From the IMG/VR virus record IMGVR_UViG_3300042901_002340: a stretch of DNA of 64,000 nucleotides; one strand, given 5' to 3'. A program made the translations under genes and the position numbers. Numbering within the stretch: the first letter of the stretch is position 1; every line of letters begins with the position of its first letter. Below, piece after piece: positions 1 to 64,000 of the stretch. Under the pieces are notes generated by a model. That model worked only from the letters and a program-made list of their open reading frames with translations. It did not search any database and was not told where the DNA came from. This DNA is from a virus (taxonomy: Duplodnaviria; Heunggongvirae; Uroviricota; Caudoviricetes).

Positions 1-38
1 GGGCTTTCTTCAGGCATTCTTCAGGCAGCTTGATGCAC

Positions 39-55
39 CACCGAGGTCGACGGTG
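39..55. promoter_or_regulatory. Motif A palindrome CACCG-N7-CGGTG, copy 1
   Basis: caccgaggtcgacggtg; intergenic, 45 bp from the A-run of a terminator. Confidence 0.75.
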
Positions 56-99
56 GATTGGTATCCGGGCAGGAATTCATGTCAAAAGGCAAAGCCCAC

Positions 100-131
100 A
101 AAAAAGACCGACTCTTTCGAATCGGTCTGTG
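100..131 (-). terminator. Rho-independent terminator
   Basis: A7 run then agaccga...tcggtct hairpin, just past the stop of ORF 153..434. Confidence 0.8.
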
Positions 132-152
132 GCCATATACCTCGGGTTGAGG

Positions 153-434
153 TTAAACGTCGGTGAACGGGATCTCCTCTGTGTTCTTATCTAAGAAGTT
201 TTGATCAAAAGGTTTGGTTACCTTAGGATTTCTTTCCATGAGTCTCTTGGCTCCCTCTATTAATTCTCTTCTCGTCTCGTGCTTCTCACCGTGGCTCTCG
301 CGTGGAGAGTATGTTACTAACATAGTATCTTTTGGGGTCTCTGTTGGATCCTCCAGCACCCCGGAGTATTTCTTGATGAAGAGAAGGTAGATACCATAAC
401 CTGCCATTAATATTATCCATATTTTCATAAACAT
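153..434 (-). CDS. hypothetical membrane-anchored protein
   Basis: 93 aa, hydrophobic N-terminus, followed by a terminator. Confidence 0.55.
   Translation of the reverse strand: MFMKIWIILMAGYGIYLLFIKKYSGVLEDPTETPKDTMLVTYSPRESHGEKHETRRELIEGAKRLMERNPKVTKPFDQNFLDKNTEEIPFTDV
299..329. promoter_or_regulatory. Motif B palindrome, copy inside ORF 153..434
   Basis: cgcgtggagagtatgttactaacatagtatc. Confidence 0.55.
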
Positions 435-809
435 TTTATTAAGTCTGTTATCAAATGAAGAACTCCTGCGAATAGTTTAACCCCGAAGTAGACGATCCAG
501 ATCCAACCCATCTTCACATGATAAACACCGATGGCGGGTTTTAGCTCGATTTCTAGTAATAATTCTTTAAGTATCCAATTTCCAATTTTTCTCATGGCTA
601 CTTTCTTTTCACCGTGGTCCTGCTAACGGTTACGGTCTTTCTACTATTGGTTGTGCCCGTTCGTGTGGTGATGGTTCTTTTGTGAGCCGCTCTTGAGTGT
701 GTTTTTGTCATGTGTGTTGATTTTAATTACACTGTAAATATAAGAAAATGTTTTGGATAAAAAAAATATTTCATGATTTTTTTGAGGTCCCGATCGGATA
801 ATCCCGGTA

Positions 810-826
810 CACCGTTGTCGACGGTG
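810..826. promoter_or_regulatory. Motif A palindrome, copy 2
   Basis: caccgttgtcgacggtg. Confidence 0.8.
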
Positions 827-855
827 GGATAGGATCCTCCCCAATTTCATGTCAC

Positions 856-886
856 AAAAAAAAGGAAGACCGAAGTCTTCCTTTTT
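856..886 (-). terminator. Rho-independent terminator, probably bidirectional
   Basis: A8-ggaagac-cgaa-gtcttcc-T5. Confidence 0.85.
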
Positions 887-933
887 CCATTTATTAAACC
901 AACTTTAAGGCATTATGGAATCCTTAACTTTTT

Positions 934-1206
934 CTACCACCATTTACCACCACCTAATCCCAAGCCGCCGACGCCAAGTAGGAATCCGAAATCGTACCAT
1001 CCACCGTTGTTGTTAACGGCATAGACTGTTATGTCGTCCCAGATCAAGGATCCTATAAAACTCAGAGGTGTTATAAGACCATGCCAAAGACCATCCCAGA
1101 ATCCATACTCGTGTCCCTTCAAACAGGTGTCCACGGTTTCAGCATCTGCGCAGCTGGTTAGGCTTAGGATAAGTGCCAGTGATAATATTGTGTATATTTT
1201 TTTCAT
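934..1206 (-). CDS. small lipoprotein / membrane protein
   Basis: Lipobox-like LSLTSC; Gly/Trp-rich hydrophobic C-terminus. Confidence 0.7.
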   Translation of the reverse strand: MKKIYTILSLALILSLTSCADAETVDTCLKGHEYGFWDGLWHGLITPLSFIGSLIWDDITVYAVNNNGGWYDFGFLLGVGGLGLGGGKWW

Positions 1207-1268
1207 CTCTTTCCAATTTTAGATATTGCTATTGCTATGTCTGATTGAGTTTGTGTTTTCATATTGCT

Positions 1269-1329
1269 TTAATTATAGGGCAAATATAAGGGATTCTTTT
1301 GAGACGCAAACGATATTAAACGTTAAATT
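1269..1329 (-). promoter_or_regulatory. Class I early promoter module (TAnnTTTG plus upstream AACTTTAACG-like element), first of 13 copies to 9,490
   Basis: Plus-strand GTTAAA at 1322, 1636, 1931, 2591, 2893, 3972, 4650, 5003, 6786, 7247, 7948, 8919, 9482, each about 40-45 bp from a caaatata-like -7 box. Confidence 0.8.
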
Positions 1330-1571
1330 TTTAACCAATTTATCCACTCTTTATCCACTATTTCAAATTCTACCTCTCCTGTGTACCCATTTTGTCTGAA
1401 TAGGTCATCAACGGAGTACTCGTATTTCCATGATGGATTATGGAAGTATCGAACGTCCCTGGCTTCCAAGTCTGCCACAATGAATAGATTTTCACCGTTG
1501 ACTGTTTGGTGAAGATCGATAACATCCAAATTTTTAAGTACTCTACCATTAATGTCTCTAATCACCTCCAC
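1323..1571 (-). CDS. hypothetical protein
   Basis: 82 aa, own promoter; TAA stop lies inside the GTTA junction motif. Confidence 0.7.
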   Translation of the reverse strand: MEVIRDINGRVLKNLDVIDLHQTVNGENLFIVADLEARDVRYFHNPSWKYEYSVDDLFRQNGYTGEVEFEIVDKEWINWLKI

Positions 1572-1629
1572 TTTATTCCTTTTTAGTTACCAAACAAATA
1601 TAAGGATTTGTTTTGAGGCGCAAACGATA

Positions 1630-1866
1630 TTAAACGTTAAATTTTTTATCAAATTCGGATAGGAAGAAAAATGGTTTTGAAGCCATTCTACCAAACCATC
1701 TCAGAGACTTAGCACCTCGACTATCGAATCCCTTCCCTTTCCACTCTTCAATTCTTTCCCATATAAGGAAGATGACTGCTGCAGGTACTCCGGTTATGAA
1801 AATAATAGGTATGGTTATTGGATAAAAAATAAACCATCTCAGGATGATTAGTGTGACTTTTTTCAT
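1630..1866 (-). CDS. hypothetical membrane protein
   Basis: 78 aa, N-terminal TM segment, own promoter. Confidence 0.7.
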   Translation of the reverse strand: MKKVTLIILRWFIFYPITIPIIFITGVPAAVIFLIWERIEEWKGKGFDSRGAKSLRWFGRMASKPFFFLSEFDKKFNV

Positions 1867-1942
1867 ATTGGTCTGTTTTAATTACAAGGCTAATATAAGA
1901 AATCCTTTTTATATCTCAATGATCTAAAACGTTAAAGTTCCT

Positions 1943-1972
1943 CGCGGGGAGTATCTTAGTAACATACTATGT
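1943..1972. promoter_or_regulatory. Motif B palindrome
   Basis: cgcggggagtatcttagtaacatactatgt, directly beside the GTTAAAG junction. Confidence 0.75.
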
Positions 1973-2005
1973 TTTTATGAATCAAAAATCATGTCCTCCG
2001 AGATA

Positions 2006-2022
2006 CACCGTCGCCGGCGGTG
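2006..2022. promoter_or_regulatory. Motif A palindrome, copy 3
   Basis: caccgtcgccggcggtg. Confidence 0.8.
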
Positions 2023-2114
2023 TGATAGCATCTCTCCTTGTTGCTTAGCGTTTACCCACAAAAAAAGAGCCTCGCTTTCACGAGGCCCCAAAGTGGTATT
2101 CCGGGCTATGAGTT

Positions 2115-2525
2115 TTATAGTGGTTCCCTCACTAAATCTGAGAAGGTCTTACCTGTTTTTACCGGTTCATTAAATCCATTAGCTCTGGTGTACACCTCGG
2201 CTTGATGAGTATGTCCACTCTTGGCGGTCACGTTATAAATAACATTACCTTCCGCTATGTCACAGATTCTGAAATCATCATAGAGTGGTCCGTTCATCGG
2301 GCAGTTGTTCTTGAAGAACACATAGTGCTTATCCTGGTCAATCCCGGGATTTGCTGCTACAAATCGCTTAACCTGTTTGAATAGGGTATCGGCTTTTCTT
2401 TTTAGTGATTCGTCCTTACAGAACCAATCATAGAAGTTAAAGCACCAACTCTCTTTACCTTCGCTATCGAGATACTTACCGTTATCGAATGCTTCCAGCT
2501 GTTGTCTTAATGTTGTCTTTGCCAT
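2115..2525 (-). CDS. hypothetical phage protein
   Basis: 136 aa between a promoter module and a terminator (2060-2088). Confidence 0.75.
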   Translation of the reverse strand: MAKTTLRQQLEAFDNGKYLDSEGKESWCFNFYDWFCKDESLKRKADTLFKQVKRFVAANPGIDQDKHYVFFKNNCPMNGPLYDDFRICDIAEGNVIYNVTAKSGHTHQAEVYTRANGFNEPVKTGKTFSDLVREPL

Positions 2526-2598
2526 AATGTGTTGATTTTAATTACAGAGTAAAAGTAATAATAACCATTTACTCTGTAATGATAAATTCCGTTAAAGT

Positions 2599-2829
2599 TT
2601 AACCTATCTGAACTATTTTTTTACAACTATTACAACGCCAGTGATGTTTATGGCATTGTCTGTTTTGACCATCCGGCACATAGTAAGCACCGTGGTTGCT
2701 GTCCTTACATTTACACCACAGTTTTTCTTCCTTAGCTTTCGCTTTTTTAGCGTTTTCTAGGCTACCATAGATCTCTATATCTACTGCGTCGATTTGCTCT
2801 TGTGTAAGAGTGAATGTTGTTATGTTCAT
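2599..2829 (-). CDS. small Cys/His-rich, zinc-finger-like protein
   Basis: WCKC...CHKHHWRCNSC at the C-terminus. Confidence 0.65.
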   Translation of the reverse strand: MNITTFTLTQEQIDAVDIEIYGSLENAKKAKAKEEKLWCKCKDSNHGAYYVPDGQNRQCHKHHWRCNSCKKIVQIG

Positions 2830-2893
2830 AATGATTGGTTTTAATTACTTAGTAAAAGTAATAAATTCCTAGTAGACACCACGATAAAATCCG

Positions 2894-3181
2894 TTAAAGT
2901 TGAATCCACGGTCTCATTAATCCGGTCATGTCAATTTCGTATGATATGATTCTATATTCCCAATCTGTCTCAAAATCCTCCTCGACCTGTTTTCTAAAGC
3001 TATCACCTTCATCATAATCCTGCAGATATTCCACAAGTAATTGTTCTTTAAGATGTTCCTCATCGTTGGCCAACCACATTTGCAGTAAGGTGTCTTTGGG
3101 TCGATCCGTATCTACAATGAACACTCCCCAGAGTCTCGTGCCTTCACCGTTGATAGAAATCCCATTGATAGAAACACCCAT
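2894..3181 (-). CDS. hypothetical acidic protein
   Basis: 95 aa; TAA stop inside the GTTA junction motif. Confidence 0.65.
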   Translation of the reverse strand: MGVSINGISINGEGTRLWGVFIVDTDRPKDTLLQMWLANDEEHLKEQLLVEYLQDYDEGDSFRKQVEEDFETDWEYRIISYEIDMTGLMRPWIQL

Positions 3182-3183
3182 GA

Positions 3184-3534
3184 CTACGCTTCCACGGTCT
3201 CGGCGATCAGACCGATTCTGATTATATGAATCATTTCTCCTGTGTGATCAACACCACTAGGCAAGCCCAATGAATACTTGTCCAGGCCAGAACAAAACTC
3301 ATCTAATTCTTTGATTATTGCCTTCCCTTTCTCCTCAGTAAGCACCCCGGTTTTCTCTATGGTTTTGAATTCAGAAATTCCGATACCGTCTATGCACCCA
3401 CCGCTGTTCCAAGCCACTGATACTCTAAGTACCCCACATTCGGGTTGGACTGGATCCGTATTATAAACGAATCCGATACCGTTTAGGTTCTCTGTGGATA
3501 CCTTCACCATATCACCTGCTTTAAATTGTTCCAT
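3184..3534 (-). CDS. hypothetical protein, paralogue of 6956..7180
   Basis: Shared GD-V-V...GIG-VY...VSVAW..G.C motif. Confidence 0.7.
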   Translation of the reverse strand: MEQFKAGDMVKVSTENLNGIGFVYNTDPVQPECGVLRVSVAWNSGGCIDGIGISEFKTIEKTGVLTEEKGKAIIKELDEFCSGLDKYSLGLPSGVDHTGEMIHIIRIGLIAETVEA

Positions 3535-3539
3535 AATGA

Positions 3540-3791
3540 TTATTCTTTAAGTCTAAAGTATTCTGACGGTGCTCCGTTTGCTGCAGAGTTTGTTTTTGCT
3601 TTATTGAGATTATTAACCAATGATGCTCCAGACTTTGGATTCACGTTGATTTTTGAATTACCCCTTTCATGTTGCCATGATTCTCCTGTTTCAAGAGTGT
3701 ATCTGAAGTAATCTGTTAGTTCTTGGATAGTACCGGTCACCTCGGTATCTTTACCTCTTCTGTTTTTAATGATTGTGTATTCTTTTGCCAT
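3540..3791 (-). CDS. hypothetical phage protein
   Basis: 83 aa, tightly packed with neighbours. Confidence 0.7.
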   Translation of the reverse strand: MAKEYTIIKNRRGKDTEVTGTIQELTDYFRYTLETGESWQHERGNSKINVNPKSGASLVNNLNKAKTNSAANGAPSEYFRLKE

Positions 3792-4060
3792 GGTCGGTCG
3801 TATTTATGAGTGAGATTTAATTAGAGTAAACATGAAAATTACCCATAAAATAACTAATCCTACCTTTGCAACATTAGCCGCTTGCTGAACTGATTTTTTT
3901 TCCATAATGTGATTTGTTTTAATTACATGGCAAATATAGGGTATAATAGTTAATCAACAACGATATAAAACGTTAAAGTTTTCTCACGGTGGAAAGCAAT
4001 AGACAGATCCAAAAACAATTGCTTTCTTCATCCTGAATCAGGAATCATGCCATGTCGGTA

Positions 4061-4077
4061 CACCGTCGGCAACGGTG
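4061..4077. promoter_or_regulatory. Motif A palindrome, copy 4
   Basis: caccgtcggcaacggtg; terminator at 4107-4138. Confidence 0.8.
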
Positions 4078-4342
4078 GGATCATGGACAGGCCTAATTCA
4101 TGCCACAAAAAAAGGGTGACTCTCAAATGTCACCCTTTAGCTATAGCCTGACCAAAGCAGGAAGTCCTGGCTATAAAAATCTCATACCTGTCTTCAGAAT
4201 TTCTTCTCTTAATTCTGGTGTTATCTTTTCTTCCATGCCTTCTCCCATTATCACCGTTGGACCTTGCAAGCTGATAGTGTATTCCATATCATCGAAGCCC
4301 GCGGAGTTTAGCAGTCTTCTTGTCTTGCTTATGATTTCATGC

Positions 4343-4585
4343 TTATTCATTTAATGATACTGTTTGGTTACCACCTATACTTCTCCAGGCATCTTTATCC
4401 AAATCAAAATAGCAGGTTGCTCCTTTAGGACCGTCGCCTCCTTTTGGATGAGATGATTGTGGGATTCTAGATAAATTTGTTGTGCCATAGGCTTCTCTTA
4501 GTTCACCGTTGGTCTTGATGAAGTTGAATCTTAAAGGTCCATCCTTTAAAAGAGCCTTTAATTGTTCGTGTGTGATTTGTTGCAT
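4343..4585 (-). CDS. WYL_2 / Sm-like SH3 beta-barrel protein
   Basis: F.FIKTNGELREAYGT...YFDLDK.AWRS motif, recognised by eye. Confidence 0.65.
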   Translation of the reverse strand: MQQITHEQLKALLKDGPLRFNFIKTNGELREAYGTTNLSRIPQSSHPKGGDGPKGATCYFDLDKDAWRSIGGNQTVSLNE

Positions 4586-4705
4586 AATGATTTGTTTTAA
4601 TTACATGGCAAATATAAGGCATAATAGTAGATTACGAACGATATAAAACGTTAAAATTTCAGGTATCCATCGGAATTTTTTCTTCCCGTCAGGCTCCCGC
4701 CAGCC

Positions 4706-4722
4706 CACCTCGGCCGGCGGTG
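4706..4722. promoter_or_regulatory. Motif A palindrome, copy 5 (one mismatch)
   Basis: cacctcggccggcggtg. Confidence 0.65.
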
Positions 4723-4744
4723 AACATGTATCCAGACATGTGAT

Positions 4745-4939
4745 TTATTCGGTCACATCACAAAGTCCTTGGGATAATAAATAATCATAAAGGCAATCCA
4801 TTCTCATCTCAAAGGATAATCTTTGGATATAATCCCGCCCGAGGAGTTCAGCTATAACCTCATCTTCGATTTGATAAATGTGTATGTGTGATTTGTGATC
4901 TCTGAAATGCTCTCTGGCTTCTTTAACTTGCTCATCCAT
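4745..4939 (-). CDS. hypothetical protein
   Basis: 64 aa with own promoter module. Confidence 0.6.
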   Translation of the reverse strand: MDEQVKEAREHFRDHKSHIHIYQIEDEVIAELLGRDYIQRLSFEMRMDCLYDYLLSQGLCDVTE

Positions 4940-5016
4940 GTTTAATTGTTTTAATTACATAGCAAATATAATGAATACTTAATAATACCCACGATAAAAT
5001 CCGTTAAAATTTAATA

Positions 5017-5048
5017 CGCGTGGATAGTATGTTAGTAACATAGTATGT
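5017..5048. promoter_or_regulatory. Motif B palindrome
   Basis: cgcgtggatagtatgttagtaacatagtatgt. Confidence 0.75.
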
Positions 5049-5128
5049 ACCAGCGGTGCGGCGGATACATCTCTTTGTGCATCCCCATAATCTTTCTTCA
5101 TCCTTTTGACATCTTCCTACATCTTTTC

Positions 5129-5145
5129 CACCGTCGACAACGGTG
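5129..5145. promoter_or_regulatory. Motif A palindrome, copy 6
   Basis: caccgtcgacaacggtg; terminator at 5177-5203. Confidence 0.8.
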
Positions 5146-5230
5146 TGATCACGAGGCCTCCGAGACATTTGGTCACAAAAAAGGCTTTCTCGAAAGAAAG
5201 CCTGATTCTGAATTAAAACCTAACCTATTA

Positions 5231-5461
5231 TTATTTCCAATTATTTTCTTTTGTGTATGTGTATGTATCTGCACTTTCTGTGTCAGTGAAGGAGATAACA
5301 CCGTCGTTGCTTTTCAGTTCATATCTGTATCCGATTCCTTCCTCCAGGTCTCTTCTGGCGGTTTTCTCCGAAGCCCTTGATAGAACCATCCATAGGTCTA
5401 TGAGTGAATCGTGTGCTTCTTTATTTTGTGATTCTAAATCACCTAATGTTTTAAACTTCAT
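5231..5461 (-). CDS. hypothetical protein
   Basis: 76 aa, coupled to the upstream ORF. Confidence 0.6.
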   Translation of the reverse strand: MKFKTLGDLESQNKEAHDSLIDLWMVLSRASEKTARRDLEEGIGYRYELKSNDGVISFTDTESADTYTYTKENNWK

Positions 5462-5463
5462 AA

Positions 5464-5652
5464 TTACTCTCCTATTGTATAAACATCTACACCCGGGATG
5501 AGTGCTAATGTGCGTCCGTTATCCCAATCGACATGAATGTGTCCCATTCCATCCTCACCTCGGATAGTTCCTTGTTCCCCTGCTTTGATAGGATTTGGGT
5601 CATCTCCCATTCTTATCAATGTGATTCTTTTACCTTTGTGTCTTTCGTTCAT
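5464..5652 (-). CDS. DUF4314-like protein
   Basis: DDPNPIKAGEQGTI...GHIHVDWDNGRTLALIPGVD. Confidence 0.7.
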   Translation of the reverse strand: MNERHKGKRITLIRMGDDPNPIKAGEQGTIRGEDGMGHIHVDWDNGRTLALIPGVDVYTIGE

Positions 5653-5893
5653 AACTTTTTAATTTAATATGGCATTATATCAAAAACATAATCTGGTTCC
5701 ACACCAAAATCATATTCAAGTATCTCCTCGGGATTATCCCCATTCAGTACTCTAAGTTTTGCATCGGAGATTAATTTACTAGCTTCTTGGTCTGATAAAC
5801 CATCTCTTTCCATTAGGATTTTTTTTAAGCTCATAATGTTTTGATTTTAATTACATGCAAATATAAAGGATATTTCTTAGTTAAAAAAAATTA

Positions 5894-6169
5894 TTATTGT
5901 ATTTGTTTAAACTTTAACGGTTTGGCTATAGACATTATTTTTTTAACATCACGATCCCCTATTACAACCCCTTGTTCCCTAATAACATCACTGTATACCC
6001 AACCACGGGTCTCCGTTAATACACACATATTAATAAGAAAATTTCCATGTAAGATGTTTACCAGACCAGGATTTTTTATAACATAAGTTTCACCGTCGAT
6101 AAACTTATGACTTACTAGTATTCGGTCTAGTGCATTAAGATGTTTATAATATGTGAATGTTGATTCCAT
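5894..6169 (-). CDS. hypothetical protein (start revised to MESTF)
   Basis: TATATTTG promoter box sits just upstream of the ATG at 6169. Confidence 0.55.
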   Translation of the reverse strand: MESTFTYYKHLNALDRILVSHKFIDGETYVIKNPGLVNILHGNFLINMCVLTETRGWVYSDVIREQGVVIGDRDVKKIMSIAKPLKFKQIQ

Positions 6170-6248
6170 GGAGCAAATATAAGACATCATTTTTAAATAC
6201 CAATGATAAATCCGCACATTTTCAGAATAAATCCGCCTACATCCTGCC

Positions 6249-6265
6249 CACCGTCGCCGACGGTG
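6249..6265. promoter_or_regulatory. Motif A palindrome, copy 7 (perfect 8-1-8)
   Basis: caccgtcgccgacggtg; terminator at 6310-6341. Confidence 0.85.
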
Positions 6266-6510
6266 AACCATGCATTCCCATGCATTTATATGTCAAAATC
6301 ATGACACACAAAAAAGGCTTTCTTTATTATAAGAAAGCCTCTTTCAAAAAAAGAAGTGTGTGTAATTAAAACCTCTTAAGTCGTAGTGAATCTTTGATGA
6401 ATTCGAAGTCCGCTCCAGTTACACCGTCGTCGCCAAACTCATCTGCGATTAGGTCGTGTAACTCGTCCACGGTTTTTACTCCTCTGTCCTTTGCTTTTGC
6501 TTTGATTCTT

Positions 6511-6726
6511 TTATAAAGATCCTTCTGTTCCTTTGTCATTGTTTTTTATTTTTAAATATTCTGGTGCATCATCATAGAATATGGAAACATATTTGTTCTT
6601 ACCCTGTGTCCCACATGTTGCGAATTGGTGGCTATGAATAATGATACCTGGATGCTCACTCAGGAAATCGTTCATCTGCTCTTCTAGCTTTGAACAATTA
6701 TCATGTGTTCTTATGGTAAATTTCAT
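6511..6726 (-). CDS. Cse60/DUF2758-like small protein, one of three paralogues
   Basis: LEEQMNDFL..H..I.I......SIFY pattern shared with 7958..8143 and 29095..29280. Confidence 0.5.
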   Translation of the reverse strand: MKFTIRTHDNCSKLEEQMNDFLSEHPGIIIHSHQFATCGTQGKNKYVSIFYDDAPEYLKIKNNDKGTEGSL

Positions 6727-6796
6727 GTCCTATTATTTATAAAGCAAATATAAGAAATCCTTTTTATATACGCACGAGGCCAAACGTTAAAGTTCT

Positions 6797-6830
6797 CGCG
6801 TGGGTGTAGTATGTTAGTAATATAGTATGT
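6797..6830. promoter_or_regulatory. Motif B palindrome
   Basis: cgcgtgggtgtagtatgttagtaatatagtatgt. Confidence 0.7.
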
Positions 6831-6955
6831 TTCAGACATAAAAAAGGAGCCTATTGGCTCCTTTAAAAACATAACATGAATATCAAATTGAATGGTTAAA
6901 TCCTATTTAACAGATATTATAGTGAGGATAATATCTAATGTTTCGTTTTTATTTC

Positions 6956-7180
6956 TTACATTCTGGAAATGTTTATTTTCTCTACCGTGGTAAAGGAAGA
7001 TAATAAGCCATTACAACAATTTCCATCCTCCCAGGCAACAGAAACATAGAGCGAACTGTTATTGTGTTGTCCACCCCGTGTATAAACGTGTCCTATGCCG
7101 ACTTTGGGTGGTTGTGGGTTAAATCTAGATTTTGATTCTTGTGTGACTCTTACTGGGTCTCCTGGTCTTAATGTGCTCAT
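6956..7180 (-). CDS. hypothetical protein, paralogue of 3184..3534
   Basis: Shared motifs as above. Confidence 0.65.
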   Translation of the reverse strand: MSTLRPGDPVRVTQESKSRFNPQPPKVGIGHVYTRGGQHNNSSLYVSVAWEDGNCCNGLLSSFTTVEKINISRM

Positions 7181-7247
7181 GGTGTGATTGATTTTAATTA
7201 CATTGCTAATATAAGAAATCCTTTTTATATCCCAATGATTTAAAACG

Positions 7248-7884
7248 TTAAAGTTTTCCCATTTTATGAAGGAATGTTTCTTCCCTCATTGCACATATTC
7301 CTCTTCTCTTACACATTCTTGTGTATTCCTGATAGGTTATCGAATCCTTCTCCGCAAGTTCGTTTGCCATGTCTATGTTCAGAGCGATGTGGTGGGGTTC
7401 ACCGTGGAGTGTTTCTCTATGCCAAGCTATTATATTTTCCATTATGAATTTATTTTATCACATATTAAATGCCCAATGAACACAGAAGCAAGCGAGCATA
7501 TCATTATCCATCCTCTGGTATAAGCAAATCCCCAATTAAAAAGTATTAGAGATATGTGCGGTAGTGTGAGGATACAAAACACCGCTGCTGTTATGGCCAT
7601 TGCTAGGAATAGACCCAGAATCGGATCCTTTCTTTTATTCGTTCCCATAATTATTCCTCTTCCGTTGGTTCATAATCTTCGTCTATGACCTCATCCACCT
7701 CGATAATGACGTTGTCATGGTCTCCTTGCTCTCTCATCTCATCATCTTCCTCCTCAGTGAATCCAATTTTCTTTAGAGCTGCAAAGTAAGCTTTGTCTCT
7801 GTCCGTTGCTCTAACGAACACCACTGTTGGTGAATCCCAGTCATCTCTACTGGTGAACATCACGCAAAATAATATTTTTTCCAT
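7248..7884 (-). other. three-gene module of small hypothetical ORFs (7248..7442, 7442..7648 membrane, 7651..7884 acidic)
   Basis: Abutting ORFs under one promoter; last stop inside the GTTA junction. Confidence 0.65.
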
Positions 7885-7957
7885 ATTGTTTTGATTTTAA
7901 TTACATGTAAATGTAAGAAATTCGCAGTAGATACCACGATAAAATCCGTTAAAGTTT

Positions 7958-8143
7958 TTATTTAACGCCAGTCATTTCCAGTTTCCTGGTATAGAAAATT
8001 ATAACTGTTCCATATTGTGTGTCCTCACTGTGGGCGATCTGTACAATGGTAACACCGTCGTTGACCTCGAGCCAATCATTAATTAAACCCTCCAAATCAC
8101 CGGAGGATCTTTCCCTGAATATTTTGCATCTTAGTGTTGACAT
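7958..8143 (-). CDS. Cse60/DUF2758-like small protein
   Basis: LEGLINDWLE.N..V.IVQI.......VIIFY. Confidence 0.5.
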   Translation of the reverse strand: MSTLRCKIFRERSSGDLEGLINDWLEVNDGVTIVQIAHSEDTQYGTVIIFYTRKLEMTGVK

Positions 8144-8236
8144 GGAATTTGGTTTTAATTATAAAGCAAATATAATAAATCCTTATCAAACACCAAGATA
8201 ATCGGCCGATTATTTTTTCACATATAAAAGCATATA

Positions 8237-8253
8237 CACCGTCGGCCGAGGTG
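8237..8253. promoter_or_regulatory. Motif A palindrome, copy 8 (one mismatch)
   Basis: caccgtcggccgaggtg; terminator at 8289-8313. Confidence 0.7.
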
Positions 8254-8331
8254 TACCTCATGGCCCGTCCTAGGGATTCTTTGCCCATAAAAAAAGAGGC
8301 CGAAGCCTCTTTTAATACCGTGGACTACTGA

Positions 8332-8832
8332 TTACTCAGCAGTCTCTGCAACTGCTGCAGCCTTTGGAGCTTTAGCAGCCTTTGGTGCAGGTGCAGGTTT
8401 TTCTTCTTTCACGACCGGAGCCGTTACCACCGCTGTTGGTGCACCTTCTCCTACGATTAGGTTTTCCTCAGTTGTGTAGAAAATACGTGTTGAACCTGGT
8501 TTTTTAACTCTAATCAAGTTGGTTCCTGTTGGACCTTCGATGGCCAACTTTTCCAAGATGATTGCAGCACATGGCTTCATTTGAGCCGGAGTACCAGTTG
8601 CTTCTTTTTTACCGAAAACTTTCAAAGGAGAAACCAGTGAAGTTTCGATTCTTGAGCCAACTTCGAAGGCACCGTTGATGTGTGGTACAAGCGGTGCAGG
8701 CACCTCAGCCACTGAAGCCTCTGGACCTTCTACTTGAGCAGTTTCTTTGACAACCGCTTTTGCCATTTTTTCAACTTTCCCAGCCGGAGCTGCTACTGCG
8801 CTGTTTCCAGCTTTTTTTTCATTTTTGTTCAT
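8332..8832 (-). CDS. Ala/Lys/Pro-rich protein with low-complexity tails
   Basis: 166 aa, KAAKAPKAAA tail. Confidence 0.75.
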   Translation of the reverse strand: MNKNEKKAGNSAVAAPAGKVEKMAKAVVKETAQVEGPEASVAEVPAPLVPHINGAFEVGSRIETSLVSPLKVFGKKEATGTPAQMKPCAAIILEKLAIEGPTGTNLIRVKKPGSTRIFYTTEENLIVGEGAPTAVVTAPVVKEEKPAPAPKAAKAPKAAAVAETAE

Positions 8833-8927
8833 GGTGAATGATTTTTAATGATTAATTAATTACTTGGTAAATGTATAAAATTCTATTTAGATAAAAAAAT
8901 TATTTTAAGGTTTTTTTCGTTAAAGTT

Positions 8928-9422
8928 TTATCTTAATAACGAGACCAATCTCTTGGCGGATCTCTCTGAGGTATGTCTACTGTATATGTCACCACCGATT
9001 CTTACTGTGTGAGTATACTCAGGTTTACCCACCAGACCTTCGTTTGTGATTTCCATAGCAGGTTGATGGTACCTCGGGTGTTGATATAAAACCCTTGCCG
9101 ATGCTGCAGGTGAGGTTACTATCTTCACGATGCAACCATCTAAGATTGCTCCGCCACCGTGGCTGTTAATATTGGTAAGAAGAATTGGTACCTTAATCGG
9201 ACCGGAGCTTCTACCTATCTTGCCAGTCTTGTCGCTCTCCTCCATCCAGTCCCTGCCTGTCTCTCCATCACCGAGATATATTTTAACTCTTTGGTGCGTT
9301 CCTCTTAAGGAGTCTATGACCCTAATCACCTCATCCGAGGTTTCCGCTGAATAGTAGGTTCCTGAGTCGGATACTTTGTATACCTTGTCCTTGTCTCCTA
9401 CCTTATGTGTTTCTGTTTTCAT
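8928..9422 (-). CDS. hypothetical phage protein
   Basis: 164 aa; GRDWMEE...GRSSGPIKVP...GGGAILD motif. Confidence 0.75.
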   Translation of the reverse strand: MKTETHKVGDKDKVYKVSDSGTYYSAETSDEVIRVIDSLRGTHQRVKIYLGDGETGRDWMEESDKTGKIGRSSGPIKVPILLTNINSHGGGAILDGCIVKIVTSPAASARVLYQHPRYHQPAMEITNEGLVGKPEYTHTVRIGGDIYSRHTSERSAKRLVSLLR

Positions 9423-9571
9423 ATGATTTTAATTACAGAGCAAATATACGGAATAGGTTTTAAATACAAACGATCAAAAACGTTAAAGTTTTAGCCACGG
9501 TGTTTGCCATGGGACAGGCATAAAAAGAATCCATATGAAAAATAAAGGCATGCATGATGCATCATCCGGAA

Positions 9572-9588
9572 CACCGTTGTCGACGGTG
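9572..9588. promoter_or_regulatory. Motif A palindrome, copy 9
   Basis: caccgttgtcgacggtg; terminator at 9615-9639. Confidence 0.8.
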
Positions 9589-9678
9589 TGGATGTGCAGG
9601 CATGATGCACATCCAAAAAAAAAGAGGCCGAAGCCTCTTAAAGTTGTGTGTCTGGTTTATAAGCTAACCAAGGAAAGC

Positions 9679-11439
9679 TTATTCTGCTAAATTGATTCCA
9701 AGATTATGAATCATTGTGACATAGAAGGTGATAGCACCGCGGTTGACTGTGTCCGCTCTATTGACCGCTTCGTAAAGATCATTATCCAATATGGCTTTAA
9801 CGAAGGATCCTGGATATGTCTCGATCCCCAATCTGTTTGCCATGATTGCTGTTCCTATATCTATAATGTGATTCCTTTCAGTATCCACAAATAATGATGT
9901 GATTGGGAGATTGCAGGATTCTGCATTTTTGATAAGATAAACTTCCACATTGGCTCTTATCTTTTCCATTTTCTGTTCTCTGGTTAATTCTGCCATGACT
10001 GTTTGGTTTAGGTGGTTGGATAAAGTGGTCCTGATATTGACTGGTTATTCCAGTTCATCAGTTTTTTGTATTTCTCCATGAGATTTTTGGCAATTAAAAG
10101 GTCCATTGGTGTGTAGGTATCAACCTTTTTAAATAGAAATTTCAATGAGTTCTCTATGCTTTTAACTTCTCTTAATTTTTCTGGGTCTGATGGGTAGATT
10201 AACATAATTATCTGGGGTTTTAAATTATATCCAAATATAATAAATCCTTTTTAGATAAAAAAATTATTCCATATATAATTTCGCATCTTTGACCAAATAA
10301 CCTTTATAATTCGGATCTTTCGATGGTTCACATTTTAACCATTGTGTTGCCGTCTGCCAGGCTTCCTTTTTCGTTGCCCCAAATCCTATTGTGTATATTG
10401 AATCTGGATTCTCTTTAATGATGAAGAAAGGTACACCCTTACCTCTGAATCCCACTTCGAATTCCGTTTCGTGTCTTTCAGCGATGGCATTCGGATACTT
10501 TGCTAGAACTTTTTTGTTATTCATCATCTTCGAATCCTGTTCACTTTTTGCAATAACATCTTGTGACATAATTTCCATTTGTTTTAATTACTGAGCAAAT
10601 ATAGAAAACCTTTTCTGAATAAAAAAATTATTTTAAAATTATTTTGCAAACACAGGTTTGTAATATTTTCTGGAGGCGTGACCTAATGTGTGAATCTCGC
10701 AATCATTATTATCTAGAAATTGAAATCCTGAATATGAATCTGTAAGAAACATTATCTTCTCGACCATGACACAAACACCTTCTTTGAATTCCTTGGTGGC
10801 ATCTGTATCCTTTCTTGCCAGTTGGGTGTTGGCATAATCGATCATCTCTATAACACCGATGGTTTTTCTCTTTGTCATAATTATATGTTGTTATCTAACC
10901 AATCCTTTAATTCCTTTTTGATATAATCCATATCATCTTCATCGTGTTCATCAGGAAATCTTCTTCCAATCATCTCTCCAATATGAGCACCGTCGTCTGC
11001 TCTATAAATGTCTATACCATCTTCCGATTGGTCGGAGTCGAAGAAGTATCTTATATCGTATAAGTCCCCGTCTATCTCAATATCTTTTATTACATGTGCC
11101 ATGATAAATGTTTTTAATTACATGGCAAATATAAGAATCCTTTTTCGAATAAAAAAATTATCCTTTGGAATTTTTCCAATCATCAGGCTTCCACCGTTGG
11201 CCTGGCTTAGGAAGCTTACCGTCTCTTATAAGATCATCCCAATCCTTTCTTTCCTTCATCTTTCCAAAATAACCGCCGATTCCGATTCCTAAAAGGAATC
11301 CACCTAACCAAAGTATTACTAACATAGATACCTCCTTATTAAATAGATTATAAATACTATTACCAAAATGTTCTTTATTGTATTGATTACACCGTTGATG
11401 AAATCTCTCTGCTGCATAGGATACAGATTGTTCCACCAT
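9679..11439 (-). other. run of small hypothetical ORFs (9679..9996, 10008..10205, 10264..10578, 10639..10878, 10881..11102, 11158..11439)
   Basis: Compact minus-strand ORFs, most preceded by class II promoters. Confidence 0.65.
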
Positions 11440-11469
11440 GATTTTATTGGATTCTTCATTTTAAATGTA

Positions 11470-11503
11470 CGCGTGTGGATAGTATGTTACCAACATAGTA
11501 TGT
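11470..11503. promoter_or_regulatory. Motif B palindrome
   Basis: cgcgtgtggatagtatgttaccaacatagtatgt, right after the stop of 11505..12029. Confidence 0.7.
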
Positions 11504-11504
11504 A

Positions 11505-12029
11505 TTAACGTATGGCATCAACCTTAGGTAAACAACACTTTTTGTATTTGTTTCCTGATCCGCATCGGCATTTGTCATTACGTTGTGCACCTCGGTATAT
11601 CTCTTTGAATGCAATGTCTGCCAATTGCTGTGCTTCTCTAGCAGCTTTTTCTGCTGCATAAATGGCTTCCTGTCCGGCATCATCCTCTCTCACCGTGAAT
11701 CCAACAGATTTATCGGATACCTCCCTCATCATATCAGCGAGGATATTTGATTTGCTCATGTCCTGATAAGCACTTAACATCTTAATGAATTCCTCCTTCT
11801 TCATTTTTTTGTATCTTGCTCTTTGCTCCATGATCTTCTCCTCCGGCACCTCGGACAGGGCATATGGTACATATTCATTACCGCATGTATCGCATAGGGT
11901 TTTGGATACCTTCTTGATTTCTTTGCCCTCAGCATCCAACACCGTTGTCTCGGATGTTAGGTGGGATTCGAATAGTTCGAACTCTTGGCACGTGGTGCAC
12001 CAGGTTCTTCTTTTAATTTGACTAGGCAT
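11505..12029 (-). CDS. SEC-C motif protein with N-terminal zinc ribbon
   Basis: C-terminal RNDKCRCGSGNKYKKCC; N-terminal CTTC...CDTC. Confidence 0.75.
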   Translation of the reverse strand: MPSQIKRRTWCTTCQEFELFESHLTSETTVLDAEGKEIKKVSKTLCDTCGNEYVPYALSEVPEEKIMEQRARYKKMKKEEFIKMLSAYQDMSKSNILADMMREVSDKSVGFTVREDDAGQEAIYAAEKAAREAQQLADIAFKEIYRGAQRNDKCRCGSGNKYKKCCLPKVDAIR

Positions 12030-12357
12030 ATTGGTTATTTTTATTATTAAAGCTATATAGATGCACTTCTTTTATGGAAGTAGCAGGAATTGGTTCCGAC
12101 GAGGTCCATGATTTACCAACACCGAATAGAGAAACCATCATCGGTGAATGGTCCATGCCTTCCTCAAGTTTTGATTCCTCAATCTCAACCTCAATCACGG
12201 CAATCATATCCTCACCGGCGGCTTGTAATCTGAAACCAATCCAACGAAGTGCTGAATCGATGGAATCGGTAAGGTAAACATAATCCCATTTGATAATCAG
12301 ACCATCCTTTTGTATTGATGGCACGTTGGTCGCGGATGTTGCGTGGAATGCTCTCAT
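12022..12357 (-). CDS. small ADP-ribosyltransferase-like (KptA/Tpt1-like fold) protein
   Basis: FHAT...SIQKDGL...VYLT...A motif. Confidence 0.5.
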   Translation of the reverse strand: MRAFHATSATNVPSIQKDGLIIKWDYVYLTDSIDSALRWIGFRLQAAGEDMIAVIEVEIEESKLEEGMDHSPMMVSLFGVGKSWTSSEPIPATSIKEVHLYSFNNKNNQYA

Positions 12358-12910
12358 TTTATTTCTTGAAATTTAATTGGTTGTGTTGTTATAAGAATGA
12401 TCAGTCCCTCTGGTGCATCATATTTCATGATTTGCCCTGACCTTAGACCTTCCGTTGTGACCTTACCCACATCCTCCGCAGGAATCATGATTCTTCCAGG
12501 ATCCGCTCCTTCTCCCCCATATTTACCTGATCGGTCTTTATAAACCTTACCGTCTATAACCAGAAGGTGTGCTTTGAGCACCATGGTCATGTGGTTATGA
12601 AGTCCTATGTCGATTAAATCTTTCATTTTAATATTGAAAAGAATCATTTAACTTGCTGGAATTTAATTTCTTTAAATGCCATATCAACCGGGATTATCTC
12701 AGCACTTGGAAACTTTGCCCGGATCGAAGACTCCCATGATTTTGCATTCTTTTTTGTAAACCACCAACTTGCATCATTTATATTCTTTGTACGACGGGAC
12801 TTAAAGGTTTTGTCACTCACCTTCACATATTTGTTTTCGTCCTGAATTTTGAAGATATAAAGTTCCATGTTGGAGGGATTTTGTTTTGCAAATATATGAC
12901 ATCTTTTCAA
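12354..12910 (-). other. two hypothetical ORFs (12354..12647, 12644..12910) ending in IKFQEIK / IKFQQVK
   Basis: Overlapping start/stop; shared C-terminal tail. Confidence 0.6.
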
Positions 12911-13051
12911 ATAAATTCAATAAATTTCAAATTATTTTTTACCCCCTCATTTTACCCCCAAATTTCCCACGGTAGATTACAGGAAGCGAGCGTTACCTCC
13001 ACGCACAAAAAAACCTGACTAAAATCAGGCTTTTCTTTAACGGTTGTCCAT

Positions 13052-13426
13052 TTATCTTCGCTGGATGAAATCATCAACTGATTCCTTTGCCCAACCACCC
13101 TTTCTGCGGGAGTATATTTTACCAGGATGTATCTCGAAATTCTTCTCTTTTGTCATAAGGGAATTCTCCTTGCCTGGATGAGAGAAAGCAACATAATAAG
13201 GTTCGGATAAAACACCGTTGATGTCCCAGAAAGCATAATCATCTTTCCCCGAGATTTCACCGACGATTTCCGCCTCTATTCCAGCTTCGATGAGGGAGTC
13301 TATGTCATGCTTCTTTAAAAATCCTAAAGCCGGATTAACCGCACCGCCGATTTTGACCAATTGCAAAGCGGTTGGATCCATTGCACCGCGGCGGAAGAAG
13401 CTTTCGAAAAGCATCAGATGTTTCAT
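13052..13426 (-). CDS. late protein with MKHL..FESF N-terminus
   Basis: GATATATAG upstream; terminator at 13007-13034. Confidence 0.7.
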   Translation of the reverse strand: MKHLMLFESFFRRGAMDPTALQLVKIGGAVNPALGFLKKHDIDSLIEAGIEAEIVGEISGKDDYAFWDINGVLSEPYYVAFSHPGKENSLMTKEKNFEIHPGKIYSRRKGGWAKESVDDFIQRR

Positions 13427-13442
13427 TCTATAGAGTTTTCCT

Positions 13443-13748
13443 CTATATATCTTCTACCGGGATTAGGAGTTTCACAACAGCCATACCGTGACCAACCCAC
13501 CTCTCGGCAGGAGAGACAACACCGTTGGTGACGAGAAAGGGCAAGCACCCTTCGTTCTCTGAGTAGTTCTTGATGATCACCTCATCTGGTTCTAGATGTG
13601 CCTCAGGGACATTCACTGTGGCAGTCATAACTGGGGAACCATCCTCCGCGTCGAGTATACGAATAGCTCGACGCCCGTTCGCATACGAGCCCGCACTTAA
13701 TATAACGGTGTACTCAGCATAAGGTGTTTTAAGTTGATAAGTCTTCAT
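13443..13748 (-). CDS. DUF4313-like protein
   Basis: YANGRRAI...P...ATVNVP......IIKNYSENEG. Confidence 0.5.
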   Translation of the reverse strand: MKTYQLKTPYAEYTVILSAGSYANGRRAIRILDAEDGSPVMTATVNVPEAHLEPDEVIIKNYSENEGCLPFLVTNGVVSPAERWVGHGMAVVKLLIPVEDI

Positions 13749-13791
13749 TCTCTATTGATTTAGTTCGTGTACGTGTTCGTGGTCATTCCCT

Positions 13792-13819
13792 ACATAGTAT
13801 CTTAGTAACATACTATGTT
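13792..13819. promoter_or_regulatory. Motif B palindrome
   Basis: acatagtatctta-g-taacatactatgt, 13-bp arms with one mismatch. Confidence 0.8.
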
Positions 13820-14016
13820 TCAGAGTTTTCATCCGATGGGCTCCAAATCAGAACAAAGAGGGAGAGAGCAATCAGTATCACAGCAACTATCACATCATCA
13901 GTGGTTGGTGGATTATACCAACCAATAAGATGACACAAGTATATAATAACACTCGCGAGAGCAATACATATTGTCACCGCTCCCGCGATCTCCCAGCCGT
14001 TCTTAAGTCTGCGCAT
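13813..14016 (-). CDS. small two-TM membrane protein bracketed by Motif B
   Basis: 67 aa; TAG stop lies inside the left palindrome. Confidence 0.55.
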   Translation of the reverse strand: MRRLKNGWEIAGAVTICIALASVIIYLCHLIGWYNPPTTDDVIVAVILIALSLFVLIWSPSDENSET

Positions 14017-14040
14017 AGTCCGAGTTTACCGTGGACCCAG

Positions 14041-14067
14041 ACATAGTATCTTACTAACATACTATGT
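14041..14067. promoter_or_regulatory. Motif B palindrome
   Basis: acatagtatctta-c-taacatactatgt. Confidence 0.8.
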
Positions 14068-14246
14068 ATGTGGGGCCTTATTGTTTATGATGCAAATATA
14101 CAAAAACATTTCGAATAAAAAAAATCCTCTGAATATTTTTTTATTCCGAGGATTTATCTTACTTTAGCTTTTGAAAAATGAATGGCCATTCATGTGGCCG
14201 GGTTCCGGACTGGGCTCGGAAGACTGGACTCCATGGTGTGCTAAGA

Positions 14247-14888
14247 TTAAGCCGGTGTGGACCCGCCGACGGTGTTTGTCTGGATCTTTCTCTTGTGCAT
14301 CTCCAATGTTCTGATTGCTCTCTTCGCCATAGAGATCTCCCCTTGGTCCGGCACACTGCGGGTTTTGTAGAACCCTTTGAGGTTCGGGTTTCTCGCCTTG
14401 CCATAGTGGGAGGCGTGGCTCGGACTGATGAAGTTGGAAAGATCATGGATAATGGAATCTATATCTTCCACAGTGGTGATCTTCACAAGATCTACTGCCC
14501 AATCATTCTCCTCCCAGACATCAAAGCCATCCACCCATCTATTGGCCTTGAATTCATCGGTGGCAAAGTTCAGAACGGAGTCGGTGTCTTGTGTGTACTC
14601 GCCTCCCCCGTGGGTTTCCCAATAAGTCAAATACCTCTGAGGAATGGCCTCGTCAATATCCCTCACAACCCATATGGCTCGCTGAGGTGTCTTGTCCATC
14701 AGAACGGCAAAGTCCAGATGACCTTTCTCGTGCCTGCTCTTGTCTTGCTCTGGGTTCTCATCATGGCAGTACACAGGAGTGAAGAATTGCTCCTCCTCTT
14801 TGTACTCCACATCGGCTCCCGCAAGTCTGGGTTCCGGTGGATCATCATAGAAGGCCGGGTTGTTCTCAAATAATTTAAGGTGTTTCAT
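14247..14888 (-). CDS. late protein with MKHLKLFEN N-terminus
   Basis: 213 aa; GATATATAG four bases before the ATG. Confidence 0.75.
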   Translation of the reverse strand: MKHLKLFENNPAFYDDPPEPRLAGADVEYKEEEQFFTPVYCHDENPEQDKSRHEKGHLDFAVLMDKTPQRAIWVVRDIDEAIPQRYLTYWETHGGGEYTQDTDSVLNFATDEFKANRWVDGFDVWEENDWAVDLVKITTVEDIDSIIHDLSNFISPSHASHYGKARNPNLKGFYKTRSVPDQGEISMAKRAIRTLEMHKRKIQTNTVGGSTPA

Positions 14889-14905
14889 ACCCTATATATC
14901 CACAT

Positions 14906-15033
14906 GGGATTCTCCGCGGGTTAGTCCCCCTAAAAGGGCTCTCAAGAAACCAACCCTCATTTTCACCACCAAAACGCAAGGGTGAGGGCCTAAGAGGGGA
15001 AGCCATTTTTGGGGGACTAACCCAGAAGGTCCC
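14906..15033. other. GC-rich multi-stem inverted repeat, candidate structured RNA or DNA element
   Basis: Perfect 13-bp stem 14918-14930 / 15011-15023 plus inner ccctca/tgaggg stem. Confidence 0.55.
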
Positions 15034-15389
15034 GCCCAACCCGAGAGATAAAGCTAGAGATAATACCTAGAGAGATGCCACCACATAAGATGTTCCGTCT
15101 CTTAAGAAGAGGCAATGAGCCACAACCGCATGTAAAGAGAAGAGATAGAGGAGAGATACGGGGCGAGATGGTGGTGGGTGTTCTAGAAACCTCGCCCTAA
15201 AATCTCGGATATATAAAATATTTGGTTTTTCCTAATAAAAACGTGGGTTTCTGTGGGTGCTCTTGCCCAGTGGAACATAGTGGAGAGAAGTGGAATGAAA
15301 TGGTAAATCGGGGCGACGAGAAAATCCAGTTAGCATGGCCCTGGGTGGGAACTCACACATGCAGAGGGGCTTCCGAAAGGGATCGTTAT

Positions 15390-15537
15390 ACGCGATTGCA
15401 TGGCCAGTGCTCCCTCAGTTTCCATTTGCTATCTCTCTATATGGTTTGGTTCCTGGGATCACTCAAAAGCTCCCTAAAACGCGATTGCATGGCCGTGGCC
15501 ACCTCAGTTTCTTGTTCCCATCTCTCTATATGGTTTG
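15390..15537. repeat. two imperfect direct repeats, period 89 bp
   Basis: acgcgattgcatggcc at 15390 and 15479; atctctctatatggtttg at 15431 and 15520. Confidence 0.8.
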
Positions 15538-15766
15538 TCATCTTGTATCCCTTAGAAGCGATCTTTATGGTTTGGGATTCTCTGACTGTGATTCTCTTGT
15601 CTATCTGCCTAATGAAATGGCTGGGATTACTCTCTAGCTAGATGCCTATGTCTAAGTCTATGTCTATAGGTTATTTGTCTTGTTACTTACTATGAGGGAT
15701 GAGTGTGAGTTGCTTCTATGAGAATGTGATTGGTTACTTGCTCGTGACTATGATGTAATTGTTTAT

Positions 15767-15824
15767 GAGGATGTGAATATGGGTTTGTGGATTATCGTGT
15801 GTTAAACGTGCTATAATGACGTTG
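15767..15824 (+). repeat. 58-bp direct repeat, copy 1
   Basis: gaggatgtgaatatgggtttgtggattat...ctataatgacgttg, repeated at 16360. Confidence 0.85.
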
Positions 15825-15975
15825 CTTGATGGTGATGGTATGATGATGGTAATAGTATTATTTACCTGGAGGCCGGGCCCTAGTGGGTTTTACTTGATTC
15901 CGGCCCTTGGCACTGAGACACCTTATCGTGTCTTATTGGGAATCCAATATATAGGAGAAATAAAATTGTGATGAT

Positions 15976-16296
15976 ATGAACGATGATAACGATGTGACTC
16001 GTCTTAAACTCTTTGAGGAGTGGCAGAGAGATGAGCAAGACAGGGAGTGGCTTGACTCCTATATTGCTGGTGTGGCAGCCATAGGGTCCCTTAGTGAATT
16101 GGAGGAGTGGGTCATGAAGGCAACTTCTGGGTACATGATGCCTCTTAATCCAGTAGAACCTCTTAGAAGTGTCCTGAGGGAAAAGATCATGGAGTTGAGC
16201 GAGGGTAAAGAGTTGGTGGGTTATCTATCTGGTCTGCTTCCTAGACTGGAAGGTGATCGACAAGAGATTGTGTTGCCTCCTGGTGCTGTCTACTAG
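15976..16296 (+). CDS. hypothetical protein (RLKLFEEW motif), lone plus-strand gene
   Basis: 106 aa; AATATATAG upstream; flanked by the 58-bp repeats. Confidence 0.6.
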   Translation: MNDDNDVTRLKLFEEWQRDEQDREWLDSYIAGVAAIGSLSELEEWVMKATSGYMMPLNPVEPLRSVLREKIMELSEGKELVGYLSGLLPRLEGDRQEIVLPPGAVY

Positions 16297-16359
16297 TTGA
16301 TTCTTTGGTGGTTGTGTCATGTGTGTTTATTTCACTGTGACTTGTGTGATTTGCTTTAA

Positions 16360-16417
16360 GAGGATGTGAATATGGGTTTGTGGATTATTGTGTCTTAAAA
16401 GTTCTATAATGACGTTG
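16360..16417 (+). repeat. 58-bp direct repeat, copy 2
   Basis: Matches 15767-15824 with a few substitutions. Confidence 0.85.
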
Positions 16418-16495
16418 ATGTGTGTTGGTACTTGATCTCCGGCGGCCGGACCTCTTGGGAGTTTATCCGATTTCGAATCCCAATTGAATTTGGAT

Positions 16496-16975
16496 CTATG
16501 ACTCCCTGGTTGGGTTCCAGACTTCTATTGGGGTTTCCCCTTTGGGAATCTCGTAACCCGCGGAGAGCCCATCTATCTGTTTTAGAAAGGTGCCTTCTGG
16601 ACCTACTCTCTGGTGTGACTTGATGTCTCCCACTTTGGCTCTTCTCTTCACATTGGCCTTGCATTGCTCTGGGGAGTTCTCGAAGTAGATAAATCTGATG
16701 AGTGACCCTCTTCTTCTTGCCTCGCTGGTGAGTTCACCTCTGGAGGATTCCGGATCCAACATCACCATGCCATCTGAGATGATCTGATTCTCTTTGCCCA
16801 TCGCTTCCTTGGCTTTTTTGAGCGAGTAGTCATCATAGTGTTGCCACTCCATCTCTGGCTCCTGTCTCTGGATCTCTTCTGCTAATTTGGTCTTGCCTGA
16901 TCCAGGTAGTCCGAAGATCACTAGTGTTGTCTTGGGTGATCCTGTGATGTCTTCATATAGTTGGATGTGTTTCAT
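16496..16975 (-). CDS. P-loop kinase-like NTPase (AAA_33-like)
   Basis: GLPGSGKT Walker A; MKHIQLYEDI N-terminus; GATATATAG promoter. Confidence 0.75.
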   Translation of the reverse strand: MKHIQLYEDITGSPKTTLVIFGLPGSGKTKLAEEIQRQEPEMEWQHYDDYSLKKAKEAMGKENQIISDGMVMLDPESSRGELTSEARRRGSLIRFIYFENSPEQCKANVKRRAKVGDIKSHQRVGPEGTFLKQIDGLSAGYEIPKGETPIEVWNPTRES

Positions 16976-17027
16976 GTGCTATATATCTGTTAGCAATATG
17001 ACCGGGGTTGGCCGGGCCTCCTGGGGT

Positions 17028-17411
17028 TTATCTGATTTCGAACCACACCACCTGTGGATTGATTGTGTCGATGGCTATCTGAAGTAGGTCGTCAAATGAC
17101 GTGGATTTGTAGTAGGCTGATGACTTCTCTGCGTTCATTGTCTCTAGGTAGTAGGTACCGTCAGCGGATCTGACAAATGTGACTGCTGGTGGGGTGTGTG
17201 CATAATAACCGATAGATTTTGCTATTCTATAGATCTTGCTCCACTCCTCCTTTTCGTAACCAGCAAGATCACATAACTCCTTCAGCTTTTCTTTATTGCC
17301 CTGTGGTATATGACTCCTGTCGTTGACTCTTCTCCATTCTATGCCATCTATGACGTTAGGTTCTTCGTTGCTCTCATTGAGATGTTGTGTGAATGTTCTT
17401 ATATGTTTCAT
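17028..17411 (-). CDS. late protein with MKHIRTFTQHLNES N-terminus
   Basis: N-terminus nearly the same as the adjacent repeat protein. Confidence 0.7.
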   Translation of the reverse strand: MKHIRTFTQHLNESNEEPNVIDGIEWRRVNDRSHIPQGNKEKLKELCDLAGYEKEEWSKIYRIAKSIGYYAHTPPAVTFVRSADGTYYLETMNAEKSSAYYKSTSFDDLLQIAIDTINPQVVWFEIR

Positions 17412-17415
17412 GTTG

Positions 17416-18102
17416 TTACGTGATTTCGACCCATTCAGCGGATCCTGCTATTGTGTCAAGATCAACCACTTCCGAATTGTATTTCACCCATATTTTCCCC
17501 TCGGTTTTATCAAATTTGGTTCCATTTGGGATCGTTTCCAGACTCACTAGATTCAAGCCCAAACCAACAGTGGGATTGAAACCCTGTGGAATCACCTTCA
17601 GACTCCCTAGATACAAGTTGCCACTAACAGTGGGATTGAAACCCTGTGGAATCGTTTCCAGACTCTCCAGATTCAAGTTTCCTCTAATAGTGGGATTGAA
17701 ACCCTGTGGGATGGTCTTTAGACTCCCTAGATCCAAGCTGCCACTAACAGAGGGATTGAAACCCTGTGGGATGGCCTTCAGACTCCTTAGATCCAAGTTG
17801 CCACTAACAGTGGGATTGAAACTCTGTGGGATTTCATTTAGATTCCATAGATCCAAGTTGCCCCCAACAATGGGATTGAAACCCTGTGGGATTTCCTTTA
17901 GACTCACTAGATCCAAGTTGCCACCAACAGTGGGATTGAAACCCTGTGGGATTTCCTTTAGAGTCCATAGATCCAAGCTGCCATCTATTTTTACCTCCCC
18001 TTTAAACTGTTTATTGGATATATTATGCTTCTTGCAGAAGACGTCCATTTCAGTATTTAAGTTCTCGTTAAGATGTTGAGAGAATGTGTGTAAATGTTTC
18101 AT
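17416..18102 (-). CDS. 20-aa repeat (LRR-like) protein, start revised to MKHLHTF
   Basis: About seven IPQGFNPTVxGNLDLxSLKx units; GATATATAC before the ATG at 18102. Confidence 0.8.
   Translation of the reverse strand: MKHLHTFSQHLNENLNTEMDVFCKKHNISNKQFKGEVKIDGSLDLWTLKEIPQGFNPTVGGNLDLVSLKEIPQGFNPIVGGNLDLWNLNEIPQSFNPTVSGNLDLRSLKAIPQGFNPSVSGSLDLGSLKTIPQGFNPTIRGNLNLESLETIPQGFNPTVSGNLYLGSLKVIPQGFNPTVGLGLNLVSLETIPNGTKFDKTEGKIWVKYNSEVVDLDTIAGSAEWVEIT
17530..17990 (-). repeat. 60-nt coding tandem repeat
   Basis: gtgggattgaaaccctgtgg recurs every 60 nt in frame. Confidence 0.9.
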
Positions 18103-18199
18103 GTTGTATATATCTCTTGGTGATATGGATGCGGTTGTGACGGGTTCTTGACGGGATGCCACATCAGATCCACCTTGGAGGTGGATCTGATGTGTGTGA

Positions 18200-18499
18200 T
18201 TACATGCTCCAGGCTGGGTTGGCGATGATGAGTTTATCCCCCTCCACTCTTGGGAGTTCCTTGGTTGAATTATAGTCATCATACTCAATCTGATCTGGAT
18301 AAAACTTCTGGCCATCAAACATGATGTAGTTGTCTTCTGTTCTCTCTCCGTCTTTGCCTCTGTGGCTAAATCCTTTGCCTCTCATGGCATCGTGGGCTGC
18401 ATCATCCACTGTGGGTTTACCAAAGATGCTTGTCCAGAAGTTCTCATTCATCCTCTCTGGTGCGGAATTGAATGACTCGTAATTTTTAATATTTTCCAT
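18200..18499 (-). CDS. late protein with MENIKNYESF N-terminus
   Basis: GATATATAG upstream. Confidence 0.7.
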   Translation of the reverse strand: MENIKNYESFNSAPERMNENFWTSIFGKPTVDDAAHDAMRGKGFSHRGKDGERTEDNYIMFDGQKFYPDQIEYDDYNSTKELPRVEGDKLIIANPAWSM

Positions 18500-18618
18500 T
18501 GCTAGGATTTATTTTCTCTATATATCATCTGAATAGAGAAGAGTATAGCAAATAAAGAAATCTAACCACAATCATGATAAACACCACTCCCAGTAGGAAA
18601 CAACCAAGAGTGGCGGAT

Positions 18619-21565
18619 TTATCTGGATTTCCCTTCATCCGGATAGACCCTTGATCTGGGTACCTCGATGATCATTTTAACCTTGTCCTCATTCACCTCT
18701 AGAATTTCACCTCTGACATTACCCGACATAACAGGGGTGCAGACTTTGTCACCTTGTCCCATTGTGGGGTTGTAGGCTTTTCTCTTCTGTTCCGCCTTAT
18801 ATGTTCTATAGATGACATAGATAATAAACGAGGCCAGAAATAAAACTAAGACTAATAGAATTAGATTTGTGTAGAGAATAGCATCCTGCATCTCCAAATT
18901 GGATATTGGTAATTTTTTCATGCTCTATCATTTAAGTTGGATCATTGTGCAAGATTCCACACCACGATAAATCAGAACTGTAGTGGAATCGTTTATTTTG
19001 ATTTTATGAAGCCCGTGTGACACCTCATCCATTAGGTGCTCATCCTTAATTGATGAAGTGGTGATGGTTTCTTTAGGTTCTGGTGGTCTTTCTGGCATTT
19101 CGAAAATATCACAGGATGCTGCTGTGATAGCAAGTAGTAGTAAAATTACCTTTTTCATATTATGGTTTTTAAATGGGTTTTGGATTTAGATAGTCTGAAA
19201 TGATTTTGATGATGAGGTTTTTGTTCAGATCGCAACCGATCGGTACCACACACTCCTTGGTGGGGTTTGCTGGATTGGGCTGGATTTCTGCAACATTCTG
19301 ATCTATCAGTGACAGAATTCTATCTGTGTCAAGATCCGGGTATTTCCCTTTCATGTGCTCTTTAAATTTATCTGTCATGGTTCTATTAATTTTAGTGCTT
19401 CTTGTAAACCTGCTTCCAATGCTTCCTCATAAGTTTTAAAACTTCCTTTGGGATAAACAAAGGAGTCTATATCGGTAAAATATTTCCAATGGTAATTTCT
19501 GGTTATACCCATATCAACCAGAACATATATTTTATGGGTTTCTCTTAACCATTTCTGAAGTAGTGATTGGGTTGGTGCTGAATAGTATATTCCACTTGTA
19601 TCATTAGGATATGGAATAATTTTGGTTAGCGTCCCCGATTCCCCGCCGTTTAAATTCCAATCCCATTTACAATTTCTATCAGATTGGTATTCGATACCTT
19701 GAGTTACGTATGGTTTAGCATTAGATTTATTTTGATAGTAAAAATCATATAATTCAATACAAAACCCCTTCTCTTTAGCTGATTTGGCTGTTTCGAATGT
19801 TATTAATTTTTCTTGCATAATTCTATTAATTTTTTAAGACATTCAAGTTCTACTTCTTCGTAGGTTTCATATTTTTCATCTGAAAAGAATAATTCTTGTT
19901 TATTTATTTCAAAAATAGAAAAACACCACTTAGTATAAGTATGAATTTCTTTTCCTATTGGTTCTTCAGGACACTGGATAAAACAATGTAAATTATGTTT
20001 CTCTCTAAAAAATCTAAATGCTTGCTGATATAGAGGTGCTGAAACTATATGTTCTATTGAATGTCCATTCCACTCTCCATAATCGACTTGAAGTTCCCCA
20101 TTATAATATCTTTCATAACAACTGATATTAAATCCAAGTTCTTTAATTTCTAATGCTTGTTCGTAAGGTATAAGTTCCCTTTCCATCTTATTTGGTTTTA
20201 AATCTCCCAGAGATTGGTTGTGATGATCTGTTGTATTCTTAAAGGAGTCTTTCTCCAGTACTCATCGTGACCATCCTTCTTGTTTCTATTCTCATAATTG
20301 ATTCTCCAATACTGAGTTGCCTCCTCCACGCTGTTGAAAGATTCTGGACATCTACCATTAGGTTTATTCCCTAGTAGGTCCGTGATGAGCATGTATTTTA
20401 TTTCTATTTTCATTTTACTTTTCTTTCTTTATCTCTTCGTATCTTTCTATGATTAACAGACATGAATCTCCGACCTTCCATCTTCCCTCATAGGAAAAGG
20501 GTATCTCGACCTCTCTTGTTACTGTGGGTGTCTGAACCCAAATTTTTGGATACAATGGTGCCCTTCCTGTATGCCCTTCTCTAATAGCAGAGACCTTGCC
20601 GTCTATGACATCTTGACCGATAAACTTTAGTTTTCTATTGTCTTCACATGATGCTAATGCGAATATTGCTAAAAATAAGGCTAATTTTTTCATTGTTTAT
20701 ATTTTTATAATTTAAAATGAATCCAATCCTGTGGATTGGCACCGTGGAATATATCCGACCAATTCCACTCCATAAACACAAATAGTACCACGTAGATGAT
20801 TGTGATTATCACAATACCTAAACATCCTATTAATCCACCCAATTCCTCTGTGAACTCACCTTCACTAAGCCATCCTAGCACACCCCAGTAGATCCCGATT
20901 ATTACGAACCACATGACAAAATCTAATACGTGTATTTCCATTAGTCTAATTCTGAATAGTTTTTAAAGAATAAACACAGAAACATAACACCAAATATAGT
21001 TGTCATAATCCATCTGTGAGGTTCGATCGGTTCGTTATACTTGAACTGTGATGCTGAGTATAGTCCAAGAATGAAGCAGTCTAGCATTGCTAGAAATAGG
21101 CTTCCGTAAGTTTTAAATTTTTTCATTTTGTGTTGCTATTATTGGTTCTACTATGGTGTACTCTGTTGAATGTTCACCCTTGGTGAAGACACCTTCCAGT
21201 TTAATGAAATCATACGTTCCTGAATTTCTGGCTATCCATTCAAGAAAGCTTCTAGTTACCTCCTTCACTCCCTCCCTTAAAAGATCTGTATCGTTGGTTA
21301 TCACTATTTTTTTATATCTGCTCGGGGTAAGATTAAAGAATTGCATATTCTCTCCATCAGGGACCGGAAGCACTTGATTTCTGTAGGTATCATAGACGAA
21401 ATCATAAACTAATATATTATCGTCTGCAACAATATAAACGTACTGCGGGATAGAATTATAAAGCTCATTTTCTCCCGTCTTATGCTCTGATGTTATAAAC
21501 ATCTTCTCCTTTGCAAAATGTAACAGACTTAATTTATTGGTTGGAAGTATGTATAGATTTTTCAT
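18619..21565 (-). other. operon of about 11 small hypothetical ORFs, including lipoproteins 18928..19158 and 20415..20693, paralogues 19375..19818 and 19803..20186, and membrane proteins
   Basis: Abutting ORFs downstream of the promoter near 21600; lipoboxes TAASC and ALASC. Confidence 0.7.
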
Positions 21566-21681
21566 TAGTGTATCTGTCCATTATTATGATTTGATATGCA
21601 AATATAAGAAATTCTTTTCGAATAAAAAAATAAAAATGAGGATTTGTTTAACCGATATATACATAAAGAAAATGTTAATTA

Positions 21682-22263
21682 ATGAGACATATAGCTCTAT
21701 TTGAATCTTTCATTAGTGAAAAATTATATCATGGAAACAGAAAGGGAGATTTCCCGCCCAGAATGAAAAGATTCGGTGACTGTATATTTTTAACAAGCAA
21801 TCTTGCATTTGCTAAGGATTTTTCAGGTGCTGACGAGAGATCCGAATTCCCTGATGGTGCAATTTGGGAGGTGTGGTTAAAACCTGATGTTGACCTATGT
21901 GACCCTATGGACCCTAAGATTGCCAAGAAGCTTGACCTTAAGGGTGTGATAGAGAAGATGATATCTGATGGTTATGAGGACGAAACAAACGGTACCAAAT
22001 TTAAACCTGTCACTGTTTCAGGTATGAAGGGATATGATTATGAGGATGATGTAGAGTTTGATGTTAATGATCCTGCTGATAGTGTTTATCACTATCTTTG
22101 GAGAATCAAGCATGGTGCATGGAGAATCATAGAATGTGCTCCTATATTGGAAGCAATTAAAAAATCAGGTTATGATGGATTCTGTTTGCTTGAGAGAGGA
22201 AGCAAGAACGTTGCAATCTTTGATGAGAATTCAATTAGAGAATTTAAAAAAATAGAAGACTAA
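21682..22263 (+). CDS. ADP-ribosyltransferase-like protein (ART-PolyVal-like) with MRHI.LFESF N-terminus
   Basis: LYHG...IFLT.N..FA..F...GYDG...E.G...AIF; GATATATAC promoter. Confidence 0.6.
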   Translation: MRHIALFESFISEKLYHGNRKGDFPPRMKRFGDCIFLTSNLAFAKDFSGADERSEFPDGAIWEVWLKPDVDLCDPMDPKIAKKLDLKGVIEKMISDGYEDETNGTKFKPVTVSGMKGYDYEDDVEFDVNDPADSVYHYLWRIKHGAWRIIECAPILEAIKKSGYDGFCLLERGSKNVAIFDENSIREFKKIED

Positions 22264-22397
22264 TGATACTAAAATTTAATGAGTTCCTGGCTGAAAAGAA
22301 TGATCCGTGCTGGAATGGATTTAAGCAGATAGGTACTAAAAAATTAAACGGAAAAATAGTTCCTAATTGTGTTAGAATTAAGCCTAAGAAAAAATAA
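22263..22397 (+). CDS. 44-aa basic peptide, not in the ORF track
   Basis: MILKFNEFLAEKNDPCWNGFKQIGTKKLNGKIVPNCVRIKPKKK; ATG overlaps the upstream TAA. Confidence 0.65.
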   Translation: MILKFNEFLAEKNDPCWNGFKQIGTKKLNGKIVPNCVRIKPKKK

Positions 22398-22404
22398 GAT
22401 TCTA

Positions 22405-22890
22405 TTATCTTAACCTGTCCGGATTAAGTTCCGTGAGTATATCAAGATAAGGTCTAATAACTACTAATCTCTCCCTCTCCTCCTCATCCTGAAATGAAAT
22501 GGCATCGTACATGTAGTAAAAATCCCATTCTGTGTTATCTCTTATAATATTGTGCAGCTCTCTAGCTGGAGGATTTTGTTCCAGTTCATCTATTATCGAT
22601 TGGACGGTGACCGATTTCTGGTTTGCTAATTCCCCCAAATCCTTCATATAAGCTATGGATAGTTTACAAATTCCCTCATAGAATCTAACATTTTCTGGTT
22701 GGTTTGATTTGGATTTTTCCTCCCTATATAGAGATAGAGCATCACCTATAAGGGTGGATCCATATAAAGGAACATTCGAGCTTGTATGCCTTCTGTTTAT
22801 GGGATTTGCACTCTTGAAAGTAAAATAAAATTTAGTTATCTGTTTGGATACATGTCGGTATGCTTCGTCTATGGAAAGTATATGTTTCAT
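22405..22890 (-). CDS. late protein with MKHILSIDEAY N-terminus
   Basis: GATATATAG four bases before the ATG. Confidence 0.7.
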   Translation of the reverse strand: MKHILSIDEAYRHVSKQITKFYFTFKSANPINRRHTSSNVPLYGSTLIGDALSLYREEKSKSNQPENVRFYEGICKLSIAYMKDLGELANQKSVTVQSIIDELEQNPPARELHNIIRDNTEWDFYYMYDAISFQDEEERERLVVIRPYLDILTELNPDRLR

Positions 22891-24554
22891 AAGCTATATA
22901 TCAGCTCATCTTATCTTTGTCCAGTATATAACACCGTCATATTTGTGCCAATCTCTCCCATATTTTGCTGTCAGTTCTTTTTCAACCTCAGCCTTAGGGT
23001 CTATTCTTCTGCCGAATATTAAATCAAATAGCCACGTTGCTGATGACATTATTTTGATTCTTTAGACTGGGATATCTTGAAATTTAGTCCGCAATCTAGT
23101 AAAAAACAGATTTTGTTTATAAATTTCTGGTCGAATATTGATAACCATCCCATCTCAGATCTAAGTTCTTCAATCTTATTTCGAATCTCTCCGACGTGAT
23201 TAGTGTGGTTTGTTATTATCCAGAGTGCCAAGTTTGTTATCCTTGATTTGAATTCGACTGATAGTATTGCGGAGGAAGCCATCATGCATAAAAGAAGATC
23301 TATGTGCTCGTTCCCGTCTGTTCTAAAGGAGCTGTTTTTATCTGTGTATGTATTTCCCATTATATTATTTTTTGATTTCCTCGTATGGTGCTGTTCTCTC
23401 GTAGTTCGTGATGGTTTGTAATTTACCAACAACAACAGCATCGCAACTACCTCTTGGACATGGGCACATTCTATTGCCTGTTAGAGAGTCTATCTCACAA
23501 CTTTCACATTCGTAAACGTCAATCGTTTTTGATTTTGTGTAATCGTTTCTATGTTTCATAATTTATTCCATTTGAATGATTCATCCAATCCAAGAACTCT
23601 AACGAGACATCCTGCTATGAAACCTAATGCCGTTAATGCACCGAACCAGTACGTTGATTCGACTGAGTATTTCATGATGTCCCAAGTGTGGTTATGCATG
23701 GAGACAAATAGATAACTGAGAGCCATTGCGATTAGTCCGAATGATAGTATTGTTTTCATGATTTTTGTTTTAATTGATATGCAAATATAGGAAATCCTTT
23801 TTGAATAAAAAAATAATTGGATGATTATTTTACTGTGATAAATTTCATTTTGAATTCATCCAGAAGTCTAAGTATCTCATTATTAACCTTTAGGAGTTCC
23901 TCCGTTGTTAACCATAAACCTTCCTTAAGATCACTTAGTGTATATCCGTCTCTATAAATAGCTGTTACGTTTTTTGATTTTGTCTTTCCGTCGTTAATGG
24001 ATTCATAGTTCCTCAGTCTGAATCTGATTACTACTGAGTCATACTCAATGCGTGAATTTTGTGTACATACAACAACTATAAAATCATTAAGTAAGCCTAT
24101 ATAAACCGGTGTTCGTTTATATAGGTTTTCACGCCATCTAATTAAAGCAATATCATCTGCCCTTATTTGGAGGTATTTTATGTTTTGATTTACCATTTTT
24201 AACTGATAATGGGATTTCTATTAGGTCCTTATCGCACCACTCAACTCTTTCATAGAAATAGTTTATGACGATTAGCTTTTTTTTTCTCTGTATTTTTATT
24301 CTTCCTGACACTATTGCATTAGGCAATTCAACTACAAGGTTCCCGTTTTTTAGTTTCTTACCTAGATATAAATTTGTTATTTTAGTAGCAACAGCGATCC
24401 TTATTGTTGCCTTTGCCTTATGTTGGGTGTATATGATCGTGCTGTCCTTAACCTTACCAAACATTTCTATTCCTTCATACCCGTACTTGTAGTATTCAAT
24501 CTTCTGTGAATAGCAGGTAGAAAAAAAAAGAATAAGAAGGACTGGGTATTTCAT

Positions 24555-25301
24555 TTACTCAAAGTTACATATATCTATCGCTCTAGCAACCTCAATCCAT
24601 TCCATTTTGGCAGCTTCACATTCGTCATCCTCGTACTCTTCGTATTCATCCTCATTCATTGGTGGAAAATACTCAGCCTCTAATATGGTGTTCTTTATCT
24701 CTGGTACATCCGCACTAAAATCAATATCAAATTCACCGTCACCCCAATCCCCATTGTCCAATCTTTTTACCACATCGGAAGGCTTATCGTTGGTTTGTAC
24801 GATCCCACCGTCACCACCAACGACCCATACACTCATGTTCCATGGATTTAGATAAACTTGTCCATAGTCATGTGTATAACATTTCTTTGCTGTTTTCTGT
24901 AATTTTTCTATAAGTGGTCTTAGAGAGTCAAGATCATAATTGACCAGGAATGCTCCATCGTTTGGTGATTGCAGGATCGATAGTGTTTCCACACCGTCGG
25001 TAAAAACCCTAACTGTGCTGCTTTCTTCGTGTGTTATCTTGATATTAAATTTAGTTTTTCTCTTCCATTTGGAGTTCTTATATTCATTAAGAACTGCAAC
25101 ACAATCTGTGGTTGACTCAACATCGGATGTGATGTTTGTCATCTTAAATCCTTTTGAATTTGCTGTATGGTTGGTGTCTATCTTAGGCTCTGGTTCCCCT
25201 GATACTTTTCTAAGGTATGATCTCTCATCTTTACTTAGCGAATCAATACCACTCTTGCTGATCTTGTCCAATATGCCGTCTAATCTTCTATCTTCTGCCA
25301 T
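24555..25301 (-). CDS. acidic protein with N-terminal DUF6576-like motif
   Basis: LDGILDKISKSGIDSLSKDERSYL. Confidence 0.6.
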   Translation of the reverse strand: MAEDRRLDGILDKISKSGIDSLSKDERSYLRKVSGEPEPKIDTNHTANSKGFKMTNITSDVESTTDCVAVLNEYKNSKWKRKTKFNIKITHEESSTVRVFTDGVETLSILQSPNDGAFLVNYDLDSLRPLIEKLQKTAKKCYTHDYGQVYLNPWNMSVWVVGGDGGIVQTNDKPSDVVKRLDNGDWGDGEFDIDFSADVPEIKNTILEAEYFPPMNEDEYEEYEDDECEAAKMEWIEVARAIDICNFE

Positions 25302-25637
25302 TATATTTCTCCTATTTTATATTATGAATGTAATATTACTATTTTTATAAATGTTATCCACGATAGAATGGAAAATAAATGAAGTGGTCCAGCATATTTT
25401 TTTCTGAAGCTCTCCAGGTGTGGTGCTGTATGATACTTTAGCTCTTTTTTAGCTTCAATATTCATCAACTCATCATGGTCTGTTTCTTTTACTATCATGA
25501 ATATTACATGTAACTCATACCCAATCAATATAGGTAGAACTGGTAGTGTATAGAGGAATTTTAAGAATCTCATTTTTGATTGTTTTAATATGCAAATATA
25601 TGAAATCCTTTCGGAATAAAAAAATATCATTTCATTT

Positions 25638-26900
25638 TTATATGCCTATCCAACGAATAGGATCCCATTCCATGTTACTTGAGATGTGTTGATTTATAAA
25701 CTCCTCCAGATACGAAGGATTAACAACAGAATCGCTAACCATCACCCGCAGATCATTACTATGTATTTTGTATATTTTTAGATAGACATCATTGGAATAG
25801 TTTCTTTTTCTATTCTCTATCACATATTGGTAAGATGTAGTTTCATAGATGATTAATGCACATAGTTCCGGCAGAGCATCTCTCTTTTCCGTTATTTGAA
25901 AAAGTATTTCCTCTAACCCTTCAATCTTACTTGGTCTTATTGGAAATTCTTTTATCGTGCTATAGTCTGTGAATAGACCATCAACATCAAATGTGAATTT
26001 ACTATTTTTTATTTTATATTTTCCCATACTAAACATTCCATTATATCTTTTATTACTTCTCTTTCCACCTCTTCCGCGTCCATGCGGGGTAGATTGAATC
26101 CAGTTATCCAATATAGACGTTTATTGCCTCTTGTAGTTAATTTTAATCTTTCTATAACTATTGGATTTATTCTCTCGTCAGGTCTTACTATTGGAAACAC
26201 GTCGCACTCGTCGTTATCCCTCCGATATCCGGATTCGAACATAGCGTCAGTGAATATTTCTTTTATATAAACTATTGAATTTTTATCCATGCTATAGATT
26301 TTGCTATTTCTTCCTCCAGTATGCTATTCATCTCCTCAGGTGTATAGTATGTGTAATATTCATCTCCTTCTTCTCCTATCCACCAATGATTGGTATCAAC
26401 AAACCTCTCCATTTTCATGGATAGATTAGGAAGTTCTATATCAATCACCGCTTTATCAAAGACGTTATCTTCAAAGTTTGGTGGGATCAATATAAGATCA
26501 GTTTCAGTTAATCTTTTTAGGACTCCGTCAGGAATGGTGTTGAGTATTACTCTTTTAATGTGTTCCATTCTATCCGTTTCCATTCTATCTCGCCGATTCG
26601 CTTTATTAGATTATCGTTAAGATGCTGTATTTCAAGATCCCCTATTTTATCACTACCCTTACTAAACCAGAAGAATGGTGTGGCGTCACCTCGCACATAG
26701 AACCTAATCATCCATAGAGAAACATCATCTCCCTCCGGGCTTTCATACCACATTTCCCTTTCCTTCGATGCTAATATAATACCACCAGCTATGTTTGCAC
26801 TGAATGTTAATGGAACATCCTTTGAGGTGCACCATTGGACCTTGTCGAAATGATCCGCTGTTAGTAGATATTTACTAGGACATAGCTCTGAAACCAACAT
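25638..26900 (-). other. four ORFs (25638..26111, 26009..26290, 26272..26583, 26547..26900) sharing a C-terminal W-x-x-I/L motif
   Basis: Tails IRWIGI, LVWENIK, IAWIKIQ, IEWNTLKE. Confidence 0.65.
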
Positions 26901-27014
26901 ACATTATTACTTTATGTAAATGTATGAAAAAATAATGAAATAAAAAAATAATTTGTGATAAAATGTTACATTTTGGTATCGTAACATGATATATAGCAGA
27001 AATATGTTCAATCA

Positions 27015-27107
27015 ATGAACCCTGACCCCACCTGTCCTCCCTATGTAATTTATATTTTACTTGGAATTTTCTTTATTGTAGTTACCTGGGATATATTTAA
27101 AAAGTAG
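27015..27107 (+). CDS. 30-aa single-TM peptide, not in the ORF track
   Basis: MNPDPTCPPYVIYILLGIFFIVVTWDIFKK; GATATATAG upstream. Confidence 0.35.
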   Translation: MNPDPTCPPYVIYILLGIFFIVVTWDIFKK

Positions 27108-27501
27108 CTAATTATTTCTTGTATATCTCTACGAATGGAACTATTAAATGGTCGATAAGATCCTGTTTTCTTTTTTCCATTCTCTCTAATGACCTTTCTA
27201 TTTTTCTAATCTCTTCCATAATCGTCACACCTCTATCGATTGGATCTGTTACCTCTTTCCATTCGCTTCTCCATCCACTGCTTTGTCCTGCCGCATTCTT
27301 ATTGCACCAAGATTCAACCTCGTATTCAATATCCTCATCATAGTAGTCTGAATCAAGTATCAGATATGCAAGTACGCATCCATTAGTAAAGTGTTTTTTT
27401 ATTTCTATTACCTTCATTTGAAGTGATTTATTATGCAAATATAACAAAAAAATCCGGATAAAAAATATTTATTCGGATTTAATCACTTGATATTTTTTTT
27501 A

Positions 27502-27909
27502 TTAAAGAACGTCAGCCAGAGGAACGAAGCATTTCTTAACTCCTACAACTTGCCATTCGTTTTCTTTTGTGAAGATGTACCCATACTCCTCATAATCGGA
27601 ATTAGCAAAACCTTCCATTGAATGCTTTACTATAGGTTTTCTAAGATCTTCACCTCTGTCTCTATGGTATGCAACAGTTACGTTGCCAACTGGTTTATCG
27701 AATGTGTGTTCAACACCGTCGACAGGACCAACGTTTTCATTCAGCGAGCTGATGTCTCCCAGTGCTAACAATGCTTTAATTTTTTCTGGATTCGTGTAAT
27801 GCTCAGCTAGAATTTTTCCATTGCGTCTAGGATAACCATCCCAATGACAGTAGATTGATTCAATGCTACCGTCCTCGTTTTCAATACCGATTCTTGATCT
27901 TGTTGCCAT
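27502..27909 (-). CDS. hypothetical phage protein
   Basis: MATRSRIG...SIYCHWDGYP motif. Confidence 0.75.
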   Translation of the reverse strand: MATRSRIGIENEDGSIESIYCHWDGYPRRNGKILAEHYTNPEKIKALLALGDISSLNENVGPVDGVEHTFDKPVGNVTVAYHRDRGEDLRKPIVKHSMEGFANSDYEEYGYIFTKENEWQVVGVKKCFVPLADVL

Positions 27910-29094
27910 TTTTATTTGATTTAATTATTGATTAATTGTTTTTGGCTGGTTAAAGAATATAACCCTTACCTCACTGTTTCTAAAGCCGGAGCTAACCATC
28001 ACGCCATCGAGTTCCCCTCGTTCCTTGACGTCTATGTTATACCACTTTGCTATATAGGTGTATTTTTCAGAATCTGCAAACCCTATAGGTTCTGTTCTGC
28101 ACATCGATCCTCTGGTGTATCCCAGTTCTTGAAGTCTCTTTTCTGCTGAATAATACCCATGAAAATCATCGCCCGCTGGAAATATCTCTTCGTGAACTAT
28201 TTCTCTTCCTAGATAAGTTTTATTTGCCTCCATTATTTGTCTATGATTAGCTCTAAAGTTTTTCCCGATGTCTTAATCACATCATTAGCCCATTCAACGG
28301 CTTCCTCCGTTGAGTCAAATAGTCTACTAACTTGTTCTTTGTAACCCAGATGTACTACCACTTGAGCTCTATTGTACACCTTTTTAGCTGTCTCGTCTAT
28401 TCGATAAAAAGAACAGCCTCTTATTTTCTTGTCGGTTGTATAGTATGATCCACCATCTGAACTCCATCTTGCAGGAAGGTATTCTGTGCTACCAAATGGG
28501 ATCAACCCGAAAAATATATAAGCCTGCTTAGATGGTTTCTCTGGGTAGAACTCATAATCCATTAATTTCTCTCCTCTGACCTCCATCACACTTATTTTCT
28601 CAACATCGAAGTATATTTTTTGCTCCATGATTTTATCTCTTTATGTTAGTTATAGTTCAGCCTCCTCCTCTTTGTAGAATCCGTCTTGGAATCCGATATT
28701 AGTTATGGAATCTCCACCCTCCCAAACAGCTAAAGCTGAAAAGGATCCGGTGCTTTTTTCCAATGCTGGTCTAAGCACTGTACCGATAAATCCTCCTGAC
28801 CCCTCACCCGACATTGCGAGTTTGGTGACGTGAAGATTTCCTTCCTTCAGGATGCCAACAATCTCTTGCTCACATCCACATTGTAGAGAAACCTCCATGG
28901 TGATTGCGTCTTTGATTTTTGGTTCCTTAGGGTGCCAGTCTTTTCTTTGCGATTCATAAAGAGCTGCAAGAGGAATAACCAGATTCTCCATGCTCTTCAT
29001 TTTCCAGGTAGTTACGTTGTATGCCATTGTGTTTTTATTTTGATTACAAGGCAAATATATGAAATCCTTTCCGAATAAAAAAATTATTTAGGAA

Positions 29095-29280
29095 TTATTT
29101 AATCTTTTCGAATTCTAATTCACTATAGAATACAGTTATCTGAGTATATACGCTTGATCCTATTGCAGCTGATGATTGGAGTGTATGCTGTATGACCACA
29201 TTTTTATTCTCCTCTAACCATTTATTAACTTCACGTTCCTGAGAAGTTACATCCCAAGTCTTAAATATTTTTACTTTCAT
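29095..29280 (-). CDS. Cse60/DUF2758-like small protein
   Basis: EREVNKWLEEN.NVVI.......QITVFY. Confidence 0.5.
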   Translation of the reverse strand: MKVKIFKTWDVTSQEREVNKWLEENKNVVIQHTLQSSAAIGSSVYTQITVFYSELEFEKIK

Positions 29281-29596
29281 ATTGTTGCTCTATTAAGTGA
29301 TCTTCTTAGAAATTCCTTGTTAATTTCCTCCCTCGTCTGATAACCCCTTGGTTCATCCTCGTCCGAATACATAACCTCGAATGCTTGGTATTCCCCATCC
29401 CCACCCACACTTGAGTATGTGGATGCTCCATAGATCACGCTAGCCTCCGTACCGTCTCCACCAAACTCTTTTTCGAATTTCATTCGTGCCCGGTGTGGAT
29501 TTATTTTTTCTAGCATACTTGCAACGTCTGTTGGATACCCACTAAGAACGTCTTTAGTAAAAACAAGGTCGTCAAAGCTCTTGATTATAAAAAAAT

Positions 29597-32148
29597 TTAT
29601 TTTAGTTGATTCCATTTTGAGTCCCTTTGTATTGCTTCGAGTATATGCTCGTGTATTACCTCCTCCAGCTCCGATATTTTGCAATGATAGTTATCTATTG
29701 GGGTTTCATACCAAACCGTGTCATCTGAGCTGTCTTCAAATCTTTTTATAACTATTTTGTAGCCAGCTACATAATGAACCGAAGTGACACCATAGATGTT
29801 CGGTCTTGCTTCTATTATACCCTGGAATGGTCTTCCAAAGCATATATCTTTTAGTTTTATAGGTCTCTTAACTCCATCGTCATTTGCTATAAATTTATCC
29901 AGTACAGAATCTACTTCGTTAAAAAAATGCCGTCTTTTTTCTCTTTGTAGCATCTCCTTAGCCTGCAGTCCACGGGAGTTAGTAAAAATCATATTAGCTG
30001 TTTCCATTTTACTTTGAAAATTAGGTCTTTAGCTTTAAGTGAAATTCTTATTGGACCATCATACTTTGGCTTTTTTATTGATATTCGATCATTAGTCATA
30101 TCAATGGTGTCAACCACCACAGTTGCTCCCTTAGGGTAATAACCTCCAAATTTGGTATAAACCGATCTTCTAAGTGTTGCTTCTCCCATCCCTAATGATT
30201 TGATATGCAAATATAAGAAATCCTTTTTGAATAAAAAAATTATTTTTATCTTAATTTAACCCATTTGATATCTAAAAAATTAAAATCTGATGCCTCGCCA
30301 AAAAAGAAATCGGATCTATCCAGTTTTAGTATCTTATAAGATGAAAGAGCTGATGTTTGGTAGATTTCCTCCACTATAACCAACTCTCCAGGATCAAAGT
30401 TAAATTTTATTGATTGGTCTTCTAGCACATCCCCACTAGTGTAGCCATATTTTAAAACTGCGTGTCTCTCCATCATTTAATTCTCTCCCATTTTATAACA
30501 AACTCCTCGACCCATTCCTCCCTTATGTGTGTTGCAAATGGTTTATCAAATTTGCAAATTGTTACCAAACCAGTCATATCCTCCGATGTACCTATCCAAA
30601 CAACCTCTCCTTCCTTCCATGTGAGATCTTTTCCGAATATCGACGTCTCGAATTCTTTCTTTACTATTGCTAATCTAGGAGTCTCTTCGTTCATCTTAGT
30701 TTATTCCAATTAATTATTATTTCCTCCAGATACTCCTCCCTTGTAACCAGATGATGATACCTAGGGGCTACATCTGCATCCAATTTGCTACAATATACAA
30801 TTCCTATGTTGTCCTTTTTGATATATTCGACAACTTCTCCCTTCAACCATTCTATTTTTTCATCTGTCCTGTACATAATGGTAGCAAAACTATCACCAAG
30901 TATACCTATTTTGATTTCTCTAGCCAAACTTATTTTTTTATGGTTTCCCAATTAACATCTACAAAATCCAGATGACTTCTAGAGACAATAAGCCTATCTC
31001 GACGATCATAAATACTGGTACCTTCCACTGATTCATTTAACCTTAAACAATACCATAGAGGAGATTCAGGATTTCTGTTGTGTTTCGTGACCTGTACGAC
31101 CTCATTCTCCTCCCATGATATTAATCCATCAGATTGATAATTGTTTGTCTTAAATGCCTTATTAAGGACCGCTATATGCACATCTTTTACCTCAATTGCT
31201 TCCATATTTTTATCTTATCTGCTTCCATTCCACGTTTTCTATTGGTGTTATTTTTCTTCTAAGAACCATGAATGGTTTTGCTCCTTCAGGTTTAACCTCG
31301 TCGATGACTGTGCAATAGCTGTCCGTTAGATTTATAATCCTTATAAAATCACCCATCTTAAACCGTCTAACCTTTATCTGATTAGATCCTCCCGATGTTA
31401 TAAACACATCCTCATTAATGATAGCTATCTCTCCTTTATCCATTTCATTCCTAAAGAACTAAAAACATAACTAATATTTGGGAGGTGCTGGCGGTTTGGG
31501 TGCTGGTATCTTCATAACGTGTGTCGGTACTCTTCTACCACACCACCCAAAATTGAATGAGAATGTGGTCTTTGAGAACTTTGCCTTTCTGACCTGTCCA
31601 TCCATAAAGATGTAGCAATCAAATTCTGTTTCCTTCTTGAAATCAAAATCCTCCGTTTTTATCCATTTACATAACATAATTAATTCAATTAAAATTTTAA
31701 ATTATAACTATCTGATTCTTTCCCATTTTGGCCATAGAGTTCCATAATACCTCCATTCGACATCTTTAAGTGGCTCAACAAAGGTAGTTGATGTGTATAC
31801 CCTTTCTCCTCCAGGAAACAGGAGAAGAAGATCCAGAACGTATCTTGATTTCTCGCCTATCGCAATCATGGGTTCTGTTATAAATGAAAGATTGGTCTCC
31901 ATGACTAATGCAGGATTTTCTTTAAATAGAGGATCTATTCCATAACGCTTCGCACCGTTATCAAAATCTAAATTTCCGCTTCCGTCTCTTACTCTAACTA
32001 AATCACCGATTGATACCTTAAATTCACACTCTGTTTTAACACGATCTAATCTTTCTTGATGTTCCCTACCCAGAACTATCTCCTCAAAAATCTTCTCCTC
32101 TCGATTAAATCGGATATAGGTTTTGTATAGTTCTGATTGTTTTAACAT
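29597..32148 (-). other. cluster of small, often SH3/KOW-like ORFs ending in W-x-x-I/L-K/R (29597..30007, 29989..30189, 30246..30476, 30473..30694, 30691..30951, 30930..31205, 31210..31443, 31708..32148)
   Basis: Tails KWNQLK, KWKQLI, KWVKLR, KWERIK, NWNKLR, NWETIKK, EWKQIR, KWERIR. Confidence 0.7.
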
Positions 32149-32226
32149 TCGGTGAATCTTTTTACAAATATATGAAATCATTTCAATATAAAAAAATAAT
32201 TGGGAATATATTTTCTGTATCCGAAA

Positions 32227-32243
32227 CACCGTCGGCAACGGTG
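32227..32243. promoter_or_regulatory. Motif A palindrome, copy 10
   Basis: caccgtcggcaacggtg; terminator at 32271-32302. Confidence 0.8.
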
Positions 32244-34245
32244 TGATGAGACAAGGAAGAAAAAGTCCACAAAAAACCCCGGATAAGACCGGGGTTTTTA
32301 TTTTATTAATCCTCTGATTCGTATTCACACTCGAGTTCATCCAGTAATATTGGATGAACCTCATCAGCTTCAAAACCGCAACCTGTTGCAGTATCATATA
32401 CCATCATCTCCCAATCGTCAACGAGTGAATTTAGTTTTCTCTTGAATTGTTTGAATTGTTCTTCCGTTATAGTCTTATCTGTTTCAAAATCTATATTTAA
32501 AACTCCTGTTATTCTTGACATAATATTTTAATTTTGTATTTCTGATTGCCCTAGCATGGATCTAAGGTTTGTGTGAATCTCATTTACAAGATAACCTCTC
32601 GTATTATTTAATTCCCCCAGTCTTTCAACTAGTGAATTGGTACCTTCCCGTGTTTCTAATTCATCTGATTTACAGAGCTCATCTGTTGCATAATCCCCAT
32701 ATAGGTTCACCATCGATTTTTTCAATAATGCTAAGCAATCACCAAGAATAAGATTATGCTCATTTTGGATTTCTAGTAATCTTGTTAGATTGTTAGTTGC
32801 TGCTGCTTTCGTTGCTAATTTTTTTTCTTGCTCCATTTTTCTTAATTTATATTATTGAAAATTCACTTAATCTTTTGGTCAGGTAACTAATGTAATCTAG
32901 CAATTCCTGCTGATCTCTATAGATTTCCTCATCTCTGGTAATAAAGCTATTATCCTTTACACCTTTCTCCATACCTTCCTCTTTTCCATAGTCAATACTT
33001 ATACCTAGCCTCTCTGAAATACTGATTAGCTCTGCGCATATCTCTCTCGTTTTCTGAACATTATCTGATTTGATAGACAAACCTACCGACAATGGTGAAT
33101 CTGATATTATCATCCCTCTAGAACTTTCACCTGGCATTGCCCCGTAAATTTTTTCTTCTTTTTCGTACATAGTTTTTATTTTAATTATTTTAATATTTTT
33201 CCATTACCACTACCCATGTTGAACCAAATTCACCGTCATTTGCACCCTCAATCTCTTTTAATATCCAACCTTTTTTCATTTGGTCTTTAATATAGCGAGC
33301 AACATTACCAGAATTGGTTTCATAGGTAAAACTTTTTACTATAAAAACCTTAGGCTGTGCAGGTTTAACAGTCATTACAGAAACCGTTGTTGCTGATGTT
33401 AGAATAACCAATGCTACCCCAAGTAATACATAAAATACGTTTTTCATGATATTATTTATTAATTATTTAGTAGCATCTTTAAGTAAGTCATCACCCGATG
33501 GAATTTTGAAAGTTCCGGTTTCGTCAATTATGCAATCTACTTTTGCTGATCTATAGGTATCGGAAGGAAGCACAAAATTTAATTTCTGAAAAGTTTTACC
33601 ACTGAGAGTTACTATGTAGTGCTGCTTTGTGTAATAAAGAGGTAGAGAATTTGGTAGATTTTCTGCATCGATGAATGCAGCTACGTGGATTCTTTCCTCG
33701 AGATTAAATTCGTCAGCGTTACCAAAAAACCCGTTCAGTTTGTGATCGAACGTTTCGATATTTACGTGTCCAAGTTTAGCGAGCGTGTAATGCTCACCCA
33801 AATAGAGATTTGTTTCTCTACCGTCGGTTTCAATTGTTCTTAATGTGTACATGCTTAAAATTAGAATTGACCTATACATTCAAGGTTTTAGTGTATATGT
33901 GTATGTGTATATGTGTGTATTGGTATTATTATTGACCTGGTGATTCTGTTATTATATAACTATTAGACTGTGCCTCGTAGCTCTTAACTGATTGGTCAAC
34001 CAAAACGTTATCCCTAACTGATAATTGTATTGGTCTTAGATTCATGGGCACTTTAATGTGGTCATAGCCGTTATTTATATTATCTGTGTTATCCAGATCC
34101 TGAAACGATATATGTGCGAATGTACCCCTTTCCGTGGTCTCTATATTGAATACCTCGATGTTTGTTAGATTTCTCATTTATGTTTTATTTTTATATGTTT
34201 TATTTTTTGAAATGTTTCATTTATGCCATATTTCTTACATCTTCA

Positions 34246-34262
34246 CACCGTCGGCAACGGTG
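34246..34262. promoter_or_regulatory. Motif A palindrome, copy 11
   Basis: caccgtcggcaacggtg; terminator at 34290-34317. Confidence 0.8.
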
Positions 34263-34289
34263 TGAGAAATCACCGAATCAAAAACCCAC

Positions 34290-34317
34290 AAAAAAACCTG
34301 CTCAATGAGCAGGTTTT
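34290..34317 (-). terminator. terminator, near-copy of 35620-35653
   Basis: A7-cctgctc-aat-gagcagg-tttt. Confidence 0.85.
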
Positions 34318-34695
34318 AAATGTAATTTATTCTGTCCGTATAGGTCCCATCCTAACAACTATCCAATTACATTTTTCATATTATCTATTTTCTGGATTCA
34401 TCGCGTGATAATTAGCTATCACATATTTCTGGACCCTTTTGGATGCTTTCGAAGTTCCATTTAGCATTGCTTCGTAGGCTTCTTTAAACCACAAATCGAC
34501 ATATCTCAAATGTCTATATAATTCACGATGGATTGGATATGGCTGATTCGACCATCCGTTCCCGTCTTCTGATATGTACATGCCCTGTACTTCCTGCATA
34601 TCAGAACCGTCTTTTGTACTTCCTGTGTAAAATGCCATAATTATTTGTTTTAAAATTATAATGCAAATATACGAAAATTCCTATGAATAAAAAAA

Positions 34696-35577
34696 TTATT
34701 TTGTATCTTTTTCAAGCAGTTCAGATCTCCAATACGAACCGCACATTAGTTTTTCTTGATTCAGATAACGCTGCTGCCATGTATGTGAAACTTTATTAGT
34801 TTCTGTTATTGACTTGATACTATCCCATATCTTTATAAGCTCCCATTCTTGAGAATACTCATATCTCTTTTTGGATTGTCTATCCTTCTGTTTGTTTATT
34901 TCTTCCTCTGACTTTTTACCCCTACCCTCATCCAATGCTTTTTTCCTATTTGTCTTTACCCTCTCAATATATTCTAGATCTTCCCATAGTTCCTTAACTG
35001 AGGATGATATTTTATTCTTTGATTCTTCTGTTAGTTCACATAACTTATTTCCTTTCATAGCTTCTGCTCTTTCTTTTAGTCTTTCTGGTGAGTTTATCGT
35101 TTTAGCTAGAACTTCTCTTAAAGCATCCCTATTCTCCTGAACCTTATAGAATTCGATTTTTCTTTCTGAGATTCTTTTACCAGTTTCTGGTGGTCTTTTT
35201 CTACCAAGATGAGTCTTAGAGATTATAGCTTTCATTTCCGGTCTATTTTGAATTTCTTTCTGTCTAGACGATAAATTGTTCTTAAATTTTCTCATGTCCT
35301 CATCATTCGTAAAATTATAACCATCGCCCCCGGGGGATATATTATAACCTATCTTTTTATCCCTCGATTTTTCATTTTCTATCCAGTATTTTTCTCTCTC
35401 GTTTATATTGGAGGCTGTGCAATATTCCAAGATTTCTTTGGTGAAATTTTCGCTACCGTATTTTTTTATCGCTAGTCTTAGATATGTACCGGATCCTATG
35501 TAATTGGGGTTGTTGTTTGAATCCTTTCCGATGTATATCTTTCCGTTGATATTATTTGTTGTTTTATAGATTATCAT
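34696..35577 (-). CDS. GIY-YIG homing endonuclease (free-standing, Seg-like)
   Basis: IIYKTTNNINGKIYIG...YIGSG...AIKKYG.ENF.KEILE; basic NUMOD-like repeats; start revised after GATATATAG. Confidence 0.9.
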   Translation of the reverse strand: MIIYKTTNNINGKIYIGKDSNNNPNYIGSGTYLRLAIKKYGSENFTKEILEYCTASNINEREKYWIENEKSRDKKIGYNISPGGDGYNFTNDEDMRKFKNNLSSRQKEIQNRPEMKAIISKTHLGRKRPPETGKRISERKIEFYKVQENRDALREVLAKTINSPERLKERAEAMKGNKLCELTEESKNKISSSVKELWEDLEYIERVKTNRKKALDEGRGKKSEEEINKQKDRQSKKRYEYSQEWELIKIWDSIKSITETNKVSHTWQQRYLNQEKLMCGSYWRSELLEKDTK

Positions 35578-35619
35578 TGCTGGGTTTATTCTATATATCA
35601 TCCATTAATGGAATCCCAC

Positions 35620-35653
35620 AAAAAAACCTGCTCCGTGAGAAAGAGCAGGTTTT
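35620..35653 (-). terminator. terminator downstream of the DUF932 gene
   Basis: A7-cctgctc-loop-gagcagg-tttt. Confidence 0.85.
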
Positions 35654-35686
35654 AAAATCAACGTTATGCAGACCAAATACGTGTTG

Positions 35687-36826
35687 TTAATTCTTTTGCC
35701 AAACGGATCCGAATTTATTATCGATTGCTTCGAATGGGGATCTAACTTGGTTAGCCATATCAAAGCTTTTCTTAGCAAGTAATGCACCAGCTTCGTATTG
35801 GATTTTTCTGTTGTCGTAATCAGCAACTTTAAATCCTGTTTCATTACTTCCAAAGTGGCTCAAACCGTTTATTATGTTCCAAACAGAAACGCCAGTTCTA
35901 GCATTTTTCATTTGATCCTTACCCATAGTGAAGGTGTCAATTCTTGCATTGTGGAATGCCTCTTTAGTTGTTACTAAAGGAATCCAAGCTTCTAATTCTT
36001 TATGTTCAGCGTTTGAGTATCTTTTAAGCACGTCGTGTGCATTTTGAAGTTCCCAAAGAGAAGCATTAGTGTTCATCGCCAATCTAACCTTCTCGTCGAA
36101 TAAGGTTGGCCTGAAGCTTCTTGTTGCCATGTCATTTAATAGGGTCCAGAAGCTTTCCATTGTCTTAGCATCCATTTGTCCTAAGGAAATACTTTCGTTG
36201 AAAGCTGTTCCGATCATACCATTTGCGCAAACCAATCTGTACATAAACGGAGAAACTTTAAATCCAGCATCAGGACTGTTGGTAAATGACACACCACCAT
36301 AGTGATCCTCATTGGTTAAACCCTGTAATCCCCAAGCATTCTTAGGTGAAGAAGCGTTAACAATTACCCCTCCGTTATTACCAACTGAGAAGTTGTTTAC
36401 TTCTAAACCATACTTATCAATGATACGCGATGTTGTGTCAATAAAAGTTTGGTTGCTCACTAGATTTTTAGGATCTGCCTGCACGCTAACAACTCTTTTT
36501 GTTTCTGGGTTTAGAACCAGGGAAACTGTGGTTTTACCTTTAGCTTGAACTGCAACCTTTAGTCTATTAACTAGGGATTGTCTTGCCTTGTCTCCGAAAG
36601 CTTCAGAGAATGTTTTGTCGAAACCACTAGGTAAACCTATGATTTTACATAAACCTTTAAAAGCTGCATCCTCCATTGGGATGTTGCGATCTTGATATCT
36701 AAGCACGTTGCTCTTTACGATTTCAATCTCTTTTAAGCTTACCTCCTTACGAAGAGGTGATACTGCAATTGCTTCTTTAACCCTGGAGTCAAATACAGAC
36801 TGCGATAATGTTTCAAATCTACTCAT
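35687..36826 (-). CDS. DUF932-family protein
   Basis: YRLVCANGM signature; 379 aa; own early promoter. Confidence 0.7.
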   Translation of the reverse strand: MSRFETLSQSVFDSRVKEAIAVSPLRKEVSLKEIEIVKSNVLRYQDRNIPMEDAAFKGLCKIIGLPSGFDKTFSEAFGDKARQSLVNRLKVAVQAKGKTTVSLVLNPETKRVVSVQADPKNLVSNQTFIDTTSRIIDKYGLEVNNFSVGNNGGVIVNASSPKNAWGLQGLTNEDHYGGVSFTNSPDAGFKVSPFMYRLVCANGMIGTAFNESISLGQMDAKTMESFWTLLNDMATRSFRPTLFDEKVRLAMNTNASLWELQNAHDVLKRYSNAEHKELEAWIPLVTTKEAFHNARIDTFTMGKDQMKNARTGVSVWNIINGLSHFGSNETGFKVADYDNRKIQYEAGALLAKKSFDMANQVRSPFEAIDNKFGSVWQKN

Positions 36827-36957
36827 AATTTTCTTTTAATTTGTTTTTTAATTACCTTCCAAATATATTAAATTCCCTCGAATAAAAAAATAATTTTTAG
36901 GATATTTTATATATCTTTATTGATTATTTATACCATATTCGAGGGTATTGTTCCATA

Positions 36958-37977
36958 TTATATTGAACTATCTACTTCAGAATCCTCGTCTGTTGGATGA
37001 CGATTGGTACCGAACATATCATCGAAGCTCTTGTCCTCGCCTTCGAGTATTGCTCTTTCAGTCGCCAATGCTTCCCTTGCATTCTCATCGTTACTGAAAC
37101 GCTTGAGATCATATTGAACATCACCCTCTACGGATAATGTGTAGAACATACGCTTATTAACCGAACCTCTACGGTTCTTTTCAAACATCAGATAAGGTGA
37201 GCTGCTCTTTTGGTCCATTCTAATCTCAAGCATCCCAGTCGTATTATGTTTGAGCTTATTTGTACCCACAAACACACCCCCCTTGGTAACTTGTTGAATT
37301 GCAAGGAATGTTGTGTGTTTCTTGGCTTCGTTTTCAGCCATGTTATGGGATAGCATCATGTCGATAATAAGTTTCTCTGAACCGATTGTGGTCATACGGA
37401 GAACCTCCTTGATGTCCTCTTGCAGTTCCACAAAGGAGTCGATAAGTACAACATCATAGCCTGGTCTTAAGGCCTGTTCCAGAATTGTTCTTGGGTTGCT
37501 ATCGCAATATTCCCCAGTGAAAAGAATATCAACCTCACCAAATTTAGGGAATCTCTGTACGTATCCATATAAGTCGATACGTGACATTTCCGCAGAGATG
37601 AATAGCGTTTTATAACCAGCCAGATTTAGATCCGCCAGGATATCTAAAGTCACTGTGGTCTTACCTACACCTGGATCACCAACAACCATGAAGTTGCATG
37701 CCTTTGGTAATCCACCGTCATCGGTAAATAGGAAATCGACTGGCTTGTCAGTTTTCATAGGAATGAATAGATCTGGAGAGAAATTCTGATCCCTCATCTT
37801 TACCAATTCCAGGGGTCTTTCGATGTAATCAGGAGCTGGAGCATTTGGTTCCCCGATTGGTGGTAAACCTGCTTCCGCTCTTTTACGTGCTGCCGTTGCT
37901 CTTACTGCATCAGCGATTCTTTGTCTTGCTTCGTCGCTCATAGGCTTTTTAAGACCTGATGGTGGGATATACGCCAT
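36958..37977 (-). CDS. RadA/Sms-like RecA-family ATPase
   Basis: GDPGVGKTT Walker A, LFISAEMS, VVLIDS Walker B, KLKH and KNRRG motifs; no zinc finger or Lon-like domain seen; start revised to MAYIPP. Confidence 0.8.
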   Translation of the reverse strand: MAYIPPSGLKKPMSDEARQRIADAVRATAARKRAEAGLPPIGEPNAPAPDYIERPLELVKMRDQNFSPDLFIPMKTDKPVDFLFTDDGGLPKACNFMVVGDPGVGKTTVTLDILADLNLAGYKTLFISAEMSRIDLYGYVQRFPKFGEVDILFTGEYCDSNPRTILEQALRPGYDVVLIDSFVELQEDIKEVLRMTTIGSEKLIIDMMLSHNMAENEAKKHTTFLAIQQVTKGGVFVGTNKLKHNTTGMLEIRMDQKSSSPYLMFEKNRRGSVNKRMFYTLSVEGDVQYDLKRFSNDENAREALATERAILEGEDKSFDDMFGTNRHPTDEDSEVDSSI

Positions 37978-38037
37978 AATGATTTGTTTTATTGATTTAC
38001 TTTGCAAATATATGAAATTCCTTTTGAATAAAAAAAT

Positions 38038-38598
38038 TTATTTTGGAATTTTATTTTCCTCTTTTTCTAATATTTCCTTTAGTCTTCTTACATAAGTTGG
38101 ATCCTCTGCATAACTCTGTTGTAGATAATCAAAATACTCGGATTCCGTTTTTATATTACATAGATATGTTGAATAATAGAGTGCATAATCCAAAACTGAA
38201 TCCTCCCAGGTGTCGTAGAAGGCATGACTCCTATTTGTTCCCTTTGCAAGGTTTGCCCTTAATTTAGCCTCCTTCATCCCGAACATATTATTATTTTCTA
38301 GAAATATCGCGGAATTGAAGTTACCTGATTCCAGTTTTGCCTGAGCAAGAACTATGTTTGGAAATTTGAAGTTGAGGGACTTTATTTTTTCGATTAGCTT
38401 CTCCTCTGAGAAATCATTATCCCCATTGATTACTATAAGTCTCTCCTCTGGAGTTAAATGTTTGATGTCTGCTCTCGTGGATACAAAAAATCCTAGGACT
38501 AACGATAATGCAACGCTGAAGGTTAATGCTGCTATTAATTTTCTATGTGTGGTTGATTTCTCAAAATCTAAGATGTCCTTATTATATTTGTAATACAT
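38038..38598 (-). CDS. glucosaminidase-domain peptidoglycan hydrolase with N-terminal TM anchor
   Basis: LAQAKLESGNF......NNMFGMK motif. Confidence 0.8.
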   Translation of the reverse strand: MYYKYNKDILDFEKSTTHRKLIAALTFSVALSLVLGFFVSTRADIKHLTPEERLIVINGDNDFSEEKLIEKIKSLNFKFPNIVLAQAKLESGNFNSAIFLENNNMFGMKEAKLRANLAKGTNRSHAFYDTWEDSVLDYALYYSTYLCNIKTESEYFDYLQQSYAEDPTYVRRLKEILEKEENKIPK

Positions 38599-38625
38599 GG
38601 TTTTAGATTTGGTTAATACTAGTTT

Positions 38626-39030
38626 TTATTCCTGGAGTTTTTGATATTCGTTCCAGTTTTTAATTACTTGTTTTCTTCTTATTGGCTTTAAGCTGTCTAT
38701 TTGTTTTTTTGTTCCTATATCCTCCATTTCTATGGAGTTATATACTGTTGTCATCTTATAGTAGCTAGAATCCTTCGATGGCCAGGGTATACCCGCTTCA
38801 ATCCCAACCCTATGGAAGAAACAGTCCTTTGCAGTGGATAGCTCGATGTTCTGTGACGGTTCCTGTGAACATCCGGAGAATAAAACTATAAGACATAGAG
38901 AGGAGAGAGTTTTTCTAACCGTAGATTTTGCAGAATCCTTGCCCTTTCTATTATACTTCTTTTTGTTTTTGTGAGCAACCCCTCTGGTAGCTGCCCATCT
39001 TTCTTGGATGGAAACAATGATAGTTTGCAT
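38626..39030 (-). CDS. basic peptide fused to a lipoprotein-like domain (start revised to MQTII)
   Basis: HKNKKKYNRKGK followed by LIVLFSGC. Confidence 0.5.
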   Translation of the reverse strand: MQTIIVSIQERWAATRGVAHKNKKKYNRKGKDSAKSTVRKTLSSLCLIVLFSGCSQEPSQNIELSTAKDCFFHRVGIEAGIPWPSKDSSYYKMTTVYNSIEMEDIGTKKQIDSLKPIRRKQVIKNWNEYQKLQE

Positions 39031-40087
39031 GATTTTAGTTTTTATAGTTATAAATAATTTATGAACCGTTTTTAAACCAGTGGTATATTCCAGCATGGCA
39101 CAATGAATAAAATAAACCTTCAAGGGCATATTGCCACCAATAGTTAAATACCATGTGTTCAAGTCCATTGTGAACCCCTGCCCATCTTCCGAGGATCATT
39201 TGCAGCATCCCTGTGAAAATAAAAATAAACCACAAACGATACAAGGAGAAATATAGACTTAATGATTTTAGTTTTCCGATTGGTGTTTTCATATCTATTT
39301 ACAGGTTGGGAAATTCTGGTGAATATGTATTAGCACTGCTATTACACATATGAGGGAGAATACCATAGATATAACCATAGCGCCGAATGGTGTTAGCTTT
39401 TTCATTAGTCGGTCGGCATTAAGTTTTCATCCAGGTCTCTATCGTTCAGAAATCCCTTCATGGCATCGAGAGCTTCGTCCCCGCTAAGATGGTTGTTGAT
39501 AAGATAGTTAAGGATTTCCTCGTGGGAGTAATCCGCTTCCGTAGTTAGCTTCTGAAGTAAATCATAAGCATGTGTTCTGTTTGTTGCCATTGTGTTTTGA
39601 TTTTTAATTACAAGGCAAATATATGAAATCCTTTTTTAATAAAAAAATATTTGAAGGATTATTTTCCTATTTGTCCTTAATGGGGCTAGGTAGGATGTCA
39701 AATGAAGTCATGACATGGGGGTATAATCCGGCATATTCAAACCCAAATTTAACTTTATCAAATAATGTTCGATCCCCGGATAATGCTATCTGCCTAATAG
39801 TTTCAATATCGGTTACTGAATTGTCTGGCAGAACACGAATCTTTTCGGCGTCTATAGTTATCTCGTTTGTTAACTCCTTTGGTAATGAAAGTTCCACTAT
39901 TTTCTCAACTCTGAAGTTTGGTTTATAATCAGTGATAACCTCAACCTCAAAATCGTCGCCCTTTAGTCTAAGACAGCCAGGTTTGTGCTGTTTGTATTTA
40001 GTGAACTTACCAGCCACACAAACACCCGAAACAATGTCAATCATTTTGATGAAACAATTCCTTTTGTAGTTGTTCTCTATTGCTATT

Positions 40088-40432
40088 TTATATACGTTTT
40101 CGTTTATCATTATCTTCTAATTTTTTTATGCGGGAGAGTATTGTGTCTAATCTACTTTTACAAAGCTCACATCCTGCATAATGAACCCATTGATCTACTA
40201 TATGTGATTCACCATGCGATTGATATTCGTGGCCATCGGATCCTAGAAAAACATCAAACGCTTTTGCTGCATAGGAGTCGTCACTATCAACAGTAATCTT
40301 CTTTGGGTACTTAGGTTTAAGTGTATCCCCTGTTAGTATTTTATACCTGTCCTTTGATATAGTTACCGTTCCACTATTATCCTTACATGAAAGTAATAGC
40401 AAAGAAATCGATATTAATGCTAATTTTCTCAT
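40088..40432 (-). CDS. lipoprotein, paralogue of 43628..43948
   Basis: LLLSCKDN...TISKD.Y..L.GDTLK..YPK...LGSD.HEY...H...C.LCK. Confidence 0.7.
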   Translation of the reverse strand: MRKLALISISLLLLSCKDNSGTVTISKDRYKILTGDTLKPKYPKKITVDSDDSYAAKAFDVFLGSDGHEYQSHGESHIVDQWVHYAGCELCKSRLDTILSRIKKLEDNDKRKRI

Positions 40433-40897
40433 AGTTTTATTTTATTAATGTGGTTCTTCTAATATAAACCGAAGGTCTTCCACCCTGCATTTCCTCCTCT
40501 ACTATTCTATTTAGTCTCTCTTTTTCAGCTTTTTCGGCATCCGTTGTACAATAGATGTAATCTGTGTCTCTGGATAGCACCACGTATATTGTTTCCATTC
40601 CCATTTATTTTATTAGTCCCAGTGTTCTGGCTCTGTTCCACGTTTCTGTATAGTGTTCCATTTTTTCTTCACCACAATCTCTTAAAGCTCCTGAGATATA
40701 ATTTCCTGGTTCGTCACCATAAACTATAGCTGCTGAAGCCCAGCCAAATGCTTCATAGTCTCCCATGAAAATCCCAAGATCAAAGTTGTTTCCCTTAGAG
40801 TCAGTAAATGGACCAAGGTAAACACAATAGTTCCACATCCATTCTTTTGCTGATGGATAGAATAAATTGACCCCTGCTAGTAGATGTTTATTCATAT

Positions 40898-41314
40898 CTA
40901 TGTGTATATTAGTTCGCTTCCTTTTTCCCAATTGAATTCAGCAATCATGGGTTGGACGTTTTCATAAATGTCTCTACCCCCTTGTGATAGTGGAGTTTTG
41001 TGATCTATGGTAAATAGGTCTCCATCCGCGCTATAGAAGTTAAAGTGGTATGTGTCCTCGACCTTTGGATTTGGATGTTTTTGAATATCAAGTCTGCAAT
41101 ACTCTGCTTTAAGACCAGTAACTGGACAAGTAAGATTTCCATCTATCACTAATTTATACCAGTGAGCCTTTCTCCCCTTCATCACCTTGGATCTTCTTAT
41201 GTCCTTAGGCTCTGCATTGGAAAGAGTATCCATTATTGCTATGAAGTCGTCTATTGGTATCTCACCAGCAACAAAGTATTTTGGTTTATTGTCCGGGTTT
41301 ATATGCTTTCTCAT
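40898..41314 (-). CDS. HNH-like endonuclease
   Basis: TIDHKTPLSQGG.D...NVQPM...N motif. Confidence 0.65.
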   Translation of the reverse strand: MRKHINPDNKPKYFVAGEIPIDDFIAIMDTLSNAEPKDIRRSKVMKGRKAHWYKLVIDGNLTCPVTGLKAEYCRLDIQKHPNPKVEDTYHFNFYSADGDLFTIDHKTPLSQGGRDIYENVQPMIAEFNWEKGSELIYT

Positions 41315-41380
41315 TGTCATTGATTTGATATGCAAATATAAAAAAATCCTTTCAAATAAAAAAATATTTGAAAGGATTTT

Positions 41381-44300
41381 TTACTTGATTTGAACAAATT
41401 CAAATCTACAAAAATGTAGTTTTATTATATCGTCCCAATTTTCCACTACGAATTTTCTTAGTTTAAAATGTAGAGATCTTAGATACTTAATATCCGGAAC
41501 TGACCAGAGCTCCTCTGGTGTGGGATTGGTTTCCCATCTCTTCATCTCCTCGAGCGATGCTGGTCTGATATTTTCTGTCACCATTTTTCTAAGATCCTTG
41601 TATCCTGAACACTGAACTTCCAATGGAAATTTTGGATCGTACAGTCCATCGCATATCATATTACAGAACTCGTCAAATGTTATTTTACTCATCGTTATTT
41701 TCTTCCATTTCTTTTATAGCTCCGATAACATCATGGAAAACATATGCTGCCTGGTAATAGTCACTAACTTCGCATCTATCCATAAACTTTACTGAAAGAA
41801 TGTAACCTTCGTCCCGGTTATCACCATAGTTAAATGCTCTATTTGGTGCGGAGAAGTCGTCTTCAATCATACTTTTAAGACTTATTCTGCATGGGTATTT
41901 AACGCCAGGAATCGAATTTGACCATTCCTTATATTTCTCAGTTAGGTTCGCAACAGCTATTTCTAAACCATTTTCTCCCTTTAAGCCTTCTCTTAGATGA
42001 TCAACATCACCAAAACTTCCGAGACTGTAGAAACCATATTCCGAGTACTCGCCGAATAAATCGGGATAAACCTTTCTGATATGCAATTCTCCAAGTCTTC
42101 CTGGATCAACCACACAAACAAACTGGATGTTCTGGTTCTCAAAGAGAAGTATTTTCTTAGTTTCTGATGGTATGAAGCAGACTGTTCTGTCTCCGGATCC
42201 CCAATGCCAAGTGTTATCCTGTGTGTAATTTTCTTTCACACAGTGGTCATAAAGCTTTCCTATATTTTCAATCTGAGCAGTAACTTTCTTGAAAACATAT
42301 CTTTCCAATCCCCAATACATGATTAGATTCTGAAAATTCATGTCTCCCTCATGCTCCAACGATTCGAATATAGAGCACAGCACCTCGGGCATAACGCTAA
42401 CTCTATCTGCACCTTTGATGATTTCTAGAACCTTGGATGATAGTTCATTCTGTTCTTTTTTGTGTTTGTTAATCCCGTCGAGTAGCTCTCTTAATTGATC
42501 GTCCATGTACTATTCTATCCTCTTAATTATTTGATAATTTAGTGCATCGTATGCCTTGTGTAGATTCTCGTCGTCCAATGTTCTCGCTAGAGTTATTAGA
42601 GTTGTCAACCTTTCCAGTTCAAGAACTTCTTTATCCCTTGCAAACATAGCATTTGCAATCTGTGGATGAATACTGATCTGAAGTTGTTTAGGGTCACCGT
42701 CAAACTTATGATTTGGTATGACGTGCTCCATTATGGATTTTGTGGTTTCTAAACCTGCATCTATGGATGCCTTAACTTTCATAACTATTCGTATCTGATA
42801 GTTACTCCTTTAGTTAAACTTGAACAAAAACACCCTTTAACCTCATTCCCTTGCTTGTCTTTGCATTTGAATCCTGTTGAATAAGTGTCCTTCTCGTCAC
42901 AACAGAAGAACGAGTGCCCTGTGTTTACCACTTCGGTGTACCCCTGATCCTCTAGTAATTTCTTACCCTTGTTGAAATCGTTATTGCTGGAACATCCCGT
43001 TACAGCAATCATTAATGCTAATAGCACCAAACTAAATAGTTTCTTCATTGTTTTTATTTTTTGGTTTATAATATCCTTTGTCCTCCCAGAATTCTCTCCA
43101 GGTTAAATATTCCCGCTGTGGAGGGATGCCTCTATTAAAAGAGTATTCGGTTACACTCCCATATATGAATTTGCTAACATCTTTCTGTTGATAGCAATGA
43201 TAACCTCTTGATTTACCAATCATGTATCTCTGACGTGCATCGCTTGTCAGTAGAACGTAGAATATCCATAGAAAGAAATATGGTATGGTCATTAGTGCTT
43301 TTTTCATAATCTGATTGGGTGTTATTTTTTAATTTTTATCTGGCTAAAGTTTACCTGGGTTACCGATACGATCCAATGTTTCATCAATAAGTTTAGAAGC
43401 CATTTCGTCTTGTTCTTTTGTTGCTCGGTGTTCGATATTAAATGATATAACTTTATTGGATTTCTTTTCGTTGATGAAATCCTCCAGTTTTTGATAGCTG
43501 TCTGAGTTTGAATAGATGGTAACATTTGTATCATTTCTCCAGTCATCATCGATTTTAAGCTTGATGATAAATCTGTGAGTAAATCCTTCAAACTGATCTT
43601 TAGAATATTTTATTTCCATTGGTGTTTTTATTTGATTAGTGATTCTCTACCTTTACATAGTTTACAATCAATATAATGTTCAACATTACATGAAGTATAA
43701 CCATAGTTGTAAACTAAATACTCATGGTTATCAGAGCCTAAAACAATACCGGAAGGGTTATCATATCCTAAACCTTCCGTGTGCAGTTTAAATGGTTTAG
43801 GATATTCACTTTTTAAGGTATCACCTTTTAGTTTTTGGTATTCATCCTTCGAGATAGTAACGTTATCTCTACAAGATGATACTAGTAAAGAGAATCCTAC
43901 TGATAGTAATAGTATAGGAAATATGTATAGTGGGTGTAATTTTTTCATAATTATTCGATATAGTGGATTTTGGTTATTTTAATTTTGACATCAGTAGCTC
44001 CCTTTACAAAACAACTCATGGTTACCTGTAATTCATTGTCGGGCTCGATAGATTTGCTGGTGTCTATGGTAAAAGTATTTCCTGAGCTCCATAGCTCACC
44101 TTTCTTAACTTCTTTGACGTCACCAAACTTATCTGTGAATGTTGCAGTCCATTCCACAGCATCTATTGTTTTGGTGGAGTTATTTTTGAGTACAAGGTGA
44201 TAACCAATGGCTCTACCCATGACTCTTTGGCAATTGATTTTGCTTACAGCCACTTGAGAAAAGGCTGTAATTGATAGTAATAAGCTAAGGATTGTTAGTG

Positions 44301-47300
44301 CTTTTTTCATATTAAAAATTTTCTTTGTGTTCTTCTTTAACTATTCTCCACTTTGCTGCTGGTGTGTCGAAATTTGTCCCAACCTCGGCCCAAAGTAGAA
44401 CCATCTTGTCGGTTTCTGTATTGATACACTTCTTATAGAACGATCCGGAGTTGTCCCAGGAACCTATTCCTCCAGTGAATAGATATTTTTTACCGTCTAT
44501 GACGTATGAAATATCATGATCCTCATTAGCTTTGTATCTGGAGAATCTTCTCTTTAGTTCGTGGAATTTTGGGTTCTCAATTACTGTCCTAATAAGCCAT
44601 CCCTTGAGTCCAGAAAATTCTGTTATCTCATTTGTGTAACCTGGTTTATTTAATATTCTGCATCGATAATAGTTTCCTCTTGACAGATTAAAATCCTTGT
44701 CTATTACGATGGTTTGTGCATTGGTTACAATTCTAAATGACACTGTTGAAAATTCGGAAGCTCCCTGCGGTGCTTTCACGTGGTCTCCTTTCCTCAAAGA
44801 ATAATCTTTAAACCCCTCGCCAACGGAAGTTAACTGATCCGTGCCTTCTCTGATTATATCGGACTCTGTGTATTTATGATTAAAATCTAACATTAGTTAT
44901 TTTATTTCAAGTATTGCACACTTAGCATTAGCAACATTTTCAAGATCCTCCATAGTGGCTTCTCTGACAATCTTTAATGAATTTTCCAATAGATAAATGG
45001 TGGAAACGAGAATGTTCCCATCCTCATCCTCGACGTCTATGATGTCCTCCCCACCTTCAGTTGGCCCTATAAGTTTAAATATTTTTCCGTCCAGAGATCT
45101 GTTAGTAGCTCTTGCGATAAATCTATCACCAGCCTCTATAGTTAGATCCTCGTCGATTAGAATTGCTCTTTTCGGAAGATTACTAAACCATTGATTTGAT
45201 TTAATAACGTCCTCTTCCGTTCTGCAGATGTTGTAAACACCGTCGCTGTTTCTGAAAAGGTGATTAACGTAGTCCTTGTGCTTGGTTAATTTTTCAACTG
45301 GAATATCTTTGATAATGGTTATCATAATTTGTTTTTATTTAATTGATTACATGACAAATATATGAAATCCTTTCCAAATAAAAAAATTATTTATCAATTA
45401 TTTTTATAGTGCTCGTTTGCTGCTTTTTTAAGTGTGGCAAGGGTTCCATATTCTCCTATCTGTTCACCACACATAGTAAACAGCTTATACTTAAGATCTG
45501 GTCTTCTGATATCAAAATAGTACGCGGTTTGGCGTCTTAAACCCATAAAATCCGTATATGACTGCTCGCTTCTGTATGTGTAGTTTTCTGTGTAGGAGAT
45601 TTCAGCTCGGTATCTTTCGTCGTTGTTGTTCCATTTTTTACCAGCATAGATTACTGAATTAACCACCATTGTTTTTGATGCTGGTGGTTCCTTAGTCATT
45701 GAGCTGGTTGAACCTGTTTTCTTAATGTCCTGGACAGCAAAGAAATGTAGTGGTGGTTTACTAACGTCTTTTAGCTCCTCTATTTCGAATTCTATTTTGT
45801 TGCAGTCTGCTAGTTTAGCCCAGAACCTAGCACTCTTAGGTCTACCAAAGGCACCGCTCCCTGTTCCTATACCCTCAGCATAAAAGGAGATTGATGACCA
45901 TTCTTCCAGTCCTTTTCTGATGTATATTCTATCAACCTTAAGAACTGTACCAAGTGGTATGGTAACAATTTTATCGTTTGGTTCGGTATCATTCCCACTT
46001 GTACGTCTCCACTCGAATGCGTCACCAAAGTGTTCAATTAGAGTCGAGTTTCTATGCTCGTAATGTAAAGTAAATGACCAATCCTTGGTTAGTCTTAGAC
46101 GATCACCAATTTCAGGTATGTATAATTGCATAATTAATTTTCGGTATCTTCAATGTTAAACTGTTCTCTTATCTTGTACTCGGCTTCTTTAATAACACCA
46201 TGTAGCATATCGATACTATGTAGCGCATCTTTCAATTTATTGTCCGCAATAATTGCAGCTTCATCATCAACAATTTTTTCTATTCCATCATATAATCTCT
46301 GGAGAAGTTTTGGTTCAACCTCGATTCCATTGATAACAAGTTTAATTTCGTAAATGTGTCCATCCTCTTCAGTTTGTTCTGGTGAATAGATCGTTTCATC
46401 TGTTAATGATGACAGCACTTCTTCACAGATCCAATCTTTTACCTTAGCCCTGGTTTTACTTACGATATCCTTAGATGTAATTCTCATGATTTATAATTTT
46501 ACTATTGTGAATATTTCTTTTTTTAATAACTCATCTCTGAGTGATTTAAACATCTTGATTGATTCTGGATCTTCGAATCTGTCCGTTGTTCCGTACTGTG
46601 GTAGAATAGCAATGGTTGCACTAAAATCAACATCAACACCAGATCTCCTCTTTATCTGGGTCTTGCATGATTGCCAATATTGACCCTGCCAGAAAGTTAG
46701 AAAAACCAATTTATAAACTGCCTTCTTGGCAGCATTTTCTGTGTAGTATACCTTTTTATCTCCATCGACCTGTACCCTATTACCTTTATAGAACACCCCA
46801 TACGTGTCCCTAAGTTTGAATTTATCCAATACTATTACTGACGAGTCAATAGCCTTTAAAATGCCTTCTGTTAGCTCCATATCTCCGATAATAGAATATT
46901 AAGTTTCTCTATTATATCAACCACCTCCTGTGTTCTGTCCTCAGTGTAGGAGTCTACCACGTTTCTTCCACTATAGTACTTTCCTCCATAACCAAGTTTA
47001 CCTTGAAATCTCCATTCCCCACACCCATCTTCTGACTCGCAGTGATGATATATGAAGGAATCCCTCATGTTCTCAGAAGCACCTCCTATAGAAACTAGAA
47101 GATCGTATATTTTCTGTGCTTTGCCTGCTGGTATAAGTTTTTCTTTCATTCTTTATCTCGTGTAGCTTTGTTTTGATTCAACATCTATTATTAGTGTTTC
47201 AGCTCCACCAGATTCCCAATCTCCATCACTATAATCAAAATTATATTTGATTCTGAATCTGGAAAGATGCTCATTCAGATGCGTCAATTCTGACTCATTT

Positions 47301-47930
47301 ATTTCTCTGTATCTTTTTCCTTCGACACCAACACGGTACTGAAAAAATTCTATTCCGATTGGTATCAGAAGAGCTATAAATTTTTCTATATCTTCGGAAT
47401 TAGAAAGCACTGATTCCCCACAATAATTACCTTCAGCTAATGCATCAATTATTGTTTTACCTATCCATTCCCAAACCCTTATAAAATCGTTATCGTTATG
47501 TACGATCATTATTCTTTTAATGTCGGATGTTTTCATATTTTAAATTTTTACCACCAGAAGATTCCTCCCCATATTAATACGAATGCTATCAATAGAATAA
47601 CATAGAATGGGGTTTCTATATCAAATCCATAGTCCCCTTTTGATTCGCCGCTACTCTTTCTTATCTTTATTAATAGTAATAAAACTATTATAATAAATGG
47701 TATTAGATTCCAGTGTATTGTTATCATAACTATTGAAAATCTGAGATTGAGTTGTTAAACTTAGCTCCGACCTGATTACCAGCCATAGCACCCATGCAAT
47801 ACATCTTACAGTATTCAAATGACTGTGGTCCTTCCGATGTAAGTAAAACGATATAGTCCGGATGGTTAACAGACATAGAAGTTACTATTAGTTTGTTTTT
47901 ACTCTTTACTAAATATACGAAATTTTTCAT
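41381..47930 (-). other. run of about 16 hypothetical ORFs, including 41685..42506, lipoproteins 42785..43048 and 43628..43948, secreted 43951..44310, and 45394..46131
   Basis: Abutting minus-strand ORFs under class II promoters near 45370 and 47970. Confidence 0.65.
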
Positions 47931-47986
47931 ACCTATTTGTTTTTAAATTGATATGCAAATATATGAAATCCTTTCGAATAAAAAAA

Positions 47987-49690
47987 TTATTCGGCAATTA
48001 TTTTTACGTACCCAGTGCCGTATTCTGTACTAAACCAAACCTTTTTGTCCTTTGGTAGATCAACCTTACCTGTTCCGTATATCGATGGAATATTAAGAGC
48101 TTTAGATAGTGCAAGTATATGGGAGAAGTTTGTATCGTTCTCAACTAGAAGCGCTTTCTTTCCTAATAAAGCCTCCGAATCACAGTCTTCCTCTACAACT
48201 AGAATGTCGTCAGTATTTACTTCCTCACCATTGTTAGAGTAGTATGGTTTAGAGAATGTTTTACCTATAACTATAGCTTTCTCTAGCTCCTCTTTTTGTG
48301 GTTCAAAGTTTACCTGTGGACTGCCTTTCAGCGTTCTAAATTGAACTATCCTGATGTCTCCCTCAGCAACTCTGACAAATTCCAGCTGGATGTCTTCTTC
48401 AAACGTGGTTGCAAGTTCTCTGGCAATTTTTCTTAGTGCCGATTGATCATCCAAACTTATTTCAAAGTTGGACTTTTTACCACCAACAATATCCCCTTGG
48501 ACGGAGCTGCATGCTATCTTTATATCGTATTCCATTAGATTTGCGTACTCTCTGGCATATCCCTTGCTAACTTCCCTTGTTTTAATACAATTAAGGACAC
48601 CATTCTTCCCTTCCAGATACTCCTGATAGAACCAATTTATTCGGTTTTTGCCACGTACCTCTTTATATTTTTCAAAATCCTGCTGGATTTTAATTACTGC
48701 ATTATGTGCTTCCTTCTCGTCGTTAGCTTTGATGCTATTAAGAAGTCCAGGAATTGAATATACTGGCGAGGTTCTAACGAAGTTAGATTTCCAATCTATT
48801 CTAAAATCTTTGGAAACTTCGCATGTTTTGATATGAGGAAAGAATTTTTTTAGAAACATTATGTTTCCGTACTTAGTACCCATTGCCTGTTTGTAACAGA
48901 AGAATTCTCTCATCCCTTCTGAAACAGATCTTTTCTCTGAGCTTGAATAATGCCGGAGATGATATTCTCTAAGCCTCCATAGTTCTGTCATCTGTTCATC
49001 GGTAAGATGATAGTTTTCATTAAGATCGAAATGTAGTGATTCCAACCCAAAAGCAGCAGCACCACATAGCATGTTGGATGATATTGATACTGCATCACAG
49101 TCCAACCTGTCCTCGCCTTTAACCAATCCCAATTGAACAAGAACTGGATAAAGTGAAACATGATCCTGGTAACCACACTGAGCAAATTCACCATTTCTCA
49201 TTAGTAGTCCAGAGATTGTTTGATCGTTCTGTGTTATTGCATCGTACAGTGTGGTTAATGTGTACCCTTCTTCCTCTATGATGTATTTGTAGCATCTCTG
49301 GTAGATTTCTTCAACCGTAAAATATTCTAAAAGAGTAACTATATCTCTATAACCAGATTTAGCAATCTCTCTTATCTCCATAGTTTTATTATTCCATCTG
49401 TCCTCTTTTCTGTTAGCTGAAACAATTGCTGTTCTGATAGCGTAGTATAATGTTTCATTGAAGTCTTCAGGTTCATCAGGTAGAAATTCACAACTTAAAC
49501 CTTCTTCGGTTCTTGTATCCCCACTCAACTTCATTCTGTAACTGAATGCTAATTTTTTCTGTGGTCTATCCAGATTACCGTCACCCAGTAACAAGTGATA
49601 CTTTTCAAACTCTCCGGATCTGAAGAAATCATCCATCAGACCCATGTAGGATTCGCCAGTGGTCCAAAAATGTAGTGTTCCTGATTCCAT
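47987..49690 (-). CDS. PEP-utiliser-like protein (divergent ATP-grasp segment plus C-terminal phospho-His swivel domain)
   Basis: DIQLEFV...IRIVQFRTL resembles the PPDK_N DIEWA...ILQAR; SHILALSKALNIPSIYG resembles SHAAIVARELGIP. Confidence 0.6.
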   Translation of the reverse strand: MESGTLHFWTTGESYMGLMDDFFRSGEFEKYHLLLGDGNLDRPQKKLAFSYRMKLSGDTRTEEGLSCEFLPDEPEDFNETLYYAIRTAIVSANRKEDRWNNKTMEIREIAKSGYRDIVTLLEYFTVEEIYQRCYKYIIEEEGYTLTTLYDAITQNDQTISGLLMRNGEFAQCGYQDHVSLYPVLVQLGLVKGEDRLDCDAVSISSNMLCGAAAFGLESLHFDLNENYHLTDEQMTELWRLREYHLRHYSSSEKRSVSEGMREFFCYKQAMGTKYGNIMFLKKFFPHIKTCEVSKDFRIDWKSNFVRTSPVYSIPGLLNSIKANDEKEAHNAVIKIQQDFEKYKEVRGKNRINWFYQEYLEGKNGVLNCIKTREVSKGYAREYANLMEYDIKIACSSVQGDIVGGKKSNFEISLDDQSALRKIARELATTFEEDIQLEFVRVAEGDIRIVQFRTLKGSPQVNFEPQKEELEKAIVIGKTFSKPYYSNNGEEVNTDDILVVEEDCDSEALLGKKALLVENDTNFSHILALSKALNIPSIYGTGKVDLPKDKKVWFSTEYGTGYVKIIAE

Positions 49691-49792
49691 TATTTTGTTT
49701 ATTGATTACAAGGCAAATATATTAAATTATTTTTGGATAAAAAAATTATTGGATATATTTTTTGATATATAGATGATAAAATACAACTAAAT

Positions 49793-50473
49793 ATGGAAAA
49801 TTTAAAATCTTTTGGTGAATTTATTAACGAGGCTACTCTTAATCCGGCTTTAGCTTTTGGTAATGCGTTTAACGCCAAACCTGAAGTGGATAGTGATATT
49901 GAGGATTCATCAGATATGGATGCTCCTGACACCAACGACCAGGTAACTCTTAAAAGTTTAGGTTTAACTAACACTTCTTCCGGAAGCATATTTACACCGT
50001 TGGATCTTAAAACCGCTTCTGGATTCAAAACTTATTCAGATATTGCTCAGAAGTGGATCAATAAAACAAACCCATCATCCCCAATAAAAGGTGAAATGCT
50101 GGCCAACGGTGCGAAAAAAGCCCTACTAGACCATGGATCTTATATCCCTCCACAACTTGCACTTGCCCAGCTAACAATGGAAGGTGGACTAAGTAAGGAT
50201 CCTAAGGTTAAACCAATTAGAACAAAAAATCCATTCAATGTTGGTAACGTTGATAGTGGAGCAGTTGTTAAACATAGCAATTGGCAATCTGGTATCGACG
50301 CATACTTTAAAACTATGGCCAAGAATTATGTGGTTCCATCACAGAATAAAACTGCTACAGGTCTGCTTAATAGGTTTGTCAATACTAAAAATCAGAGATA
50401 TGCTTCAGCTTCAAATTACGAGAAATCGATAACGTCAACAATAAATAGTATAAATAAAACACTAACCGCATAA
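49793..50473 (+). CDS. glucosaminidase-like muralytic protein with MENLKSFGEFINE N-terminus
   Basis: LALAQLTMEGG...NPFNVG...W..GI.AY; GATATATAG promoter. Confidence 0.7.
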   Translation: MENLKSFGEFINEATLNPALAFGNAFNAKPEVDSDIEDSSDMDAPDTNDQVTLKSLGLTNTSSGSIFTPLDLKTASGFKTYSDIAQKWINKTNPSSPIKGEMLANGAKKALLDHGSYIPPQLALAQLTMEGGLSKDPKVKPIRTKNPFNVGNVDSGAVVKHSNWQSGIDAYFKTMAKNYVVPSQNKTATGLLNRFVNTKNQRYASASNYEKSITSTINSINKTLTA

Positions 50474-50501
50474 AAAAGTCCGATAGAAATATCGGGCTTT
50501 T
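50471..50501. terminator. bidirectional terminator
   Basis: aaaaaagtccgata-gaaa-tatcgggctttt. Confidence 0.8.
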
Positions 50502-50684
50502 TAGTTTTGCGTGATGCTTCCAAATAGAGTTATTCGCATATTAGTTAGCAGAAATTAAATTATGTCACACTTCATTTTTGTTAAATAAAATCAGAATATA
50601 GTGACCTAAATATATAAACTTTTCTTCACAAATCTTTATAATTTTTTGGTTTTTCATATTATAATTAATTGGAAATTAGAGTTT

Positions 50685-50724
50685 TATAAAAAGGTATTTA
50701 TATATACTAGTTACCTGCAAGCAC
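50685..50724 (+). other. attI/attG-like entry site of the cassette array (GTT at 50710)
   Basis: GTTACCTGCAAGCAC complements the left end of attC1 at 13/15, but no hairpin arm lies to its left. Confidence 0.65.
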
Positions 50725-50787
50725 TACTGACCTGCATCAAATAAAGTTCCGTGAGAAAAACTTTTATTAAAATTTCCCACCGCACAA

Positions 50788-51153
50788 TTAATCAGGAACT
50801 TCATCTCTTAAATTGTGTGTTCTTTGACCTTGCAATAGTTCCGCTACTTCGTAATCAATATATATTTTTGTGTGTGGATTATGGTTTCTAAACAAATACC
50901 TTATCGCAGGTTCAACAGCAGAATCAAAATCATCTCCGTTGTATGTTTTTGAAAATTTAGAATAGGGAAAGTGAAATTTAACTTTGTCCTCAATCCATTT
51001 TTCAATTTCATCAAACTTTTCAATTTCAAATATTTCCACTTCCTTAAAACCATTCATTCGGTCTCCAATTTTTATCTGTATTCCAGAATCCCACATCCAA
51101 TCTATTAGGATGTTAATTTCACTTTCATAAAGTGCTTTTAATAGTGTTTTCAT
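50788..51153 (-). CDS. cassette 1 hypothetical protein
   Basis: 121 aa inside the 50710-51412 segment. Confidence 0.7.
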   Translation of the reverse strand: MKTLLKALYESEINILIDWMWDSGIQIKIGDRMNGFKEVEIFEIEKFDEIEKWIEDKVKFHFPYSKFSKTYNGDDFDSAVEPAIRYLFRNHNPHTKIYIDYEVAELLQGQRTHNLRDEVPD

Positions 51154-51155
51154 AA

Positions 51156-51374
51156 TTATGTTTTTATTGGTTTAAAATCTGTTATTTTATCATTGTGGTA
51201 TTGCTCTAAAAATTCAGCCACAAATGATTTCTTGTCAAAAGATGCAAATGACACGCCTGTTTTTCTGTCAGATAAAACAATTCGTTTGCTTTTGATGTTT
51301 CTTCTGATTTCAATTTCTAAGTATTCTTTTTTCCCTTCGCTCATTTTAATAAAAGTTTTTTGTTCGTGTTCCAA
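51156..51374 (-). CDS. cassette 1 hypothetical protein (TTG start)
   Basis: 72 aa; in-frame TAG 13 nt upstream limits the start. Confidence 0.5.
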   Translation of the reverse strand: MEHEQKTFIKMSEGKKEYLEIEIRRNIKSKRIVLSDRKTGVSFASFDKKSFVAEFLEQYHNDKITDFKPIKT

Positions 51375-51405
51375 ATTAAGTTCCTGCTAAATTTACCGTG
51401 CCAGC

Positions 51406-51537
51406 AGGTAACACACGTTTGGCAAAAGTGGCGGTGCAGTACTCCGCTCGACATTTACTGCAAGGTTCAACATTCGTTCTACGCATTGGAATTTGTGGTT
51501 AAAATCGCCACCTTCGCCAAGCGTGGGAACGTTAGCA
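51406..51537 (+). mobile_element. attC-like site 1 (132 bp)
   Basis: aggTAACacacgtttggcaaaagtggcg ... cgccaccttcgccaagcgtgggaacGTTAgca. Confidence 0.88.
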
Positions 51538-51972
51538 GTAACTTTTGAAAAGCGTAACGCAAATCAGAATAATTAATGCTATAAAATTTATCCAATTAAA
51601 AAATCTTACATTTTGATACCAAGCGGAATCAACTATAAAATTTCTTGCACCATCAAAATACATCAAAGGAATAAAAGTTATCAATCTAAATGGAATCCAT
51701 AATAAATTGAAAATTATACACCAAATTGTTATTTGTAATCCTGTAATTGGTAGTTTAATTCCTTTATGTAATTGCCTAAATGAAAATGTTGTAAAGTCAA
51801 AAAATAAATATACATAATGACCTTTTTTAATATTTTTACCTATTCTGAAAAATCCGTTATGAAAACCAAAATAATGTTTGTCATAATTAGAAAATTTACG
51901 AACCTTAAAGAATAAAGCTACTGCTAACAGCATTTTGTGGCAATTGCGGGGTTTAGGTTTATTTTCAAGCAT
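51532..51972 (-). CDS. cassette 2 membrane protein
   Basis: 146 aa; ATG inside the attC2 loop; TAA stop inside the GTTA of attC1. Confidence 0.75.
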   Translation of the reverse strand: MLENKPKPRNCHKMLLAVALFFKVRKFSNYDKHYFGFHNGFFRIGKNIKKGHYVYLFFDFTTFSFRQLHKGIKLPITGLQITIWCIIFNLLWIPFRLITFIPLMYFDGARNFIVDSAWYQNVRFFNWINFIALIILICVTLFKSYC

Positions 51973-52057
51973 TGTTTTTTAATTTAAAGATTAGTCTATT
52001 CTTGTGTGGTCTAGGTTAATTCGTCCGCAACTGACCACAAGATGCGAAACGTTATAA
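51922..52057 (+). mobile_element. attC-like site 2 (136 bp)
   Basis: tgcTAACagcattttgtggcaattgcgg ... ccgcaactgaccacaagatgcgaaacGTTAtaa. Confidence 0.88.
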
Positions 52058-52063
52058 GTAACT

Positions 52064-52483
52064 TTACTCAGCGTTGCGTTTAAGAAATCTATTAAATTTA
52101 CTATCATTGTTTTTGGTTGGTAATTTTGTTAAGTATTCAATCAAAAAACTATTTTTTGCATGTTTATGATTTATCGGAAATCCACTTTCTTCATCAAATT
52201 CTTTTGCAGTTTCCCAAAATAAATGCTCTTTAAAACTGTTAATAACACTATGAGAATCTCCCTCTCCCCAATAGTCTTGTGTCCATTCGTGTAATTCAGG
52301 TAAACATTCTCTAAAAGCGTATTTATTTTTACCTTTTCTTCTTCTTTGTCTTTTGCCATAAAGAAGATACTCCCAACCTAAATGTTTTAAATTAATTCTT
52401 AATATTTCAAAAATTCCTTTTTTATACATTAGCTTTAAAATCCTTTTTTCATCTTTAAGATGTTTTCTGATATATTTTTTCAT
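52064..52483 (-). CDS. cassette 3 basic hypothetical protein
   Basis: 139 aa filling the segment between attC2 and attC3. Confidence 0.75.
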   Translation of the reverse strand: MKKYIRKHLKDEKRILKLMYKKGIFEILRINLKHLGWEYLLYGKRQRRRKGKNKYAFRECLPELHEWTQDYWGEGDSHSVINSFKEHLFWETAKEFDEESGFPINHKHAKNSFLIEYLTKLPTKNNDSKFNRFLKRNAE

Positions 52484-52498
52484 AACTAAAAAAGCTAC

Positions 52499-52631
52499 TT
52501 ATAACAACTACTACAAGCAATAGCTAGAATAGTCATTGAATTAATAATTAATTTTTGTTTGTTGTCATTCGGTCAAACTCCGATGTTTTGGCTTGTTTGT
52601 CCGCTACTGCCTGTAGTAGCAAACGTTATAG
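52499..52631 (+). mobile_element. attC-like site 3 (133 bp)
   Basis: ttaTAACaactactacaagcaatagc ... gctactgcctgtagtagcaaacGTTAtag. Confidence 0.88.
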
Positions 52632-52646
52632 CACATTAAAACGATG

Positions 52647-52779
52647 CTATAACAAAGTATAAAAGCAATAACCTAACTTGCGTGGCATCTCTATACTCTC
52701 GTATATATTTTTTTCCTTTATCCACTCTCGAAGCTACATTTCTAAGGTCTGTTACTGCTTATACACTCAACCGTTAGCG
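52647..52779 (+). mobile_element. attC-like site 4 (133 bp)
   Basis: ctaTAACaaagtataaaagcaataac ... gttactgcttatacactcaaccGTTAgcg. Confidence 0.85.
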
Positions 52780-52785
52780 GAAATG

Positions 52786-52995
52786 CTATGGACACCTAAA
52801 TCCATTGTGAACTATTTCCCACTCCCAATATTTTGAGTTGTTTTTTCTAACTCTATTTTCTGACCAACCTTGCTTATACCAAACAAACTGATAAGGATTA
52901 GACTTACGAGAAGCACTTCCGCTAACATCGGTTTGTTGCAAGCGGGGCTTCTGTGGTTTAATGAAGTGTAGTAATTCTAATAATCTTCGTATCAT
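52786..52995 (-). CDS. cassette 5 small protein
   Basis: 69 aa; ATG in the attC5 loop; attC arm encodes KPRLQQTDVSGS. Confidence 0.65.
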   Translation of the reverse strand: MIRRLLELLHFIKPQKPRLQQTDVSGSASRKSNPYQFVWYKQGWSENRVRKNNSKYWEWEIVHNGFRCP

Positions 52996-53053
52996 AATTT
53001 AGAGTTTTGTGTTTCTAATTCCCCGCCTGACAACAAGCCGAGAAACGTTATGG
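52920..53053 (+). mobile_element. attC-like site 5 (134 bp)
   Basis: cgcTAACatcggtttgttgcaagcgggg ... ccccgcctgacaacaagccgagaaacGTTAtgg. Confidence 0.9.
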
Positions 53054-53233
53054 TTAATTTAACCACTCAATACCACTATGAATTCGTGAAACTGTAACAT
53101 CATCATCTAACATAATTAAGTCAGTATAATTGAAATAATCCGTGACTGTATATTTAATACCATTGTATTTCACTTTTCTACCAATTAAACTAACCATAAC
53201 ATCAGATATATTCAATTTTTTATTCTCTTCCAT
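53054..53233 (-). CDS. cassette 6 small protein (59 aa, not in the ORF track)
   Basis: MEENKKLNISDVMVSLIGRKVKYNG...GIEWLN; ATG in the attC6 loop. Confidence 0.7.
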   Translation of the reverse strand: MEENKKLNISDVMVSLIGRKVKYNGIKYTVTDYFNYTDLIMLDDDVTVSRIHSGIEWLN

Positions 53234-53316
53234 GAATTTATTATTTTAGATTACAAAGGTAAACATTTATTTTCAATTTTCAAAATAAAACTGAATATAT
53301 CTGAGTATCGTTATTC
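53194..53316 (+). mobile_element. attC-like site 6 (123 bp), carries an internal promoter
   Basis: ccaTAACatcagatatattca ... tgaatatatctgagtatcGTTAttc. Confidence 0.82.
53254..53284 (-). promoter_or_regulatory. Bacteroidota-type promoter inside the attC6 loop
   Basis: TTTG, 19-nt spacer, TACCTTTG, then the ATG at 53233. Confidence 0.75.
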
Positions 53317-53712
53317 TCCTGTTTCTTCCTGGAATTCTTGAGCCATCCAATCGACAAAATTTGGTTCAGAAATCTCCTCAATCTCCCCCATCTCAAATTC
53401 TATTTCTTCTTCCCTACGGTTTACCCCAGCATTGAATGAGAACTCCATGTCCTCTCTAGTAAATCCTCCAAGTTTTCTAATCAACTCTTCCCTCTGTTTA
53501 GAGTTAATAGTTAATACTGCACAGGATCCTTGTTCATATTCACCTGCAGCGTTCTCCAGTATGTAGTCTGCATATTCACCAAGGTCTTCAAAGTCTTCTT
53601 CATCAAACTCCTCGTCATTCTCTGAGATTTTAATTGTTTCAACTCTAACCTCTTCGTTGAGAGATCCTCTTACCGCTATGAGGATGTGCTCCTCTTCCTG
53701 TACTTTTGCCAT
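53311..53712 (-). CDS. acidic hypothetical protein
   Basis: 133 aa; TAA stop inside the GTTA of attC6. Confidence 0.75.
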   Translation of the reverse strand: MAKVQEEEHILIAVRGSLNEEVRVETIKISENDEEFDEEDFEDLGEYADYILENAAGEYEQGSCAVLTINSKQREELIRKLGGFTREDMEFSFNAGVNRREEEIEFEMGEIEEISEPNFVDWMAQEFQEETGE

Positions 53713-54034
53713 TGTTTATGATTTTTTTTCTAATTTATTTACTATTAAGACTCCAAGAGGACCCGATACTGCGGCAATTAGCATTATTAACCAGATTGGA
53801 TAAACGTACCCATGGTAGTGACCTGTGTCAATATCCATTGTAAAAAATGCAATGAAGTGAGGTAGTGTTAGTAAAAAGTATACCCCAACTGACATTATAA
53901 TTGTCATCGATAATTTTTGTAATTGATTCATATTGGTTTATTTTAATTGCAAGACAAATATATGAAATTCATTTTAAATAAAAAAATTATTAAAGATATT
54001 TTTTTGATATATAGATGACAAAATACAACTAAAA

Positions 54035-54874
54035 ATGGAGAGATTAAAAAGTTTTAATGAATTTATAAATGAGGATGAATTCAAAATAGATGATCCTTCA
54101 AAAGCAGGTACACAGTTGGTTAATACTATTTCCCAGAATGTACCAGCTCATGAAGTCGGTAACAATAGTGGTGCTGTTGTCAATAAGTTTCAAAGATCTG
54201 TTGGTATATCCGATGGACAACCTTGGTGTATGGCTTTCATATACTATATCTTTGAAGAATTCAGTAAAAAATTGGGAATTACTAATCCGGTATATAAAAC
54301 TGGATCAACGTTGGACGAATGGGAAAAAACAAAAGGTAAAAAGATAACGGCGGAACAAGCAAAATCCAATTTTTCCTTGGTTAAACCCGGACAAATAATG
54401 ATAGCAAAAAGGGAAGGCGGCGGACATGCTGGTATAGTTACTAGTGTTGATTATAATGGGAAGAAATACACAACTATTGAAGGTAATGTTGGAATAGGTG
54501 GAGGAAAACAAGGGGTTGGATCATATAATAGGTCAATCCTAGTAGAGGGGCTTATCGGCTTTATTGATTATTTTCCGGATAGAAGTCCTGAATTTGATAG
54601 TAGTTTTATCTCAGCAATGAAGGGTGCAAAGCTAACTGATGCGAGCAGAAATGCAGTGGTTAGATCCCTACCTGGTGACGATATTATCGGTGGTGACTCT
54701 GCAGCTAGTTCTGCTGAGGAAGATAAAAAAAATACTTCCGGTGGACTTCTTGGTAAGATAGTTAGTGGGGCTAGAAAATTTACAAGTATAGGTAGGAAGG
54801 AAGAGGACGGTGGTGATGATAGCATAAGTGCAAAGGATGCAGTTGAAGCATTTGGTAGAGTAACGGGAAAATAA
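54035..54874 (+). CDS. CHAP-domain amidase/peptidase with MERLKSFNEFINE N-terminus
   Basis: PWCMAF...GHAGIV...TIEGN catalytic motifs; GATATATAG promoter; terminator at 54893-54921. Confidence 0.85.
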   Translation: MERLKSFNEFINEDEFKIDDPSKAGTQLVNTISQNVPAHEVGNNSGAVVNKFQRSVGISDGQPWCMAFIYYIFEEFSKKLGITNPVYKTGSTLDEWEKTKGKKITAEQAKSNFSLVKPGQIMIAKREGGGHAGIVTSVDYNGKKYTTIEGNVGIGGGKQGVGSYNRSILVEGLIGFIDYFPDRSPEFDSSFISAMKGAKLTDASRNAVVRSLPGDDIIGGDSAASSAEEDKKNTSGGLLGKIVSGARKFTSIGRKEEDGGDDSISAKDAVEAFGRVTGK

Positions 54875-55206
54875 CAATTAACATATAAAATCAAAAAAGG
54901 TCTGATTTCTCAGACCTTTTTCTTGTAATCAATCAAAACAAATAGCAATTCTGGCGGAATTGTATTATTCGATTAGTTCTGGAAATTTTTCCTCTATCTC
55001 GTATCTATCATGTCCAAATCTCTCTCTAAGCATATTACTTAGAGCTATTGGACCTGACGTGTATTCAACCATTGGGTATTTTTCACCCTCGTCTAATGGT
55101 AGAACGTTACGTTCTATTGAGTACTCTTCCAGATATTGAAAAAACAAAGAGTCAAACTCCTCATTTTCCCCTAGTACTGTTTGTATTTTTATTGTTACCA
55201 GTTTCA

Positions 55207-55764
55207 TTATGTATAAACTACTATTCCGTTCTCTGCTCCCAATCTAAATGCCTCTGTGAAATCTTCATATGTTCTCATCTCCCATTCTATTGCCGTACTA
55301 TCATAGCTAAATTCCCTCATGAGATAATTCTGAAATTTCTCTCGGTTCTCAACAAATTGTGGATGTAGCTTTTTACAAACTTCAGTTCCTAATATACCCT
55401 CACAATCACTAAAGTTTATCATTTCGAACACTGGTGAATTTTTATATTCACCAGTGTTGTTCCATATAATCTCCGGCTCAACGCCAACTACCGCTTTGGA
55501 AAGAATCCTTCTGAATCTATTGTAGCTACCATAACTTCCAGCTCTGAAATGATGCTCCTCCGTTAGATCAGTTTCTGCATATTTTCCGCCCTCCATATCT
55601 TCGCACTTATTGTATCCACCTTGCTCAGATCCGTATGGTGTGGTGTTTATCTTGATTCTGGTTTTCTTTATCTTGGGCCTTAGTTGCCAAGATAGAGATT
55701 TAACCCTCTCGTCCAATTTAACTTTCTTCTCGAGATTGCTGATTGCCATTATATCTAATCCCAT
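55207..55764 (-). CDS. hypothetical phage protein
   Basis: MGLDI...FRAGSYGSYNRFR...INFSDCEG. Confidence 0.7.
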   Translation of the reverse strand: MGLDIMAISNLEKKVKLDERVKSLSWQLRPKIKKTRIKINTTPYGSEQGGYNKCEDMEGGKYAETDLTEEHHFRAGSYGSYNRFRRILSKAVVGVEPEIIWNNTGEYKNSPVFEMINFSDCEGILGTEVCKKLHPQFVENREKFQNYLMREFSYDSTAIEWEMRTYEDFTEAFRLGAENGIVVYT

Positions 55765-55826
55765 TCTATCTGTTTTTAATTACATTGCAAATATATGAAA
55801 TTCATTTCAAATAAAAAAATAATTTT

Positions 55827-58811
55827 TCAATTAAATTTTCTATATGGTTCAACTGAAATGACTCTTGATTTATAATACGAGCTCTCTAGACACTTAGGGC
55901 AAAGGTTTCTCCCATATACTCCATTTTTTGGAGTACTTGGATTTACATTCATCGTTGCGATCTTAATTTGGTCCTCTATAAAGTCATTATAGCAACCTCC
56001 ACACATGATAATGGATTCTTTTTTCTTCTTTCCCATAGTAAAAAAATTAGGGGATTCAAGAATAAACCCAATCCCCAGGCTGATCATTGGTTACAGACCA
56101 ACTACAACTACAACAAAATTTTAAATATTTTCGCTCCTATCAGTTTCCTTGTTGTTAACTGAAACTGCTTTCATGAATATTATCACGAGAACCGCTCCAA
56201 ACCAACTATTTAGACTTAGCTTAACAGGGAATCCTATGTATTGCAGTCCAAGAACTAGAGACAATGGCAGGCAAATAGCTATTGCTACAGCTGCTATCAA
56301 GCCCAATAGGATAAGTCCTATATTCTTTTTGCTCTTTCCGCTCTTTAGTATTTTTTCTATTAATCCTTTCATAGCTTATAAAGTTATTCCAAATTCGTTA
56401 ACCTCGTCCCTTTTTCCTATTGACCATGTTGAGTTACCATCTATAAGGATTTCAACTATCTGACCATATTTAGAATTGGATGATATTCTAGTAATGTAAT
56501 TTGCAGGATTTTTAATTTTATCGTAAGTAAACGATTTACCGCTTTGATAGATGACAGTTACGTCATATCCTCCAGGTTTTAGACTTAGAGGATTTGTTCT
56601 GAAGTCATCTCCAACGTGAATGTTTTTCCCCATTTTATTTTCCGTTAAAAGGATCCATGTCCTTGTTAGGTATTAGATTCCAGCTTTTTTCTGCTCCTGG
56701 CGATTGCATGATGCTTATTGATTTTGCTTTCTCTTTTAGTAAGATTAAGGCTTGCTCCATATCACCATCAGCAATAATAGCTCTGATTTCCTTTGCTATA
56801 TCAGTGGCAACATCAACCATATAAAGAACAGAATGTCTTTGTCTGTTAGCGTTGACCGTTAGAGCCATAAGTGATAGCTCTCTTGGGTCCGCAGCGAATG
56901 TGTCTGTCTTCGCACTGAATGGAACTGGAAGGAATGATTCTATTCCGTTTGCACTGGCTATTCCGTAGTATTTCATTTTCTTATGTTTTTAATTGTTAGG
57001 CAAATATAATAATAAAAATCGAATAAAAAAAATATTTTTCGATTTTTTTTAATGGAGGAGGATCGATTTAGTTTAAGATCTCTCCTCCGTATATATTGGG
57101 CTTTGGTTATATATCAATGATCTTCCCAGTATTTTCTTCTTGTTGAATCGATGTAACTTAAAGTTAGAGGCACGTCGAAAAAAAAATTATAGTACTCTTC
57201 ATTGGTTGGTGGTTTTATTTCCTTCAACTTCCAACTCATAACGAGGGAATCTATTTCACCCCTTTTCACCGTCTTTATTTTTAGAAGTCTTTCGTTTCTT
57301 AGTTTGTTTCTTACCTCGTTGCCACCAGCCTCCTTGATACATTTTTTTAGAATGTATTTTTTTCTAAGAGTTCTTATTTTTCTCTTTAACATCCTTAGAA
57401 GTTTCATCCTTAAAATGTTTTATTCTTTCTTCGAGTACTTTTTCACTAAGATCGAATCCCTCGCTAATTAGATGTTCATGGAGACCTGATTTGTCTATCT
57501 TTTTATTCGCTTGATAGTATTTTTCAATTATTCTAAAAATAATATCTTCTTTAGTTGCTCTTTCCATTATTTAGATGGTTTGTTAACCAACATTGATATA
57601 CAATGCAGCATAATTGTGCTCTTGTCTTCTGGATTGATTATACTGGAATCCAATTCTCTTCTTAGAGCTTCTGCTTGGAGATATACGCTTCTCGCTATTT
57701 TCTTGACTGCTTTGTCGTAATCCACTAATAGTGCCTCTGTTTTTCCGTCCATGTTTGATGGTTTATTTTAAATTTGGTTTACCGCAGATCTTTATTACGC
57801 ATTTGTAACAAGTTACTGCTGTAGCCTTTTCGTCAACATTTGTGACTTTTTCTCCGCATAGTTTACACGGCATGCTTTTTGATGTTCTGGCTTTATTGTA
57901 ACTAGAACCTCCTGAGTTTTTAGTAGTAGCCATCTGCTTCAAGTTGTTTAAGTTCATTAATAACATTTTGGTCAGGTATAACTTCTCTCCCGGGCATATG
58001 CTCACTAACGAATTTTTGTAGAAATCCGCATCTCTCGTATTCCTCTCTTTCCAGAAACAGAGCTGTCATTCTGTTTATTGCACTACCTATTGATTCCTCG
58101 GTGCTTCCTTCCATGGCTTTTGATCCTTGCTTGGCAAGCAGATCGTATGCAACATAACAGCCATCTATAAAACTCCTTAATGTTTCCCTTCTGGTTCTTT
58201 CCGCTACCTCTCTGGCTTGTTCTTCAAGATACCCGTTGATATCTTCTCCTAAGTCATCATCGTCATTTTCGTACATATTACTCTATAATGTTAATTTTAT
58301 TTACTAGATCCAACTCTTTAGCTTCCCTATAAAGGGTTCCTCCCTCTGAGACTATCTCCATTTCACCTTCGAAAATGGAACTCGTGTCCCTGTAGATTTT
58401 TTCTCTAACAATGGCTCCTCCTGCAAGGTATGTTCTGTTCTTGATTTCGTCGTGTTTTTTCCTATTATCAGTTTTACATACAAATCTTATTGCTGCCATA
58501 TTTAATGGTTTTTTTATATATGTATTCTAGTATAAAAAATCACAAAAATTTCATTAGACAATAAAAAATTACACTTCAGAGTCCCTCATCGAATTGATGT
58601 ATCCTTTGAATAGAATTTTCTCTCTGCCATTCATGGTAGAGTGAAACTGTTCAAAGTTTCCTGATGAAGCTTTAAAGTCTTGGATTAGAAGATTGAGTGT
58701 TCTACTTTCTACCTGTGTTTTAATCTTTGGTGATTTTGTGCGATTTTTTCTAACCTGTGGTTGTGTGGTGGTGGCAGCATCTACCTTCATTTTGCCTCTT
58801 AGTCTTTCCAT
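55827..58811 (-). other. run of about 11 small hypothetical ORFs, including 56635..56976 and 57920..58276
   Basis: Compact minus-strand ORFs. Confidence 0.6.
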
Positions 58812-58829
58812 TTTTATTGATTTAATTGA

Positions 58830-59435
58830 TTAGCTATTGTATAATCTACCATTCTCTAGGAATTCATAACGGTCACTATTAGATATTGTTTCCGTTAGGT
58901 TTTCGTCACTGAAGTATTCTCTAATTCCCCTTATGATTTTTCCTTCCACGTATATTAGATGAGCATCAAATATCTTAACAGCATTTTCTGAACATCCTCT
59001 TATTGCTATTGATCTGGGATCGTGACTTGGTAGCATAACTTCAAAGTCGAGTGTCGATGGATCCTCGTCCATTCCTATCACCGTGAAGTTAACGTATCTC
59101 TGAATGATTTTAGGTATACCCAACCAGGTTTTAAACATGTCAGTGTTTGTTATCTTTATTGCCTGAGTAACATTAAGATTTCCGTTCTTGTGTGTGATGC
59201 CAGTTCTGAGATTTTTCATAAGAAAATCGTGCCCAAGATCTTCCAGATATTGATCCCCGAAAGTTTCTTTCATGGTCTGCTCACTTGGTTCAAATAACCA
59301 GCAATCGTCGATAGCCCAGTCAAAAACAAGTTCATGAGGGGTGTTTTCTTTTAGCTCCTCTCTAACGTCTCTAACTGCTTTTTTCTTGGCTTCTTCGGAT
59401 AATTCCGAAAATGAGTAGATATTTAGGACCCTCAT
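58830..59435 (-). CDS. hypothetical protein, early paralogue of 60672..61307
   Basis: YSFSELSEEAKKKA; TAnnTTTG-type promoter. Confidence 0.7.
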   Translation of the reverse strand: MRVLNIYSFSELSEEAKKKAVRDVREELKENTPHELVFDWAIDDCWLFEPSEQTMKETFGDQYLEDLGHDFLMKNLRTGITHKNGNLNVTQAIKITNTDMFKTWLGIPKIIQRYVNFTVIGMDEDPSTLDFEVMLPSHDPRSIAIRGCSENAVKIFDAHLIYVEGKIIRGIREYFSDENLTETISNSDRYEFLENGRLYNS

Positions 59436-59503
59436 GATTTTTTATTTATTATGCAAATATAGGAAAATTTTTTTTAATAAAAAAAATTATTTTGATTATT
59501 TTT

Positions 59504-60591
59504 TTATATCAGAAGGTCGTGACCCTTAGTTTGATAGTTTTTTATTGATTTTTCTAGACTCCGCATTTTCTCCTTGTATATTTTTTCAGCCTCTATTTTT
59601 TCAAGATATGCTTTTTTCTTAGATTCATACAGAACATTTATCTTTTCAACTGTTTTTATCAATAGCCATTCCACTTTTTGTGTTGGTGCTAAGTCAATTC
59701 CTGGTTCGTATTCAATGTATAACCCGTCGTTTGAACCCTCTATTGTATAGTCAAGCTTTTCTTGGTAATATGGTTTCAGACCTCTTTTTAGATTTAGAAG
59801 GATGTCATCTAGAACACAGTCTGGCTTCTTAGATATTGTTGCCTTAATGCTGTGCTCATTTCCATATGCATGAATTTGTGTAGCAGCTGCATGAATTAAA
59901 CTCGATTGTCTTTGAATCTCCCCCTGTAGAGTTTGTAGTGCATCTATTCCTCTGTCTCTAATCAGATTTGATGTTTCAATGTCGTATGAAACATATTTTC
60001 CAGTCCAGTCATTATTAACTCTCCCATATTGGTCTATAAGAGAATAGTAATCGTTTTCGTTTCCCATTATATCATAAAATTGTGTCCTCTTTTGAGAACT
60101 GATTCTATAGTTTTTTCACTTTTCTCCAAAAATCCTTTATGTGTGTGCTCTAGATCCTCTATAGCCTGGTATAAATCCGCTTTTATTTTTTCATAGTCTT
60201 CTATTCCCTTAATCCTTGAATCGATATGCGGAGTTGCTAATTTAACCATTGTTGGATGATACCATAATATAACAGGTGACGGATTTCTGAGTTTCTGTGA
60301 AACAAATGCTAGTATTAAATTCTCGTCATCTGTCTCTGAAATCCCGTAAATCCCGTTTAGTTCTCCATGTTTACCTTTGGTGTATGGTTTTAGTCCATTA
60401 TTGATATTAGCTCTTGCTTCGGTTTCGAACTTTTTAATCCGGTTGTCGGTTCTCGAACCAAACATTTCCGTAGCATGACTTTTAAAATCGCCGTAAATAA
60501 GCTCCCTTATCCTGTCAATTTTGGTAGTTTTTTTACGGTCAAAATAGTCAAATGTATGTGAATCGTTATATCTATCGAATAGGTCTCTCAT
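59504..60591 (-). other. tandem paralogues 59504..60067 and 60067..60591
   Basis: Shared GLKPY motif and GHDLLI / GHNFMI tails. Confidence 0.65.
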
Positions 60592-60671
60592 GATTACAAT
60601 TATAATTCATATTGCAAATATATGAAATCATTTCGGAATAAAAAAATAAAAGCACATCTTTTTGATGTGCT

Positions 60672-61307
60672 TTAGATTATATTACCATTCTTATCAAACT
60701 TGTAGTCGTTTGCTTTGATGTCTGCTATTATATGTTCATCTTCAAAGTAGCTGTCATGTTCCTTATTGAGTTTGGAATATATCTCTTTACATCTGCTCTT
60801 CACCCAAGGTGACCCAGCTTCTTCTATATTACGGCATTGAGAATCTACTGATATTTTTATATCCAGATTTGAACCTGGTGATCTAAATAAAACTATTTCT
60901 TCTTCCCCGTCAACCTCACAGTCAAGCCTAACAGAGTTCTCGTGAACATGTCTGGTGTCTGTTCTAACTATTGATATTTCTATATTGTCAAGAACCTGGT
61001 CATTCATTTTTTTCATACCGAGTGTTTCTTTTACGAAAAGTTTTATATCTGTTACTCTTCCCGTGAATGAAGCTCCGTCTCCTTGGCTATGGAATCCTGA
61101 AAATTGTATATCAACGTCTTCGAATCCCTCATCCTTTAGTTTTTCAGTCTCGTCCTCTATTATTCCTTCGTACCACCAATCCCCCATGGTGTCATCCATG
61201 GAACTTCTCTCTTTTTCTATTGCATGATCCTTTGCGTCCTGTGATAGTTCATCGAATGTGTATTCCATTTCCTCCTCAAAACTCTCGAATGTTTTTATTA
61301 TTTTCAT
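60672..61307 (-). CDS. late protein with MKIIKTFESF N-terminus, paralogue of 58830..59435
   Basis: YTFDELSQDAKDHA; GATATATA promoter; terminator at 60648-60673. Confidence 0.75.
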   Translation of the reverse strand: MKIIKTFESFEEEMEYTFDELSQDAKDHAIEKERSSMDDTMGDWWYEGIIEDETEKLKDEGFEDVDIQFSGFHSQGDGASFTGRVTDIKLFVKETLGMKKMNDQVLDNIEISIVRTDTRHVHENSVRLDCEVDGEEEIVLFRSPGSNLDIKISVDSQCRNIEEAGSPWVKSRCKEIYSKLNKEHDSYFEDEHIIADIKANDYKFDKNGNII

Positions 61308-61736
61308 ACATTATATATCGAATGCGGTCGTGTATGTGCGAACACCGTGGGATTATTTGTCCCTTTCCCTATCCCTCTCCCATCTTTGATTATCCCTATA
61401 TGGAAAATAAATGCATGCCACGAAGACAGCAAAACATTGAACGATGAAATTCCACCGCAGAGGATTTGGTTCCCATTGTATAAGAGCATAACAAATGTAA
61501 ACTATTGTGATGTTACCAAGCATCTCCATCAACCCTTCTTTTATAGTGACTTTTCTACCCATTATTTGAGATTGTTTTTAAATTTTATGATGTGTTGATG
61601 ACAATGTTTCGATGAATGATTCTCCATGTGTTTATTTGTCCGCTGCTGAGATATAATTGGATTTATCTATACTCACATGGGTTTATTATTATTGATCAAA
61701 TACGGTCTTATATGAGCCTATATAAACACGCTATAT

Positions 61737-61761
61737 GTAGTATGTTACTAACATAGTATGT
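61737..61761. promoter_or_regulatory. Motif B palindrome at the strand switch
   Basis: gtagtatgttactaacatagtatgt, upstream of a plus-strand TAATTTTG promoter. Confidence 0.7.
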
Positions 61762-61811
61762 TTTTTATGGTTTTATTTTTTTTATCCGCAAACATTCTTT
61801 AATTTTGTTGC

Positions 61812-62664
61812 ATGGTAGAAATTTTTGAATATAAGATTTGGTTTGATATAAAGCCTATTAAAACCAGCAATGGTGAATTGGAAATGGAACACGGTGAGCT
61901 TTACGAGATTGAAAAAATGAAAGTTACTAACGGATCCGGTAGTGTTTATAAGATAAGAGGAAGATTTAAAGGATGTGACCACCCCAGAAGAAGTTATATC
62001 ATAGTTCCTGAAAGAATCTATAAACTCATAGAAGCTTATGTTAATGAACCTGATTTTATAAGAATAAAATAATGGAGCCCATTGAATTTGTGTATTCTGG
62101 TGACTATGATATGTCCCACATGGTCAATGCTTTTTGTGATCAGTGTAATATCTCCTTTGGTAATGGAGGTGATAGAAAATTCTCCGTTGGTGAGGTTTAC
62201 ACAATAAGAGAAACCGAAAGTGATAGTTCTTGGTATGAATGGGGATTTGTTAAAACAATAAATGGTGCATTTGGTAGACAAGATATATCGGTCTATACTG
62301 GAATCTGCATCACACAAGATCATGCAGATGAGGTGCTTCTCTATATTAATGGACCAGACTTCATAAAAATTAGATAATGTCTAAAATTGGATCTTTTATA
62401 TACCGGGATGAATATGGACTCAATGATCTCATAATGGGATCATTTAAGTTTATTGATGGCACTGAGTACGCTTTTGGTACCAGTGAGGATGAAGGCATCA
62501 GAAGAAAACTTGCTGCAGGTTATAGTGGGAGAAATCTTTATGGAAACTTCATGGACTGTGAGTCCGTAAATTACCCATACTTCACAGTGGTTAATATACC
62601 GGATCAACATTGTGACATAATAAATCTGATTTGTTTCGGTAAGGGTTGGATTTCTGTGAAGTGA
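61812..62664 (+). other. three small ORFs (61812..62072, 62072..62377, 62377..62664) with tails PDFIRIK, PDFIKIR, GWISVK
   Basis: Coupled start/stop overlaps. Confidence 0.65.
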
Positions 62665-62674
62665 TATATACTTC

Positions 62675-63784
62675 ATGAAAAGAATTAAAACGTTCAATCA
62701 GTTATTCGAAGCATCAGGGATGCACGAAAACTGTGAGGAGTTCTTTAGAATAGCTAAGGGAACCGAGGAGCTTAAACAGATCGAAACCTGGTATAACTTA
62801 CACCCAACCAGGACTGGAAAAATCAAAGTCCTAATGAAGCAGGACGGAAGACGTATTAATAACCCAGGAAATCCTTATTTTTTTAAGTATGGCTCACAAG
62901 GAAATGATTGGAGATTTGAATTTATATCAAGTGGCAGATCTTACGGAGAAAAAATAGCCAGTGATTTAATCTCTCTTCTTAGAACATTCATAAGGGACAT
63001 AATCTATAAATTTGCACCCGAAGATTTCAATAGGGCTGAAGCAAGGGAAATAGTTAATGATGACTCCCTCATATTTTCTGGGATTTTAAAAACTCCTGAT
63101 GATATCTACACCAAAATCAGAAGCGAAAAAAGATCCGATATAATCACAGACCTTTCCCTTATAAAAGGAAAATCTAAACTAATAGATGGGCTCGAATCTA
63201 AAATTGGAAATATTTACACGTCGGGTGATACCAAGTACTTATCGATAAATTTAGGAAATATCAGGGTTGGTGAAATACCACAAGTCATATTTGATATTTC
63301 TGGAGGAGTTGGCCATTATGGAAGTGGTATACAGAGAGTGGAAAACAACGGGGCATCCATAACAATCATACCAAAAGGCGAAGGTAAAAAGACAATAAGC
63401 AGTTCAAAATCACCTCGAGGCCGGCATAATAAAAATATTAAAATATCTCTGGGATATGGTGATATTGATACCCTTGTCGGTGAGATTGAAAGTATAATAA
63501 AAAAGAATATAGACGAGATTGTTTTTTATACTGCTAAAAATTCCGGTGGGTATGAGGAGAATCCAATACTAACAATATACGTCAAAGATCTTTTACTTGG
63601 TAATATCGATGATGAAAAAATAGACCGAGGAATTGAGGATCTACTTGACGATCATATGAAAAAAAATCCTCTGAATATGTACTTGCTTGACGACCACCCA
63701 GAGATTAAAGCGGGGGTTCTTAGAAGAACAGGGATTAAAGATTATAGCACAATTGGTAGAAAATTAAAAAGCGGACTTATATAA
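62675..63784 (+). CDS. late protein with MKRIKTFNQLFE N-terminus
   Basis: 369 aa; GATATATAC four bases before the ATG. Confidence 0.8.
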   Translation: MKRIKTFNQLFEASGMHENCEEFFRIAKGTEELKQIETWYNLHPTRTGKIKVLMKQDGRRINNPGNPYFFKYGSQGNDWRFEFISSGRSYGEKIASDLISLLRTFIRDIIYKFAPEDFNRAEAREIVNDDSLIFSGILKTPDDIYTKIRSEKRSDIITDLSLIKGKSKLIDGLESKIGNIYTSGDTKYLSINLGNIRVGEIPQVIFDISGGVGHYGSGIQRVENNGASITIIPKGEGKKTISSSKSPRGRHNKNIKISLGYGDIDTLVGEIESIIKKNIDEIVFYTAKNSGGYEENPILTIYVKDLLLGNIDDEKIDRGIEDLLDDHMKKNPLNMYLLDDHPEIKAGVLRRTGIKDYSTIGRKLKSGLI

Positions 63785-64000
63785 TGAAAAGAATTAAAAC
63801 ATTCGGACAACTCTTCGAATCTGAAGCCAATGGACATCAGAGGGTCTATGAGTATTTACGTGAATGTCTAGCACCAGGTACATACAAAGAATCACCAGTT
63901 TTTGGTATCCATTCATTTGTTAATTATGATGATCCCAGCGGAATTATTAGCTATAAAACTAATGGGGTTAAACGCATTGATATTTCAATGAATCCCCACA
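63784..64000 (+). CDS. partial paralogous ORF MKRIKTFGQLFE..., runs off the window
   Basis: ATG overlaps the upstream TAA; frame open to 64000. Confidence 0.7.
   Translation, partial: MKRIKTFGQLFESEANGHQRVYEYLRECLAPGTYKESPVFGIHSFVNYDDPSGIISYKTNGVKRIDISMNPH

Follow-up and report, generated by a model that had tools for sequence, protein, structure and literature searches.

Nucleotides 50513-53310 of the window, as we call the whole 64,000-nt stretch of DNA analysed here, are very probably a decayed phage integron-like platform located in the short spacer of two convergent genes, and not a group of cassettes inserted into a bare GTT. The window corresponds, in reverse complement, to positions 104150-168149 of a virus record of 430,120 bp, which has direct terminal repeats and is rated complete; the genes of this 430-kb phage are mostly small and mostly on the minus strand. 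The features of the locus, in window coordinates, are the following.

49793-50473, plus strand: resident glucosaminidase-like gene, 226 aa, flanking the insert on the left (sub-threshold Pfam match to PF01832, E=2e-5)
50473-50502: bidirectional terminator hairpin shared by the convergent resident genes, found by a terminator scan and kept in all relatives
50503-50512: last 10 nt of the resident spacer (agttttgcgt); BLAST homology with the closest relative, L261, stops at 50512
50513-53310: inserted element, 2,798 nt (94 nt, intI stump, predicted attI and six cassettes), absent from relatives L253-L262
50513-50606: 94-nt stretch that separates the intI stump from the left junction; matches to intact intI extend leftwards no further than 50607
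50607-50657, minus strand: vestige of the recombinase gene intI, its first 17 codons, now within ORF 50565-50657 (30 codons)
50658-50713, plus strand: predicted attI, i.e. the 52-nt spacer from the intI ATG to G50710 and the GTTA core; crossover between G50710 and T50711
50711-51531, plus strand: cassette 1, with antisense ORFs 50788-51153 and 51156-51374 (minus strand) and attC1 at 51409-51534
51532-52051, plus strand: cassette 2, with antisense ORF 51532-51972 and attC2 at 51925-52054
52052-52625, plus strand: cassette 3, with antisense ORF 52064-52483 and attC3 at 52502-52628
52626-52773, plus strand: cassette 4, without a gene, with attC4 at 52650-52776
52774-53047, plus strand: cassette 5, with antisense ORF 52786-52995 and attC5 at 52923-53050
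53048-53310, plus strand: cassette 6, with antisense ORF 53054-53233 and attC6 at 53197-53313; its last base, G53310, forms the right junction of the insert
53311-53712, minus strand: resident gene, 133 aa, acidic, with 50 homologues; its TAA stop is the TTA that follows G53310

The empty locus in related phages

When single flanking proteins were used as queries against viral contigs no relatives were retrieved, and the relatives were obtained through a protein database with the resident 133-aa protein. A megablast search of GenBank phages with nucleotides 46000-58000 gave no match. Four lineages without the array were identified: P0002/P0003 (89-90% identity of the resident protein), P0004 (85%), P0016 (84%) and P0037 (71%). 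In these lineages 45-48 nt separate the resident 133-aa gene from the convergent glucosaminidase-like gene, which abuts it in all relatives, and neither the array nor its leader is present. The empty spacers of the relatives align with each other and with nucleotides 50503-50512 of the window. In the BLAST comparison with L261, homology ends at 50512 and resumes at 53311, with four unaligned bases in the relative. These two breaks, at 50512/50513 and 53310/53311, define an insert of 2,798 nt, and since nucleotides 50513-50709 are absent from all four lineages, this stretch belongs to the insert as well.

The two junctions differ in kind. The right one is exactly G/TTA (the slash marks the crossover), with the G contributed by attC6; the base that precedes the TTA in the closest relative is A. 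The left one has no GTT and lies 197 nt to the left of the attI crossover point, which means that at least one step in the history of the locus was not site-specific. An exact 25-mer across the left junction was found nowhere else in the viral or metagenome collections. Insertion at an attG site would leave flanks that are contiguous at a single G/WT in the empty genomes; only the right junction fits this description. The initial annotation had predicted an empty locus that reads ...tatatactaG/TTATTCTCC..., and its right half is indeed found in the relatives (TTATTCT..., with the resident stop codon), but its left half is not: instead of the predicted junction, the four lineages show the terminator, 16-19 nt and the TTA stop.

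An opposite course of events, in which the platform was ancestral at this locus and was cleanly deleted in the relatives, is very improbable. The recombinase gene of such platforms does decay often (an intact gene occupies the 52-nt position in 3 of 38 attI-bearing phage arrays), and deletions are common around elements of this type. However, four lineages with protein identities of 71-90% all have the same gap of 45-48 nt with mutually alignable spacers, which would demand four independent near-precise deletions, and a related 386-kb phage has an intact platform elsewhere, upstream of its PIF1 helicase gene.

In a fifth lineage, L263 (5400-5810), the same spacer holds a different gene of 122 aa without attC, and a frameshift divides the resident gene (92 + 52 aa). 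Foreign genes enter this spacer by more than a single route. Adjoining the locus, the gene of a 567-aa protein (47987-49690) is kept in several relatives (565-570 aa), with other genes in its place in the P0037 lineage and in L261, a distribution which suggests that the surrounding region is variable.

Six attC sites and their cassettes

The GTTA at 50710-50713 is followed by 9-13 nt complementary to nucleotides 51400-51412, the inverse core of attC1. Both strands of the 430-kb genome were scanned for TAAC...GTTA stems. A single cluster was obtained, formed by the six imperfect hairpins listed above, all within 51409-53313; the four other matches fall within the range of shuffled sequence (3-7 per strand). 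No attC-type hairpin was detected by this whole-genome scan to the left of 50710. Both results agree with the initial annotation, which had placed the start of cassette 1 at G50710 with no hairpin to its left. An Rfam scan of 50300-53500 gave no match to the hairpins, and one sub-threshold sRNA match over the terminator.

The sites have the form TAACA-stem-loop-stem-AAAC-G/TTA and are 117-130 nt long, with about 127 nt being typical. They fold into a stem of approximately 20 bp with a loop of 60-75 nt, and their spacers are asymmetric, 5 nt long next to GTTA against 1 nt next to TAAC. A single base after a conserved CTG in the GTTA-proximal arm is bulged in five of the six sites. The segments between sites have complementary ends of 10-16 nt each. 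As already noted in the initial annotation, the GTTA of attC6 (53310-53313) contains the stop codon of gene 53311-53712 (TAA on the minus strand, 53311-53313).

All cassette ORFs of the window array are antisense to the attC top strand. The six hairpins are all located upstream of minus-strand ORFs, and several ORF starts lie inside hairpin loops. No function could be assigned to the cassette proteins from Pfam or PHROGs; the sole match in these databases was a weak one between the 121-aa cassette product and phrog_16206, a family of unknown function. The alternative of a minus-strand attC top strand, with crossovers at TAA/C, was also examined. This reading was rejected because bacterial arrays with this site family consist of sense ORFs followed by TAACA...AAACGTTA, and because only the plus-strand reading gives complete cassettes at both ends. 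A sigma-70 promoter scan, which is ill-suited to Bacteroidota promoters, gave no more matches than shuffled sequence.

The absence of a tyrosine recombinase from the window, reported previously, holds for the complete genome. Six-frame searches of the whole genome gave no match to PF00589, for which all 14 control genomes were positive, and none to PF13495; tblastn with two cognate recombinases of other members of the site family, described below, gave no match either, and with the enzyme of L128 no recombinase remnant rose above noise. With six attC sites and no tyrosine recombinase genome-wide, the array falls under the definition of a CALIN (at least two attC sites and no integron integrase nearby).

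The same site family in Bacteroidota and in other phages

A strict pattern derived from three of the six sites was used to scan bacterial genomes (a collection with one genome per species) and viral contigs. It was found in at least 120 bacterial loci, nearly all in Bacteroidota, and in at least 119 viral contigs, both tallies being lower bounds. By its site pattern, the attC family of the window is assigned to the integron-like arrays of Bacteroidota. In at least 20 bacterial and viral loci a tyrosine recombinase gene adjoins the sites. The bacterial arrays, as in L012, L063 and two complete or near-complete chromosomes, have sites that follow sense ORFs and start just downstream of the recombinase gene. 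By this layout, the plus strand of the window corresponds to the attC top strand and position 50710 to the attI-proximal end, so that the earlier proposal of a polar array entered at 50710 is upheld.

The orientation of the cassette genes relative to the attC top strand is reversed between the two groups. In loci L001-L239, we counted 73 sense and 16 antisense genes in the bacterial loci and 5 sense and 120 antisense genes in the viral contigs. The recombinase gene is likewise flipped in phages, and it is therefore co-directional with the cassette genes in bacteria and phages alike: in the phage platforms it is encoded opposite to the attC top strand and points away from the array.

Eight intact phage recombinase genes, encoding 265-280 aa, were extracted. 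In all of them except L022, a GTT core is located 51-53 nt upstream of the start codon. Beyond this core, attC arrays were found in L128, L135, L157, L158 and L188/L219, and one attC in L115 and L203. In L265 and L267, six or more attC sites form an array next to the recombinase start. The intact platform of L265 (2400-7804), a related phage contig of 386 kb, comprises approximately 14 small genes, at least six attC sites and a 267-aa recombinase gene, directly upstream of the gene for PIF1 helicase. In the genome studied here, homologues of PIF1, RNA ligase, phosphoesterase and ClpP are present at 8-18 kb, and there is no platform upstream of PIF1; related phages thus carry the platform at different loci. 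Between positions 5685 and 9573 of this genome (C1), the homologues that flank the L265 platform are present, with other genes between them. In L231 (8753-10154) we observed a second and independent state of decay, where the recombinase is cut to 93 aa, the N-terminal domain, and is immediately followed by an RNA ligase gene. In L265, unlike L231, a helicase gene and a 204-aa gene lie between the recombinase and RNA ligase genes.

The cognate recombinases scored below the cut-off of the integron integrase model TIGR02249, with matches in two pieces that skip model positions 180-238, and their best score was obtained with an archaeal XerA-type model, slightly under its cut-off. When the phage enzyme was compared with VchIntIA/IntI4 (2A3V), it had 33 residues where IntI4 has 80, whereas it aligned in one piece to XerA and XerC-like structures. 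The shorter segment and the uninterrupted Xer alignment indicate a recombinase without the IntI-specific insert. The recombinases near the arrays of L128 (6886-7686), L012 (250-1389) and L135 (7198-7998) all lack this insert. The bacterial versions have N-terminal extensions and reach 379-580 aa.

The array of the window shares the whole set of traits of these phage elements: attC sites of about 127 nt of the form TAACA...AAACGTTA, the attI core ...TAT..A..TA/GTTA, the 52-nt spacer and antisense cassettes. In several phage arrays (L141, L184 and L188/L219) the sequence TTACAAATAT was observed just past the last attC. On the other strand it reads like the Bacteroidota -7 motif (TAnnTTTG) pointing into the array, and it may represent a putative distal promoter for the antisense genes.

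These data also bear on the possibility that the hairpins are regulatory or terminator repeats, like the promoter-stem-loop cassettes of T4-type phages, and that it is homologous recombination, without any site-specific recombinase, which shuffles them. The position of the six hairpins upstream of minus-strand ORFs, with several ORF starts in the loops, and the lack of a recombinase in the genome would be compatible with such repeats. We nevertheless consider this highly unlikely, given that the site family adjoins a tyrosine recombinase gene in at least 20 bacterial and viral loci, that the segment ends are complementary over 10-16 nt, that the cassette found in common with another phage (cassette 5, see below) ends at G/TTA cores, and that bacteria and phages have a conserved attI core in common.

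The entry point is a predicted attI beside a recombinase stump

The region between the left resident gene and the array (50474-50709) measures 236 nt. This agrees with the previously reported length of about 240 bp of AT-rich non-coding DNA, but the region is not featureless: it contains the terminator at 50473-50502 and the 30-codon minus-strand ORF 50565-50657, which includes the intI stump. Positions 6945-7051 of L265 are 88.8% identical over 107 nt (BLAST, E=2.6e-33) to genome positions 117437-117543, which correspond to 50607-50713 of the window. The DNA of the stump is nearly identical to the start of the intact intI genes of L267 and L265. In a four-way alignment the first 17 codons are near-identical, the 52-nt spacer is ungapped from the ATG to GTTA, and homology is lost to the left of 50607. 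The origin of the remaining 94 nt (50513-50606) was searched in all the fetched loci, where no significant match was found, only short chance matches.

The 93-aa ORF of L231 is located at the same distance of 52 nt, and its first 17 residues are those encoded by the window ORF 50565-50657. The L231 product corresponds to the integrase N-terminal domain PF13495 (E=4e-11) and 974 homologues longer than itself were retrieved; among the best 120, a length of 267 aa predominates. The top homologue, the intact 267-aa recombinase P0052, is 100% identical to the L231 product over 90% of the length of the latter, and the N-terminus predicted for P0052 is very likely the same as the 17 residues of L231.

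Additionally, an nhmmer profile built from seven intact intI-attI regions had its best genome-wide match at 50646-50716, ungapped from the start codon to GTTA; the match is weak (E=0.11), yet it falls in the exact predicted place and register. A profile of eight more distant recombinase N-termini did not pick out the 30-aa ORF, which ranked 816th of 11,528; the stump was recognised only through the closer relatives L231, L265 and L267.

The left flanks of 38 phage arrays share the core ...T-A-T-n-n-A-K-T-A/GTTA, and the intI-proximal junction of six bacterial arrays ends in the same core. The corresponding region of the window ends in ...TATATATACTA G/TTA at 50710, and on a position weight matrix of the 38 arrays this site ranks 11th among the 3,849 GTTA sites of the genome. 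An attI beside intI at the array-proximal end, a trait of classical integrons, can therefore be recognised here, with intI reduced to a 17-codon stump. The homology of 50607-50713 to the 5' end of intI and attI of intact platforms, with the same 52-nt gap, indicates that the entry point is an attI accompanied by a recombinase stump. Judged from these alignments, the site at 50710 is the predicted attI of a platform that has lost its recombinase gene beyond codon 17.

The initial annotation had regarded the entry point as a bare or degenerate GTT, a reading that the attI homology and the stump at 52 nt contradict. That a trans-acting IntI placed one or more cassettes into a bare attG-like GTT, with everything to the left of 50710 being resident and an empty site reading ...TATATACTAG/TTATTCTCC..., is extremely unlikely, since, for all that no hairpin lies to the left of 50710, no integrase is encoded in the genome, insertion by IntI1-3 at genomic G/WT sites is documented (bioRxiv 10.1101/2022.09.11.507474) and the right junction does fall on the resident TTA, nucleotides 50513-50709 are missing in the relatives along with the cassettes, 50607-50713 has homologues in intact platforms, and the left-junction 25-mer has no other exact occurrence in the collections searched.

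Cassettes and sites in common with other phages

Cassette 5 is 92% identical in L234, an unrelated phage contig of 69 kb, and the homology is bounded by AAC(C)G/TTA cores. Among the sites, attC1 is 90.5% identical to an attC of L136 and 75-77% identical to bacterial attC sites, and attC2 is 82-86% identical to attC sites in L206, L226, L229, L217 and L238, 83.6% in L180 and 81.8% in L186. The cassette appears to be the unit of mobility, with a predicted crossover at G/TT. A segment reaching from the beginning of the 72-aa gene in cassette 1 to within the left arm of attC1 (51321-51441) is 79-84% identical in L155, L215, L212 and L231, with an additional match of 49 nt (86%) in L132; the remainder of cassette 1 has no DNA match in the arrays of these five contigs.

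The initial annotation had further suggested that cassette 1 may be the newest and that a recombinase may act in trans. In four other assemblies the window array is 100% identical wherever it is covered, two of them containing the whole array and two only its right-hand part, and no sign of current turnover was seen among them. In L251 and L252, which represent the same phage, the contigs end inside cassette 3, at 52249 and 52144, and not at an attC; low coverage or population variation may account for these breaks.

Proposed origin of the locus

As a best explanation for the decayed platform, we propose that a complete platform joined the locus by a crossover of its last attC with the TTA of the resident stop codon, used as a secondary site. 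Such a crossover would explain the exact right junction. The left junction at 50512/50513 and the loss of intI past codon 17 would then have resulted from one or more deletions or joins that were not site-specific. A point against the secondary-site step is that the closest relative has an A, and not the G of the published G/WT consensus, in front of the target TTA; L261 is a relative and not the direct ancestor. It should also be mentioned that the use of IntI biochemistry as an analogy for cognate recombinases without the insert is an assumption.

The orphan attI, which differs little from the intact attI of L265, may accept cassettes if a cognate recombinase is provided by a co-infecting phage or by the host. 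More tentatively, the platforms themselves could be mobile, although we hold this to be rather less than probable: the recombinase gene, attI and array would move together to a new locus or phage when the last attC recombines with a secondary TTA or GTT site, the gene would then decay, and the orphan attI and attC sites would serve as a landing pad and cassette bank on which co-infecting phages with a 267-aa recombinase might act in trans. Assembly ERZ17174968 contains a phage with such a recombinase together with the closest empty-site relative.

Comparison with known systems

Like classical integrons, the system described here has a polar array, hairpin sites of uniform length with TAAC/GTTA ends (the classical inverse core and core are RYYYAAC and G/TTRRRY), a crossover at G/TT, an attI beside the start of the recombinase gene, cassettes common to different genomes as discrete units, and remnants without an integrase. 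Classical integrons also include decayed forms with truncated intI as well as CALINs (PMC4889954). IntI is defined by an additional domain of about 35 residues near patch III (Cury et al. 2016, PMC4889954), whereas the cognate recombinase of the present family is Xer-like, 265-280 aa long and lacks the IntI insert. The attC sites may also differ from the classical ones, whose unpaired central spacer is near-symmetric and whose extrahelical bases mark the bottom strand, in their spacers (1 versus 5 nt) and in the single bulged base on the GTTA-proximal arm. The phage cassette genes are antisense to the attC top strand, whereas those of classical integrons are co-oriented with it and are read from a promoter at the attI end. 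The bacterial members of the family, in which intI and the cassettes are co-directional, resemble in this respect the "inverted integrase" integrons of the Treponema denticola type. In those chromosomal integrons the recombinase is a true IntI, additional domain included.

Qi et al. 2023 (PMC9892861) described 17 phage CALINs with classical attC models and discussed array boundaries and GTTRRRY-like motifs. The present array is similar to these in being an attC cluster without an integrase, their cases being found in virulent phages. It goes beyond them in having an attI, a recombinase stump, an empty site, mirror-image cassettes and a family recombinase without the insert, with both boundaries located to the base. 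Insertion of cassettes by IntI1-3 at genomic G/WT sites (attG) has been reported by Loot et al. (bioRxiv 10.1101/2022.09.11.507474). The right junction is similar to such an insertion, in that the terminal attC (...G) is joined to a TTA of resident DNA that is not part of an att site. The left junction, unlike that of an attG insertion, is not the reciprocal G/TT product; approximately 200 nt of platform DNA (attI and the intI stump) came along, and the base preceding TTA at the target is A in the closest relative. In the searchable literature we found no description of a system with a recombinase lacking the insert, of mirror-image phage cassettes, or of an attI with a recombinase stump in a phage.

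With the empty site and both junctions located to the base, the locus offers a view of a 430-kb phage before and after it gained an integron-like platform. It indicates that orphan phage arrays can be decayed complete platforms and not stray cassettes, which alters the reading of viral CALINs, and it ties the phage to a very large system with mirror-image cassettes, whose recombinase lacks the insert used to define IntI. Should the orphan attI prove functional with a recombinase provided in trans, giant phages would draw small accessory genes from a common pool.

Follow-up and report, generated by a model that had tools for sequence, protein, structure and literature searches.

A probable integrase-free array of inverted integron cassettes in a megaphage genome

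Integrons are seen as a means of gene capture in bacteria, and their cassettes almost always read towards the attC. A phage locus with six attC-like hairpins, from which every gene reads away, raises the questions of whether these hairpins are indeed attC sites, how their polarity compares with that of bacterial arrays and which enzyme could have assembled them. The locus lies in a window of 64,000 nt (the whole stretch of DNA analysed), whose source record, a virus genome, measures 430,120 bp and has direct repeats at its termini; the array is therefore phage-borne. Taken as a whole, the explanation that we regard as probable is that positions 50711–53310 comprise six integron cassettes without an integron integrase (a CALIN) in a megaphage genome.

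Architecture of the array and identity of its hairpins

Between positions 50710 and 53313, the window contains six imperfect hairpins of 117–130 nt, each running from TAAC to GTTA on the + strand. The locus is composed as follows, with scores given for two covariance models, R1 and R2, and cassettes numbered C0 to C5:

50473–50502, no strand assigned: bidirectional terminator hairpin at the end of the operon, separated from the resident gene by the array
50710–50713, + strand: left junction, G|TTA, with no hairpin on its left; in top-strand sense the first, attI-like position
50711–51531, − strand: cassette C0, 821 bp; attC1 precedes its ORFs on the coding strand
51156–51374 and 50788–51153, − strand: ORFs within C0, of 72 aa and 121 aa (P0002), respectively
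51409–51534, − strand: attC1, bottom strand on the window minus strand; R2 83.1 bits, R1 82.7 bits
51532–52051, − strand: cassette C1, 520 bp; hydrophobic ORF 51532–51933 or 51532–51972, 133–146 aa
51925–52054, − strand: attC2; R2 80.8 bits, R1 121.1 bits; fold as expected
52052–52625, − strand: cassette C2, 574 bp; ORF 52064–52483, 139 aa (P0001)
52502–52628, − strand: attC3; R2 79.4 bits, R1 90 bits
52626–52773, − strand: cassette C3, 148 bp; no ORF, essentially attC4 plus a 21-nt core
52650–52776, − strand: attC4, weak; R2 28 bits (E 3e-4), R1 60.7 bits; fold z-score −0.09
52774–53047, − strand: cassette C4, 274 bp; small ORF 52812–52928 (38 aa) or 52786–52995 (69 aa, start in the attC5 loop)
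52923–53050, − strand: attC5; R2 80.7 bits, R1 111.4 bits; fold z-score −3.06
53048–53310, − strand: cassette C5, 263 bp; ORF 53054–53233, 59 aa, start in the attC6 loop
53197–53313, − strand: attC6, AT-rich and divergent; R1 47.3 bits, R2 15.1 bits (E 0.16); fold z-score −2.91
53310–53313, + strand: right junction, with the TTA of its G|TTA serving as stop codon for the resident gene 53311–53712
53311–53712, − strand: resident phage gene upstream of the array, kept in a sister phage

Within C1, the TAA stop codon of the ORF likewise coincides with the TTA of G|TTA. With six attC sites within 2.6 kb and no integron integrase across 430 kb, the locus satisfies the CALIN criterion; the criteria for a complete integron are not met, as the genome lacks a tyrosine recombinase and nothing but a bare G|TT marks the left junction.

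To recognize attC sites independently of phage sequences, R2, a covariance model of 33 sites drawn only from arrays in bacterial chromosomes (23 of the 33, from two arrays, beside IntI/Xer-like recombinases), stood in for the IntegronFinder attC model. On the 64-kb window it returned six sites, all on the minus strand, at 83, 81, 81, 79, 28 and 15 bits, and nothing else below E 0.1; E-values ranged from 4e-16 to 3e-4 for five of them, the sixth (attC6) being marginal at 0.16. R1 gave six matches of 47–121 bits, all on one strand, the next match having an E-value of 0.33, and scanning all 430 kb with a simple hairpin search located sites of this kind only at the array. Searched against Rfam at the gathering threshold, the window matched no family. 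In 26 related phage sites, compensatory changes affected 14 of the 19 predicted pairs and the loops were unrelated, while TAACG and (T)GTTA were invariant or nearly so, as were AACG and TGTT in the 33 bacterial sites.

The unpaired bases comprise, on the + strand, a 4-nt bulge (GRAAC) directly before GTTA and, at some sites (attC2, attC5), one extra base in the same arm; this asymmetry gives the sites their polarity and defines the bottom strand. Folded as single-stranded DNA, five of the six sites adopted the predicted structure with modest z-scores (−1.7 to −3.1), the exception being attC4, which folds no better than shuffled sequence. The weakness of both attC4 and attC6 under the bacterial model R2 counts against the integron explanation. 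As judged from sequence, the six hairpins are genuine attC sites; their recombination by an integrase is itself inferred.

The ends of the individual cassettes are complementary, forming inverted repeats (I19, I13, I15, I17 and I12) of 15–16 nt each with 87–94% complementarity. In a second count, a cassette's own ends paired at 14/16 positions in three cassettes and at 10/16 in the ORF-less C3, as against only 5–7/16 across a site with the end of the neighboring cassette, save for one value of 13/16 between two cassettes with a common consensus end. The initial annotation, made from the sequence alone, had placed all six TAAC-to-GTTA hairpins correctly and had anticipated their attC identity (79–83 bits for four sites with the bacteria-only model, 28 and 15 for the other two), the complementary segment ends, the unpaired bases in the right arm near GTT and the phage-borne setting. 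It had also set the long end complementarity apart from the classical 7 bp; 12–16 bp is also a trait of the same attC family in bacteria: arrays there share the 10+4 bp extended R box with a mismatch at position 11, and a phage adaptation is rejected as the cause. The R box of this attC type would extend to ~15 bp. On the bottom strand, the predicted order begins with an R′ box (...TAA|C), an invariant G, the 4-nt bulge and a ~20-bp stem leading into the variable loop; the stem then returns, followed by an invariant T and an R′′ box (GTTA...).

Polarity of the cassette genes

A canonical cassette has its ORF on the attC top strand and the attC at the 3′ end. The phage array does not meet this criterion, since all five ORF-bearing cassettes (5/5) have their ORF on the bottom strand. 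Among bacterial arrays with attC sites of the same family, 32 cassettes had their longest ORF opposite the model (bottom) strand and three had it on that strand, with three unclear, whereas phage and phage-like arrays had none opposite, 34 on the model strand and five unclear. The bottom-strand primers published for attC sites of phages share the TAACG...TGTTA polarity, which maps to the coding strand in Polaribacter phage P12002L. Inversion of the ORFs relative to bacterial arrays, predicted initially for every ORF of the locus, is supported by three independent lines of sequence-level evidence, because the ORF counts, the breakpoints of natural indels (see below) and the published primers all agree. 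The same three lines reject a reading of the array as canonical on the minus strand, with the longer arm adjoining the ORF, as they give the opposite polarity.

With every ORF on the bottom strand, each gene is preceded by an attC of its own as a leader, and the array in its entirety reads in the direction of phage transcription. On the coding strand, the loops pooled over phage sites are 50% A, as compared to 33% in bacterial loops, that of attC1 being of the bacterial type; A-rich loops may serve as unstructured 5′ leaders, which is an inference. A promoter within the attC loops is not supported: the Bacteroidota −7 motif TAnnTTTG was not enriched in them (3/47 on the coding strand), a point against the favored explanation, and sigma-70-like sites in the loops occurred at the level of shuffled sequence.

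The inverted layout recurs in a 37-kb phage with 15 sites and no tyrosine recombinase, in a phage-like contig (L001) containing a diversity-generating retroelement (DGR), in a temperate Flavobacterium phage (L004) and in the cultured Polaribacter phage P12002L. The reverse transcriptase by the L001 array is that of the DGR, which has its own TR/VR pair, and has no relation to the cassettes. CALINs in phage genomes have been published (Qi et al. 2023, Front Microbiol; PMC9892861), and the present array resembles them as an attC array without intI, such arrays having been found in both lytic and temperate phages, with small cargo genes, theirs including DNA methyltransferases. The closest case is P12002L (NC_028924), whose sites are of the same type (R1 15.6–39 bits) and lie on its gene strand. 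That study differs in that it predicted 2–3 sites per phage, left ORF polarity unremarked and called the P12002L sites "divergent"; here, six sites occur in a 430-kb phage, polarity is set against bacterial arrays and an empty site is present in a sister phage. IntI1 recombined five of six phage attCs tested there, and the only one to fail was P12002L_attC1, the sole tested site of the array's type, which argues against the favored explanation (PMC9892861). The initial suggestion of an undescribed architecture thus stands in part: inversion is systematic in phages and we found no paper describing this, whereas phage CALINs as such were already known (PMC9892861).

The same attC architecture and family occur in chromosomal arrays of Bacteroidota and Ignavibacteria, one of them (G180) with a canonical IntI and two (G016, G051) with short IntI/Xer-like recombinases. 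Likeness to the phage array extends to the invariant G beside AAC and the invariant T beside GTT, to the scores of 79–83 bits that four window sites reach with R2, to cassette P0002, common to both, and to attC1, which is homologous, loop included, to bacterial chromosomal attCs (L060 5379, L059 8143 and L061 6575). The bacterial arrays differ in having an adjacent recombinase, top-strand ORFs (32/38) and larger cassettes, whose cores mostly measure 300–1000 bp with a maximum of 1.9 kb; in the phage array, a recombinase is lacking, cores measure 21–700 bp, coding-strand loops are mostly A-rich and all ORFs lie on the bottom strand. Inverted cassettes do occur in bacterial arrays, with three in L068 and P0002 in L066.

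In the sedentary chromosomal integrons of Vibrio, inverted cassettes form a minority within canonical arrays and are mostly toxin-antitoxin pairs with their own promoter. The phage locus is similar to that system (PMC13108822), where individual cassettes have their ORF antisense to the array and are expressed independently of Pc. It is different in that the inversion affects the entire array, a feature of at least eight further phage and phage-like arrays, and no toxin-antitoxin function has been shown for C0.

Cassette turnover and the empty site

Comparison of cassette content among related arrays revealed gains and losses that break exactly at AA|C, the equivalent of the G|TT junction initially predicted. 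Two arrays (L010 and L011) are distinguished by a single 346-bp unit, bordered by TAACGTT, in which a hairpin is followed by an ORF. Between L011 and L012, both breakpoints map to TAAC| on a hairpin's 5′ side, and an extra cassette in these two arrays sits exactly at the equivalent of the backbone|array junction. In all, three natural breakpoints in related arrays lie at TAA|C, 5′ of a hairpin as read on the coding strand (AA|C being G|TT on the other strand), implying that the hairpin travels with the downstream ORF.

P0001 has 60 homologues (50–96% identity), and its core, with the same GTTA...TAAC ends, lies between different attCs in L001, L007, L009 and L010–12, as well as in two temperate phages (L004, L006) without attCs; no match was found in deposited phage genomes, Pfam, PHROGs or the ESM Atlas. 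Between L007 and L011, a 98.5% identical cassette core is flanked on both sides by unrelated attCs, which a single crossover point at R′ leaves unexplained and which counts against the favored explanation. The 56 homologues of P0002 are spread over phage contigs and bacterial arrays, one of which (L066) holds it as an inverted cassette next to a canonical HEPN cassette. The C1 ORF had no Pfam or PHROG match. We propose that the genes in these cassettes are accessory to the phage, with functions as yet unknown.

The insertion itself can be delimited by means of a sister phage (G405; 434.5 kb, ~80% identity), reached via a 567-aa neighboring gene. It is colinear on both sides and lacks window positions 50509–53307, and no attC site of the array's type was found in its whole genome. 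Window positions 53742–53308 align to the sister locus (L064, 6747–7175) at 81%, and the resident gene is followed there after ~24 nt by the same terminator. Relative to the sister phage, the insertion is bounded at G|TT / TAA|C, right after the stop codon, and is accompanied by an extra AT-rich stretch of 200 bp (50509–50710). An exact-match search of viral contigs for the predicted empty site found none, and peptide-pattern searches with the 133-aa resident gene gave no relatives. The array would accordingly have entered at a secondary G|TT site, namely the stop codon of gene 53311–53712 (TAA|C on the coding strand), upstream of the operon terminator. IntI-mediated insertion at genomic secondary sites (attG, 5′-GNT-3′) is reported by Loot et al. 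(bioRxiv 10.1101/2022.09.11.507474). The two cases are alike in that no attI is involved: the array occupies a bare G|TT within a region that is transcribed and is expressed by read-through. They differ in that theirs concerns bacterial genomes with the integrase supplied, ours a phage target with the enzyme unidentified.

Such an insertion could also be a dead relic, i.e. a piece of an array that was captured once, is now inert and is merely co-transcribed with the upstream operon, without further recombination. The phage lacks an integrase, its sister lacks the whole array, attC4 and attC6 are degenerate and the 200-bp AT-rich stretch came with the insertion, all of which would be expected of a relic. 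However, the boundaries are exact, four sites still score ~80 bits with the bacterial model, single cassettes have recently been gained or lost in related arrays and the all-inverted content fits other phage arrays rather than a fragment of a bacterial one; moreover, stepwise additions are suggested by attC1, a site of bacterial chromosomal type located at the attI-like end. We therefore consider the relic explanation unlikely.

Source of the recombinase

Neither a tyrosine recombinase (PF00589) nor IntI (TIGR02249) nor an IS200/IS605-type Y1 HUH transposase (PF01797) was matched anywhere in the 430 kb, and a self-encoded integrase or HUH mechanism is consequently not supported. Most likely, the array was assembled by an IntI-type enzyme of the host; the lack of a phage-encoded recombinase, which leaves action in trans as an inference, counts against the favored explanation. 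Such a host-supplied tyrosine recombinase would insert, excise and exchange cassettes by acting on the folded bottom strand, with crossover at AA|C; these steps are inferred, not shown. To speak of a "phage-adapted" system, as in the initial annotation, likewise remains an inference, with no recombinase encoded and no read-level evidence of activity.

Might the phage instead move its cassettes autonomously, by an unrecognized recombinase outside the tyrosine family, the likeness to attC reflecting only a shared single-stranded DNA hairpin mechanism? Arrays do occur in several phages without a tyrosine recombinase (G000, G003, G004), the inverted layout is phage-specific and most phage genes have no known function. 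Yet the same site family fills bacterial arrays adjoining IntI-type genes, crossovers fall at the canonical IntI cleavage position, no candidate gene common to the phages was identified and a Y1 HUH transposase is absent, making this explanation very improbable. That the hairpins work at the RNA level or as REP-like elements between genes (RNase III sites, terminators or mRNA stabilizers) with no role in DNA recombination, as their position between co-transcribed genes, the G-T/G-U pairs in the coding-strand fold and the A-rich loops on that strand might suggest, can practically be discounted, given that cassette ends pair with each other across 120–700 bp and not across the hairpin, that whole hairpin-plus-gene units come and go at AA|C, that the same cassette core occurs in unrelated neighborhoods, that bacteria have the same sites on the non-coding strand and that no Rfam family matches.

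Beyond the integron explanation favored here for the single locus, it is conceivable, though we advance it only tentatively, that phages of several bacterial phyla maintain their own mirror-image cassette pool and swap accessory genes (e.g., DNA-modification genes) via host integron integrases, the inversion being functional. In such a format, where the attC precedes a gene encoded on its bottom strand, inversion could render every cassette self-contained by supplying it with a leader; it could also make the recombinogenic strand the non-template one in phage DNA that is highly transcribed.

Whole phage arrays thus have the same recombination sites as bacterial ones, with opposite gene polarity and no integrase. 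If host integrases act on them, small accessory genes, possibly including counter-defence functions, could be exchanged site-specifically among phages and with host arrays, which would add to the ways in which genes pass between the gene pools of phages and bacteria. The strict contrast in polarity (0/34 versus 32/35) bears on what sets the orientation of cassette ORFs, both the origin of cassettes and the way in which they acquire this orientation being still unsettled. The case is directly testable, with sites and predicted crossover defined, along with the empty site of the sister phage, and candidate recombinases identified next to bacterial arrays of the same attC family.

At the strict cut-off, the attC type was not associated with a canonical IntI (19/40 genomes with IntI, 18/40 without), a point against the favored explanation, because short recombinases adjacent to the arrays fall below the TIGR02249 cut-off: a shorter IntI/Xer-like gene with such a score lay 1–12 kb from the array in four of the five genomes of this kind that were searched. 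In G180, a full IntI (449 bits) is followed by at least 12 sites of the array's attC family. G016 and G051 have 13 and 10 sites in the stretches read (the G016 array amounting to ~25 sites over 20 kb), each with an IntI/Xer-like recombinase of 310–346 aa within 2 kb that reads towards the array.

Structure and conservation of the hairpin sites

The window corresponds to the minus strand of G000:C1:104150-168149, within a virus record of 430,120 bp with direct terminal repeats, and its own minus strand carries nearly all ORFs. The interval from 50710 to 53313 contains six imperfect hairpins, all of which (6/6) start with TAAC and end with GTTA on the plus strand.

Hairpin sites of the array, each running TAAC to GTTA on the plus strand
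51409-51534: attC1
51925-52054: attC2
52502-52628: attC3
52650-52776: attC4
52923-53050: attC5
53197-53313: attC6

On the coding (minus) strand, each site reads in order: TAAC, the invariant G, a TTYC-like bulge of 4 nt, a ~20-bp stem with one extra base in some sites, a loop of 50-80 nt, the returning stem arm, the invariant T and finally GTTA. The segments between sites have complementary ends (87-94% over 15-16 nt), whereas neighbouring cassette ends match poorly across a hairpin (5-7/16); the initial annotation, which had described hairpins and self-pairing segment ends, was therefore accurate.

A simple scan of the whole 430 kb for AAC...GTT hairpins returned such sites at this array only. 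RNAalifold predicted 19 pairs in an alignment of 26 sites from the window and related loci, with compensatory changes in 14 of them, and a covariance model built from this alignment (R1) detected six sites in the G000 genome, all within the array and on one strand only. Because R1 includes the window's own sites, a second model (R2) was built from 33 sites on bacterial chromosomes only. R2 recognized attC1 (83 bits), attC2 and attC5 (81 bits each) and attC3 (79 bits), these four at E ~1e-15, followed by attC4 (28 bits, E 3e-4) and attC6 (15 bits, E 0.16), with no further site at E < 0.1 in the 64-kb window. DNA fold z-scores were modest (-1.7 to -3.1), with attC4 an exception at -0.09. The weakness of attC4 and attC6 is counted among the points that do not fit.

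Site family and cassette polarity

P0001, the 139-aa product of cassette C2, has 60 homologues. In the related loci L001, L007, L009 and L010-12, its gene has the same GTTA...TAAC ends with different flanking hairpins of the window type, and in two temperate phage contigs (L004 and L006) it occurs without hairpins. Other phage contigs are filled with hairpin arrays of this kind: a 37-kb phage (G003, 98% complete) contains 15 such sites in two arrays, and L009 contains nine in 5 kb. Window-type sites are also found in bacterial genomes of the phylum of Ignavibacteriales and Flavobacterium. Genome G180 encodes a full-length integron integrase (TIGR02249, 449 bits) and, directly following it, a canonical array with R1-matching intergenic sites of uniform strand and architecture, the top one scoring 28.8 bits and eleven others weakly. 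In genomes G016 and G051, arrays of 13 and 10 sites (42-107 bits; counts cover only the stretches read, and a genome-wide search of G016 gave ~25 sites over 20 kb) each lie <2 kb from a recombinase of 310-346 aa, scoring ~200 bits against TIGR02249 (in two stretches) and ~210 bits against NF040815, both below the curated cut-offs. Since the same sites occur in bacterial arrays adjoining integron-type recombinases, the window sites belong, as attC sites, to a Bacteroidota-type integron family. Bacterial sites likewise have the extended R box (10+4 bp, mismatch at position 11) and an invariant G and T beside AAC and GTT, which makes these features traits of the family and rules them out as phage adaptations.

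The two recombinases (L068 11327-12367 in G016; L069 1276-2208 in G051) are of the tyrosine type and read towards large arrays of the window attC type. Their matches to TIGR02249 are confined to model positions 2-179 and about 230-315, and they score slightly higher against NF040815 (XerA/integron integrase). By inference, the unmatched middle may be the place of the extra domain of canonical IntI. Standard IntI cut-offs would miss recombinases of this kind.

Cassette polarity was scored from the longest ORF in each segment between two adjacent sites. Relative to the model strand, bacterial arrays had 32 ORFs opposite, 3 on and 3 unclear, as compared to 0 opposite, 34 on and 5 unclear in phage and phage-like arrays. 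It follows that the model strand represents the attC bottom strand, and that the phage genes are encoded on it. Bottom-strand primers published for phage attCs read TAACG...TGTTA (Qi et al., PMC9892861), and the P12002L_attC1 of that study maps to the gene strand of Polaribacter phage P12002L, where R1 placed five of five sites. ORF strand, published primers and natural polymorphisms in related arrays are thus three independent lines that agree on inverted polarity, and together overturn the alternative reading of a canonical array on the minus strand. This bears out the claim of the initial annotation that all ORFs are inverted relative to bacterial integron cassettes. Its tentative suggestion of novelty holds in part: clusters of attC sites lacking an integrase (CALINs) have been published for phages, including P12002L, and IntI1 recombined five phage attCs (PMC9892861), so a phage-borne attC array as such is not new, while the literature search found no account of systematic cassette-ORF inversion in phage arrays.

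Crossover position and insertion history

Cassette content varies among relatives of the array. L010 and L011 differ by one 346-bp unit, which consists of a hairpin with its downstream ORF and has the 7-nt repeat TAACGTT as flanks; the divergence between L011 and L012 falls precisely at the TAAC 5′ of a hairpin; and L012 has one more hairpin and ORF unit inserted at the backbone/array junction. On the coding strand, all three breakpoints fall at AA|C, equivalent to G|TT of R′ on the opposite strand, and the hairpin moves together with its downstream ORF. One cassette core (L007 3847-4569, L011 1449-2108) is 98.5% identical over 458 nt, yet each of its two sides has an unrelated attC. This does not fit one crossover at R′ alone, so occasional R″ exchange or top-strand events must be invoked.

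On both sides of the array, the window is colinear with a sister phage, G405 (434.5 kb, ~80% nucleotide identity; window 53742-53308 with L064 6747-7175, window 50508-47726 with L064 7182-9965). In G405, the terminator hairpin follows the resident gene's stop codon by ~24 nt, and no window-type site was found in the whole G405 genome. In the window, the 2600-bp array and ~200 bp of AT-rich DNA separate the resident stop codon (TAA|C) from the terminator at 50473-50502. This comparison identifies the array as a lineage-specific insertion, located at a G|TT site and in a position that would permit read-through from the upstream operon. attC1, located at the attI-proximal end in the top-strand sense, is homologous, including its loop, to chromosomal attCs of several bacteria, and its cargo P0002 also occurs in a bacterial array, as an inverted cassette adjoining a canonical HEPN cassette. 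Both features fit a putative recent acquisition from a host array.

The ~200 bp between array and terminator (50509-50710), absent from the sister phage, contains a 30-aa ORF (50565-50657, minus strand) and a sequence similar to a cassette end, ...CTGCTAAC, and may thus derive from a cassette that has decayed.

Inferred recombination in trans and other elements

No tyrosine recombinase and no Y1 transposase was found in either the G000 or the G003 phage. We infer that a host IntI-type recombinase would act in trans on the phage sites. Of 401 genomes sampled from the phylum, 113 carry canonical IntI, and about half of 80 searched have the window attC type. P12002L_attC1, the only site of the window type assayed by Qi et al., failed to recombine with IntI1 (PMC9892861), which is another point that does not fit. 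As to the reason for inversion, loops on the coding strand contain 50% A in phage sites versus 33% in bacterial sites; A-rich loops would, by inference, suit unstructured leaders in organisms not relying on Shine-Dalgarno pairing. The loops showed no enrichment of the Bacteroidota -7 motif.

The minus strand at 1309-9487 has seven copies of TTTAACGTTTnnnATCRTT, against a chance expectation of 0.01, each with a TAnnTTTG-like box (TATATTTGC) ~25-30 nt downstream and then a small ORF. From their sequence, they look like a phage promoter family of Bacteroidota type; the motif and the attC R′ end have a TAACGTTT core in common. A repeat of about 60-130 nt is interspersed between genes (45323-45405, 47924-48006, 49690-49830, 53926-54081, 55773-55839); it recurs seven times across the 17.7 kb of syntenic sister-phage sequence (L064 60-109, 4894-4965, 6694-6768, 7941-8013, 11425-11512, 14354-14426, 15767-15850) and may be a shared regulatory element. 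Outside the window, G000:C1:220021-220508 holds five tandem units of 120-bp period, each with the palindrome TAACGTTA. In L001, an Ignavibacteriales-binned phage contig, a diversity-generating retroelement (7290-7560 and 7668-8624) lies just upstream of the cassette array, with a template/variable repeat pair showing A-specific differences beside a 318-aa reverse transcriptase. DNA methyltransferase genes are recurrent cargo beside window-type sites in phage arrays (L004 14623-15420; L063 29248-32126 and 38118-38816; L067 11934-12896), as noted for phage CALINs by Qi et al. (PMC9892861).

Follow-up and report, generated by a model that had tools for sequence, protein, structure and literature searches.

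Does a recombination site also serve as the place where translation of its gene begins? This question is raised by a locus of a giant Bacteroidota phage (430-kb genome), from which a stretch of 64,000 nt, here called the window, was analyzed. A textbook integron cassette consists of a promoterless gene followed by its attC, and attC is a DNA site only. The phage carries six integron-type cassettes in mirror image. Their six attC-type hairpins (E1 to E6), approximately 117-130 nt long, lie at window positions 51409-53313 and read TAACG-stem-loop-stem-TGTTA on the minus strand. When the whole 430-kb genome was scanned for stable stems between TAAC and GTTA, these six were the top matches, and no comparable hairpin was detected outside the array. 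Abundant AAACGTTA words between 1 and 10 kb of the window resembled extra sites, but they were part of a separate promoter-like repeat.

The hairpins share a common architecture, i.e. TAAC-GTTTC-4 bp-mismatch-6 bp-bulged T-9 bp-loop-...-T-GTTA. All six displayed the TAAC and GTTA boxes, a spacer of 1 nt on one side versus 5 nt on the other, the mismatch, and a loop of 60-75 nt; the bulged base was seen in E2 and E5. Across 23 aligned sites, TAACG and TGTTA were invariant. Judged by the features that define attC (an imperfect palindrome of about 57-141 nt with AAC/GTT boxes, inner stems, unpaired spacer, extrahelical base(s), and variable loop), all six have the anatomy of attC sites. RNAalifold on a MAFFT alignment of the 23 hairpins recovered just 9 pairs because loops and bulges misalign; folding was instead assessed via arm-against-arm duplex energies and single folds. 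The RNA stem folds had z-values of -3 to -4.2 and placed the ATG in the open loop.

Read along the minus strand, on which all features of the array lie, the array opens with E6 (53197-53313; TAAC at 53313-53310, GTTA at 53200-53197). The TAA of this TAAC doubles as the stop codon of a resident gene for a 133-aa acidic protein (53311-53712), whose 3′ end is the point of insertion. Cassette gene A (53054-53233, 59 aa) starts at an ATG in the E6 loop (53233), 33 nt upstream of the G of GTTA. Its ORF begins MEENKKLNISDVMVS, its leader MEENKKLNISDV stems from loop, arm, and GTT, and a further ATG is found at +3 after the G. E5 (52923-53050) has its loop ATG at 52995, 69 nt upstream of the G of GTTA. 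Gene B (52786-52995, 69 aa) starts there; it begins MIRRLLELLHFIKPQKPRLQQTDVSGS and contains the conserved core NPYQ..WYKQGWSE..YWEWEIVHNGF. Its in-frame starts are limited to the loop ATG (-69) and, within the arm, one TTG (-15), and a second, overlapping ORF of 38 codons runs through the same cassette from the ATG of GATGTTA. E4 (52650-52776) is followed by a gene-less body of 21 nt (52629-52649). The loop of E3 (52502-52628) has an ATG at 52536; the ORF starting there is 13 codons long, runs across the arm, and ends at 52495. Gene C (52064-52483, 139 aa) has an ATG of its own, which follows 11 nt later and 22 nt past the E3 GTTA. E2 (51925-52054) contains the start of gene D (51532-51972, 146 aa, membrane protein-like, beginning MLENKPKPRNCHKMLLAVA) at 51972, 44 nt upstream of the G of GTTA; an alternative ATG lies 5 nt before this G, and the stop codon is the TAA of the E1 TAAC. 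Finally, E1 (51409-51534) carries a loop ORF of 37 codons from 51454, whose TGA overlaps (ATGA) the ATG of the next gene at 51344. The last cassette body (50710-51408) holds two genes (51156-51374 and 50788-51153) and terminates in GCAGGTAAC (50718-50710), complementary to GTTACCTGC just after E1. Searches of the four cassette proteins A to D against Pfam and PHROGs gave no matches. The initial annotation had placed the starts at 51972, 52995, and 53233 inside the loops of E2, E5, and E6 (its attC2, attC5, and attC6) and had these ORFs read through the arm; both coordinates and hairpins were confirmed, and the ORFs cross the GTTA box as well.

A sister phage (L029) lacks 50509-53307, i.e. the entire array together with an AT-rich, non-coding stretch of about 200 nt (50509-50709), and is about 80% identical at the nucleotide level on either flank. 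The upstream junction of this absence is the TAA|C of E6, and in the sister phage the terminator directly follows the homologue of the 133-aa resident gene. The array is therefore an insertion between the stop codon of the resident gene and the two-way intrinsic terminator of its transcription unit (50473-50502), the sole terminator found in the region. The phage has no recombinase gene of its own: its 430-kb genome gave no match to PF00589 and none in a tblastn search with a recombinase from a related bacterial array (L276).

For comparison, hairpins of the same family were collected, comprising 157 unique viral hairpins from 43 loci and 43 bacterial hairpins; of the pattern hits that public collections yielded, about half had no hairpin, were matches by chance, and were dropped. 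Two lines of evidence concern the cassettes. First, they bear the circular-cassette signature, in which the 10 nt after the GTTA of one hairpin are complementary to the 10 nt before the TAAC of the next. In 125 viral units, a mean of 7.0 of the 10 positions paired (mode 9) versus 3.4 in random pairs, and within the window the signature was found in three instances (I7, 16 nt at 94%; I13, 15 nt at 93%; and I3). Second, whole cassettes were gained, lost, and reordered with breakpoints in the conserved TAACG box. Two loci (L004 and L006) differ by exactly one hairpin and its downstream body, and E5 together with gene B matches another locus (L007) as a single block that has other neighbours there. 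Where homologous bodies occurred at different loci, the upstream hairpin was kept (92-100% identity) and the downstream one was not (20-61%) in four of seven pairs. Judging from these alignments, hairpin and downstream gene are one mobile unit, and the start signals therefore travel with the cassette.

The same hairpin family is present in chromosomes of Chitinophagaceae and other Bacteroidota, where genes are oriented as in classical integrons. Of 35 viral arrays, 32 have their ORFs on the TAACG strand of the hairpin, i.e. opposite to the bacterial arrangement; these arrays and that of the window depart from the classical polarity, in which the gene lies on the top strand and precedes its attC. 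Near one bacterial array (L276), a gene for an Xer/IntI-like recombinase lies 3.3 kb away, in the orientation of the cassettes, and a gene of this kind also forms the end of some phage arrays. Recombinases adjoining related arrays scored up to 178 bits against the integron-integrase model TIGR02249 (cut-off 265), with model positions ~178-240 skipped, and four Bacteroidota genomes with such arrays contained no integron-integrase match above the cut-off. In the phage, no complete integron (attI, Pc, and an adjacent intI, i.e. a tyrosine recombinase gene with the IntI-specific insertion) was found.

In IntI-attC structures of classical attC sites, bulge and spacer occupy the half opposite to the cleavage site. 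Here, the bulged base and the long spacer were on the same hairpin half as the inferred cleavage site, an arrangement that counts against the model. This asymmetry had initially been read as making the minus strand the classical top strand, with each gene followed by its attC; array comparisons spoke against this reading, since it is the downstream gene that the hairpin accompanies and since polarity is reversed in bacterial arrays.

Start codons inside the loops were far more frequent than composition predicts. A loop ATG with a frame open past GTTA was present in 99 of the 157 unique viral hairpins, a 2.5-fold enrichment over shuffled loops (mean 39.0, sd 5.4, maximum 58 in 500 shuffles). 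For the antisense strand of these hairpins, the count was 27 versus 99 for the sense strand (Fisher p = 6 × 10−17), and among bacterial hairpins of the family only 14 of 43 had such an ATG (p = 5 × 10−4 versus viral). The main ORF started inside the loop in 44 of 113 viral units. In 13 further units the loop ORF ended -10 to +25 nt from the main ATG (a raw count), and 38 of the 113 had no loop ORF crossing the site; the feature is therefore common, not obligatory. Around 68 loop ATGs, A occupied position -13 in 81%, -12 in 88%, and -3 in 60% of cases, versus 45% A in loops overall. The ATGs of genes A, B, and D have A at both -12 and -13. In Flavobacterium johnsoniae, initiation is determined by an A-rich, unstructured region with A at -12, -13, -3, and -6, and no Shine-Dalgarno (SD) sequence is used (PMC6847099). 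The loop ATGs, unpaired in RNA folds, have the properties of such a Bacteroidota translation initiation region, and their context resembles the initiation sites of the phage's own genes.

Could the true starts nevertheless lie at or just after GTTA, at an abutting NTG or the ATG at +3, with the open loop frames being a by-product of stop-poor, GC-rich arms? The ATGs at +3 in gene A and at -5 in gene D make shorter products possible, the base before TGTTA yields ATG, GTG, or TTG in 16 of the 23 aligned sites, and the units devoid of a crossing loop ORF fit this reading as well. The homologues point in a different direction. Thirteen homologues of gene A were found, with varied open leaders; the database start of one (P0043) is the internal +3 ATG, but another (P0041) lacks this Met altogether. 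Many members of the gene D family likewise have no Met before LAVAL (e.g. KPLLAVAL and KRVLAVAF). Gene B has no ATG, GTG, or TTG past the arm, and its family displays at least four different leaders, each with an in-frame loop ATG and no alternative start. One copy of gene B (L279:301-477) is hairpin-less, with TAAC joined straight to the loop and both arms gone; it retains ATGATACGAAGATTATTA and MIRRLL and begins at the loop-derived ATG. Moreover, starts near the box would be buried in a stable stem, and stop-poor arms leave both the excess of loop ATGs and their A-12/A-13 signature to be explained. Initiation at the box is thus unlikely, and we favour initiation in the loop: these sequence patterns support real-looking start codons and leaders in the attC loops, and a reading of arm and GTTA box as protein. 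Codon-position differences in the loop-coded leader of gene B (81, 28, and 56 at positions 1, 2, and 3) displayed no clear third-position excess.

The leaders fall into more than one type. At least five predicted proteins with no relation to each other share the attC5-type leader, and in each the junction falls directly behind GTT, the Val codon. The L-x-x-x-D-V-(S/M)-x-S N-terminus, which the initial annotation ascribed to many hypothetical proteins of Bacteroidota phages and suggested, if that held, as a searchable marker, does exist; it is just one leader type, present in 6 of 68 leaders, and half of the leaders have the box in the other frame (..L-L-P/G-A-V..). As a marker, such a peptide holds modestly, given the attC5-type leader and its unrelated proteins.

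A further proposal of the initial annotation was that each cassette is transcribed from a promoter in its own attC loop and so does not depend on an upstream, Pc-like promoter. The Bacteroidota promoter-like motif on which it was based, TTTG-N19-TACCTTTG, is indeed present in the E6 loop (53254-53284, minus strand), 21 nt upstream of the loop ATG, and three gene-proximal sites in other parts of the window belong to the same motif type. However, the window contained 4 matches to the two-box motif versus 2.9 expected, and 34 of 100 shuffles did equally well. No promoter motif was found in E1-E5, TAnnTTTG was rare on the sense strand of viral loops (3 of 157), and full two-box matches inside a hairpin were absent from this comparison. 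A scan for sigma-70-type promoters gave no excess either (19 found versus 19.3 expected). Since the array lies within the stop-to-terminator interval of the resident gene, with no internal terminator, read-through is a simpler source of mRNA than own promoters; judging from this layout, read-through from the resident operon is the most likely source, and transcription from each loop is quite improbable. Of the expression signals ascribed to every attC, start codons and leaders were thus borne out by enrichment, context, and homologues, whereas the promoter was confined to attC6 and to a chance-level count, and independence from a Pc-like promoter was not upheld.

An Rfam scan of 50400-53500 gave no relevant family; the attC family is absent from Rfam. 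A role of the hairpins at the RNA level or in housekeeping (as terminators, processing sites, or REP-like repeats), with a coincidental cassette layout, is very improbable: strong intergenic stems could act on RNA and the genome has no recombinase gene, but whole-cassette gains and losses break in TAACG, the flanking inverted-repeat signature recurs in the 125 units, the same sites form classical bacterial arrays (one beside an Xer/IntI-like recombinase) and phage arrays that end at one, and no T-run was seen after the hairpin stems in a terminator scan of the region.

We consider it probable that the six hairpins are integron-type attC sites and that the cassettes are mirror images of classical ones, with the loop as a portable translation initiation region. 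Under this model, attC sites of a family known from Bacteroidota chromosomes would form a six-cassette array between the resident stop codon and terminator, with the hairpin first and the gene second on the strand that corresponds to the bacterial bottom strand. Crossover would take place where the hairpin has its 5′ foot (TAA|CG), probably catalyzed by an Xer/IntI-like tyrosine recombinase that comes from the host or from another phage. The variable loop would act as the initiation region (A-rich, unpaired, A at -12/-13, ATG). Ribosomes loading there would melt the 3′ arm, and arm and GTTA box would be decoded as a leader of 12-25 residues. In genes A, B, and D, leader and cassette protein would form a fusion; for the cassettes of E3 and E1, the leader would instead be a short ORF upstream of the gene, ending at the gene's start codon or slightly ahead of it. 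The cassette ORF would extend to the end of the cassette, often stopping at the TAA of the next TAA|C. With ribosome entry, start codon, and a decoded arm in the hairpin, recombination and translation signals would therefore be combined in one element of ~126 nt.

Several known systems resemble parts of this arrangement. Clusters of attC without integrase (CALINs) are already published from virulent and uncharacterized phages, with an example from a Bacteroidota (Polaribacter) phage, and such sites were recombined by IntI1 (Qi, Rajabal, Ghaly, Tetu, Gillings 2023, PMC9892861). Like these, the present array is a row of attC-type sites with no intI gene nearby. The CALIN cassettes mostly have the classical direction, and the paper is silent on start codons or translation inside attC (PMC9892861); in the window, genes are all on the other strand, attC precedes and travels with the gene, and the loop is the putative initiation region. 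As in sedentary chromosomal integrons (e.g. the ~125-nt repeats of Vibrio cholerae), sites of ~126 nt belong to few types across many unrelated cassettes, possess AAC/GTT boxes, and have first cassette bases complementary to the bases before the AAC. As in 'reverse' integrons, in which intI is co-oriented with the cassettes, the L276 recombinase gene is co-oriented. In contrast to sedentary integrons, (i) the R-box complementarity runs ~9 nt beyond TAAC/GTTA; (ii) the spacer is strongly asymmetric (1 nt versus 5 nt); (iii) the recombinases nearby are Xer-like, with scores under the cut-off of the IntI model; and (iv) instead of a long imperfect stem, phages have an A-rich, unstructured loop.

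Translation across a site has a parallel in attI1 of class 1 integrons with its ORF-11 and ORF-18, where a short ORF with its own initiation region is read across the site and drives translation of the adjacent cassette via coupling or fusion (PMC8876359). The upstream ORFs of E1 and E3 resemble this layout and may act in a similar way. ORF-11 belongs to a single attI and serves the first cassette only, whereas the predicted initiation region here is found in every attC, is mobile with the cassette, usually leads to an in-frame fusion with the cassette protein, and is of the SD-less, A-rich Bacteroidota type. PeSLs are promoter-terminator motifs that are exchanged via homologous recombination. 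Like the PeSL modules of T4-type phages (PMC2839356, PMC4122927), the hairpins are repeated stem-loops with putative expression signals that flank small accessory genes in variable regions of large phages and contribute to their shuffling; unlike them, they have AAC/GTT boxes, membership in a bacterial attC family, one defined breakpoint, and translation signals, and no general promoter. In the literature searched, no published description was found of a mirror arrangement in which the site is translated.

There is perhaps an even chance that Bacteroidota phages keep their own mirror-image integron system, a separate cassette pool in which attC is a portable translation initiation module and for which some phages carry an Xer-like recombinase. 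If so, captured genes would arrive translation-ready in an SD-less host, equipped with a site-encoded leader. This would explain how very small accessory genes are swapped between phages with immediate expression in non-Shine-Dalgarno hosts. Gene callers and integron finders would have to expect genes that start inside attC sites, and the site-encoded leaders (e.g. MIRRLLELLHLIKPQKPRLQQTDV and ..ETPTFGNVLLPAVP) may serve as handles for a large hidden pool of phage cassettes, with host-takeover or anti-defence genes probably among its contents. The hairpin-less copy of gene B would offer a glimpse of attC gain or loss at the 5′ end of a gene. Together with the strand split between bacteria and phages within one attC family, such arm-less copies may provide a new angle on the origin of integron cassettes.

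The window corresponds to the minus strand of positions 104150-168149 of a 430,120-bp record that has direct terminal repeats and is rated complete (phage GC content, 35%). A-rich gene starts lacking an SD sequence, the occurrence of TTTG/TAnnTTTG before several genes, and a hairpin family common to the phage and Chitinophagaceae genomes point to a probable Bacteroidota host. Six attC-type hairpins (E1-E6, corresponding to attC1-attC6 of the initial annotation) span 51409-53313. On the minus strand, their 5′ half is organized as 5′-TAAC-G(TTTC)-4 bp-mismatch-6 bp-(bulged T)-9 bp, followed by an AT-rich loop of 60-75 nt and a 3′ half of 9 bp-6 bp-mismatch-4 bp-T-GTTA-3′. When the whole genome was scanned for TAAC...GTTA with a stable closing stem, E1-E6 ranked at the top and no comparable hit appeared anywhere else. 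The minus strand holds every gene between the hairpins, i.e. genes A (59 aa), B (69 aa), C (139 aa), and D (146 aa), as well as two further genes after E1; only 21 nt lie between E4 and E3. Cassette B also contains an overlapping 38-codon ORF (52812-52928, minus strand), whose ATG lies within GATGTTA (Leu frame of the box) and whose peptide product (MLAEVLLVSLILISLFGI...) is hydrophobic. In the database protein P0026, a frameshift fuses the B leader to this overlapping frame.

The initial annotation proposed that the ORFs starting at 51972 (D), 52995 (B), and 53233 (A) begin inside attC loops and read through the recombination arm. The three ATGs indeed fall within the loops of E2, E5, and E6, at distances of 44, 69, and 33 nt, respectively, from the downstream G of GTTA; all three ORFs are open across the 3′ arm and the box, and the peptides had been quoted correctly. 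Relatives were collected from viral contigs and Bacteroidota genomes by exact-pattern scans built from the hairpin arms; about half of the matches occurred by chance, without a hairpin, and were excluded. A loop ATG with a frame open past GTTA was detected in 99 of 157 unique viral hairpins from 43 loci, compared with a mean of 39.0 (sd 5.4, maximum 58) in 500 shuffles of the loops, 27 of 157 on the antisense strand (p = 6 × 10−17), and 14 of 43 bacterial sites of the same family (p = 5 × 10−4). For 44 of 113 viral units, the longest ORF begins in the loop, and 13 more have a loop ORF ending between -10 and +25 nt from the main ATG; a third (38 of 113) have no such loop ORF. The loop-start observation is real and general.

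The sequence context was analyzed for 68 loop ATGs heading ORFs that extend 40 codons or more beyond the GTTA box. Adenine occupies 81% of positions -13, 88% of positions -12, and 60% of positions -3, against 45% in the loops overall; all three loop ATGs of the window have A at -12 and -13. Long genes of this phage display the same A-rich pattern at their starts, and A-12, A-13, A-3, and A-6 are measured positive determinants in Flavobacterium johnsoniae (PMC6847099). RNA folding gave strong stems (z -3.0 to -4.2) and open loops. We also noted a motif, AA(A/C)(C/T)T(T)(T)AA(A/T), in 60 of the 157 viral loops in sense and 7 in antisense orientation, mostly 10-12 nt before the ATG; window examples on the minus strand are 51985-51995 and 53000-53012. 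A similar AAACTAAA is present in the bacterial loops, and the motif may either belong to the initiation region or bind a protein.

Homologues of the cassette genes share cores behind varying leaders. In the gene B family, a conserved core (NPYQLIWYKQGWSENRVRKNNSKYWEWEIVHNGF) follows four or more distinct leaders (MIRRLLELL.., MDKSKIEVQKLND.., MNEEQRIRMKQ.., and MENKDKTPNE...), each type having an in-frame loop ATG and no other start codon. Copies of gene B with different arms show compensating changes (GGCGGGG/CCCCGC, GGTGCGG/CCGCAC, and GGCTGGG/CCCAGC), encoding PRLQQTDV, PHLPQTNV, and PSFCQTPV, respectively, with the frame open throughout. In the B leader, statistics by codon position over the loop-coded stretch were ambiguous. 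For gene A, 13 homologues have leaders of 12-25 residues that differ in sequence and are all open. Alternative ATGs occur near the box in genes A and D; a gene A homologue (P0041) has no Met at +3, and most gene D homologues have none beside LAVAL; hairpin-less relatives of D start just before the core. An arm-less gene B copy (L279:301-477) still starts ATGATACGAAGATTATTA, giving MIRRLL. At this locus (L279:270-480), AATAAC is joined directly to a loop-like AAAAGATTGAAAAATT-ATG, and the 10 codons for the 3′ arm and box are missing; the copy represents either a clean loss of both arms or a pre-cassette form of the gene.

An E5-type leader heads five otherwise unrelated predicted proteins (P0027, P0028, P0029, P0061, and P0063) that diverge directly after the Val codon GTT. 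Of the 68 leaders, 31 use GTT (Val) from the box and 34 use TTA (Leu). The suggested marker peptide L-x-x-x-D-V-(S/M)-x-S does exist, but in 6 of the 68 leaders only; another common type is ..ETPTFGNVLLPAVP. Judged from the sequences compared, the proposed reading is well supported: the start codon and leader would lie inside the site, the arm would be translated, and these signals would move with the cassette.

Array comparisons indicate what constitutes a unit. Two of the loci, L004 and L006, differ solely by a single hairpin and the body following it, each junction falling within TAACG. E5 and gene B form a single 295-nt block that is 92% identical in a third locus, L007, where the neighbours differ. 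Among seven homologous-body pairs from different loci, the upstream hairpin is kept (92-100% identity) and the downstream hairpin is not (20-61%) in four; one keeps both hairpins, one is ambiguous, and one behaves the opposite way. For the array of the window to consist entirely of whole units, each unit has to be taken as a hairpin with its downstream body. Because the hairpin moves with the downstream body, the phage cassette is an attC followed by its gene, with a predicted crossover at TAA|CG. This crossover would lie on the same hairpin side, beside the long spacer, as the G|TTA of bacterial arrays; the gene alone is inverted.

The bacterial sites, from genomes including Chitinophaga, Ferruginibacter, Flavisolibacter, Taibaiella, and Parafilimonas, form classical arrays, with a site after each gene on the strand bearing TAAC-A...C-GTTA. 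In 32 of 35 viral-contig arrays, the genes are on the opposite strand (TAACG...TGTTA), as in the window. In one complete chromosome (L276), the first site lies 3.3 kb from the gene of a Xer/IntI-like tyrosine recombinase (371 aa), which scores 211 bits with NF040815 and 178 bits with the integron-integrase model, below the cut-off of that model. No tyrosine recombinase was found in the genome of this phage. At their downstream end, four viral arrays have an Xer-like recombinase gene that shares 32-37% identity with its L276 counterpart and is co-oriented with the cassette genes (L144:4690-5460, L148:1357-2133, L121:3201-3914, and L098:7887-8600).

Within the array, the bases after each GTTA are complementary to those before the next TAAC (plus strand, GTTATGGTTAATTTAA with TTAAACTAACCATAAC and GTTAGCGGAAATGCT with AGCACTTCCGCTAAC; inverted repeats I7 and I13), the hallmark of units once closed as circles at that box. 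Over 125 viral units, the 10 nt after one GTTA and the 10 nt before the next TAAC pair at 7.0 of 10 positions (mode 9), compared with 3.4 for random pairs. Both in these units and in I7 and I13, complementarity beyond TAAC/GTTA peaks at 9/10 and never reaches 10/10; this peak suggests one conserved mismatch in an extended R box. In 76 of 96 units, no more than 30 nt separate the end of the main ORF from the next TAAC; 22 of these 76 use the TAA of TAA|C as stop codon, as do gene D and the resident 133-aa gene.

A sister phage, L029 (record length, 434.5 kb), has the hairpin terminator immediately behind its 133-aa gene. Since L029 lacks window 50509-53307 while both flanks are ~80% identical, the array is an insertion. 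Homology stops at GAATAA|CGATAC, the TAA|C of E6; the resident gene 53311..53712 terminates at this same TAA. At the other end of the array, the last cassette closes with GCAGGTAA|C (50718-50710), the pairing partner of GTTACCTGC after E1. Between this TAA|C at 50710 and the resident terminator (50473-50502, the sole terminator-like site in the region) lie ~200 nt of AT-rich non-coding sequence (50509-50709), missing in the sister phage and without any hairpin. Possibly, this segment is a remnant of an attI-like entry site, because related phage arrays have the Xer-like recombinase gene at that end.

Two plus-strand cell-wall hydrolase genes, one glucosaminidase-like and one with a CHAP domain, flank the array region (49793-50473 and 54035-54874); they are among the few plus-strand genes there and have a common N-terminus, ME(N/R)LKSF(G/N)EFINE. 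Repeats of ~60 nt occur at about 45.4, 48.0, 49.7, 54.0, and 55.8 kb and match many places in the sister phage. A further intergenic repeat family consists of a GC-rich palindrome, (A/C)CACCGTCGNCNACGGTG(T/G)G, with CACAAAAAAA and a GC-stem terminator ~40 nt on (~805-830, 2003-2025, 4058-4080, 4703-4725, 5128-5150, 6248-6270, 8233-8255, and 9573-9595).

The proposed promoter element TTTG-19 nt-TACCTTTG is present in E6 (53254-53284, minus strand). The broader idea of a promoter within each attC was not supported: the two-box motif occurs in E6 alone, the window contains 4 matches versus 2.9 expected, and sense-strand TAnnTTTG was found in 3 of 157 viral loops. As the array sits within the interval from the resident stop codon to the resident terminator, read-through from the operon starting upstream of 53931 would be the simpler model of its transcription, to which the E6 motif may add a start point. 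Elsewhere in the window, an ~80-nt module is repeated upstream of minus-strand genes (1281-1325, 1595-1639, 1900-1934, 3930-3981, 4600-4653, 6750-6789, 7200-7256, and 9441-9491). It reads AAACTTTAACGTTT(T/A)A(T/A)ATCG...(TTTG)...TAnnTTTG...TAATTAAAA and then ATG on the minus strand, explains 15 exact AAACGTTA words on a single strand only, and resembles a phage-specific promoter that has a conserved box upstream.

Phage-borne attC clusters without integrase have been published, and IntI1 recombines some of these sites (PMC9892861). Cassette-borne promoters are also known, and ORF-11/ORF-18 of attI1 are translated across the recombination site, coupled to the first cassette (PMC8876359). PeSL stem-loop modules mediate gene shuffling in T4-type phages (PMC2839356, PMC4122927). 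A full-text literature search found no description of (i) systematically inverted phage cassettes, (ii) an initiation region and start codon inside an attC loop, or (iii) translated attC arms. The array belongs with the known integron cassettes and CALINs in phages, as a variant of these.
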